Assembly: GCA_036172245.1 (NCBI GenBank) | Contig: JAYWIR010000098.1 | Coordinates: 186,001-230,438, forward strand | Direction of reading: 5' to 3' | DNA: 44,438 bases | Source of the DNA: Raillietiella orientalis | Lineage: Eukaryota | In this document: positions 1 through 44,438 of the stretch, in pieces | How the letters are laid out: each line of letters begins with the position of its first letter | Position numbering within the stretch: the stretch's first letter is position 1 | The notes under the pieces: model-generated | What the model was told of the DNA's origin: nothing | The model's database searches: none | What the model saw: the letters and a program-made list of their open reading frames with translations, nothing else | Made by a program: the position numbers and the translations under genes

Positions 1-700
1 GTTTTACTCCCGTCAGCAGCAATGGTGCAGAAAAAAAGGGAATTTAGATCGTGCCATGTAAAAACAAAAAGTTCGACTGCAACAAAATGGCGTGATCACT
101 TAGAGTCTCTTCATTTTAGAATCTTTCTTTTTTTTTTCCAGCGCATCGCATTCAAGAGGCACCTCGCAACCGAGAAGGGTCCGCAACGCCACTCTGTATC
201 GCAGGTATCAACACTCTCAGCAGCCTCACGTCTCAGTGTTGCCTCGCATTCGCGGCACATAACTCAAAGGCGTTGCCCACTGCTGCCAGGAGGAGGGATG
301 GTGCGAGCGTTAGAAATTTTATCATTCGACTGCTTGTCTGCATGGGGTCGCTAAAATTGTCTTGCCCAAACTTTCTTACCTTTGGCGTCCACGATGGTAC
401 CATACAATGCACGTGAACGGTGTTGCGTCGTTCCGTTTTCTCCTCCTGCTTGTCAGTTCTCATTTGCCCACCCGCACCGCCCGAATGCTTTCTCCCTAAG
501 GCACTGAGAATTAAGAGCTTTCTATCCTTTCCGTCTGCCTTCTCCTCTGTTTGTTTGTTGGGATTCGAAAAGCAGCATGGAACTCATCCGTTCCAAGCAT
601 ACGCAGCATAGGTCGAGAGGCTCTCCGGAGCATCCCGTCAGGCGTGCCTCTTCGTATTGAATTGTACGCAGCAGACAAAAGATGCGTGCGCGCGTCGGAC
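1..700 (-). mobile_element. Heavily degraded LINE ORF2 3' remnant plus 3' UTR
   Basis: Minus strand has weak post-RT-like peptides (PTRARIF..RLTGCS..CLERM, cf. RTRTQGL..RLKGLC..TLERM) and 3'-UTR-like features (GTGATC, T-tracts, GCTGCTGA) shared with other copies. Confidence 0.4.
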
Positions 701-711
701 CGCCTTGCAAC

Positions 712-2563
712 GCACCTGCCGCGCGACTATCCCGGTACGCCCGCGGTGTCAGCATATGCACGACCTTATGCTGCTGCTCCCTATGTCCACTTTGGCATCG
801 GCGTTCGAGGAGTTCTTCGACCTGCTAAGTCGGGGAACCGAATTTGGGGTGAACCGGGCGAACGCGTCCATCATTCCAATAGGTGCGGCGTGGGCAGGGC
901 ATCCGGACTGGGTCCGTTTGGGGATCTTCACGGTACGGTACTTCAAGTACCTCGGTGTACCGATGGGTGATTATCTCCCTTCGGATGCGTGGTCCAGCTG
1001 CCTTCAAAAGTTAGAGACGGCGATCGGCCCGTTCCTGGAAGGCAAGTTTCACTTGCCGGAACGGGCCGCGGTTTGGAACGCTTTTGCGGCCCCCATCCTC
1101 CGCTTCTTGCTTTTTGTTTGACCCGCCCCCAGAGAATGCAAAAATAGGACAAAGGACCTCCTCCGCATAGCCCTTTGGGGCAAGGGGAGGCCCCGAGTCC
1201 CTCTGAAGGACTTGTGCGCTCCGCGTCAGGACGGCGGCCTTGGCCTCCGGACGCTGGAGCACGTGGAAATCCAGCTGCGGTGACGAACCCTCGCCATCGC
1301 AGCGAAGATGTGGAGCACCCCTTGGTGCGTTCCGGACCGCTTCCTCGCCACGCGTGTGTCCCGATGCGAAGGACTCGCGTCGTTTCTTCTGTGCTTTGGC
1401 CGGAAGATCCGAAGATGCGGCCTTATGCTCGGACGCATAGCAACCCTGGCGAAGACGAACGGTTGGATGGTTTGTGGCCCCGCCAACTCCTCCGCCTGGT
1501 TGGAGGAGTCTGCTGGCACATGGGCTAAGCAGAACCGAAGGAGTGAAAACAATATGAACTGCCTACGAATCGGCCCATACGCCAACCGCACCCTGCGGGA
1601 AATACTGGAATTTCCCCGGAGTCGCAGGTGGGCCTTGACGACCCTACTTGCTTCGGCGATGCCCTACCTCCTGAAGGCGCTTCAGGATCGCCAGAAGCCG
1701 AGGTGGCAAGTCACCTGCCAGATCGCAGGCAGGGAGAAGATGTTAAGCGGCTGGACCACAGGAGAACTGGTGGACGCCACGACACCGAGCGTCCAGCCGC
1801 GTGGATTAATGAGATGGGGCAAGCTGCTCGCCATCCGTACGGATGTGCTGAAGTGGCCCCCGGTACTGAAGGAATCCAGGATCCTGCCCCTTAAGTGGCA
1901 AGAGTCGGCGTTGCTACTGCTGCTCTGGGGTTTACCCTGCAACGCACGCCGCTTCCACTGGACAAGGGGAGCTGTGGATCCTGAGTGTGTCAGGTGCGGA
2001 GAGCGGGAAGCCCCCTCCCACCTTATTGTGGACTGTGCTGCCATCCGACCCCGCTGAGAACGGTTCGGGGCGACCCTCGGGCTCCCTACGGGCAGCACCC
2101 TTAGAGACGTTCTTCGGCCCCTCTTCGTGAAGGATGCACTGCAGCCAGCCGCAGCCATCGCAGCCTTGTGCTGTGTTAGTGGCATCGTGGCGGCATGGAG
2201 CGACGCCAATAACGAAGGTGTGGGTGCAGGGATGTCATCCCATACGCCCAACGCTTCATGCGGAGAGCTGTCGGAAGGCCCCAACTGGAAAATATACGGA
2301 CGGACCTCGAGGGCTTCCTTCAACGGATGGGCCCTCCTCGCAGCGTTTAGTGATCCCTTCCCTGCCCTCCAACTTCTTTTTGTCTGTTTATTTTTTTTAT
2401 TTTTCTTTTTGTTTTATCCCCATCCCCCTTCGCTGCTGAGGAACGCTACGCTGGGCTGCGTCCCGGCGTCCTGGCAGGTCCAGTGTATATAGCCGTGAGC
2501 GGGGCCTTGTACCGCGGATGTAGAGTTTTACCAATAAACGCCCCGGGCGTACCTGGGTGTAAA
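712..2563 (+). mobile_element. 5'-truncated Tx1/L1-clade LINE: end of RT, C-terminal domain, 3' UTR
   Basis: Frameshifted YADD region (PGTPAVSAYA-DLMLLLP), KYLGV, C-terminal CVRCGEREAPSHLIVDC (ORF 1308-2057), T-rich 3' UTR, AATAAA 2533-2538, terminal hairpin 2542-2557. Confidence 0.9.
2533..2563 (+). terminator. LINE 3' terminus: AATAAA, stem-loop, short A-rich tail (representative copy)
   Basis: AATAAA-CGC-CCCGGG-CGTA-CCTGGG-TGTAAA; equivalents at seven other 3' ends. Confidence 0.65.
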
Positions 2564-2946
2564 CCTCCAAGGCTGGCAAAAAGGCAGTGAGGTGTCCGGC
2601 CTCCTCCGAGGAGTCGGTAACTTCCGACCCCGAAGCGCAGGCCGGAATCCATGTTTCCATCTCCGTGGCACCCCGCCGGAAGGCTGGAAGGAAGTCCAGG
2701 AATCCCCGGAAAGCCCCTCTCCAGGTCCAAGGCGTGGAGATAACTTCCGACTGCGAGGGTGCCATGAGCGTGGGAGAATCCCGGGAATCGTCACCCGAGA
2801 GACCACCACGCACAGACACGGAGGAGATGGAGGGGGTTGAAGCCGGAAAGGTACCCAAGGTGCCTGAGGAAGCTGAAACCATAATGGTCATCTCACCCGC
2901 CTCGGAAGAGGCGCGTTCCCCCCCCACCGTCAACTTCCCGGCAGTA

Positions 2947-3942
2947 ATGCCGGGAATCTCCTCCCACCGTCGTCTGCGCATCGCCGTTTGGAACGTGAAC
3001 GGCATGACAGACGCCGGCAGGAGACGAGACATGTCCGCCATTCTAGGATCGTTCGACCTTGTGCTGCTGCAGGAGATCCATGTGATCTCTGCCGAACAAG
3101 CGCAGGAGATCGAACGCATATACGGAGGGCGGCTGTGGTATCTAAGTGGAACATCGAGAAGTTGCGGTGTCGCCTACCTCCTTCGGTTCGCCATCGAGGC
3201 CGCCGCCCGTGGAGTTCGGTTCAACGATCACGGTCGTGTCGGCCAGCTGAATCTCAGCTGGTATGACTCGATCAACGTGATCGTTACGAACGCTTACGCC
3301 CCGAGCGGAGCGGACCTGACGATCAAGAGGGCCAGGAAAGAAATTTTCCTTGCCCTCTATCGCGACTGGTTGACCCAGGCAGGCGTGCGGAATGCCCATC
3401 TGGTTGCAGGCGATTTTAAGGTTCGTCTGAAACCGGATGGGCCGAATCACGAGCGTGAACTGGTCAACGAGGTGAGCGCGGCGGTGCAAACATGTAATTT
3501 GTTGGCCAGTGTACCAGGGATGGAGGATAACATCGATCACGTGTTCCTTGACGAGCACCTGTGCACTCGTGTGGGCAGGCGCTGCAAGTTGCCGTGCGAG
3601 TTATCCGACCATCGACTAATCGTGATTGAAATCCATCAGCGCGACAATGGCTTCCCCTCGTCAGCGTGGCGTTTGCCAGGGGACTGGCTGAAGCTCCCGC
3701 ACGCGACGGAACATCTCCGCACGTTTATACGGACCTTCAGGATGCAGAAACTTCAGGATTGGGACCGCTTCAAACGGTCGGTCCAGGAGTTCTGCGACCA
3801 GTTCCCTCTGCACCGCCTACCAGCGAGATTTGGGGACGGGGTACGCAACGAACGAGCCTATCTGCAGGCTCGTCGTTACGCCAGGACCCCCGACATCAGC
3901 AGGCTGGCGGAATACAAAGCGGGAGCCGAGAGGCAAGCCTAG
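2947..3942 (+). pseudogene. ORF2 apurinic/apyrimidinic-like endonuclease domain plus linker, ending at a premature TAG
   Basis: ATG at 2947 in a TAATG overlap; full APE motif set in ORF 2587-3942; the stop replaces the W of the conserved RQAWQSG. Confidence 0.9.
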
Positions 3943-5150
3943 CAGTCAGGATCGGCCAGATTGCTGGATGATCAGGGCCAGGAGCATTCGGCACCCGCAC
4001 AGATCCGCGGTCTGCTGCGGCGTTTTTACACCTCCCTGTACGCAAGAACGCCTTCCGAGCGGGATTTTTTACGAATCCTGCTTCCCAAAGGCACTCCTGC
4101 GATCGGGAAAGAGGACAAAAAGTCCCTCGACGAGTCTTTCACGATGGGCGAGATCATCTCGGCCATCGGAAAGCTCAAGAGGCGAAAGGCTCCAGGAAAG
4201 GACGGCCTGTCCGCGGAGTTTTATCAATTTTCCGCGGCTGAGCTAACCCCCCTCGTACATCAACTCACCTTGCTCATACCCAGACAGGCGACGTTCCCGC
4301 CTCGTTTCGTTTGGCAAAGGTGCGGCTTCTCCCTAAGGGAGGAGATCTGAGGAGCATGAACAACTGACGTCCCATCACAATAGTGAATGCGGATGCCAAG
4401 TTCATAGCTAAGGTTTGGGCTCAGCGGCTGGGATGGGTTGCCAATGCCTTCATCAGCCCGGAGCAGACGTATGCGGTTCCTGGGCGAAGCATGGAGGCGA
4501 ACATGTTCCACGCTTCCACCTGGCTAGAGCTCCAACACGAAAGGGGTTTGATGCGCACCGGGAATTCCGGTGAGTCCGTCAGTCATGCGACGGATGGTCG
4601 TATGGAGGAGGGAGCACTTGCGGTCGCTGTCGACTTGCGTAAAGCATTCGACAGCGTCGACCAGAATCTCCTGTCGTAGCTTCTGGAACGCTTAAGCTTC
4701 CCGGCCTCTTTGTTGGCCTACCTGCGCTCGAGATGGCGCGATGCACTCATTAACGTCTTTTTCAGCGAGCAAACCGTGAACGCCGTACCGGTGCGACGCG
4801 GCATACGGCAGGGAGACAGCCTGAGCCCCCTGCTCTTTAGCGCCTTTTTCGAATTGGTGCTGAGAGCGTACAGGGAGACTCTGGCGCACCTGCCGCGCGA
4901 TTGTCCCGGTACGCCTGCGGCTTCGGCATACGCGTACGATCTTCTGCTGCTGCTCCCTATGTCCACCCAGACTTTGCGGTCGAGGACTTCTTCGACCTGC
5001 TGTATGAGGGTATCGGACTTACGGTGAACAGGACGAAGTCGTCCGTAATGCCAGTCGAAGCGACGTGGGCAGGGCAGCAGTACTGGGTCCGTATGGGGTT
5101 ACCCGCAATAAGGTACTTCAAGTACCTTGGTGTGCCTATGAAGAATTATT
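3943..5150 (+). pseudogene. ORF2 reverse transcriptase domain, frameshifted and with stops
   Basis: Split over ORFs 3961-4350, 4383-4679, 4710-5027 and 4901-5152; catalytic motif decayed to YAYD. Confidence 0.9.
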
Positions 5151-6725
5151 AACCAGCGGAAACGTGCTCCGACTGCCATCAGAAGGCTCACTGGACGATC
5201 GACCCGTTGCAGAACGGCAGTTTATTCCTTCAGGAACGAGCCGCGGCGTGGAACGCGTTTGCGGCTCCCCTGCTTCCTCCGTTGCTTTCTCTTTGCCCCC
5301 TACTCTGCGGGATCAAGGAAAAAAACGAAGGAGCTCCTAAGGATCGCTTTTCGGGAAACAGGAAGTCCCTGAGTCTGTCTTTCGGATTTGTGAGTTCTTC
5401 GTCCAGATGGTGGTCTCGGCCTCCTGACGCTGCAGCGGCTGGAGCTGCAGCTCCAGTTTCCGATAGTTGCTTTAATGACAGATAAGTGGTAAACCCCCTG
5501 GTGCGTCCCTGCACGTCCCTTCGTCGAGCAGAGGAACCACGGGAAACGCGGGAATCTCGTCCTACTTTGCACTCCGAAGACCGAAATGCCACTGCAAAAT
5601 CCAGCTTCAGAGGGCGGCCAAACAAGTAAAGATCAAAATGAGATCGGTCTTCGTACGCTTCGCGAACGGTACTGCCTGGCTGCCGGAAACCTTTCGCACG
5701 TGGGCAATGACTCAAGAGCAGAGCCCTCAATACGAGAAATAGCTCTATCCCGACTGCACGTCCACCGCACGCTCCGAGAAATCGTCCAGGATCCCCGAAG
5801 TAGAGCGTGGGCACAATGAAACTTCCTTGCTGCGGTACTGCCTACCCTACGGGATCATGTATGAAGCGACATCGCGGCACAATAAGAGGTTGCTGTTAAG
5901 ATCGGCAACAGGGTAAAGAAGATAGGGGATTGAAGAACGGGCCGGCTGACGAACGCTGCGACTCCGAGGACCACCCCAAAATGACTGTTGCGCAGGGGCG
6001 AGTTAATGAATGTTTTGGAAGAACATCGCGAGAGGCTCCCGGTGCTCATGGGCTCGCACACTGTCCCAATTAAATGACAACATTCGGCACTGCTGGTGTT
6101 GCATTGGGACCTTCCCTGCATCTCCCGCGACACCACTGGTCGCAGGGGGGTGTCAACCCTAATTGTGTGAGGTGTAAGGAGAGGAAAAATCTCACTCACC
6201 TGTTAGTGGACTGTATTGCCCTCCGTCCCTTGCATGAGTTCTTTGCCGCGGCCCTGGTTATCCCCGAAAGCAACCCCAGAATCGCTTTGCGCCCCCTCTC
6301 CGTCCGTGACTCCCTGCCTCTTTCGGCCTGGCTTGTAGCCCAGTGCTGTCTACGCGGGATCGTGCTGGCACGGAGCAAAGCGACACGAGGATCCAGAGAC
6401 AGGCATGCCACGGTGTATGCCGCCCGCTTCCTGCGGTTGAGGACGCGATGACCCATCGGAAATCCTCCATTCAGCAACAGCTTACCGGCATCCTCCAGAG
6501 GATGATGGATCCTCCCAGCAGGCAGTGATCCCTTTCCGCTCCCTCCCTAGTTTTGTTAATTTTTTTGTATTTTTTTTGTTTCGTATACCCTCCCCTCTGC
6601 TGCTGAGGTCGACCGCGCCGGTCGGCACTCCGGTAGCCCGGCTTGCTGATACTTTCTAGGGCGTGGCTGTACTGCTGGTTCACTCAAAGTGTAGATAGGT
6701 TTATTTGACAAAATAAACGTCCCGG

Positions 6726-6890
6726 CGAAGCGGGATTCAGTCAAGCGCCGATGCCTGCATGAACGCAGGAAGCAGAAGCAGAAACTTTTCGGCATAGGTC
6801 GACACGGCATGCGTGCCGGGACATGAGCTCGGTACGGTTGCCAAATTCTCCTTGTATGCCCTTAGCACCAACTCAAACTAGATGCTGAAG
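6726..6890 (-). mobile_element. Short LINE RT fragment (YADD region)
   Basis: Minus translation FSI*FELVLRAYKENLATVPSSCPGTHAVSTYAEKFLLLLP matches the RT of other copies. Confidence 0.8.
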
Positions 6891-7505
6891 TTCATGACAG
6901 CGATGTTGCGGCGAAGTGGGCGTTCGAAGCAATCATCTCCGGAAAAGAGAAGAAGCTGGGAGAGTGGAAGTCGGGCCAGTCAACAGATGCTGTGACCCCG
7001 AACACGCCTCTCAATGGACTCCTGAGCGGGAACGCGCTGCTCTATTTTCCGAATGAACATCTAAAGTGTCTTCGGTGCTAAGAAACAAGACCACGCTTCC
7101 GTCAAAATGACAGAAGTCGGCTCTACTGTTGAAGCATTATTTACTCCATTGCAACGCCCGCCGACATCACTGGACCTGGCGAGCGGTCGATGCCAACTGT
7201 GTAAGGTGTGAGGAACGAGAATCCCTCCCTCACCTCCTAGTTGATTGTGTTGTTCTTCATCCCCTTTGGTTCCGCTTTGCCGTGGCCTTCGGAATCCACT
7301 GCGGCAACCCCAGGGACTCTTTAAAAGCCTTCTTCGTTGCCGACGCCCTCCGGCCAGCGGCCTCGATAGCCGCCTTGTGCTGCCTTTGCGGGATTATTGC
7401 TGTATGGAGCTTGGCCACCGGAAGACCATGCGATAAGGAGGTCATCCACTGAGCGAACCCCTTTCCTGAGGGGGGCATCGCGAGTGCCAAATATGGATTC
7501 GCTAT
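6891..7505 (+). mobile_element. LINE ORF2 C-terminal fragment
   Basis: ORF 7129-7452: CNARRHHWTW..CVRCEERESLPHLLVDC..AASIAALCC. Confidence 0.85.
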
Positions 7506-7509
7506 TGCA

Positions 7510-8375
7510 GAAACAGGGTGGAAAAATGGGGACAGGGGTATGCAGTCCAGCCGTTCTTATTCTCAGCGGAGGCGGTGAATGCCGGCAATCTCCATTCTCA
7601 CTTTTGTTGCGAGGTGTGACCACCTGGCAGCCATTTGCCGCTTGCAGTCTGCAGTGTCGGGGACCGATGTTATAACCGCTCGCACCTGCAATACGTGGCG
7701 GGCCCTGACAATAGCGCAGACGCAGCAGATGATTGCGAAGACAGCTCCAAGAGAAAGACCGCTACGCGTGAAGAAGTGGCGCATCCAATCCCTTGTGGTG
7801 TTTCCGGGGTGCAGGAGCGCTGAAGACAGCCGCCGCCACAGCTCATGGAGGGCAGCGCATTCAAATAGCAAATGCGGAGGCCTTTCCACCGCTCCGCATG
7901 TTGCACAGCTCGAAGAAGCAACTCCCTAGGAAACCAGGTGCGCCCGCTGGTTGCAGCACAGACCCCAATGCACCAGCAGAAGAGCGTCTTCATTCCAACG
8001 AAGGGGGAAGACATTCGCGTCCAAGCACGCAGAAGGGACCACAAGTTCTTCGGTGGGCACCCCTAGGAGGTCCCTCCACCGGAGAAGTCCCTTGGCACGA
8101 AACCGAGGGGGGCAGCGTCTGCCAGCTCGCAAGTCCGCCAGCCGCCCAGCAGTCAGGTTTCGCCTGCAATTCCACAAGCGACCTCCCACTTCGCAGGTAG
8201 GTCACTGTCGTCTCGCATCATCAGTGCAGACAGTGATTCGGCGAGTGACGTAGCGGCTAGGCGTGTCCACTGGTCCTGGTCTTCCAGCACCTTCCTCACT
8301 GCACAGTATGAGGAAAGGTCCACGCAACGGAGTTCCAAACGGGACACATTCTTTTGCGTTGCACAGGACGATAAG
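7510..8375 (-). mobile_element. LINE ORF2 C-terminal fragment of a more divergent subfamily
   Basis: ORFs 7926-8189 (PLRWNEDALLLVHWGLCCN) and 7563-7889 (PHLLFECAAL..IICCVCAIV). Confidence 0.8.
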
Positions 8376-8560
8376 GCCACCACCATCATTAGTATGATGC
8401 GTGGAATCGCCTCTTAAAGGCAGCTGCGTATGTCCTCTTGGAATGTCAACGGGCTAGGTAGCTAAAGCAAGAGGCGTAGCGTGGCCGACACCCTGCGACC
8501 TTTCGACCTGATACTTGTTCAAAAGGTTCACGCTCTCAGAGGAGAAGACGTCCAGGAGAT
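8376..8560 (+). mobile_element. LINE ORF1 end / APE start fragment
   Basis: Closely similar to 13257-13444; encodes WNVNG..VADTLRPFDL..VQEI; cut at 8561 by an antisense 3' end. Confidence 0.85.
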
Positions 8561-11500
8561 TTCTCACCAGGTTACGCCGGGCAGTTCATTTCATATAACA
8601 TAAATACAAACAATCATATAAAATAAACCAGTTGGGAACCATGATCCCAACCGACGAATGAACAAGGATCAATATAAGATTGCTGGCACGCAGGCCAGAA
8701 TAACAGTCTTGTTAACAATGTGTGGGGACAAGGAATACAAACAAACAAAAACAAAAGAAAAAGAAAACAATGGGGGACGCTGGGACAAGGGTCTTTGGGA
8801 TCGCTCTGGTGCGTATCGGGATAAAAGTAATACACCGACATTTTAGCAGAGCGATAGGGGAATGGGTATGGGTGGGCAACAGATCAAAGTGGTCACCGGA
8901 TTACGCCGTTTTTGAAAGTCTGATAACCAGCAATGGATGCCGGCGATGTCCTCTTTGTCCTCGTAACGAAGATAAGGCCACCTAGCAGCCTTTTCCATGG
9001 ATTATGCTGCAAACCGGTGAGCTTCCCTTCGCAGCACTGGCAACCACAGGGCGTAGTGGGTGTTCACGATAACACGAATCCAACACATGGCTGTGACAAT
9101 CGCGACTACCGAAAATACATTTCTGCTAAAGAAGCTTCGCGGCACATCAATGGCAGTGCCTTCCTGCGGCAGGATGGCTTTCGGCACAGTTCACGGAGGT
9201 TACCGCAGTCCAAAAAGAGCTGCGGAAAAGACTCGATCTCTCCGCACCTCGAACAGTTTGGCAAAGCAGCTCCCACGGAAACGCTGCTACGCTGCAGATT
9301 ACAGTGTAAAAAGTGCAGAAAATATTGTTTTTACTTTGAGGGGAACACGGAGCTGTCCAAACAAACGGGGAGAACCACTCTTCGGGGTTACACTTAAATG
9401 CTCACTCCACCGAAGCAGGCCGTTGGGCCGATTACGAGGAGATGCTGTTTCCACCAGCTGCTTTGCCGTCCAGCCTCCGAGGAGCATACTGATTCCCGCT
9501 ATTATACAGTAGAACTCTTATTTCACCTGTAGGCAACTGTCGTTGCTTAACTTGAAAGGCAGACAGCGCTGCGGCGAGTGGTGTGTCGGCCCGACGATCC
9601 TTCTTCATCTTGTCCTGCATGACTTCGTCCATTGGATGACTGAGGAGAAGTCGCAGACTTCAAAGATCTTCCGGGCGCGTTCCTTCCGAAGCTGCTCATG
9701 ATAAAAAAGATTCCTGCCGCCATAAATTAATGTTCATGGGGCGGCAGGAGATCCAACATTGGGCTTTCAGCAGTGAGTACAGCTGCCTCAGCGAAAAACC
9801 AAACCCTATTCTGGTGTGCCGAAAGTAAAGCAGCAATGAAAGCAGTCCCTTGCTTCCCGTACAGTGCCTTAGTATAAGGCATGCGGGTAAGCATCACGGC
9901 GTACACCACAGCTCGGCACAGAGCCGCAGCATACAAAGCTGCACCTGCTGCTCGATGCTTTTTCAGTCCAGGATGCCCAAGCCTGCATCCTGAGGCGGCG
10001 CCACCAAGTCTTTCAGTCTTAAGCGGGACCTTGCAGCCCCCACGACGCTTTGCGTAGAAAACGATGCGCCCAAACTTTGACTTCCTGGAGGGGTAAGCAA
10101 ACAAAAAACAGGGGAAGGAGGAGGAAGTAACGAAGGTGTTTTAGATTCTGGCCCGTTGCGTGAAGACGAACTCGCCTCCTGAGAACGGGCCAAGTGCACG
10201 CTCTGCCTTATGAAGGCAGTCCGACCACGCTTCTGAGATGCACGAGTCGCCCAACCGCACGCCAAGGTACCTCAGGTACCTGCACGTGTAGATCCCTAGG
10301 TGGATCCAGTCGAACTGCCCCTCCCACGTCGCTTCCTTCGTCACAACCATACACTTACTACTGTTGAAGCTCACGCCCGCACCGCAACGGATGAACTCTT
10401 CAACCGAAGCCGCCGGGGTGGACATGAACAACAGAAGCAGGTCGTCGGCATAGTCTGCCACGGTCGGCGTACCTGGACAGGAGCTCGGCAGGTTGGCTAG
10501 CGTCAGCCTGCAGGCCTCCAGCACCAATTCAAAATAGATGCTGAAGAGCAGCAGGCTTAAGCTAACGCCCTACCTAATTCCTCGCCGTACCGGCACACCG
10601 TACTCGCGACAGCCACTGAAAACAATGGATGTAATCGCGTGTAGCCAGCAGGAGCGCAAGTACGCCAACAGGGATGCCGGGAGACCCAGACGTTCAAAGA
10701 GCTCAAGAAGAAGCTTTTGGTTCACGCAATCGAAAGAATTGTACAAATCGACTGCAACTGCCAAGGCTACCGGGGTTTCCCTTTGCAACCCGTGCCTCCG
10801 TCGGTGAGAGATCGAAGGCGTCGGTTCCGCATGACGATCCATCGCCACACGATGCTGCAATTGCAGCCATGTCCGGATGAACAAGAGATTCGCGTCCATG
10901 GACCGCCCAGGAACAGCGTAGGTCTGCACCGGACTTACCAAAGACTTCGCGATCCTCCCCATCCGCGCCACCCAAAATTTCGAGAACAACTTGACGTCCG
11001 AGTTCACTAATGTGATCGGACACCAATTGTTCAGTTAGCGGAAATCTCTGCCTTTCAGCAAGTGACGCACTTTCCCTGAGTGAAACGAGGCGAAGACATC
11101 GGACTCGTCTCGCATTAGCGACGAGAGTTGGAGCACCAGAGGGATGAGTTCCTCCGCAAAGCACTGGAAGAATTCCGCGGGGAGTCCTTCCTCGCCTGGC
11201 GCTTTTAAACTCTTTAGCCATGAGATGGCCGAAGGAATTTACTCTGCCGTGAAGGGCTAATCAAGACGCGCGCGTTCCTCCTCGTCTATAACAGTTGCAT
11301 CAATCGGCAGAAGTAGCTCGAAGAGACTGCGTTCCGTCGGTGCCTCTGCATACAGAGAAGAGTAATAGCTCCTGACTATCCGTCGCATGTCTGTTCGAGC
11401 CGAGCATTTCCGGTCCTGGTCGTCGAGCAGATCTGTCGCTACAGACTGCCAAACCTGACGCTCGGCCTTTGCCTTGTACTCGGATAATGGACCAACGTCC

Positions 11501-12560
11501 GCGCGCCTGGAGAAGGAGCGGGCCTGCAGAAAGACTCTGCGGTTGGCTACACCCTCTCCGAAGCCGCGCGGAAGCTATTGCAATGCAAACTGGCAGCAAA
11601 ACTCGCGGATCGATCTTTTCAGATTGTCTCAATCCGATAACTAACTTATGACAAAGCCGCGGAGGTACTAACGAAGATGCTCCACCACCTCCGGGTGACT
11701 TAGCCAGCGTGCCGGCATCCTCCAAACACAGTTTGGAGGCCCTTGACTGGCGGGAGCAACTCGATCTCAAACCTGATGTGGTCTGAAAGCACACACGGCA
11801 TTTAAACTTCCTGATTCACTCGAGAAAACAAGTATTCATCGAGGAATACATGGTAAGGCAATGCAGCCATTACAGGGTCGTTAGCGAAGAAGTTGCACGC
11901 GTACACGGACGCGCACATCCCTTCCACTAGCAACTTTTCCCTTTTGTGTGCTCTGTTCTCGCTCAGCAGGTGGACGTTAAAATCCCCCGCAATAAGATGC
12001 TACACAGTAGAGTGACAACGAGTGAGTCAGTGGCTCCGAACGTTACCGAAGAACTCAATCCTTTGGGCTCATCGCCCAGCAGCGCTCGGCGCGCACACGT
12101 TGGCTACGAAAAGGGCGATCGAGTCGACCTTTTCGTAGCGAACGTGACCACTTGAGTACAAGCTGTCCCACTCGGCCTTCCGTGTCTAAGCGAACGCTGG
12201 CACCGCTCCCGCCAAAGTTCCCCTTACGAGGAAAGCGAACGCCTCGGCTTCACCGGGTGAAAACGTACGAGGAAAGCGACGAAGCACGTACGTGCGACGT
12301 CCATCACGGAAGGCAGGACTTTCTTGCCACCGATGGAGAACGGAGTACGAAGAAGGCACTGCACAAGTGCAGCGTTTTTGCACCGTATCTTCGTGTATTC
12401 CATAATGCCTGCAGGCATGATGGCAAGGAGATTCTCTTCTCGAAAGCCGATCCGGACGTACTCATCGCTGTGCTCACGCCCGGTCTCCTCGTTGAGGGGC
12501 CCACTGACCTTATAACGAAGCGCGGGCATGTTGCTGGATACCACACAGGACTGCAGCTAC
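8561..12560 (-). mobile_element. Degraded LINE with a type-B ORF1 fragment, internal deletion, APE, RT, C-terminus and 3' UTR
   Basis: 12224-12544 is homologous to the N-part of the 20690 ORF1 (RYKVSG..LLAIMP..LLRTPFSI). APE motifs GRVGQL, NVCAPS, HLIAGDFN, LSDH at ~11780-12260. RT QTYAVPGRS (10570-11007) and DYADDLL (10141-10527). PNGLLRW near 9420. Confidence 0.88.
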
Positions 12561-12799
12561 GCATCGCAGGGTCCTGATATTTGAGAGGTCACAGAGGCTT
12601 AGCTCCTTACCGAAGGCGAGGAAACCGTCACGAAGTATGCGGCCATTTCCATTCCAGTGGACGTGGATTTATCGGCTTGCTCCACAACACTATTCTGAGA
12701 ATTGGACATGTAGCACAAAACTGCATGGCCGACTTAACAGAAACACACAAGTACGTGCGAACACGCACGCACAAAGATGCTCAATCGCGGACGCGGTGA

Positions 12800-13559
12800 G
12801 ACTAAGAAACACGTCTGTACTGTGGGAGCGCACGAGGTCGAGAGGCTCCCACGAGGTTTTAAGAAGGCGGCTTAGGAATTCGCGGCCACTTTAATGCAGC
12901 TGCCTAAGTCTGTATACAAGGCCGTGAGACGTCCGGCGGAAGCCAAAGGAGCGGAAACTTCTGAGTCCGAGGCGAAAGCCGGAAACGCTCCCACCGTCGC
13001 CCTCCCGAAGAGGAAGGCGGGCCGTAAGTCCCGCAAACCTATGCGCGTTGCTGCCCCGCAGGCTAAGGAGAAGGAAACGCGCTCGGGTAGCGAGGAGGCG
13101 ATGTTTGCGATGTCGCGTGATCCCTCCCTAAAAAGCGTCCGGTCCGATCTTCCGTTCGACCTAATTCAGGCTGCTGACGTTCAGGTCGTTGCCGAAACGC
13201 CGACTATGCAGGTGGACATCGACCAGCCTACTCCCGAACAGGAGCCCGCAACACAATCGCCACCACCATCATTAGCATGATTCGTGGAATCGCTCCTTAG
13301 CGGTAGCTGCGTTTAGGCTGTTGGAATGTCAACGGGCTGCGTAGCGAAAGCAAGAGGCGTAGCGTGGCCGACACCCTGCGACCTTTCCGTCTGGCTCTAC
13401 TCCAAGAGGTTCACCCTCTTAGGGGAGATAACGTACAGGAAATCGAGAGGCTCACAGGGGTGAGGCTACATTCGCGTTCCGGTGGAGACCATTCCCGAGG
13501 AGTGGTCTTTCTGCTGAAGCCAGACGTCGCAAATGCGGTGCGCACTGTACACTTCGATG
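12800..13559 (+). mobile_element. LINE ORF1 C-terminus plus APE N-terminus
   Basis: ORF 12894-13280 (KAVRRPA..RKAGRKSRKP..SPPPSLA); ATGA overlap at 13277; WNVNG, LQE, SRGVVF. Confidence 0.85.
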
Positions 13560-14205
13560 TTTTTACCCGGTCAAACAGAGACGTTTATTAAAAAACCTTA
13601 CAGAATTTGCGGTGCAAGGACCCGCTGCGGCCAATAAATCTAAGGAGCTGTCGCGTGGACGGTGCACATACCGACTTGACACTCCACGTCAAAGGATGGA
13701 CATTGAAGAAAAAAATATAAAGAAGAAAAAAGAAAAATTAAAAACACTAGTTATTTGGAGGCTCAAGAATGGATCACCCTCCGTTGTGGGGAGGCTGCAT
13801 CCTTTGCAGTATGCTGACGAGGTTTTAATAGAGATTTCTTAGTTGGGGCCGTCGGGATGCTATTCACAGAAAGCGAGCAGAATACTCCATGACGTTCTCT
13901 CCGTTAACATCCTCTGCTTCGTCGAATGCAGTACAAGCTGCCACAATGCCGGGTACGCAGCACAGAGATGCCATTACAACGGCTGGCTGCAGGTTGTCTC
14001 GCACGATGAGAAGCCGAAAAACGTCTCTGGGAAGGTTACCTTCCCGGATTCCTAAGGTAGAACCGAAGCGTCATCACAGGGGCCAAAGGGCATCACAGTC
14101 AACTAGAGGGTGCGGAAGGCTTTCCGCTCTCCACATCGGGCACAGTTGCGCTTCAAACCTGTGTCCTTCTAGGGAGCGGAGGTGGTTTGGCATTGCTCAG
14201 CGGTC
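13560..14205 (-). mobile_element. LINE 3' fragment (C-terminal finger, 3' UTR)
   Basis: Minus strand ESLPHPLVDCDALWP..SLCCVPGIVAA; T-rich UTR; AATAAA on minus at 13584-13589. Confidence 0.85.
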
Positions 14206-14208
14206 TAG

Positions 14209-16834
14209 TTAGTGCGAAGGTTTTCGGTGCTTTTGTCTGGTGTGTAGGAGCGCCGGTGCCCCACGAAACAAATGCCTGAGGACACCGCGATGGAAATCAG
14301 GGGAGGAGAGGTGACTTCCTCGCCACCACCCATGAAAGTGAGGGTGTCCGCCCACAAGGAATCCGGGGCACTTGCCAAATCGGAATCGGGGGCAACCGTC
14401 CCTTCGCGACCCTCTTCGGCAGCGACGAGGAGTTGGAGTGCCGTCGTTCCTGCAATTTCCCCGGCTGCAATAGCGAAGCAGACTGCCTACAAGGACAGCG
14501 GCTACAAACCGTCGCTGAACCACAAGGTAGGCAGCGTGTTCGACGAGAAAATTGCACGCTAATTTCAAATGGAGTTGAAAAGACTGAATGTGAGGAAGGA
14601 AGACATCGAGAGGCTCTCCGTCCTTAGTGGGGGGCACGACTTGAGCTGACTTGCACAGAGGCAAGTCTGGCACAGCGCCTGCTAAACAACCCCATTACGG
14701 TAATCGCCGCAGGATCTTCCCTGTGACAGAGGACCGGTCCGTCGTGGTCCACCTCACGGGCGTATCACTCCAAATGGACAAAACCAGCATATATAAGGAG
14801 TTGTCAAAACACAGCAGTGTGCACGCGTATTAAGCCAAATCCAATGTGGTCGGAGCGTACGAAAGGTTATTCAGTGAAATGGCCGCTGCCCGCGTCGCAA
14901 TACCGGAGAATAATGGGTTTCCCCACAAACTAAGTATCGGCGAAGAAAAAGTCGATGTTAGGTGCGTGGGAAAGCCCCAGTATTGTAGCCATTGCAATGC
15001 TACAGGGCACTTAAAAAAGCTGTGCCATAACATCCAATGCCGCTTATGTGGAAAAAAGGGCCACATCCGCAAGGTGTGCCCAAAAAGAGAAATCCCGGTC
15101 CCTTTCGCTGCCAAAAAGGCAAAGGGGAAACAATCGAGAGAGACAAATACCATGAAGCAGGCTGTAAGGAGCCAGATGCCAGTCCCTAAGCCATCCCAGC
15201 AAACGTCGGTTCAGAGCACTCCCGACGACGCTGGCGACGGCGAAGGCTGGCAGATGGTACAGCCCAGATGGAAGCCTGGGAGTTCCAAACGAGGCGCGGG
15301 GAAAACAAAAACGCAGCGCAAAAAACCGTGCCGCGAAAAATTCCGCTCTTCTTCTATAACATTAGAGCGTGTGGAGGCACTCGATGCCGCCACCGGGCGA
15401 GCAATTCCCCCCTTGCGTCCGCCGAAGCTGCGACGGTCGATGACGAACCCTCTGGAGAACCAGAGGGGGAACCAGGCGCCGCGCTCAACGCGATCGACGA
15501 GGCCGCATTCCAGCAGGCGGTGGAAGAACTCGAGGCAGAACTGCAAGGCCGTGAGAAGAAGTCGCGGATAGGCTTACCAAGACCGGCCGCGAAAAAGGCT
15601 CCGGATGCAGGAACTGCGTCCTCATCGAAGGCGCCACCAAAGATGACGGGACGCAAGTTCTAGAATCCCAGGAGGTCCGTACGGATCAAGAAAGAGGAGC
15701 ATGAAATGGCACCCGAGGGGGAAGACGGCAACGTGAGACGCGAGGGTGGGAATCTCTCATTCCCAGACACCGTGCAGCTGGCGACCCTCATAGAGGAGGA
15801 AGTACAGGTGGGTAAAACCCTTCTTCCTCTGCACGGCCCTAAAAAAGGCTCGGCCTCCATGAAGGAGGGAGAAGCGGTGCGCAACGCACCCCCTCCTCCT
15901 AGCGTCCCGCCCCAACAGGTGGCGGGAGCCCTATTGTTACTTTCCCAGGATTAACATCTGGACTCGCCTGTCGCCGTAGGAACCGCGTAGCCTGCTGGAA
16001 CGTCAACGGGCTGCGCGACGACGGAAACAGGCGGGATTCGGCCGACACCCTGCGCGACTCCGACCTGGCGCTCCTGCAGGAGATCCACGTGATCACCGCG
16101 GAGAACGCCCAGGAGATCGAAAGGATCGCAGACGGTTGTCTATTTTTGCAATGCGGCGCTCGCAACACCTGTGGCGTCACCTTTTTTATGAAGCCAGCAG
16201 TCGCCGCCTTCGTCAAGGACGTACGCTTCGACAACGACAGTCAGGATGGCCAGCTCATTCTTAGGTGATCCGACTCGATCGACCATGTCGTGACCAATGT
16301 GTACGCTTTGAGCTGGGGATGCGGGTACGGGGAACGTTTCCGGTTCCTCGAAACCCTGATGCGGGACTGGCTGGCGGATACAAACGTACGCAAAGTGCAT
16401 CTGATCGGTGGGGATTTCAACATCCGTCTGCTCTCAGGTGTGCCTTGCGGACAAAAAGACGCAGCCAACGAGCTGTGCACTGCTATGCGCACGCGCAACT
16501 TGTTGGGGGACCTACCGGAAATTGTCCAAAGCGTAGACCACATCTTGCTTGACGCCAACCTGTGCCCACGGGTCGGCAGACGAGGCAAACTTCCGTCGAC
16601 GCTATCGGACCATTTCCGGTTGATATTCGAGGTTATGGCTCGCGACAAAGGACCACCATCCAGAGCGTCGCGTGTCCCTCGGGGACAAGACGCGCATCTC
16701 GGGTGCGCCGGAACATCTCCGCCAAGTACTGGGAGGCGTCATTCTCCGGAATCTCTAATTCTAAGACCGCATGGTTTCGGTTCGCGAGTTCTGCGAGGAG
16801 TTTCCTGTGCACAGCCTGCCCCAGGGATTTGGTG
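14209..16834 (+). mobile_element. 5' half of a type-A LINE: 5' UTR, disrupted ORF1, APE, start of linker
   Basis: MPEDTAME start at 14272; knuckles CSHCNATGHLKKLC and CRLCGKKGHIRKVC; APE WNVNG, LIGGDFN, VDHI, LSDH; cut at LPQGFG. Confidence 0.9.
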
Positions 16835-18130
16835 TTGTCACCCGGGTACGCTTGGAGCGTTGATTTAAAAAAAACTCTCTACCTTCGTTGGTATGAGGTT
16901 CCACTACGGCCTTAGACACGCCACTTGTCAAGACACCAGGACGCAGCCCGACGTGGCACTCCCCGACAGCGGAAGGGAATGAAGGAAAAAACAAAAAAAA
17001 AAATAAAAGGGATAAACAAACAGAAAAAAAAAAAAAAAAATTTGGAGGGAAGGGAAGAGATCACCGGACGCTATGCAGAGGGCCCATCCGTCGAAGGAAG
17101 CCCTCTAGGTCTGTCCACATTCTTCCCAGATGTGGCCATCGGGCAGCTCTCCGCAAGAAGCGTACTGCGTGCTGGATGACTTCCCTCTCGTTCCAATCTA
17201 CATCTTCGCTGCTGGCATCGCTCCATGCCGCCACGATGCCTCGAACGCAGCACAGGACTGCGAGGGCTGCTGCTGGCCGCAGGGCGTCCCGCACGAAGAG
17301 GAGGCGGAAAACGTCTCTGTGTTCACTGCCCGTAGGGAGCCCGAGGGTCGTCCCGAACCGTTCCCAAAGGGGTCGGAGATCATCACAATACAATGTAAGA
17401 TAGAGGAGCGACTTCTCCTCCCCGCACCTTGCACACTCATGCCTTACACTTCCCCGCGTCCAGTGGAAGCGGCGCGCGTTGCAGGGTAGACCCCAGTGCA
17501 ACAGTAGCAGCGCCGTCTCTTGCCACTTTAGAGGAAGAAGCCTGGATCCGATGAGAAGTGGAGGCCACTTCAGGTCATCCTTCGAGATGCCGAGCAGCTC
17601 AACCCATCTCAGAAATCCACGCGGGGGAGCGCTAGGGGTCGTGGCGTCTGCCAGTTCTCCCATGGTCCAACCGCTCATCTTTTTTTCGTTTCCTGCGATT
17701 CGGCAGGAAACTTGTCACTTTGGCGTCCAGCCGCTGGTTAGCGCCTACCGTAGGAAGAAAGCGTCGAACCTAAAGGGGTGGTCTTCGCCTACGTGCTTCT
17801 TGCGGGACAATCCAGAGTGCTCCGTAGGGTGCAGCAGGCGTTGGGGCCGAATCGCAGGCGGTTTCAATTTTCGGTTCCTGGGTTGTTCAGGTTAGCCCAC
17901 GTCGCAACGGATTCCTCCAGCCAAGTGGGGGAGTTGGCGAAGCTGCATATAGTCCAGCCGTTTTCTCTCACTAGGGCTTCGATGCGTCCAAGGAGGAGGC
18001 CGCATCTCCTGAATTTCCTGCCGGGGCACAGAAGGAAAGTCGCGAGTCCTTGCGTCGTGCATACACGGCTGGCGAGGATGCGGGCTGGAGCGCACCAGAG
18101 CGTGTTCCATGTCTTGGATGAAGGAAGAGG
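16835..18130 (-). mobile_element. LINE 3' fragment (post-RT, C-terminal finger, 3' UTR)
   Basis: ORF 17061-17678: LPLKWQETALLLLHWGLPCNARR..CARCGEEK..LAVLCCVRGIV; A-tracts on + are the T-rich UTR. Confidence 0.9.
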
Positions 18131-18197
18131 ATTTTGGCAATGGTAAGGGAATCAGGCTGATGCTCTTTGTTTATGGGTTCTTTGGCTGTTGGGTTAA

Positions 18198-18320
18198 TTT
18201 CCAGGCTTGACGCTCGGCCCGGGCTTGATATTCGGTCAGGCGACGGACATTGGAGGTCCTCTCGTACCGTCGGGCCTGTAAATAGGCCGTATGGTTGCGA
18301 GCCCCCTCCTTAAATCCGTG
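18198..18320 (-). mobile_element. LINE ORF2 linker fragment, probably the same element as 16835-18130 after loss of the RT
   Basis: Minus translation GFKEGARNHTAYLQARRYERTSNVRRLTEYQARAERQAW. Confidence 0.75.
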
Positions 18321-20610
18321 GCGAGCGGACGTGTTTTTCCTTCGCTCCCCAGTGAGTCGACAGGAAGCGGGTGTTTTGTGGTGTTTTTTGTGTGGAACAT
18401 CTTTGTTTTCCGATATGAGCGATGCCTGAGGAAATCACGATGGAGGGGAGCCTTGCCTACCCCCACAGCCTACAGAAAAAGGGGCGTACGCCCCGGAATC
18501 GCCCTCGCCTCCCAAGGCGAGGAGCTGGAGCACCATCGTGACCGCGCCTAGCGAGCAGGCCATGGCCTAGATGGTGGCCTACCGGACAGCTGGGTACAAG
18601 CCCAGCTTAATGTACCAGGTAGGCAATCTCTTTGACGGGCGAACTGCACGCGCTTTTTCGAAGGCGCTGCAGAACGCCAACGTATTAGAGAAGGATATTG
18701 ACGGTCTATCCGTGCTCAGCGGGGATCAGCGCGTCGAGGATGTCTGTAAGCACATCACCTTTGCGCAAAGCTTTATCACTACCCCGCTGAATGTGGACAT
18801 GCGCAAGATCCTGCCAGTCATGATGGACCGCTCCGTAGGGGTCCATCTGACTGGTATCACCAGCCGCATGACGCGGTATGCGGTTGGTGATTAGCTGAAA
18901 AAATACGGCGAAGTACACGCGCTATGGCCAAAGGCCACAATCTTTGATGATTACGATAGCCTTTTCGGAGGGCAGGCCGCCGCGCGTGTGACAATTAAGA
19001 AGGATAGTGGGCTTCCCCACAAACTAGAGGTTAATGACGAAGTCTTAGAACTCTGGTAAGTTTGGCAACCCCGCTTTTGTGGCCACTGCAATGCAGTAGG
19101 ACACCTTCGTAAGAGGTGCCCGAACATTGTGTGCCACTAATGCGGGGAGAAGGGCAACGTGCGTCGCGTGTGCCCTAAACTCCGCACTCCGGTGCCGCCT
19201 GCCGCCAAGAAAGCGCAGGTAAAACGCGGAAAATTGATCGAAAGACGAAAAAGAGATACTGGCCGCCAGCAACCGCAAGCCCTTGTTCCTCTTACACAGG
19301 CGTCGCAAGAAAAACCTTCCGAAGACGCGGGATTCCAGGACGGCTGGAAGCTGGTTAAGGCCAGAAAGGAAAACAGGGTGCCCCCGCGGAACCCGCGAAG
19401 GCGGTAAAAAAGACCACCGGCAAGGTGAAAAAAACCTGGGATGCGCTCCAAGACTCTGCGTGAATGTACGGTGGCACTGGAACGCATAGCCGTTCCCGAG
19501 ACTGCCACCCGGGGCGACGAACCTCCCATCGCCGTTTCCGCCGTGCCCGAGGTTCGCGAACGCGAACCCTCTGTGCAAACAGGAGCAAACGGTCCAAGCC
19601 GAAGAAACTGCGTTCGCGCAGGCGGCGGAAGAGCTCGCGGACACGCTGGCAGAGAGTGAGAACCCCTCGCCCAAGGCCGTGCGAAGGCCGGCTCCGGCGA
19701 AGAAGGCCTCACAGGTGAGTTTGATCTGGGGGACGAAAGTACATCCTGCTCCTCGGAGGCACCCTTCAGGAAGTCGGAACGCTATTCCCAGAAACCCAGG
19801 AGGCGCCTCCCCTCCACAAGCGAGGAGGAGAAGCAGGAAGGTAGCGGGAGCGTGGGAATCCCGGAGGGGGAGCTCTCACCCTCGGAAGCCGTCGGGCCGG
19901 CATCCCCATGGAGGAGGGTAAGCAGGGGGACGAAGTCCTCCCTGCAGTTGCAGAGCCTGAACAGCACCTTCCATGGAGGAGGGATAACAGGTAGGCGCGA
20001 ATCCAACTGAGGGTGACCCGCTCGAGGCGCCGTTACCCATGGAGGGGGGGGAACAGGTGCAGTCAGCGCCTTACCCTCCTCCTCCACCTTTCGTCCAGCC
20101 CCAACAGGTGGCGGAAGGCGCATCGCCATCTTTCCAGGAGTAACACCTGGGCTCGCTACTCGCCATCGGATTCGCGCCGCCTGTTGGAACGTCAACCGGC
20201 TGCGCGACGACGGTAACAGGCGAGATACGGCCGACACCCTGCATGAGCTCGACCGGGCCCTGTTGCAGGAGATTCACGTGGTCACCGCGGCAGACGCCCA
20301 GGAGACCGAGACGATCGCGAGAAGTCGGTTGTATTGGAGATGTAGCCTCCTTAACACCTGCGGGGTCGCTTTCTTCGTGAAGCCAGCCACCGACGCTGCC
20401 GTGAAGGGCGTGCGCTTCGCTGACGGCGGTCGGGTCGGTCAGCTGATTCTCAGCTGGTCCCACTTCATCGAACTGATCGTCACGAATGTGTATGCACCCA
20501 GCGGAAAACAGGGATACAGCGACCGCACTAGGTTACTGGAATCACGGAAGTGCGACTGGCTGGCGGAGACGAACGTACCGAAGGCTCACCTGATAGCGGG
20601 AGATTTCAAT
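18321..20610 (+). mobile_element. 5' half of a type-A LINE (5' UTR, disrupted ORF1, APE up to GDFN)
   Basis: GAGCGGACGTG 5' motif; AYRTAGYKPSLMYQVGNLFDG; two knuckles at ~19078-19173 (one with a stop); APE ORF 20263 ends HLIAGDFN then switches to a type-B 5' end. Confidence 0.9.
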
Positions 20611-22475
20611 CGAGTGCGGACGTGTTTTTCTTCGCTCTCGTATCCGTGCTTTCATCCGCTTCATCTTGGCGTCGTACATTTTGACGACGATGTCGACCCA
20701 ACCCGAAGCTACTGAAGTTGGAGGAACAGCATCCGGATCTGCAATCGCGGAACCGACGGCCGCCTCCACTTCGTCTTTCTCGCCAATGGAGAGGAGTTTT
20801 GCTGACGTTGCTGCCACAGCAGCCGTCAAAGGGAAACCACTCGACGAGTCGGAGTTGCGGGCATACGTAGCCCAAGGCTATAGACCTGCTTTCCGATATA
20901 AGGTGAGTGGTTTTCTTTCTGCGCGCGACGGGAATACGTTCAAAAATGAACTGACCCGTGTTGGCGTGCGGGAGGAGGACCTCCTCGCTATTATGCCCGT
21001 AAAGGATATGGGCTATTCCAAGGTGCGTTGCAAAGACGCTGCACTTGTGCAACGCTTGCTGCGCACCCCTTTTTCGATCCGTGGCCAGAAGGTCTTCTCG
21101 GCCGCCATGGACGACTCATTTGTGGCGGAGATTTTCGACATCGAGTCGGAAATCTCGGATATTGATATTCGGAACGCGTTGGCGAAATTCGCCACGGTCC
21201 ATGCGCTGTGGAGGGTGCGTTGCCACCTCAAGGACTTCCCGTCCATACACATCGGAGTCGCAGGAGTCCGGCTTACAATGCCGAACCGCCGTCTGCTGCT
21301 CACCAATCTACAGGTGAAAGACACGGTCGTTAACCTGTGGTTCGTGGGCAAAGTAAAAACGTGCGAGCAATGCGGGAAGGAGGGGCATTGTTTGGATAAA
21401 TGCCCCTCTGGAAAATGCCGTTATTGCAAACTATCCGGGCACCAATTGAAAAATTGCCCGGTTCTTTTGCGAAAAAAGGCAGCCGCGGAGCTCATTCTTA
21501 AAAAACAAAGCGCGGATAAAAAGAAAAAATCTGCGAAAAACCTGCAGACCTCACGGCAGAAATTCCGAAAAAACTCGAGGCGGAAGGTCGCCCCAAAGCA
21601 GCAGGAAACCTCGCACGCGAAGCCCTGCGCGCCCTCTCTCGCGGCAGGGGAGCCGCAAAAGAAAGGGTGCGGGGAATCCGGGGCAATGGTAAGTCCCCCT
21701 AGGCGCAATAGCTGTCCTTCCCAAGCACGCCCGGCTCTTTCGGAGTTCGAGCACCCGGCGGGGACGTCAATGGACAACGGCGGTAAGGACACTTCCAGTA
21801 CCATCAGATCCATTCCTTTACCTCCTGCAGTGGCTGAGAAGCCCAAATCGGGTAAGAAGGGTTGTGCAGTGTCGACTTCGAAAGTCGGCAAAAAAAAATC
21901 CGCGTCGCGATCCAACACCGCGAAAGCGGAGAAAAATCTCACGCCGTCGCAGTCGGAGAAAAAGCTCTCGACCGGCGCGGATGCCGTGCCAACGAAGGGA
22001 TTAAAAGCCCTTCCGAAGGCAGCGTCCAGGACGAGCGTGTCGGACCCATTGAAAGTGCTCCGGTCCAAAGACGCGGATGGCTTCAAAGATGGCAATGGAG
22101 CACAATCTCCATTTACGGCGCCACGCGAAGTGAGGAACCGCAATGAACTAAAGAAGACTTCAGCGAAGGTCCCTCGTGCAACTGCGCGTGAGCACGCTGA
22201 AAACGCGCGCGCCGGGAAAGCAGCCGTCACCAAAAGCGATGCTCTGGTGACGGAAAACGACAACAGGACAGCTATCAATCCAGCAGAACCTGTCACTACT
22301 TCGCCGAAGGCCGAAACCCGATCGAACATGCGCCGGTCGAACTCCGAAATGGTTGTCGTTCCGATCACCGAGACGAGGACAACTCGTTCAAAAGCGTTTG
22401 CGCGCCAATCAAATGTAGGCAGCCAGGCAACGCCCGCCGTGAAGCAACGCGAAGTCTCCACGAAACCCGACGGGG
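20611..22475 (+). mobile_element. 5' portion of a type-B LINE (5' UTR plus ORF1)
   Basis: Starts CGAGTGCGGACGTG; near-identical to 43454-44438; cut at 22476 by an antisense 3' end. Confidence 0.88.
20616..20636 (+). promoter_or_regulatory. Conserved LINE 5'-terminal motif GCGGACGTG(T/C)TTTTC(C/T)T(T/G)CGCTC, DPE-like internal promoter candidate
   Basis: Also at 18325, 41078 and 43459; contains GGACGTG, matching the RGWCGTG downstream promoter element. Confidence 0.55.
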
Positions 22476-22519
22476 TTTTTCACCCAAGTAAGCCGGGGCT
22501 TTTATTACTAAAATTCTGA
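20690..22519 (+). CDS. Type-B LINE ORF1 protein with two CCHC zinc knuckles and a long K/S/A-rich tail; last ~14 codons come from the antisense neighbour
   Basis: Uninterrupted ORF (track 20666-22519; first ATG 20690) with CEQCGKEGHCLDKC and CRYCKLSGHQLKNC. Confidence 0.85.
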   Translation: MSTQPEATEVGGTASGSAIAEPTAASTSSFSPMERSFADVAATAAVKGKPLDESELRAYVAQGYRPAFRYKVSGFLSARDGNTFKNELTRVGVREEDLLAIMPVKDMGYSKVRCKDAALVQRLLRTPFSIRGQKVFSAAMDDSFVAEIFDIESEISDIDIRNALAKFATVHALWRVRCHLKDFPSIHIGVAGVRLTMPNRRLLLTNLQVKDTVVNLWFVGKVKTCEQCGKEGHCLDKCPSGKCRYCKLSGHQLKNCPVLLRKKAAAELILKKQSADKKKKSAKNLQTSRQKFRKNSRRKVAPKQQETSHAKPCAPSLAAGEPQKKGCGESGAMVSPPRRNSCPSQARPALSEFEHPAGTSMDNGGKDTSSTIRSIPLPPAVAEKPKSGKKGCAVSTSKVGKKKSASRSNTAKAEKNLTPSQSEKKLSTGADAVPTKGLKALPKAASRTSVSDPLKVLRSKDADGFKDGNGAQSPFTAPREVRNRNELKKTSAKVPRATAREHAENARAGKAAVTKSDALVTENDNRTAINPAEPVTTSPKAETRSNMRRSNSEMVVVPITETRTTRSKAFARQSNVGSQATPAVKQREVSTKPDGVFHPSKPGLLLLKF

Positions 22520-22740
22520 CATTACAGAACTTTGTAGTAAGGTCTTTGTTGTTAAAAAAGAAATTTCCTTTTTCGGACGTCAGACGTTCATTGAAGTTCA
22601 ATAGCACTTGTCTTTATCGACCCGGAGGCCGATAAAGTCCTTCACTGGCGCCGGGACGGGGAAATTAAACAGAAAACAAAACAAAAAAAGTAAAACGTCT
22701 GGAAAGCAATGATTTTGGGTAGCGGGAGCTAGGGAGGGGA

Positions 22741-25317
22741 TTACCGTGCGCCGTGAGCAGGCCTTTGCATCTGGTTTCGTATGCGAACAAGTGTCGGTAA
22801 ATGTTTTTGAAGTCGGCGCCAACGGCCGCCTTTCTCCGAGGAGATCGCTGCCCAGTTGATGGCATTCCGGCTGGTCCTTTCTCTCCTAGACGCAGTCCAC
22901 TTCTCCGGGATACCGCGTATGCAGCAGAGCACTGCTACGCTCCCGGAGGCTGGCAAGCCGTCTAGCGTCAGAAGGCGTATGAATATATTTTTCGGGTCAC
23001 CCTCCCGAATGTTGAGGATCGACGAGAATCTGTCCCACATTTCGTGGAGGGCAACACACTCCAGAATCATGTGGGGAAAGGTCTCCCTTTCCCCGCACTC
23101 TGCACAACTAGCATCCACATTCCCCGATGTCCAGGGAAACAGGCGTGCTCCGCTCAAAAGTCCCCAGTGGAGCAGAAGCAACGCCGTCTCCTGCCACTGC
23201 AGGGGAAGGGTGCAGTTGTCCCATGACGCTGGTGGCCACTTCACCTTCTCCGGAGGTGTACCGAGCAGCGCGCCCCAGCGTAAAAGTCCGTTCGGCGAGG
23301 CACTCGGGGTACTAGCGTCCGCTAGTTCCCTCGGCGTCCACGCCTTCACTGATTTTTTCCTGCCTCCAATGAGGCACGACACTTTCTACGATGCCTGTTG
23401 GTGGCTGTTTCGAACTTCCCCGAGGGAGGGCAGCACTGGGGCAAGGGGGGTGAAGGAAGCCCACAGAAGTTTTCGTGGGTTGGAAACGATCTCCTGGAGT
23501 GGCTGACCAGCGTACCTCCCTCTGCGGAGGCAGAAGTCCTCTTCGCTGGTGCCATTGATCTTCGCCCATGCGGATACGGACTCCTGAAGCCAGGTAGTCC
23601 AGTCCGCTGGGATGCAGGAGATCCAAGGGTTGTCTCCCATCAGAGCAACCAAATCCCGCTATTGATAATTACAATGGTTCAGGCTGCGATCGTTGGCTAC
23701 CAGGATTGAAGTCAATCCGAAGCAGCCGGTTGCCCTGTGAGCAAGAAGTCTTGCTGGTGCACACCAGGGTGCTGTCCAAAACTTTGCCACAAGGGCAAGT
23801 TTTCTGAACTGGAGCTGTCGCTCCATGCGCTCCAACGTCAGGAGACCAAGTCCACCGTCCCTGCGTGGAGCGCACAAGCCTTTGAGCCGGACGCGAGGCC
23901 TCCGGTTGCCCCAGAGGGCTTTACATATAAGGCCCTGAGTCCGTGTCCTTATTTGATAAGGTGTAGGGCACACAAAAGGTAGGAGGCGAAGGAGGGGGGC
24001 CGCGAAAGCGTTCCATACCGTGGCCCGTTCCTGCAAGTGGAACTTGCCGTCCCGGAACGGGCCGATCGCCAGCTCCACCTTTTGTAGACGGTCGGACCAG
24101 GCTTCTGCAGAGCAGAATTCCCCCAACGAAATGCCAAGGTACTTGATGTACCTGCCCGTTGGGATCCCCAAGCGGATCCAGTCAGACCGTCCGGCCCTCG
24201 TCAAGTCGGTGAAAAGGAACGACGATTTCGTCCTGTTTACCTGTAGGCCTGTCCCACGGTATAGCAACTCGAAGAAATTCTCAAGCGCCGATGCCGGGGT
24301 GGACCCGGGAAGCAGGAGCAGAAGATCGTCGGCATAGGTCGACACGGCAAGCGTGCCGGGACACGAGCACGGCAGGGTTGTTAAAGTCTCCCTGTATGCT
24401 CTCAGCACCAACTCAAAGTAGATGCTGGAGAGCAGGGGGCTGAGGCTGTCACCCTGCCGGATGCCACGACGAACCGGCACGCCATACACCTTGTGGCCGC
24501 TAAAAGAGACGGTAATCATCGCATTCCGCCAGCAAGAGCGCAGGTAGGAAATGAGGGAGGGTGGGAAGCCCATGCGACCCAGGAGCTCCAAGAGGAGTTC
24601 CTGGTCCACACAGTCGAACACCTTGTGGAGATCGACTGAGAGCGCTAGGGCCCCCTTCCCCGCTTGGGGGTCCCTTCCCAGCCCGACTGGCGGCCCCAAT
24701 GTGGGGTTTCCGACTTTCCCTATCCCTTTCTTCTCTCTTCTCTGCAGGTGCACCCATGTGCTTGCGAAGAAGAGCTTGGCATCCATACTTCGCCCGGGAA
24801 CAGAATAAGTCTGCTCCGGGCTAATTACGGATTCTGCCACCTGCCCCAGACGCGAAGCCCATAGCCCTGCTATCAACTTGGCGTCCGTATTCACGATCGT
24901 GATCGGACGCCAGTTCTTTAAATTCCTGAGGTCTCCCCCTTTCGGAAGGAGCCTCACTCTGGCTGACCGAAACGAGGCGGGAACATCGCCTTCGTCTCGG
25001 ATCAGCCTTGTCAGCTGAAGCAGAAGGGGTGCCAGCTCTTCCGCGAAGCTCTGATAGAACTCCGCGGGCAAGCCGTCTTCCCCTAGAGCTTTACGCCTCT
25101 TGAGCCTTTTGATACCGGCGACAATTTCGCCGGTGGTAAAAGGCTCGTCAAGGCTTTCCATCTCCTCCTCCCCTATTGCCGGGGCGCCATCCTGAAGCAA
25201 GCGCCGAGAGGCGTTTCGATCCGGGGGCTCCCTGGAGTAAAGGGAGGAATAAAAACTCCGCACGAGATGCCGTACCAACGCCGGGGACGAACATTCCCGG
25301 CCCTGGTTGTCCAGCAA
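22741..25317 (-). pseudogene. ORF2 reverse transcriptase and C-terminal CCHC domain; one frame broken by two stops
   Basis: ORFs 23659-25317, 23386-23652 and 22741-23382 share a frame. LLPKGGDLRNLKNWRPI and EQTYSVPGRS resemble Xenopus Tx1 ORF2 as recalled. Also RGIRQGDSLSP, STYADDL, KYLG, DGGLG, CAECGERETFPHMILEC. Confidence 0.93.
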
Positions 25318-25783
25318 GCTAGCCGACCCGGATTGTCAGGCTTGGCGTTCGGCCCCGGCGTGGTACTCGGCCAGGCGACGGACATTAGTGGTTCTCTCGT
25401 ACTTACGAGCCAAGAATGTTTACCGCTGGGGGCGTGCACATTCGTGACGATCAGATCGGTCTAGTCGGACCAGCTGAGAATCAGCTGTCCGATCGGACCG
25501 TCGTCATCGAAGCGCACGCCCTTCACGACAGCGTCGATGGCCGGCTACACAAAGAACGCGACCTCGCAGTTGTTGCGGATGCTGCATTGCCAGTACACCC
25601 GCCCACCCGCGATCGTCTCGATTCCCCGGACGTCTGCCGCGATGATCACGTGGATCTCCTGCAGCAGGGCCAGATCGTGCACACGCAGGGTGTCGGCCGT
25701 ATCTCGCCTGTTACCGTCGTCGCGCATCCCGTTGACGTTCCAACAGGCGGCGCGAATCCGACGGCGCCTGGAGAGCCCAGGTG

Positions 25784-27410
25784 TTACTCTTGGGAAGATG
25801 GCACTACGGCGTCCGCCACCTGCTGGGTCGGGACGCTGGGTGGAGGAGGAGGGTCAGGTGCTGAGGGCACCTGGTCCCTCTCCACCATAGGTAACGGCGC
25901 GTCAAGCGGGTCACCCACAGGTGGGGTAGCGCCTACCTCTTCGCCCTCCTCCATGGGGGCGGACTGTTCAGGGTCGGCACCTGCAGGGGGGACTTCACCC
26001 CCCTGTTCACCCTCCTCCATGGGGATGGCCGGTCCGACGGTTTCCGAGCGTGGGAATTCCTACTCCGAACTTCCCACGCTGGCGACGGCTTCCGTCTTCT
26101 CCTCCTGGCTCGTGGAGGGGAGGCGCCTTCTGGGCCTCTGGGACTTGCGTCCCGACTTCCTGGAGGATGTACTTCCGGCCCCCTGGTTTAACTCACCTGT
26201 GGGGGCCTTCGCCGGAGCCGTCCTACGCACGGCCTTGCGTGAGGGGTTCTCACGCTCGGCCAGCGTGACCGCGAGCTCCTCCGCCGCCTGCGCGAACGCG
26301 GCGTCCGCGGTTTCGACCGCCGCGATGTCGCGCGGCTTACCCTCTGTGTAAACAGAGGGTTCGCCGTCGCGAGCCTGGACGCGGCGGAAACGGCGAGGGG
26401 AGGATCGTCGCTCTGGGTGGCAACCTCGGGAACGACGATGCGTTCTAGTGCCACAGTGTACTCGCGCAGAGTTTTCGAGCGCGGGCCGGGTTTTTTCGGC
26501 TTACCGGCCGTCTTCCGCTGTTTTTTCTCCGCGGGTTGGAGTTTCTTTGGCTTTCTGGCCTCTGCAAGCTGCCACCCCTCTTCGCCTTCCATCGTTTCGG
26601 AAGGTTAATCCTCCGGCTTACGCGCCGGAGTTTAAGGTGTTGGCAGCTTGTGCTGGCCCTTTTCCGCTTTAGTTCTAGAGACCTTTGGTGCGCGTTTCCC
26701 CTGAGCTTTTTTTGCGGCAAAGGGAACCGGGGTGGGGCGTTTGGGGCACACGCGCCGAACGTGGCCCCGCTCCCCGCACACATGGCATTGTATGTCAAGA
26801 CACCGTTTACGTAGGTGTCCCACGGTATCACAATGCTCGCAATACCGGAGCTTCCCTACATACCGCAGTTCGACGTTTTCTTGTGCCACCTGTAGTTTGT
26901 GGGGAGGCCCACAATTCTCCTTTACGGTGACCCGTGCTGCAGCCTGACCACCAAAAAGGCTATCGAACCCGTCGAAAATGGTGGGTTTCGGCCACAGTGC
27001 GTGCACCACACCGAACTTACGTAGTTCCTCACCAAGCGCTGACCGCGTCTTGCGGCTGGTGATGCCGGTCATGTGGACCACCACGGAGCGGTCCATTGAC
27101 ACTAGCAGGATCTTGCGGCCGTCTACGTTCAGCGGCGCATGGATTAGGCGGTGAGCCAAGGTGACGTCTTTGCAGACCACCTCGACCCGCTGCCCGCCGC
27201 TGAGGACGGAGAGGCCGTCCAGATCCTTCTTTGTGACATTCACGTCCTTCAACGCTTTGCTGAAAGCGCGCGCTCTTCGGCCGTCGAACAAGTTGCCTAC
27301 CTGGTAGACAAGCGATGGCTTGTACCCGGACGCCTTGTATGCGGCCATCTCCGCCATGGCTTCCGCGCTGAGCGCAGCCACCATGGCGCTGCATGTCCTC
27401 GGCATGGCCG
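25784..27410 (-). pseudogene. Type-A ORF1 (two CCHC knuckles), frameshifted
   Basis: Segments in ORFs 26632-27867, 26188-26592 and 25784-26020. Confidence 0.88.
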
Positions 27411-27519
27411 GAGATGATTCCGGGGCGGCTGCGCCTGCTCCAGTAGGCTGTGAGGGCGAACGACACGAAAGCTGCGTTAACGAAACGTAAGTCGTCCACG
27501 GCCACAGCACGCTGAAAGC

Positions 27520-27965
27520 ACCTGCTCTCTCCAAGCCGCCACGATTACACGAATGCATCACAGCACTGCTATACACGCAACCGGGGGCAAGGCGGCACGA
27601 GAGAACAGGCGCCTGAAAATGTCCCTGGTATCGCCTCTGCCAATGTCCCCTCTGGATCGTCGTTGGACGATTCCAGAAGGGACGGAGGGCGATGCAGTCC
27701 ACAAGAAGGTGAAGGAATGTCTCTTGGTCCCCGCACCGGTCGCAGAGGTCATCCACACTTTCGCGTGTCCTGTGAGTTGGGCGTGCTTTGCACTGGAGTC
27801 CACAATGTAGGACGAGCAACGCAGCCTGCTGCCACTTCATGGGAAAGGGGCCACTGTTCCAGCACATTGGGGGCTACTTCACCTCCTCTGGAGGTAATCC
27901 GAGTAGGTCGCCCCAGCGTAAAAGAGCATTAGGCGGGACACTCGGGGTCGCATCGTCCGAGATGT
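27520..27965 (-). mobile_element. LINE ORF2 C-terminal fragment
   Basis: PMKWQQAALLVLHCGLQC..CDRCGDQETFLHLLVDCIALRP in the first part of ORF 26632-27867. Confidence 0.85.
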
Positions 27966-28136
27966 CCCCGCCTTGATTGGGTGAGTCCTGCCGTCGATGA
28001 CTCAAAACACTTCCAAGTTTCCCTGTTCTTGGCTATTCCTGGAGTTCACTCGATGCCTCGTCCGTATTTTCTGATATTGTCTCGTGTTATTTCCGAAGAC
28101 AAGTGTATTCTTTCGTGAGACTTAGAATTCTAAAAA

Positions 28137-28760
28137 ATGAAGTCAAAAGTAGGACACCAAAACCTTCAGACTTTCTTTAGTAGAGGCAGAGACAATATTC
28201 AAGAGAAAAGTAGTGATGGTGCCAAAAGTATGCCAAGTACTATTGCCTCAAGTTCAAAAGAAACAAAGAAAAGAAAATACGTTGAAGCTTTGGAATGTGC
28301 AATACAAACCAAAAAGAGAAAAGGAAACTTTGTTAGGCATTTCAACAAGGACTGTTTAACGCAAGGGTTTCATTGTAGCCCGTGGAAGTGAACTATGGCC
28401 ACAGTCTTGGTGTGTAATATGTTCCCAAATCCTGACGCTATGAAGACTTCGAACTCGCTTGTCAATGGCATTCCAAGCATGATGATTTTACTGATAAGCC
28501 ACTGGAGTTTTTTCAATGATTGTGTGACCAGAAGAAAAGTCAGAAAACTCAAACGAAAATGATGATGACTAGATGACTGATGACTAGTGACAAGTTGTTG
28601 CTTGGAGCGTCTTATTCAGCTGCTCTTCGATTAGCTAAAACGAGGAAACCGTTTACTATTGGTGAGGAGTTAGAAAAGCCTTGCATCTTAGATGTCGTGC
28701 AAGAAATATTGGGTCCTCGAGCCACTAAAAAACTGAAGGCTATATCGCTTTCGTACTGAT
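28137..28760 (+). pseudogene. hAT (Buster/Charlie/SPIN-type, ZBED5/SCAND3-like) transposase N-terminal remnant
   Basis: From 28607: ASYSAALRLAKTRKPFTIGEELEKPCILDVVQEILGPRATKKLKAISLS; upstream BED-finger remnants LVC..DAMKTS..KHDDFTDKPLEFF; stops and frameshifts. Confidence 0.85.
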
Positions 28761-31239
28761 GTGGCCACCGATATTGAAAAGTGATGCTGCTGGAGTGAAA
28801 GGCGATGTAATCAGAACAACCTTCAGAAGTCCTTAACATCCTCAAGATCATTGCTCCTTTTTATCTACAAATCATAATTAACTTCGTGAGCTTGTGAGTC
28901 TGCATTTCGCTTTCAAATGGATTTACGTGCTCGTCTACTTTTGTTTTCTAGCGGCGTTCCGGGATCCATAAATATAAATTATGACACGCACACACACCTT
29001 TATTGAATGTAGGTCCCTCAGCTCTTCACTGTCGTATTTAAATCCTGATGTTATAAAGTCAAATAAATATGACTGATATACTTTGAATGAGAAAAATCAC
29101 TGTAACTCCTTTAGAGTGCACTTCCTGAATGAAGGGCATCCGGATGCGGGTTCAGTGTGTAACATATCTGGTGACGAGATGTAAGAGCACAAACGTTCTT
29201 CAGGAACACAGGTTTGGGATTAATTCTCTGGAAAAAATGCAGCTTGAATCGAGAACTTTCGTAAAAAAGATTCCTGGAAATGTTATTTTCAAAAGTGTCC
29301 TCATCTTTGTGTTGTTGGTACAGCAAGCCCTGTAAAGGCAAAGGCTTACCACATACAATAGCAATTGGTTTTTAGGAATTTATGTTCTTCGGTAATTGAT
29401 CTGTTGGATCATTGCCTCATCCACACAGAAGGGATGAATCTCATGAATTGAATTTCAATGCCCTGGATTTGAGCATTTCTTTATTGATTTGATCGCATCT
29501 CATATTAATGAGTTTTTCGTTTCGCATTAGAGCACTCATAAAGGAATGCCATTTTTTCTGAATTTTAGTGTTTTGTAGAATTGAGTGCTACTGTATGTGG
29601 AGAAGAAAGTGGAAGTTGTTGCTTGGAATAAATGAATAAGAAAGAAAGTAGGCTGATCCAAGATTCTTTAGAAAGAAAAATCTTGAAAGAAAAGCAATAT
29701 TTCAATTTTTCTCAAGACAACGGATGAAAGACCAAGGACCTCATCCACTTGGGAGAACATTTAAAACCTCCTCGGGATAAGTAAGTGTGGACTTTCTGGA
29801 AAAACATGCAAGAAGGCTTTGCGTTGCCTGTTTAAGACTAGGAAATTTTGTAACCAAAGAACGTCGACATTTACGAAAGGGCCACGTTGTCAGTTTTCCA
29901 AGCTCATCTTCTCCAAGCAGCGAAGAAATTTGAGCACATGAAAAATCCCTCATCTAGACAGCAGGACAGCTATCTGTAGCAAAAGTGGGATCCGATCCAG
30001 TCAACTTTTTATCCGAGGCGTCTGCTTTCCCTGTTTCACAGATCAGGATGCTACGCGTGCTCACAATCTGGAGATTCCCTTCTTCCAGAAGAAGGCAGCT
30101 GTTAGCTACTCCGTCATTACATCTTCCTTGACCTCTCTGTATATGCGAAAAACGAAAAATCGTCTGAAGTGCTGTGAAATTTCCGTACACTTTGTGAACA
30201 TTGATCTGTGAAACCCTGCGGATTCACAGAGAGATGATTTTGAAAGGTAGAAAAAGCTTCCTTAACCAATGTGTACTGTTTTTAACCGATTCTTTGTAAT
30301 CATAGCATGGATTGTTCTTGTCAGTGGTATTGCTTTGGTCAATTGCTTCGCGGTGAGAAAAGCTACACTTAACATCTGGTTTGACCGGTGATTGGTTTAG
30401 GAATCTTGAAAGAATCCTGAGAAAATGCTCCTCCAAAGCACGTTGGAACAGAAGTAATGGTCACAGACATCTCCAGAGCACACAGTAAAGAAGTTTCAAC
30501 CTTTCGCATGTAAACTATGCTTTCCTGCTCTGTCCCATTCCCAGGCATATGAGAATGGCCAGTAATGAGGAACAATTGAGTAGGTACAGGTACAGCATGA
30601 AACTACCGTTAGAAAAATATTTATTGATGTGTATGCAGCAAACGTTCCCAAACCCAAAGTGCTATTGGGAAAAGGTTTTCTCGATAGATTGTCAGTTTTT
30701 CCCTCAATGATCCGGAATTCGCGTTTGCAAGATCATTGAAACAAGAGGATGAGTAGGATTCTCGAACCCCAATTGTTTTATTGCCAGGTTTTAAATGGAA
30801 CAATTTTTTTTCTTTAATTGATAAAATCTGTGGTTAATTGAAATATCACAGAAATAAAAAATTTAGGAACTGAAATAGAAATGAATGAATTTAAGAACTG
30901 AACAAAGATTGATTGGGGATCGATAGCAAAGACGCAGTTTGAATAAATAGAGATGCTACTACATCTGAAGCACTGCGCAAATAGATCAAGACCAGTTCTT
31001 GTTCCATGGATCAAGAAAACTAAGTTTTAAGTGTAATTCTTGATATTACAGAATAATTCCTTCTCTGTGTGAGCTTGGTACCCCTCTCCGAGCAACAGAT
31101 GTCACAATAGCACCGTATCCGTCGAGTGCTTCCCTTATCGCTCTCAAGAAGCAAAAATCATTAAGTACACGAATTCACTTATGCATCCATCCTTTAACCA
31201 ATTTATTAATGAATTCTTCAATGGTATCATAATTTAGAA

Positions 31240-32085
31240 CATTTTAAAAGTGGGAGTACAAAATAACCATCTCTGGAAAAAAGAATAAGCAAGAAGAGCG
31301 GAGGACGGGCCACTGAACAGACGCTGCGATTCCGAGTGCGACTCCCAATGGACTTCTGCGCGGAGGAGCGCTGCTCGATGTTCCAATTGTACATCAGAAG
31401 TGGCCCTTCCCTTCCGACGGCAGGAGTCGGCACTACTGTTGAAGCATTGGGGACTCCCCCGCAACGCCCTCCGACACCACTGGACCTGGGGAGCGGTGAA
31501 TCCCAATTATGTTGGCTGTGGTGAACGGGAGTCCCTCCTCCACCTCCTTGTGGATTGTGTTGCACTTCGGCACCATTCCTTCCGCTTTGCTGCGGACGTC
31601 GGTATCTCCTGCGGCAACCCCAGGGACGCATTGAAAGCCGTCTTCGTTAACTACGACCTTCGGTCAACGGCCTCAATAGCAGCCTAGGGCTGCCTTCGCG
31701 GGATCGTCGACGCATAGAGCCCCGCTACGGGAAAACCACGCGATGAGGAGGCCATCCAAGGAGCCGCCCATTTCCAGAGGACGGCGTCGCGATGGTCACA
31801 CCTCGTTACGCGAGAACAAGAAAACCTTGCAGACATCCTGAGAAGGATGCAACGGCCCAGCAAAAACAGTGATCCCTTCCGGTTCACTTTTTTCATTTTT
31901 GTTTTGTTTTCTGTCTTTCCACCTTACCCCTGCTGCCTTTGTGAACCGAACCGGTCTGAGGACCGACAACCGGTGATCCGGCTGGCTTTGAGTTTCTTCG
32001 AGCGTCGTTGGAGCATGGCTCCACCCACTGACGTCTTTCTTAAAGTATATTTTTAAATAACGCCACGGCGAAATCCGCGTAAAAA
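31240..32085 (+). mobile_element. 5'-truncated LINE 3' fragment inserted in AT-rich DNA
   Basis: ORF 31400-31687 (QESALLLKHWGLP..CGERESLLHLLVDC); GTGATCCC, T-rich UTR, AAATAA, hairpin and AAAAA at 32055-32085. Confidence 0.85.
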
Positions 32086-32149
32086 TCCAATGATTCTCGC
32101 AAGTCGACTGCGACCGCATCAACGATAACCCTATACCCTCATTCCACAC

Positions 32150-32610
32150 TGCATATTCTACCACTGAAGGCCGCTCTGAAATTCGGGTGGCGACCGTGTT
32201 CCTTATATTCACTGTACCTCTCTACAACCGACTCCAGGTTACTGCCCAGGAACTCGAGTCTCTCGGACACCACCATGTGCAAACAGGATGTTTGCCCGCT
32301 TTTGCTAAACGCGGAATTCCGGTGCAATCAGTACAAACAGCGGTTTTGCAAAGGGAGATGCATCAAAAAGTTCGTGTTGGTCTACAGCGCTCTCGCGGAC
32401 ATTCGACGGGCACCCTCGTCCCCGTCACTTCATCAGAAGGACCACCTCCCCTTATCTTGCGTGAGACAAGCTGCAGAGAGTTTCCGAGTAAGGCGGGCCC
32501 AAACAAAAGCCACGATCGCGACGGGATGCTGCATCAGAGGCATCGTCGGCACAGACCGCTCCGTGATAGCGTCTATCACTCTCAACGACACCCGTACACC
32601 CTGACAGCAG
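32150..32610 (+). mobile_element. Highly degraded LINE C-terminal remnant
   Basis: ORF 32275-32604: LLLNAEFRCN and ATIATGCCIRGIV resemble LLLHWGLPCN and ASLAVLCCVRGIV. Confidence 0.55.
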
Positions 32611-35600
32611 CATCATAGCGAGCACGGGTGTAGGGTGGCCTTACGCCATGTAAAATACAAATTTCCGCTGCATTTATGTTCTCAACCGCAACCAATATCC
32701 CTGAAGAAATGATTCCAATTTTTTCAAAAATAATAGCTATCCTACAACTGCCAGTATCTAAAACATTCGTATACTATGCTTTTCCCCAGGAGCCACTACG
32801 AAAAGAAACAAGAACAGGAGTATGTAAGTTCCGGATTCTCAATTCATTGCACCTGCTCCACGTATTTTCCTTTCCAGTCCCGGAAGTCTACATGAATTTT
32901 CACAAACGCGTAAGAAAAACGCTAAGCACCCCTATCTATCTAAGGGACAGTGAATACTCAGCAAGGAAAATGTAGAAAAGTTGAAAATCAATGGAGAGGA
33001 ATATTGCCATTTCTTTTCTTAAGGAATGAGTTGACTAAATTCTCAGCATGTGAAGAAAAGCCTGGAGTTACATGGGAATTATTCCAGGAGATGCAAACAC
33101 GAAGCAGAGTGGAATTCAGCGAGAATCGTACAAACTGACCAATTTTTTTGGTCTTCTTTGGAATGTACCTTCCGAAGTCTTTCCGAGGTGCACATTATTT
33201 TGGCAGCAGGAAATCACGAAGACGAATAGAAAAATCTTTATTTTAGACTGCAATCCAGACCTTTATTTCCAGACTGTAATCTGAAAATTCTCGAAATCAG
33301 AATATGGAATAACGGGGGAACATATGGCTGTGTTCGAATGGAAGCCAATTATTTTCCGTCTTGTATGCGTGCTTATACTTGCATCTGCATCACAGTCCTG
33401 CAGAATTGCCACCTGTACATCTCTCAGTGCATGCGCAACTACGAGCAAGTGTGGTTGCTATAGCTATTGCTCTTATGTGTGCCTTCATACTAAAGAGTTA
33501 AGATTAAAACGCTTTTTCAAAATGAAATTACTGTAACTGAACAATAATCATGTTGATAATGAAATAAACTTGGTGTCTCGGCGTCCCGAGCTCCCTTTTC
33601 GAGATGCGTTTCAGCATGGCACGCATACCGGTGGAGTCTCTGTTACTTTAATCACACGCAATAGCAGTCATGAACGTTTAAAGTTCGTTTGCTGCACATG
33701 TTGCAATAATATGACAGTAACAGGATTGTTTCCAAGAAAAAATAAAAAGAAAAAGTACATCTTTATGATTTCCTATCCAGGAAAGTCTAGCAGACGGCTA
33801 AAGTGGTACTTACAAAATTCGGTTTTCCGAAGCCGAACACCACCGTACTGTGTTAATAGAATCCATGATGTCAAAGTGGTAGATGATTTTAGAAGCAAGC
33901 GGATTCAAAAAGCTAGGAATTTACATTCCAGTAGTCGTATTTTGCTGGAGTTACATGACTTCGCTTACCGTAGATCATTTGTGTGAGCTTTCTGTTTGAG
34001 AGCACCTATGTATTTCCTCCACGGCACCGCTGCTCCGCAAAGAAGGCGATCGCTGGGTAATTCACACGAAATAAAGCGAAAGATATTGTTTGCCAAATGT
34101 GCACCGAAAAGCATCGTTCCAGATTTTGCGAATGATGAAGTGTGGAAAGGCCGCAGAATCAGCATTTCACAGTCCAGTGGATATCCTGGGTGCATTGATA
34201 TATATCCTCAAAATCTGTACGAATCATTGCTTCCTCGCCACTGTGGCAATTACCGTGTGTGCGCCACTGACTACCAATCAAGTCAACCTAGTCATTTTTG
34301 GAAGACGTATCCCAGGAGTCAACTGACTGGACCGTTGAATGGACCAGGAACGAGAGCAAGGACTGAAGCCTACAAAGTAAAAAGTACAATTATGAGGATC
34401 GGATGATCATAGAAATGTATGGTGATTTCCTTCTGAATCATCACGTCAGGTAGCACATCAGTTAAGTCTTTTCAATATTCTTGTGCCATCCAATATTATG
34501 GCATCTCAGTTGAATCGCTCGTCCGCACAGCCAATTCACTTGTGCGCCAGGAACAGCCTTTCGTTTAATCGACTATCGTTCTTTAAGTGTCTCACTGTCT
34601 CTGGTCGATTCCTGCAGACATGCTCGGCAAATCTAATTCCCAAAAGGCTGTTGGCCTACATATGCATAATGTCATTTAATTCCAGTACAGATTTCCGAGT
34701 CGTTCCCAAATCAGCGAAATAATGGAAGTTTATCTTATGAACGCAGCTGTCTGCATCGACCTCACATTTCTTTGATTAATGCAGGTGCTACGACGATCTA
34801 CAAAAAGGTCAGGCGATTGCAAAAATTGAAAAGTAGCTATTCACGAATGAACCCAATTTCATATGTAGAACTGACCATTACAAAAGAAGAATGGAAACAT
34901 TCAAATTTGCAATACTCCTAAGTATTATCCCTGAAATGTTTTCGATTTTTTTCCCTCCTTTGGATTATTCCTCCATGCTAGATTAAGAGTCAATCCACAA
35001 TTCACATTTTTCTGTCCGCTTCTAAGCTTCCCTTACTATCCGCCATTAAAGTATCTCTATTTGATACATTTCTTCAATTAAAATCAGGTATCTCAGTGAC
35101 ATTGCAAGTGTATGAATTGTCTTCTGTGACTTCTCACTACAGTCGTGTGTATCTGTGATAGTACGAACACAATTTCTTGCTCGAAACCCACTATTCAGTG
35201 ACAATACATTGACCCAGATATCAAATGAATTTGTGAACAATCAGCAATTTTTCCAAAAAGTGCTGCTTATTTTCGATGTTTGCGGTCCTCATAAGTACTC
35301 AGAACCAAAATGTGAGCGAAGAAGGTGCAGAGAATTAACTGTCGTTTCCATCGTAATCTTGCTTAGAAATCTATGACTAGGACTCCAACTTATTGATTGC
35401 TAAATAGTGTTGATATTCGTGGGTTTCCTTTTTTTCCCTTCCGAGAAGATGTTAACAAGGAAAGGTAAGCTTTCTTTCTCACTCATATCTTTATGAGTAT
35501 AACAAAATAGCAACTTTTCTGTGGAAAAGTTGGACTTCCCTTTGTCACCGGAACACTTATTTCTTTATAATAGTCGGATGTCTCAGAGATGAGCATGAAA

Positions 35601-36129
35601 ATCCTGATAAATATCGAAAGTGCTCACATCACTCCATAGGAATGTTGCTCGTTTAGTATATAAGAGTATTAATTTCGGTAAAAAATCACTGGTATTCGTG
35701 GCTTCCAAACCTCTATACATCAAGCTTCTTAAGAAAACTCTTTCATAATGATGGAAACCACGCAAGTCAAGAAATGACACTTCCACATTCTTGTTCTCTT
35801 GTGCCTCTATTTTTGTTTCCAATAACTACGTCAGAAAGCACCAATTGTCATCATGCGTAGGATCAGATGAAATGATCTTTTTCCTAGTGTTTTTATACGG
35901 AGTGTTTCGCTAGTAAAGCAAAAGCTGGTTTGTAAAAAAGACCTCAGTTTCGTTTCGAAAAAAGTGGCACTTGCGTTTCCCAGTAGCTCGACACTCTCGC
36001 AGCACCCCCACACGCACCATTCCGAAAATGTTCCTTGCTGAGTAGAGCGCTTTTTTTTTCTTTTGCCAAGCAAATCCTCCGTCAGCAGCAGGAGAGCTTG
36101 CTAGCACGACGTGCATCAGCGCACATCCA

Positions 36130-37400
36130 ATAGCGTTCTGCTGCGCGAGCAGCCCGTCAGCAGGGCTACCCGACTTGACAATGTGATCACGCGGCGCGGG
36201 GATGATCACCACTTGTCGGTGACGTAAGGCGATCGCCCCGCCTGAGCAAACAGTCCCTTGCAAGGGTACACGAGCCAACACGGACTTCTTGTATATGTTT
36301 TTTATGGTGAAGCAGCCGATATGGAAGCAGCGAGCCCGAGAAAAAAAGCCCTGACACTAGGAGCCGAAGAACAGCCAAGGATGGGGAACCGTTTCGAAAC
36401 GTGTCGGAGAGAAGAGACGTTGGCGAACACTCCAAACTTAACTAGAGCAGCTTAAGTCGGAATTTGGCTCTGAGAACAGTCGCATGCTTTGCTCAACTTG
36501 TTCTTTCATTCGCGCGTGAGGACGGTGGACCTGCTGGCGCCTATGCCGAGGTATGCTTCAAGTAAAAACTGCGTTTCCGAGTTCAGGCGCTTTTTTGGAT
36601 GGACGAGCACAGGCGGGCTCAAGGAGACAACGTGGTCTTCGGTAAAAAGAACAAACGGAGGATTTGCCACATTCCAACGTCAATTACCTTTTGATGTCAA
36701 CTCTCCATTCGTTCACTATTGCATCGTCCACAAAGCAATGGAAGCGATAGAAAATAGCACTCGTGTTGTAAACCGACTCTTGTCGAACGAACATCGCACT
36801 CTCTATCCACGCAAACACCAGCACTATGCTGGGAGCGAACTTTTAAAGGAATGCATCGTATCTCCGTACAGGAACATTCACCAAACGACGGTCAATCAGA
36901 CACGCTGTTGTCGCGTATATCAGGCGCTACCAGGATGCCCTGAACCTTTGCTCTGACAGCGATGGCAAGCGATGTACCTCGCTGCGGATCTGCTTACAAG
37001 GGGATGAAGATTCCACTTCTCCGTTTAGCTTGCATCTTTTAAAGAGCCTCGTGTAGGAAACTACAATATTTGCGTCGAGTTCGCAGGCCAGTATAAGGTC
37101 CATCGCTACACTTGCCAGTCCACTGTTTCATAGGGAATTTCCTCCATGTGCTGAATCCAAGAACTCTTCCTTACACATGTCCTCAGCGCTTCCCACGCTT
37201 CACTGTCATAAATGTCCATGCGGTCGTTTTCTCGTTTGCACGACCTTACTTTCGCCTGCAACGTCAACTAGTAGTGCTCTTAGGAGGAAGTGTCTCGTTG
37301 CGTGCACAGCGCAGGCCCCACGCTTGCATCTGGCAGTGCTGACACCTCCTTGTTCCCAAGAAGAGTATCCTGGAATGGGGATCACTACAGCTACTCCTGA
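36130..37400 (+). mobile_element. Very degraded LINE ORF2 remnant
   Basis: Isolated motif traces: IAPPEQT..ANTDF (~36230-36290, cf. ISPEQTY..ANLFF) and RVRTVDLLAP (~36511, cf. RVRLKDLCAP); higher GC than the flank. Confidence 0.4.
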
Positions 37401-37614
37401 AACAGCATTGCGGAAGGCGTGAAGAAAAATTGGCACGTGCATTGATCCCAATTGTCCCGCAAGAATTTTGCCGTGCCGATTGCCAAAATGGTAAACAGCC
37501 TGTTTCCTCTTCAGCTTCTTCCTAAAAGCGCTCTTTCCGCTTTTTTCGTCAATGACTATCCTTACGGATGCACTTGGCTCCCCATCTCACGCCATTCTTT
37601 CGCGTGTAACATCA

Positions 37615-38081
37615 AGCTTGTAAATACCATCTCTCGTTACGCACGCTTTCACCAAACGCGGCAGGCAGCAGGTTCATAGGGAACTCGTCGCAAAACTCCC
37701 GCACCGAGCGTTTTAGCGGTCCCAGTCCTGAAGCGTCTGCAAGCTGAAACCTCGTATGAATCCGCGGAGATGATCCGCGGCTTCCGGAATTTTTAGCCAG
37801 TTCTCCGTCAAGTGCCACGGAGATGACGGGGGCCCCTATCGCGTGGGCGCACCTCAAGTACGATCCGGTCATTGTCCGACAATTCCGACGGTAACTTGCC
37901 GTGCCTGCCCACGCGTCAGCTTAGGTGATTGTCAAGGCACACGTGATCTATGCTGTTGGCCATTTCCTGATCTCCCGCGAACAGGTTGCGCGTGTGCATC
38001 TCTGCGCACAGTTCGAGGGACAGTCTGGAGCGACAGTTCTGCTAAACGACCAGAACCGGAAATGCTCGGCTCCAGCCGACG
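37615..38081. mobile_element. Inverted LINE fragment: APE C-end and linker on minus (37615-~38014) joined to the next linker segment on plus (~38015-38081)
   Basis: Minus: ELCAEMHTRNL..SIDHV..GKLPSELSDN..SVREFCDEFP..RNERWYLQA. Plus: GQSGATVLLNDQNRKCSAPADV. Confidence 0.8.
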
Positions 38082-41071
38082 TTTGCCACCCGGATATACC
38101 GGGGCATTTATTATTCTAATATTTTACAAAAATTAGATAATAAAGTCTTTCAAAAGTTAAATGTGGGAAACACTTGGTTTTCCCACCTTGGTTGACGTGT
38201 CTGTTGCCGGTGCATAGACCGGTTAGGTCCATTCCCGAGGCTCATCGAAAGGGAAAACTAGAACAAAAACAAACAAAAAGAGAGATAACGGGGAGGGAAA
38301 CATTTGAATGGGGAGAGCGGAGGGGCAAGGAAGGGATCACTGGGCGCCTGGGTCGGTCCTCCGTATCCTGTTGAGGATGCAGTCAAGTTCAGTTTTTATT
38401 GTGAGAGGTAGACGCCACCTTGTCGCCGTCTCTAAAGAGATCGTCGTCCAGCGGATGGCGTCCCTGCATCTCGGGCCTCTCCTTCTGGCGTGCCACCTTT
38501 GCACAATGCCGCGCACGCAGCAGAGGACTGCTAGAGACGCAGCGGGGCGCAGGCCGTCACGCAGAAAGAGGCGACGGTAAATTTCCTTAGGGTCGCCTAC
38601 TGGAAGATGAAGGATTGGGGCGATTCTACTCCAGAGTCCATCCAGGGCGACACACTCGAGGGTGAGATGCAGAAAGGTTTCTCTTTCTCCGCACTCGACA
38701 CAGCGGGCATCCACATTCCCCAGAGTCCAGTGAGACAGGCGTGCTCTGCTTAACAGTCCCCAGTGCAGAAATAGCAACGTCGTCTCCTGCCACTTCAACG
38801 GAAGTGTGCCGCAATCCCTACACGCTGGGAGCCACTTCACCTCCTCCGGAGGTATTGCGAGCAGCTCTCCCCAGCGCGGAAGTCCGTGAGGCGGGACGTT
38901 CGGGGTGGCAACGTCCGTGAGCTCTCGAGTCGTCCACACCATTAAAGGTTTTTTCCTGCCTCGGATCAGGCAGGACACTTCCCACGATGCCCGCCCGTTA
39001 ATGCTCCTAGTATTTTTAAGGGAGGAAGGAACGGGGGCAAGGGGGCTGAAGGAAGCCCACAGAAACTTCCCGGGCGTGTTGATAATATCCTGCAGCCGCT
39101 GTCGAGCGTACGGTCCTCGTCGTAGGCAGTTGTATTCCGCCTCGCTCGTGCCCTTGATCTTAGCCCACGCGGAAGCTGACTCCTGAAGCCACGCAGTGCA
39201 GTACGCGGGGATGCAGGAGATTTAGGTATTCTCCCTCATCAGGGCGACCATCTGGCGCAAATCGGGGCCACAGTTGGAGAGGCTTCGCTGGTAGGCCACG
39301 AGGATCGAGGACAATCATTCGCAGCCGGTCGCTCTACTGGCAAGGAGCCGTGCCGGATCGCACCATGATGTCATCCATAAGCTAGCCGCAAGGGCTAGCT
39401 TTCGAATTGTTGTTTGAAGTTGGATGCGCTCCAACGTAAGGAGGCCCAAGCCACCATCCCTGCGTGGAGCGCACAAGTCTTTCAATCGGACTCGCGACCT
39501 CGCTGTGCCCCAAAGGGCAGTCCTCGAGTGTGCTTTGGTCCGTCTCCGTATGATGGAAGGGGCGGGGCAAACAAAAAGTAAGGGGCGAAGGAGGGGGGCC
39601 GCGAACGCGTTCCACACCGCGGCCCGCACCTGCAAGAAAAACTTGCCGTTCCGCAACGGGCCCATCGCCAACTCCACCTTTTGGAGACGGTCGGACCAGG
39701 ATTCTGCAACGCAGAAGTCCGCCAACGGAACGCCAAGGTACTTCAAGCACCTGCCCGTGGGGATCCCCAAGCGGATCCAGTCCGGCCGTCAAGCCCACGC
39801 CGTATTGTTGAAAAGTAGTGGTGATGTTGTTACGATGGAAGATTTCTCTGTGTTCACCTCGAGGCACGTCCCGCGGCGCAGCAACTCAAAGAAATCTTCG
39901 AGCGCCGACGCCGGAGTGGACCAGGGGAGCAAGAGCAGAAGGTCGTCGGCGTAGGCCGACACGCCAGGCGTGCTGGGACACGAGCTTGGCAGGGTTGCCA
40001 AAGTCTCCCTGTATGCCCTCAGCACCAGCTCGAAGTAGATGCTGAAGAGCAAGGGGCTCAGACTGTCACCCTGCCTTATGCCACGCCGGACCGGCACGCC
40101 GTACACGTGCCGGCCGCTAGAAGAGGTGTTTATTAGAGCGAAGCGCCAGCAGGAGCGCAGGTAAGCCCGGAAGACGGCCGGGAATCCCAAGCGTTCCAGG
40201 AGCTCCAGAAGCAGATCCTGGTCGACGCAATCGAACGCTTTACGCAGATCGACTGCGACCGCAAGGGCACCGGGCGCGGCTCCCCCATGAAGGGCGTCCC
40301 CTCCCTGGTCAGAGGAGAATCCAGGATTCTCTTCGCCTCCCTGGTCTTCGCTTTGTTGCAACTGCCACCATGTACTGGAGAGGAACAGGTTAGCCTCCAT
40401 GCTTCGTACGGGAACAGCGTATGTCTGCTCCGGACTCACCACGGATTCCGCCACCTGTCCCAGTCGCTCAGCTCAAAGCTTGGCAAGCAGCTTCGCATCC
40501 GCATTCACTACTGTGATGGGGCGCCAGTTGCCTACGTTGCGATTGTCTCCTCCTTTCGTCAGGAGACGTACTCTAGCTGACCGGAACAATTTGGGGACGT
40601 CCTCTTGTACTCGGATCAGCATGCATAGCCGATGCACCAGAAGGGCCAGTTCCGCCACGAAACCTTGGTAGAACTCCGGGGCAGACCGTCTTCCTTTGCT
40701 TCTTTCCTCTTTCGGAGCTTTCCGATGGCGAAGACGATCTCCGCAGTCGAGAAAGGCTCCTCGAGTTGATGTGCCTGCTCCTGCTGCAGCGCGGGGGCTT
40801 ATTGCGGCAGCGAGCGCTGCGCCACGGCGTTCTCTGTTGTTCTACGCGCGTACAAGGAGGAGTAATAGTCCCGCAGGATGCGATTTATTTTTGCCGGAGC
40901 TGAGCATTCTTGGCCTTGGGCGTCCAGCAAGCTGGCCGAACCGGATTGCCAGGTCTGTCGCTCAGCCCCAGCTTTATACTCCGCCAAGCGTCGAACGTCG
41001 GGAGTCCTAGAGTAAAGACGGGCGTGGTGGTATGCCCGGTCGTTCCTCAGCAATTGGCCGAATCCCCGCTG
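38082..41071 (-). mobile_element. 3' two-thirds of a LINE (linker, RT, C-terminal finger, 3' UTR), disrupted
   Basis: ORFs 40799-41155, 40473-40658 (NWRPITV), 39789-40454 (DLRKAFD, RQGDSLSP, AYADDL), 39315-39770 and 38337-38978 (CVECGERETFLHLTLEC); AATAAA on minus at 38107-38112. Confidence 0.93.
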
Positions 41072-41167
41072 TGGAGAGCGGACGTGCTTTTCCTGCGCTC
41101 CGCCTGCGTGGCAAAGCGAGTGTTTTTTCTTCTTGAGTGATTTGTGCGTGCACATCGTCGGTGTCCG

Positions 41168-42987
41168 ATGGCAGCGTTACCAGAGGACACAGCGATGGAA
41201 GTAGGCGTGATAAAGGCTTGTTCGTCCCCACAGCCTACTGGATTAGGGGCATCCCCCCCGGAATCGTTCCCGGCGACGCCGAGGTCATGGAGCGCCATGA
41301 TGGCCGCGCCTAGCGTGGAAGCCATGGCCGAGATGGAAGCCTACAAGAAAGCGGGGTATAAACCCTCGCTAGTCTACAAGGTAGGCAACCTTTTCGATGG
41401 GCGAACTGCACGCGCCTTTACGAAGGCGCTGCAGAACGCCAATATTTTCGAAAAAGATCTCGACGGCCTCTGCGTCCTCAGCGGCGGGCAGCGGGTCGAG
41501 GTGGTATGCAAGGATATCACCTTGGCCCGACATGTGATCACCGACCCGCTAATCGTTGATGGTCGGAAGATCTTGCCGATAATGATTGACCGCTCGGTGG
41601 TGGTCCATCTCACTGGGATCTCCAGTCGAATGACTAGGTCAGCGGTTCGAGAACAACTACAAAAGAACGGAGAAAAGCACGCGTTGTGGCCGAAGTCCAC
41701 GATTTTCCAAGGCTACAATAGCCTTTTCGGAGGTCAAGCTGCGACGCGTATCAAAGTAAAAGAGGGTGGTGCGCTTCCCCACAAGCTGGAGGTCTGCCAA
41801 GAAGCGGTGGACCTCTGGTACGTAAGGGAACGCCAATTTTGTGGCTACTGCAATGCAGTAGGGCATCTACGAAAAAGGTGCCCGAACATTGTGTGCCACC
41901 TATGTGCCGAAAAGGGTCACGTTCGGCGCGTGTGCCCCAAGCGCCCCACCCCGGTGCCCCCTGCCGCCAAAAAGGCGAAGGGAAAAGGTGGATAGCTGGT
42001 AGAAAGACCAGCTCGCGAAAATGGTCGTTCCCAACTGCCATCCTCCCTTCCTCCCGTACAGACGTCGGAAGAAAGAACTCCCGTGAACGCGGAAATTGAG
42101 GAGGGTTGGCAGCTGGTTCAGGCCAAAAAGAAAGAAAAAAAGAAATTAATGCCAGAAGGAAAGTGTGAGAAGAAAACTGCCGGCAACAAGAAAAAAGCCG
42201 CGCCGCTTTCAAAAGAAAAGCAGCTCCGCGAATGCTCGGTGGCACTCGAACGCTTAGCCGTTCCTGCCGAGTCCGCCCGCGGCAATGTTCGCGGAACAGC
42301 TGATGCGGACGCGATGAATACTCGCGTGGACGAGCCCATTCTAAGTTTAGAGGGTGAAACGCGAGACTCGCGCGCCGACAGCCAGGACGCCGCTCTCGAT
42401 AAGGTCGCGGAGCAGCCCGCGGCAACGGTCACCGCTGGCGAAGACGCGACCTTCGAGAAAGCGGCGGAGGAGCTCGCAGCAACGCTCGCCAAGCGCGAAA
42501 CCCCGTCGCGCATGGGCGTACGTAGGTCGGCTCCGACGAAGAAGGCCCCCGCAGGTGAGTGCGACCTGGGGGCCGGAAGCGGATCCTCCTCCTCGGGGGC
42601 ACCCCCAGGAAGTCGGGACGCAAGTCCCAGAAACCCAGGAGGCGCCTCCCCTCCACCAGCGAGGAAGAGAAACCGGAAGGAAGCGGCAGCGTGGGAATCC
42701 CGGAGGCGGAATACCCACGCCCGGAAGCCGTCGAGTCGGCCACCCCCATGGAGGAGGGTGAGCAGCGGGGTGAAGTCCTCCCTGCAGTCGCGAAACCTGA
42801 GCAGCCCGAACCCATGGAGGAGGGCGAACAGGTAGGCGCGACTCCACCTGCGGGTGATCCGTCCGACGCGCCGGCACCGATGGAGGAGGAGGAACAGGTG
42901 CCTTCAGTACCTGTCCTTCCTCCCCCTCCACCTGGCGTCCCGCCCCAGCAGGTGGCGGACGCCGCATCGCCGTTTTCCCAGGACTAA
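41168..42987 (+). pseudogene. Type-A ORF1 with two CCHC knuckles, broken after the knuckles
   Basis: CGYCNAVGHLRKRC and CHLCAEKGHVRRVC in ORF 41144-41995; continues in ORFs 42083-42835 and 42559-42987. Confidence 0.88.
42748..42945 (+). repeat. Three ~66-bp (22-codon) tandem units encoding MEE(G/E)EQ in the type-A ORF1 C-terminus
   Basis: ATGGAGGAG at 42748, 42814 and 42880; equivalent triplets at ~19908-20060 and on minus at 26020, 25954 and 25888. Confidence 0.8.
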
Positions 42988-43453
42988 CACCTGGGCTCGC
43001 CAGTCGCCGTCGGATTCGAGCAGCCTGTTGGAACGTCAACGGGTTGCGCGACGACGGCAACAGGCGAGATACGGCCGAAACCCTGCGTGAGCTCGACCTG
43101 GCGCTGCTGCAGGAGATCCATGTGATCACCGTAACAAACGCCCAGGAGATGGAGACGATCGCGGGGGGTCGGTTGTATTGGCGATGCGGCCTCCGCAACA
43201 CCTGCTGGGTCGCGTTCTTCGTGAAGCCGGCCATCGAGGCTGCCGTAAACGGCGTGCGGTTTGATGACGACGGTCGGATCGGTCAGCTGATTCTCAGCTG
43301 GTCCGACTCGATCGACCTAATCGCACAAACGTGTATGGCCCCAGCGGCAAACAGGGGTACCGCGACCGCACCAGGCTGCTGGAAACCCTGAAGCGCGACT
43401 GGCTGGCGGATACCAATGTGCGAAAGGCTCACTTGATAGCGGGAGACTTCAAT

Positions 43454-44438
43454 CGAGTGCGGACGTGTTTTTCTTCGCTCTCGTCTCCGTGCTTTCATCC
43501 GCTCCATCTTGGCGTCGTACATTTTGACGACGATGTCGACCTAACCCGAAGCTACTGAAGTTGGACGAACAGCATCCGGATCTGCAATCGCGGAACCGAC
43601 GGCCGCCTCCACTTCGTCTTTCTCGCCAATGGAGAGGAGTTTCGCTGACGTTCCTGCCACAGCAGCCGTCATAGGGAAACCACTCGACGAGTCCGAGTTG
43701 CGGGCATACGTAGCCCAAGGCTATAGACCTGCTCTCCGATATAGGGTGAGTGGTTTTCTTTCTGCGCGCGACGAGAATCAATTCAACGATGAACTGACCC
43801 GTGTTGGCGTGCGGGAGGAGGACCTTCTCGCCATTATGCCCCTAATAGACATGGGCTATTCCAAGGTGCGTTGCAAAGACGCTGCACTTGTGCAACGCTT
43901 GCTGCGCACCCCGTTGTCGATCCGTGGCCAGAAGGTCTTCCCGGCCGGCATGGACGACTCATTTGTGGCGGAGATTTTTGACATCAAGTCGAAAATCTCC
44001 GATATTGATATTCGGAACGCGTTGGCGAAATTCGCCGCGGTCCGTGCGCTGTGGAGGGTGCGTAGCAACCTCAAGGACTTCCCGTCCATACACAGCGGAG
44101 TCGCTGGAGTTCGGCTTACAATGCCGGACCGCCGTCTGCTGCCCACCAAACTACAGGTGAAAGACACGGTCGTTCACCTGTGGTTCGTGGGCAAAGTAAG
44201 AACGTGCGAGCAATGCGGGAAGGAGGGGCATTGTTTGGATAAATGCCCCTCTGGAAAGTGCCGCTATTGCAAACTATCCGGGCACCAATTGAAAAATTGC
44301 CCGGATTTTTTGCGAAAAAAGGCTGCCGCGGAGCTCCATTTTAAAAAACAAAGCGCGGATAAAAAGAAAAAATCTGCGAAAAACCTGCAGACCCCACGGC
44401 AGAAATTCCGAAAAAACGCAAGGCGGAATGTCGCCCCA
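43454..44438 (+). mobile_element. 5' end of a second type-B LINE (ORF1 with TAA at codon 4; runs off the window)
   Basis: Near-identical to 20611-21595; ATG 43533, TAA 43542-43544; same two knuckles. Confidence 0.9.

Follow-up and report, generated by a model that had tools for sequence, protein, structure and literature searches.

Elements of the nest

The window analyzed here is a 44,438-nt stretch of Raillietiella orientalis DNA. Its GC-rich 34 kb holds 20 ORF2 fragments, and most element termini adjoin other LINE fragments, including a head-to-tail pair that meets at 2559/2564 without a spacer. A low-GC stretch at 28-37 kb carries 10 open frames without a Pfam match and only two tiny tandem repeats. 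The elements needed for the analysis are as follows.

X1, 2564-~6740, plus strand: collinear copy with an unbroken LPARFG site at 3817-3834; our coordinate reference
X2, 14168-16833, plus strand: A-like LINE running from its full-length 5′ end (motif GAGCGGAGGTG at 14174) through ORF1 and the endonuclease, spanning reference aa 121-424; stops at LPQGFG
c18-3′, 16834-18121, minus strand: 5′-truncated 3′ fragment from the family of the copy at 699-2559, with the ORF2 C-terminus, 3′ UTR, exact 3′ terminus and tail ACAAC; its 3′ end adjoins the LPQGFG codons of X2
18122-18204, no strand assigned: 83 nt between c18-3′ and c18l, without significant similarity, to the sense linker included
c18l, 18205-18321, minus strand: 117-nt B-type linker fragment, from the Pro codon of LPxGFG (18321) to ~120 nt downstream of the site
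A1, 18323-20611, plus strand: type A with a complete 5′ end; it carries a frameshifted ORF1 followed by the N-terminus of ORF2 and the endonuclease as far as the GDFN codons
C1, 20612-22480, plus strand: type C with a complete 5′ end (GTGCGGACGTG at 20614); its open frame of 623 aa contains CCHC knuckles, and the 3′ end of B1 cuts the copy off at 22480
B1, 22481-25383, minus strand: reverse transcriptase, C-terminus and 3′ end (terminus 22481-22493); begins ~48 nt past the site, with A3 joined to it in the same orientation
A3, 25384-27525, minus strand: type-A 5′ half, with an open ORF1 and the endonuclease to ~aa 266
c37, 37600-38014, minus strand: from endonuclease aa 303 through an unbroken site (~37651-37668), breaking ~62 nt downstream of it
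f38, 38020-38081, plus strand: ~60-nt linker fragment (site +120 to +185), adjoined antisense by the 3′ end of B2
B2, 38082-41074, minus strand: B-type; begins at the LPxGFG Pro codon (41074), spans the reverse transcriptase and C-terminus, and closes with the 3′ terminus (38087-38099 plus tail)
A2, 41076-43454, plus strand: type A with a complete 5′ end; ORF1 is open (284 aa), and the endonuclease reaches the GDFN codons
C2, 43455-44438, plus strand: type C with a complete 5′ end (GTGCGGACGTG at 43457), continuing until the window ends

The order endonuclease, linker, reverse transcriptase is found in X1 and in the copy at 8565-12821, with Exo_endo_phos matched in 2563-3942 (E = 3.4e-11, 43.7 bits, cut-off 24.5) and RVT_1 in 23659-25335 (E = 4.2e-23, 82.6 bits, cut-off 29.6). 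Because ORF2 carries an APE-type endonuclease followed by a reverse transcriptase, we class the elements as L1-like (L1/Tx1-type). The ORF1 of A2 matches zf-CCHC (22.0 bits, cut-off 20.8), and a zf-RVT match in 38337-39221 scores 22.2 bits, under its cut-off of 27.5. A3 is collinear with B1, and the two are thus a single element that carries an internal deletion. B-type sequence represents the 3′ half of an element whose 5′ half is type A, and the minus-strand linker copies are of the same kind as type A.

The 3′ ends have the form AATAAA..GCCCCGG..GGGTG plus 5-6 A-rich bases. When eight of them were aligned, seven closed on a GGGTG/GGGTA-like motif with 5-6 A-rich bases, the end of X1 deviated, and a search for poly(A) or simple-repeat tails found no poly(A) tail among the eight. 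The closest public ORF2 relatives are ~30% identical, apart from one reverse-transcriptase fragment at 65%. Metagenome contigs contained no relative of the B1 reverse transcriptase; the 65%-identical protein (P0098), used as a query, found seven metagenome loci at only 22-61% local identity and did not recover its own contig.

Three junctions at one site of the ORF2 linker

The original prediction held that three junctions map antisense to the same LPxGFG site, a few codons of the ORF2 linker between the endonuclease and reverse-transcriptase domains. At the nucleotide level we confirm all three, at 16834, 18321/18323 and 41074/41076.

At the first junction, X2 reads CTG CCC CAG GGA TTT GGT G (16816-16834, LPQGFG, plus strand) and breaks there, and the reverse complement of a LINE 3′ terminus adjoins directly. 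This terminus (GCGTACCCGGGTG, minus strand, 16839-16851) fits, with 0 mismatches, a pattern that also recognizes the 3′ end at 2547-2559; the short tail ACAAC comes next. The insert (16836-18121, minus strand) is 73% identical to 1305-2559; its amino acid identity is 52-62% to the copy ending at 2559, which belongs to the same family, and ~45% to the C-terminus of the B-type copy that forms a collinear unit with an A-type 5′ half (22481-27525). The site had been proposed as a preferred antisense target for type A; the coincidence and the polarity stand, but the insert at this junction is not type A.

At the second and third junctions, minus-strand linkers open with CCACGGATTTAAGG (from 18321 downwards) and CCACAGCGGGGATTCGGCC (from 41074 downwards), both at the CCA of the Pro codon. 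A single base (C at 18322, A at 41075) separates each linker from a plus-strand type-A 5′ end, recognized by the motif GAGCGGACGTG (first base at 18323 and at 41076; 0 mismatches each). The insert side is therefore a complete element terminus at all three junctions, one 3′ and two 5′, each matched with 0 mismatches, which fits integration, unlike random rearrangement. The copies involved, all in the same antisense arrangement, are of different lineages.

The two 5′ junctions lie at the identical target nucleotide, and the 3′ junction lies 15-18 nt downstream. The resulting overlap between the junction types, earlier put at 12-15 nt, is 15 nt in the X2 version and 18 nt in the copy at 41 kb, which has one extra codon; its polarity is that of a target-site duplication, as first proposed. 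The site is intact in three other copies, at 3817-3834 (plus strand), ~11560-11574 (minus strand) and ~37651-37668 (minus strand). In the window, the flanks of every element are non-contiguous and no insert is flanked by both target halves with a target-site duplication, so that no actual duplication is seen. The 83 nt at 18122-18204 were considered as a missing sense-strand flank with the duplication and rejected, local alignments scoring no higher than those of shuffles (P = 0.07-0.66).

Among public runs, one DNA run is listed (0.10 of sampled words) and no RNA run. Comparing the contigs of the DNA run with positions 1-20000 of the window at 80% likeness gave 604 pieces, 378 of them <90% alike and none reported over 16835 or 18321. 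One contig (depth 2, 26 letters on its short side) joins a 3′ end like that at 2559, through 24 letters, to an A-type 5′ end like that at 18323. We rejected the 24-letter spacer as a copy of the antisense site (13/19), since 17 other places in the window match it at least as well and the best match (15/19) is antisense reverse transcriptase at 39667.

Is the coincidence due to chance?

We placed 25 internal fragment ends uniformly on a 1324-aa ORF2 scale in simulations and found at least three ends within 6 aa, anywhere on the scale, in 12% of them (P = 0.12); position alone is therefore not significant. The coincidence is stronger than this value, because the ends meet complete LINE termini, all antisense and in the polarity that target-site duplication would give, an argument made post hoc on three junctions in a single window. 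Ends are enriched in the 65-codon zone that starts at the site (aa 418-482), where 8 of the 25 fall against 1.2 expected (P = 0.002), and a conservative count of 4 of 21 ends within 18 aa gives P = 0.044. We consider it very improbable that the three junctions coincide by chance within a saturated, almost wholly LINE nest with ~25 internal fragment ends. Such an origin would agree with the simulated frequency, with a heavily rearranged cluster of many small fragments and with the several apparent similarities that vanished on testing, but it leaves unaccounted for the identical nucleotide shared by two ends, the complete antisense termini with duplication-like polarity at all three, the enrichment of the zone and a second same-site pair.

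This second pair lies at the GDFN codons of the endonuclease, where C1 and C2 begin at the same nucleotide, in A1 and A2 respectively; it is an instance of same-site behaviour elsewhere in the system. C1 and C2 are 94% identical (dS 0.076), compared with 81-86% (dS 0.38) for their hosts there, and identity steps up exactly at the A-to-C junction, from 86% to 93-98% within ~75 nt. An identity step of this kind at a shared junction offers a simple way to separate repeated insertion from duplication. The starts of X1 and another element, X3, at 2564 and 12903 were considered as a third recurrent target and rejected, as alignment shows the common 5′ start of that element type. Whichever mechanism is at work, the window demonstrates a non-random placement of breakpoints in nests of this kind. 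Within this dense L1-like pile-up, the shared break codons suggest a preferred spot for breakage or insertion, which a single window cannot prove.

Independent events or one duplicated junction

Descent of the junctions at 18320 and 41072 from one duplicated event had been named beforehand as one of two findings that would refute a preferred site. Our comparisons speak against simple duplication, and by sequence divergence the two are probably not one duplicated event. A1, A2 and A3 are mutually equidistant in every region. In ORF1, dS is 1.13 between A2 and A3 (dN/dS 0.17, 257 codons), 1.26 between A1 and A2 (dN/dS 0.12, 105 codons) and 0.86 between A1 and A3 (dN/dS 0.25). Across 51 shared columns, c18l has an identity of 82% with B1 and 69% with B2, and it is nearer B1 in 1920 of 2000 bootstraps; over 125 columns its identity is 67% with X1, in which the site is intact, and 58% with B2.

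A more elaborate history would have one ancestral junction, formed by any mechanism, segmentally duplicated within the LINE cluster and then gene-converted up to the junction, so that 18320 and 41072 share one origin by descent and the coincidence at the site shrinks to two events. The three-layer order (B on the minus strand, A on the plus strand from nt 1 to GDFN, C on the plus strand from nt 1) does occur twice with identical junction nucleotides, identity near the junction is similarly low to either side (linker 58-62%, A 5′ UTR 60-65%), and conversion tracts from donors lacking the junction would be expected to stop at it. However, identity varies strongly along the unit, rising from 58-65% at the junction through 70-78% for ORF1 and 81-89% for the endonuclease to 93-98% for C; ORF1 bears a clear signature of purifying selection, and A3 is as distant from A1 and A2 as they are from each other throughout, yet has neither junction. 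The closer likeness of c18l to X1 and B1 than to B2 and the abrupt step at the A-to-C junction also count against this history, which needs several conversions with precisely placed ends; we regard it as improbable.

Joined cDNAs or antisense integration

Ostertag and Kazazian reportedly attributed L1 5′ inversion to twin priming in 2001. Here, a cDNA primed at the 3′ end would stop at the site, a second, internally primed cDNA on the other strand would reach the 5′ end of the RNA, and the two would be joined head to head. The site would then be favoured either for cDNA arrest or for internal priming, and the 15-18 nt would represent the stretch over which the two cDNAs overlap. We judge a hot spot of such twin priming, or two-cDNA joining, to be the chief competitor of antisense integration, though somewhat unlikely. 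The head-to-head layout is found at 18321/18323, at 41074/41076 and a third time at 14144/14168, where a minus-strand 3′ fragment (~13563-14144) lies against the 5′ end of X2. The A and B parts share no overlapping region. With A3 and B1 collinear and B-type the 3′ half of A-type, the visible parts of a pair are complementary halves, the 3′ half from the site and the 5′ half to GDFN, which favours twin priming. The identities of c18l to B1 (82%) and of the A1 to the A3 endonuclease (81-88%) are compatible with an origin of A1 and c18l from one RNA. For human L1, excerpts of PMC12016303 report 5′ inversions in 18-22% of insertions, peaks of breakpoints and a median cDNA overlap of 12 bp (quartiles 4-17), resembling the lengths of target-site duplications, all of which lend support to twin priming.

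Several features run counter to it. A1 and A2 end at aa 286 and their partners start at aa 418-420, a gap of ~400 nt; the inverted part of both A/B pairs ends at GDFN, short of the site and against an exact type-C 5′ terminus. The broken end of X2 meets the exact 3′ terminus of a different family, which twin priming does not predict. The B2 linker is 67% identical to that of B1, much farther apart than the endonucleases of A2 and A3 (81-88%). Moreover, no flanking duplication or contiguous target was found for any pair in the window, and no unusually stable RNA fold that could stall the reverse transcriptase was found upstream of the site in four copies (z = -1.67, +0.57, -0.64 and -0.26).

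We favour a reading in which the LPxGFG codons would be a genuine recurrent breakpoint of the retrotransposition machinery, through preferred, target-primed antisense integration of LINE into LINE with a 15-18 bp duplication; it is quite possible, though short of an even chance. The sense strand of the target would be nicked after about GGGATTT(GGT), and the resulting 3′-OH would prime a cDNA at the incoming RNA's short A-rich tail; such priming would join the target, ending in LPxGFG, to an antisense 3′ terminus, as at the first junction. The other strand would be cut 15-18 nt upstream, at the Pro codon, so that the 5′ terminus of a full-length insert would meet CCA, as at the second and third junctions, and the site would be duplicated. 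From the junction positions we infer these nicks, the identity of the overlap as a target-site duplication, and a preference that would stem from the endonuclease or RNP and not from fragile DNA.

A second antisense 3′ junction (8556-8565) is likewise preceded, on the target strand, by CCAGGAGATTT. Of 15 terminus junctions, 5 have GGATTY no more than 20 nt away, a count reached by 26 of 20000 random placements. As a general nick motif GGATTY is unproven, since 2 of 12 junctions have it once the three at the site are set aside (P = 0.15), and no endonuclease motif was established from the terminus junctions of the window. GRGATTT occurs 19 times in the window and is mostly unused. Relative to the shared GRGATTT core, the events at GDFN have the opposite polarity, which counts against integration. 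We also considered whether the antisense A 5′ end shares microhomology with sequence lying upstream of the site, and rejected this, as such a match did not rank with the top ungapped ones in five copies.

Taken further, antisense integration would make L1-like elements the builders of their own islands by sequence-directed entry into conserved ORF2 codons of relatives, antisense at LPxGFG (one group) with a 15-18 bp duplication and, for type C, in sense at GDFN, with the B-A-C nest therefore rebuilt independently at different places. We think this extended proposal unlikely.

Implications and comparison with known systems

In some algae, LINE-only islands have a centromere-like role. A real hot spot would supply a defined, sequence-level rule by which self-targeting LINEs build such islands, and a testable ~20-nt ORF2 target for an APE-type endonuclease or RNP. 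If entry is sequence-directed, this would be a LINE whose specific target is LINE coding sequence; if twin priming is at work instead, an L1-like element from outside the mammals would show a strong preference for one inversion point.

The head-to-head arrangement of a non-inverted 3′ and an inverted 5′ segment, the overlap of about a dozen bases and the breakpoint peaks resemble L1 twin priming as described in excerpts of PMC12016303. In contrast to L1, the inverted part here reaches the element's very 5′ end, stops 400 nt before the joint position and is bounded by the 5′ terminus of another element, and the first junction has a 3′ terminus where target DNA is expected.

According to an excerpt of PMC8226300, which cites Higashiyama 1997, the L1-type LINEs Zepp and ZeppL of green algae (Chlorella, Coccomyxa and Chlamydomonas) insert into existing copies and form nested and tandem arrays rich in 5′-truncated 3′ ends; we counted this precedent for LINEs that target existing copies in favour of integration. 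The excerpted description gives no defined ORF2 site or antisense rule for Zepp (PMC8226300). The likeness to Zepp is one of insertion pattern, seen in one window that is almost entirely LINE within LINE. Unlike Zepp, the elements here are without a poly(A) tail.

In target-specific LINEs, independent copies lie at the same nucleotide of a repeated target (rDNA, snRNA genes, telomeric or microsatellite repeats), and both strands are cut at fixed positions. Excerpted accounts place R1, the Tx1 group and SART/TRAS among the target-specific APE-type LINEs (PMC1919474, PMC4640811, PMC7265360). Specificity in the window is at best partial, with other termini at unrelated sites and three of the six site copies unbroken. 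Like the target-specific LINEs, the elements here have two 5′ junctions at an identical nucleotide and at a fixed offset to the 3′ junction; unlike theirs, the putative target is the coding sequence of related LINEs.

Three breaks at the LPxGFG codons

Three breaks fall on the LPxGFG (Pro-x-Gly-Phe-Gly) codons that open the linker between the endonuclease and the reverse transcriptase of ORF2, and at the nucleotide level we confirm them as the original prediction had described them. At junction 1, the A-like copy X2 (14168-16833, +) terminates in CTG CCC CAG GGA TTT GGT and is followed by the reverse complement of a complete LINE 3' terminus (tail ACAAC, then GGGTG...GCGTACC). At junctions 2 and 3, the small linker fragment c18l (18205-18321, -) and the B-type copy B2 (38082-41074, -) both start at the CCA Pro codon, and a single base separates each from a complete plus-strand 5' end, those of the type-A copies A1 and A2. 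The overlap between 3'-type and 5'-type junctions measures 15 nt, and 18 nt in B2, where one extra codon is present. The site is unbroken in three other copies (3817-3834, ~11560-11574 and ~37651-37668).

Each of the three breaks is joined to another LINE, in antisense, at a complete terminus of that element. This observation discriminates best between the explanations; target-primed integration would naturally yield such ends. The proposal that type A uses the codons as an antisense target is partly supported: the site coincidence holds, but the insert at junction 1 belongs to another family, being a 5'-truncated fragment with 52-62% amino acid identity to the copy at 699-2559 and ~45% to the B-type.

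Composition of the LINE nest

A nest of L1-like non-LTR retrotransposons fills the GC-rich 1-28 kb and 37.6-44.4 kb almost without gaps, and self-comparison with tblastn delimits 20 ORF2 fragments in the window. Their identity to public full-length ORF2 proteins is only ~30%, while one public reverse transcriptase fragment of 619 aa is 65% identical; Pfam also finds CCHC knuckles in ORF1.

Domains and aligned termini of the LINE copies
2563-3942, APE-type endonuclease (Pfam)
23659-25335, reverse transcriptase (Pfam)
39789-40472, reverse transcriptase (Pfam)
2533-2564, 6712-6740, 8560-8590, 13562-13589, 16834-16865, 22476-22506, 32055-32086 and 38082-38112, aligned 3' ends

Five copies begin with G(A/T)GCGGA(C/G)GTG (at 14174, 18323, 20614, 41076 and 43457). 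The start G(A/T)GCGGACGTG is common to the A and C families, whose ORF1 proteins are only ~29-33% identical. The LINE families here also have a common 3' end, consisting of AATAAA, ~1 base, GCCCCGG, ~6 bases, GGGTG and 5-6 A-rich bases; seven of the eight aligned ends are of this kind, that of the collinear copy X1 (2564-~6740) deviates, and none of the eight carries a poly(A) tail. At 2547-2575 two elements stand head to tail without a spacer, where a 3' terminus at 2559 with its tail TAAA directly meets the X1 5' start, and a very diverged copy at 12903 begins at the same element position.

Type A (5' UTR, ORF1 and endonuclease) and the minus-strand linker and reverse transcriptase copies are the 5' and 3' halves of a single element type, because the type-A copy A3 and the B-type copy B1 are collinear within one copy (27525-22481, -), in which a deletion removes everything between about endonuclease aa 266 and the position 48 nt beyond the site. 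The stretch 28000-37500 has 39-45% GC, versus 54-62% elsewhere, and contains LINE sequence only as a C-terminal fragment at 31248-32086, together with two very short tandem repeats; none of its ten open frames (98-174 aa) has a Pfam match.

Divergence of the copies at junctions 2 and 3

The junctions at 18320 and 41072 might descend from one duplicated event, a possibility that the original prediction had itself raised. ORF1 divergence and the identities of c18l to the B copies argue against simple duplication. The ORF1s of A1, A2 and A3 have a pairwise dS of 0.86-1.26 and a dN/dS of 0.12-0.25, and therefore diverged as active lineages rather than as dead duplicated DNA. In every region the three copies are equally distant from one another (identity of 70-78% in ORF1 and 81-89% in the endonuclease), and A3 has neither junction. 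Across the 51 columns common to all copies, c18l is 82% identical to B1 and 69% to B2, and 1920 of 2000 bootstraps place it nearer to B1. A comparison of 125 columns gives c18l an identity of 58% to B2 and 67% to X1, a copy with an intact site. Identity by descent survives only with several gene conversions, each stopping at the junction; we hold inheritance of the junction from one ancestor followed by gene conversion to be unlikely.

Divergence among the A copies (18323-20611, 41076-43454 and 25417-27525) is modular: the ORF1 dS range stands beside a dS of only 0.19-0.38 in the ORF2 N-terminus and endonuclease, alike for all three pairs. This suggests either an exchange of ORF1 or 5' modules among lineages or strongly unequal constraint in the different regions.

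Clustering of fragment ends

Placing the fragment ends on an ORF2 scale of 1324 aa gave 25 curated internal ends, two of which bound the 60-nt fragment f38, seen in self-comparison and site-level alignment only. The other 23 stem from the ORF2 fragment comparison, a few of their values being refined by the site-level alignment. Three ends fall within 6 aa somewhere in 12% of uniform simulations, and by position alone the three-end coincidence is not significant. The wider zone aa 418-482 holds 8 of the 25 ends, versus 1.2 expected (p 0.002); when small fragments are counted only once, a more conservative choice, 4 of 21 ends lie within 18 aa (p 0.044). We regard a purely chance coincidence of the three breaks as unlikely.

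The other ends in the zone are the B1 start (+48 nt), the break of the fragment c37 (+62), the 3' break of c18l and the 5' start of f38, which coincide at ~+120 nt, and the f38 end (+185), which the B2 3' terminus adjoins in antisense. The end-rich zone corresponds to the first ~190 nt of the endonuclease-RT linker (X1 coordinates 3817-4010).

Pieces of the end-rich zone in the window
18205-18321
25340-25383
37600-37668
38020-38081

A second same-site pair at GDFN

A1 and A2 both end at the GDFN codons of the endonuclease (...GGGAGA(T/C)TTCAA), where TCGA and then a complete type-C 5' end follow at the same nucleotide in both.

GDFN junctions
20560-20700, type-C copy C1 joined to A1
43400-43545, type-C copy C2 joined to A2

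Joint duplication should leave equal divergence on the two sides of the junction. C1 and C2 are 93-98% identical (dS 0.076, dN/dS 0.71), whereas the A sequence just to the left is 81-86% identical (dS 0.38), and identity steps at the A/C junction within ~75 nt. Because divergence is unequal across the junction, these sequences would be better explained if young C elements had joined older A copies twice, independently, at one and the same nucleotide, rather than by one duplicated unit. The pair therefore makes site-directed behaviour in these LINEs more credible.

Candidate mechanisms

Preferred antisense integration at the LPxGFG site is our tentative reading, held at somewhat less than an even chance. 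At junction 1, a nick in the target sense strand at about the end of GGGATTT(GGT) would allow priming on the A-rich tail of the RNA; at junctions 2 and 3, a second cut 15-18 nt upstream would bring CCA... next to the 5' end of the insert. Counting against integration, the window has no insert that keeps both target halves, the element flanks are all non-contiguous, and the insert at junction 1 is not type A. The data do not establish a general nick motif, which 2 of 12 other terminus junctions carry (p 0.15).

At 8556-8565, the 3' terminus of a minus-strand copy (8565-12821) adjoins a plus-strand endonuclease fragment in antisense, immediately behind CCAGGAGATTT on the target strand; this is a near match to CCCAGGGATTT before junction 1. 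Several similarities noted by eye in the window failed when tested.

Twin priming is said to have been first proposed by Ostertag and Kazazian in 2001. A twin-priming hot spot at the site, the main rival, would account for the appearance of B2/A2 and c18l/A1: since the B-type corresponds to the 3' half of an A-type element, each pair resembles one element whose 5' half is inverted, the twin-priming signature. In human L1, roughly one insertion in five shows twin priming; the median overlap of its two cDNAs is 12 bp, and the breakpoints form peaks (PMC12016303). Three observations do not follow from twin priming: junction 1 carries a foreign 3' terminus, 400 nt separate the inverted part, which ends at aa 286, from the joint at aa 418, and a type-C 5' terminus bounds both inverted parts. 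In addition, no stable RNA fold able to stall the reverse transcriptase was found upstream of the site. We consider such a hot spot rather unlikely. Integration, twin priming, inheritance with gene conversion and chance together leave a small share of the probability unassigned.

Relation to known systems

Our evidence base is one window and three junctions. A sequencing run sharing 10% of sampled words gave one relevant joint, a contig in which 24 letters lie between a 3' end and an A-type 5' end arranged in tandem, similar to the head-to-tail pair at 2547-2575, which has no spacer; no relatives were found in metagenome contigs. The new feature would be a defined antisense target inside the ORF2 of related LINEs, though the literature examined (Zepp, target-specific LINEs, twin priming) cannot establish that the site is unreported. 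Zepp, reportedly described by Higashiyama in 1997, is said to exemplify LINEs that target existing copies. Nucleotide-precise APE-type LINEs are already known from R1, the Tx1 group and SART. LINEs that insert into existing copies and form clusters are likewise already known, with Zepp/ZeppL as the described case (PMC8226300).

Follow-up and report, generated by a model that had tools for sequence, protein, structure and literature searches.

Two type-B LINE copies in a 44,438-nucleotide window of Raillietiella orientalis DNA (the whole stretch that was analysed) begin at the same nucleotide of two different type-A LINEs, immediately 3' of the Asn codon in the GDFN motif of the APE. The two copies, B1 and B2, are on balance probably separate full-length retrotranspositions into different, older A lineages, with the reuse of the site reflecting target choice by B. 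This suggests that a young LINE aims at the GDFN spot; dedicated targeting is unproven, with only two copies checked. Insertion into A is inferred from the 5' side, and both copies (n = 2) lie in one 44-kb nest. Independent hits of a young type-B family at one site, as proposed in the earlier note, are the best reading of these data, and the further proposal that B is a sequence-specific family goes beyond what the two copies of the window show.

Junction between the type-A and type-B elements

The junctions are located, as was first claimed from reading the sequence, at 20610/20611 and 43453/43454, and occur nowhere else in the window. This is borne out by the junction 20-mer (TTCAAT followed by CGAGTGCGGACGTG), which has exactly two matches in the 44,438 bases (20605-20624 and 43448-43467); two matches were obtained in 0 of 100 dinucleotide shuffles. 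In both copies (n = 2) B is in the sense orientation relative to the host APE, and the identical A flank accompanies each of them (2 of 2). The host sides (20521-20610 and 43364-43453) differ at 15 of 90 positions and 12 codons are changed, 7 of them synonymously, while the insert sides (20611-20700 and 43454-43543) differ at 3 of 90; the hand counts in the earlier note were exact on each point. The identity step is kept across the entire alignable length. Upstream of the junction, identity is approximately 50-90% per 60-nt block and approximately 82% across 19634-20587, and downstream it is 87-100% per block, with 931 of 985 positions (94.5%) identical as far as the window end. Comparison of the left 81 nt with the right 985 nt gives a Fisher p value of 3e-4.

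The maximum-likelihood change point is 20581-20593 rather than 20611, because the final 30 nt of the host differ at only two sites (28 of 30 bases identical), both of them synonymous. The young block may start up to 30 nt within the host flank, or the ten codons KAHLIAGDFN may simply be conserved. A high-identity block that starts about 30 nt inside the host would also be yielded by a homology-dependent transfer, which is a consideration against targeting.

Type-A hosts

The first host, A1 (18320..20610, plus strand), is the decayed 5' part of a type-A LINE, identified from the tblastn map, the 5' motif, the junction alignment and its stops. It is composed of a 5' terminal motif (18323/18325), an ORF1 with a CCHC knuckle, a low-complexity linker and the N-terminal half of the APE up to the Asn of GDFN. 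The second host, A2 (41073..43453, plus strand), belongs to another type-A lineage, is likewise the 5' part of its element and ends at the same Asn codon; it has an open ORF1 and a single frameshift in the N-terminal part of the APE. A third type-A element, A3 (22478..27500, minus strand), contains ORF1, the N-terminal part of the APE to approximately aa 266, an internal deletion to approximately aa 435, the RT and the 3' end, which cuts into B1. The GDFN site of A3 is deleted, so this element is uninformative on occupancy. Pfam identified zf-CCHC in the ORF1 of A2 (E 1.6e-4) and of A3 (E 5e-3), and the best match of the A3 RT to longer proteins is unnamed and 30% identical. A search of protein libraries for junction-spanning gene calls, using the A1 APE fragment with its read-through tail, gave 0 matches.

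Over 254 codons of ORF1, A1 and A2 exhibit a dS of 0.99 and a dN/dS of 0.18, with third positions contributing 107 of the 192 differences, and dN/dS falls to 0.09 in the last 43 host codons ahead of the junction. By part of A, dS is 0.99, 0.39 and 0.80 and dN/dS of the host ranges from 0.09 to 0.43, with 80-82% nucleotide identity among the A copies in the N-terminal part of the APE. The pairwise dS values of A1, A2 and A3 (0.99, 1.12 and 1.12) make the three elements equidistant. On these sequence comparisons, A1 and A2 represent separate lineages whose divergence took place under purifying selection, neither being closer to the other than to A3, which agrees with the original suggestion that the hosts diverged as active elements under selection.

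Type-B inserts

The first insert, B1 (20611..22477, plus strand), is a type-B LINE that starts from its own 5' end, its downstream end being placed from a loose contig end of the run labelled X1 and from the minus-strand element, whose 3' terminal motif lies at 22493-22506. It has a 5' UTR (20611-20689) followed by ORF1, which begins with the ATG at 20690 and is open for 596 codons up to the 3' end of A3. The second copy, B2 (43454..44438, plus strand), ends at the window edge and has its ATG at 43533 and a nonsense mutation at codon 4 (43542-43544). Comparison of the two is of the 5' parts alone, with B1 cut at 22477 by A3 and B2 reaching the window end; the ORF2 of B, which would encode its endonuclease, its 3' junction and any target-site duplication lie beyond the window. 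Across 301 codons, dS is 0.075 and dN/dS 0.71, and the differences by codon position number 19/12/20; the 5' UTRs differ at 2 of 80 positions. These differences are evenly scattered, with no long identical tract. The terminal motif GCGGACGTGTTTTTC occurs at 18325, 20616, 41078 and 43459, corresponding to the starts of A1, B1, A2 and B2 respectively. Since B shares this 5'-terminal motif with A1 and A2, the junction is the natural 5' end of B. Judged by their substitutions, the B inserts are young and nearly neutral, and the earlier claim of a young type-B family holds with this dS and with a full-length 5' end that begins at the junction.

Two Cys-Cys-His-Cys spacings are visible by eye in the ORF1 of B, for which Pfam returned 0 families at E<=0.01. 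The closest match of this ORF1 among 1.84 billion representatives is 34% identical, and a single match reaches E<=1e-30. No relatives were detected when metagenome contigs were scanned with the ORF1 peptide, and the exact 24-mer of the B 5' end had 0 matches in metagenome contigs. At the gathering threshold Rfam identified 0 families in the window, and hence no HDV-like ribozyme at the start of B; the tandem repeats in the window included nothing relevant.

Another sequencing run shared 14% of the words of the window, and one of its contigs, 3,755 nt long, covers 20582-22477 with 96% identity and crosses the junction; it begins 29 nt within the A flank, which is 2 short of the 31 letters needed by the bridging rule. 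No joints were reported for this run, of which 6 of the 47 loose ends and 8 of the 53 pieces were listed, and stretches lacking cover do not count as evidence. The contig sequence 3' of B at 22477 was looked for in the window with up to 3 mismatches and is absent, so the continuation of B matched no ORF2 fragment there.

Relative age of hosts and inserts

The 512 codons of A1 contain 7 stops versus 0 stops in 596 codons of B1 (p = 0.004), and the A and B parts are approximately 5- to 13-fold apart in dS (host 0.39-0.99, insert 0.075). A1 is older than the B1 insert and, being far more decayed, was probably already dead. The idea that B inactivates its host, also put forward in the earlier note, is weakened by the unequal stop counts.

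Occupied and empty sites in the LINE nest

The GDFN region is kept in five elements, of which both A-type elements are occupied (2/2) and the three non-A elements D, E and G are empty (3/3). The related LINE D (14172..16860, plus strand), whose ORF1 is 41-49% and APE approximately 60% identical to A, reads straight through as GDFN/IRL at 16421/16422 (site 16413-16421). E (2563..6739, plus strand) is the ORF2 of a related LINE with a complete Exo_endo_phos domain and an RT, and is uninterrupted as GDFK/VRL at 3420/3421 (site 3412-3420). The GDFN codons of the minus-strand LINE G (11976..11987) continue as GDFN/VHL at 11976/11975, and the ORF1 of G is the closest to that of B (37% identity). In place of TTCAAT, the D-, E- and G-type sites have TTCAAC, TTTAAG and TTTAAC.

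At least 15 LINE fragments adjoin one another across approximately 36 kb of the window. X1 (16870..18319, minus strand) is an ORF2 remnant that lies head-to-head with the 5' end of A1; it contains the APE from approximately aa 423, the RT (aa 517-864) and the 3' UTR, and resembles F at 74.5% nucleotide identity. The remnant head-to-head with the 5' end of A2 is X2 (38082..41072, minus strand), an ORF2 of another family containing the APE from approximately aa 418, the RT (aa 1-881) and a complete 3' end. The 5' ends of A1 and A2 adjoin, within 5 nt, the antisense APE 'GF' codons (TTAAATCC / CGAATCC) of these two unlike hosts, which are approximately 62% alike over 120 nt. This second recurrent junction points to insertion hot spots in the nest. 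Twin priming or simple inversion was rejected for the head-to-head arrangement, as X is of another family and the 5' end of the sense partner is complete; for X2, an inversion does not fit the surrounding layout. A junction of the X2 3' end with another APE right after GDFN, a would-be 3' junction at the same site, was also rejected, because the 52 nt beyond that end (38072-38021, minus strand) match the plus strand of 11397-11448 at 90% identity, antisense to the N-terminus of the G RT, and the APE of fragment H begins only at approximately aa 300. An APE fragment beginning at aa 287 was looked for in the window and none was found. No 3'-flank sequence shared among related nest elements was seen, so the LINE family as a whole is not strictly site-specific.

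Origin of the shared junction

Under targeted insertion, each B would have landed in the sense orientation in a pre-existing A copy, at the same phosphodiester bond after the GDFN Asn (...GGAGAYTTCAAT). The type-B integration machinery would nick at or beside the AT-rich TTCAAT within an otherwise GC-rich element, and site choice would extend past this hexamer, with a longer stretch of A recognised. Insertion would proceed by target-primed reverse transcription with a small stagger, perhaps leaving a 3-nt AAT duplication. B would thus behave like a Tx1L-type target-specific LINE with the coding sequence of another LINE as its landing site.

Hot-spot reuse is a rather unlikely alternative, in which type B, like its relatives in the nest, has an L1-like endonuclease that prefers to nick short AT-rich motifs; these would be so rare in GC-rich LINE DNA that independent insertions meet at a few places, the GDFN codons (GAT TTC AAT) being one of them. 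It is consistent with the presence of TT[CA]AA[AT], on either strand, at one place in the 2.3-kb A1 part and at two places in A2, with the recurrent junction of the A1 and A2 5' ends at antisense APE 'GF' codons, with a TTCAAA 17 nt upstream in the 5' flank of D, and with the short A run or CA that closes 4 of 4 recognisable 3' ends. TTCAAT itself is present once per A 5' part, counting either strand, and at 27 sites over both strands of the window, 13 of which are in the low-GC region 28001-36500, yet inserts occupy the two A-type GDFN sites only (a chance of approximately 1 in 351 if all 27 are equally likely). The implied stagger is also identical in both copies, and the 3,755-nt contig shares 29 nt of flank rather than 6.

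A lower probability still attaches to conversion, whether one B-in-A insertion was copied to a second A by ectopic conversion or recombination, or an old composite was duplicated and then overwritten from active A and B donors. A tract that carried some flank would account for a change point 20-30 nt ahead of the junction and for the identity of 28 of the last 30 host bases, and the variation of dS between A parts (0.99, 0.39, 0.80) hints at mosaicism among A lineages. However, hosts that are approximately 82% identical near the site are a poor substrate for homologous exchange, the two differences in the final 30 nt also fit a conserved catalytic motif, and the A/X junction recurs in hosts approximately 62% alike, too little for homology to act. 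Several special events would be needed to overwrite 2.3 kb of A precisely up to both junctions. Spread by ectopic conversion is thus judged unlikely at such host identity, with some small probability left to it; the earlier note had listed gene conversion after an old duplication as an alternative.

A chimeric cDNA is highly improbable. In this scheme the RT, having reached the 5' end of B RNA, jumps at a favoured position onto an A transcript, with no genomic A being hit, or, in a variant, the chimera is amplified as a unit. Both A parts reach the full-length A 5' end, as if the RT had finished a second template, and template switching by LINE RTs is documented in work cited in excerpts of PMC4494074, but A and B differ in decay (7 stops in A1, 0 in B1) and in dS, so the halves are not of one age, and there is no visible homology that would guide two switches to the same nucleotide (host ATCCGTCTG versus B CGAGTGCGG). 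Neither simple segmental duplication nor amplification of a chimera as one unit is likely: the first predicts equal neutral divergence on either side of the junction and, as argued originally, does not fit the dS and dN/dS of an older host under selection and a young insert, and the equal ages implied by congruent host and insert histories are refuted by the same dS values.

Comparison with known systems

The known targets of site-specific LINEs include rDNA, snRNA genes, microsatellites, DNA transposons and LTR retrotransposons. For R1 and R2 in 28S rDNA, target sequence upstream of the insertion may assist in forming a precise 5' junction. B resembles R1 and R2 in its nucleotide-precise, orientation-fixed insertion into a conserved multicopy sequence, but their target is a host gene and that of B is a transposon, and the window contains no Rfam ribozyme at the gathering threshold.

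Target-specific LINEs of the Tx1 clade were reportedly described by Christensen et al. in 2000 and by Kojima and Fujiwara in 2004. In excerpts of Kojima 2015 (PMC4494074), families of this clade are aimed at DNA transposons and LTR retrotransposons; target-specific members of the clade are Tx1L in Tx1D of Xenopus laevis, Keno, Tx1-Mar in Mariner-N4_AMi and Tx1-9_AMi in Harbinger, with Tx1-8_Crp and Tx1-4_AMi in LTR retrotransposons. The same excerpts call a family target-specific when >20% of its copies are flanked by the same target (PMC4494074). As far as those excerpts describe them, Tx1L and its relatives are like B in being APE-type LINEs found at one position and in one orientation inside another multicopy mobile element, producing composites. 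In contrast to these cases, the target of B lies in a sister LINE family, in the sequence that codes for its endonuclease, and the evidence comprises two copies and one weak contig. A limited literature search found no LINE with the coding sequence of another LINE as its specific target.

Nested clusters of the LINE Zepp were reportedly described by Higashiyama et al. in 1997. According to excerpts of Craig et al. 2021 (PMC8226300), Zepp of Chlorella and Coccomyxa and ZeppL of Chlamydomonas insert into existing copies and form dense LINE-only clusters. The window shares with Zepp, as portrayed there, the dense cluster of LINEs within LINEs. Zepp arrays in that account are mostly 5'-truncated 3' ends, whereas full-length 5' ends are found in D, A1, A2, B1 and B2. 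The window also differs from Zepp in its mixed and alternating orientations, its several distinct families and its one nucleotide-exact junction.

Implications for LINE nests

A broader and more tentative proposal is that B is a parasite of a parasite, its endonuclease recognising 20-30 nt of the KAHLIAGDFN codons of A while A-type elements prefer the antisense APE/RT-boundary site, so that the nest would be built by mutual LINE-on-LINE targeting. If a rare AT-rich motif in GC-rich DNA is simply being reused as a hot spot, the finding is ordinary. If B does target A, the conserved codons for the catalytic motif of another LINE would be a new kind of LINE target, and every A copy, dead or alive, would be a safe landing pad for B. 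Escape by A would damage its own active site, giving a clean transposon conflict in which the target cannot easily mutate away. Such targeting would also offer a mechanism for the growth of LINE-only nests, possibly including centromere-like clusters.

Organization of the LINE nest

Related LINE fragments, lying on both strands, are nested throughout the window, with a low-GC stretch at approximately 28–36.5 kb as the only break. They carry the Pfam domains Exo_endo_phos, RVT_1 and zf-CCHC. The low-GC island (28001–36500; 39–45% GC vs 55–61% in the LINE nest) has an old RT fragment (31269–31966) as its sole LINE content and may be either normal genomic background or the cluster's edge. Three copies of the older LINE, type A, are present: A1 (18320–20610, plus), A2 (41073–43453, plus) and A3 (about 27500–22478, minus). 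A1 and A2 are each composed of a 5' terminal motif, ORF1, a low-complexity linker and the N-terminal half of the endonuclease (APE) domain, and each ends at the Asn codon of the APE motif GDFN. This site is gone from A3 due to an internal deletion of APE aa 266–435.

The young LINE, type B, directly follows the GDFN codons of both hosts. B1 (20611–22477) is interrupted at 22477/22478 by the 3' end of A3, and B2 (43454–44438) runs out of the window. Type B opens with the motif GCGGACGTGTTTTTC, which has four strong matches in the window and with which the A1 and A2 5' ends are also marked; the junction is therefore the natural full-length 5' end of B. The motif is followed by a 79-nt leader and a long ORF1 sharing 28% identity with that of type A. 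The GDFN site is uninterrupted in three related non-A elements, D (GDFN followed by IRL), E (GDFK followed by VRL) and G (GDFN followed by VHL).

In E (2563–3942) a single open frame of 459 codons spans the low-complexity linker and the APE domain, and the ORF1 frame of A1 runs on into its linker, so ORF1 and ORF2 may be fused in a single frame in these families. Large internal deletions are found in three elements, all on the minus strand: A3 (25417 region), G (12149–12197), where ORF1 aa about 210 is joined directly to APE aa 227, and X1 (18118–18204), an ORF2 remnant adjoining A1 that is without RT aa 1–516. The LINE families of the nest have a common 3' terminus consisting of AATAAA, a short GC hairpin (GCCCCGG...GGGTG) and 3–5 bases ending in A, located at 2533–2562, 6712–6739, 22478–22506 (minus) and 38082–38112 (minus); none of 100 shuffles gave four matches.

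The A/B junction and the ages of its two sides

The junction reads GCGGGAGA(T/C)TTCAAT on the host side and CGAGTGCGGACGTG on the insert side, at 20610/20611 and 43453/43454. A 20-mer across it matches at these two places only in the window, and two matches occurred in 0 of 100 shuffles. An earlier note, made from the sequence alone, proposed type B as a candidate LINE that targets another LINE, and its junction observation is confirmed at both positions and in its exact counts: 15 of the 90 upstream positions differ (12 codons changed, 7 synonymously), as do 3 of the 90 downstream. The identity step holds across the full length of a global alignment, with upstream blocks ~50–90% identical and 931 of 985 downstream positions identical to the window's end. 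The likelihood change point between the two copies lies at 20581–20593, because the final 30 host bases contain only two differences, both synonymous.

ORF1 of A1 and A2 (254 codons) exhibits a dS of 0.99 and a dN/dS of 0.18, with 50/35/107 differences by codon position. The N-terminal part of APE (162 codons) gives dS 0.39, dN/dS 0.43 and 25/22/45 differences, and the last 43 codons before the junction give 0.80, 0.09 and 5/3/14. The corresponding values for ORF1 of B1 and B2 (301 codons) are 0.075, 0.71 and 19/12/20. The A hosts belong to separate lineages whose divergence took place under purifying selection, in agreement with the earlier proposal that the hosts diverged under selection. 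The three A copies are equidistant (dS 0.99, 1.12, 1.12), and A1 and A2 are thus no sister pair. The B leaders differ at 2 of 80 positions and the B1/B2 differences are spread evenly along the alignment. A1 is interrupted by seven in-frame stops over 512 codons, B1 by none over 596 (p = 0.004), and B2 has one nonsense codon, at codon 4. Host and insert therefore differ in age, the hosts did not arise by duplication of one dead composite, and the A part was not copied along when B moved. Two independent hits by a young B family into two old, diverged hosts are well supported.

A second recurrent junction

At 18317–18323 (A1) and 41068–41076 (A2), a full-length A 5' end lies head-to-head with the antisense strand of C-terminal APE codons (about aa 418–423, the "GF" codons) in X1 and X2, respectively, which are two unlike minus-strand elements. 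The two A/X junctions are ≤5 nt apart. X1 and X2, members of different families, are no more than about 62% alike at this junction. Homology-driven transfer cannot explain the recurrence, which shows that LINE-into-LINE insertion hot spots are a property of the nest.

All four non-B full-length 5' ends, those of D (14172), G (about 12826, minus), A1 (18320) and A2 (41073), are head-to-head with 5'-truncated ORF2 pieces in the opposite orientation (beginning at RT aa 743, the linker, APE aa 423 and APE aa 418, respectively), as antisense nested insertion would give. D (plus) ends at about APE aa 430–440 (16833–16870), adjoining the 3' end of X1 (minus), which is without the terminal hairpin. 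X1 starts at APE aa 423 (18204–18319); this breakpoint and that of D lie in the same handful of codons and are oppositely oriented. A 52-nt piece (38021–38072) separates the X2 3' end from an APE fragment (37600–38020, from about aa 300). The piece is 90% identical, in opposite orientation, to 11397–11448, where an RT has its first 17 codons, and it may be either filler DNA or a very small remnant of a host.

Proposed targeting and alternative explanations

B used one and the same bond, in one orientation, in both of its independent hosts. The window has two A-type GDFN sites, both occupied, and three non-A sites, all empty. Neither strand of the A1 part has another hexamer like TTCAAT, which is also close to unique in A2; among the 27 TTCAAT sites in the window (both strands; 13 in the low-GC stretch), only the two A GDFN sites are occupied. 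These points favor targeting. Against it stand the sample of n = 2, the view of B from its 5' side into ORF1, and the unlike 3' flanks of the other nest elements, for which comparison within the window found no common sequence. Protein and metagenome-contig searches brought up no close relative. In the only public sequencing run that has words in common with the window, a 3,755-nt contig aligns to 20582–22477 with 96% identity and past 22477 carries sequence unlike the window. Its first 29 nt belong to the A flank, two letters short of the length required to bridge the junction, and it hints at another B copy joined at this position. On balance, we lean towards targeted independent insertion of B into A.

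Both hot spots are rare AT-rich islands with GGA(G)ATTT on the host sense strand, which fits an L1-like nick preference. Repeated hits on such short motifs in GC-rich LINE DNA would also yield recurrent junctions, of which the A/X junction is a second case; this account is possible, if rather unlikely. Spread of the insertion, or overwriting, by conversion is less likely still. Chimeras arising when the template was switched to a live A transcript are very improbable given the unequal ages of host and insert and the seven stops of A1 vs none in B1. Amplification of a chimera as one unit is argued against by the same inequality and by the A part not having moved with B. Plain segmental duplication, already rejected in the earlier note, is made unlikely by host dS of 0.39–0.99 vs 0.075 for the insert and by the independence of A1 and A2.

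For targeted insertion, an antisense-strand nick in the A-type APE gene, at TTC^AAT or next to it, would allow B RNA to be reverse-transcribed there, and a second nick 3 nt away would join the full-length 5' end of B straight after AAT. Recognition would probably reach into the KAHLIAGDFN codons, which are conserved among A lineages because the active site is encoded there. A TPRT model would make the stretch between the AT-rich motif and the start of the insert the target-site duplication, with lengths predicted from the 5' sides of 3 nt (B), 8 nt (A1), 12 nt (A2) and 17 nt (D).

The closest functional analogues are Tx1L in Tx1D and the crocodilian Tx1 families, whose targets are Mariner, Harbinger and LTR retrotransposons (Kojima 2015, PMC4494074). 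Taken in its entirety, the nest is similar to Zepp/ZeppL clusters, which form through insertion into existing copies (Craig et al. 2021, PMC8226300). Unlike them, it has 5' ends of full length, elements in both orientations and more than one family, several in all. A limited literature search, which is no proof of absence, found no LINE with the coding sequence of another LINE as its specific target. With two B copies, each seen from one side, it is plausible that B is a LINE dedicated to targeting another LINE.
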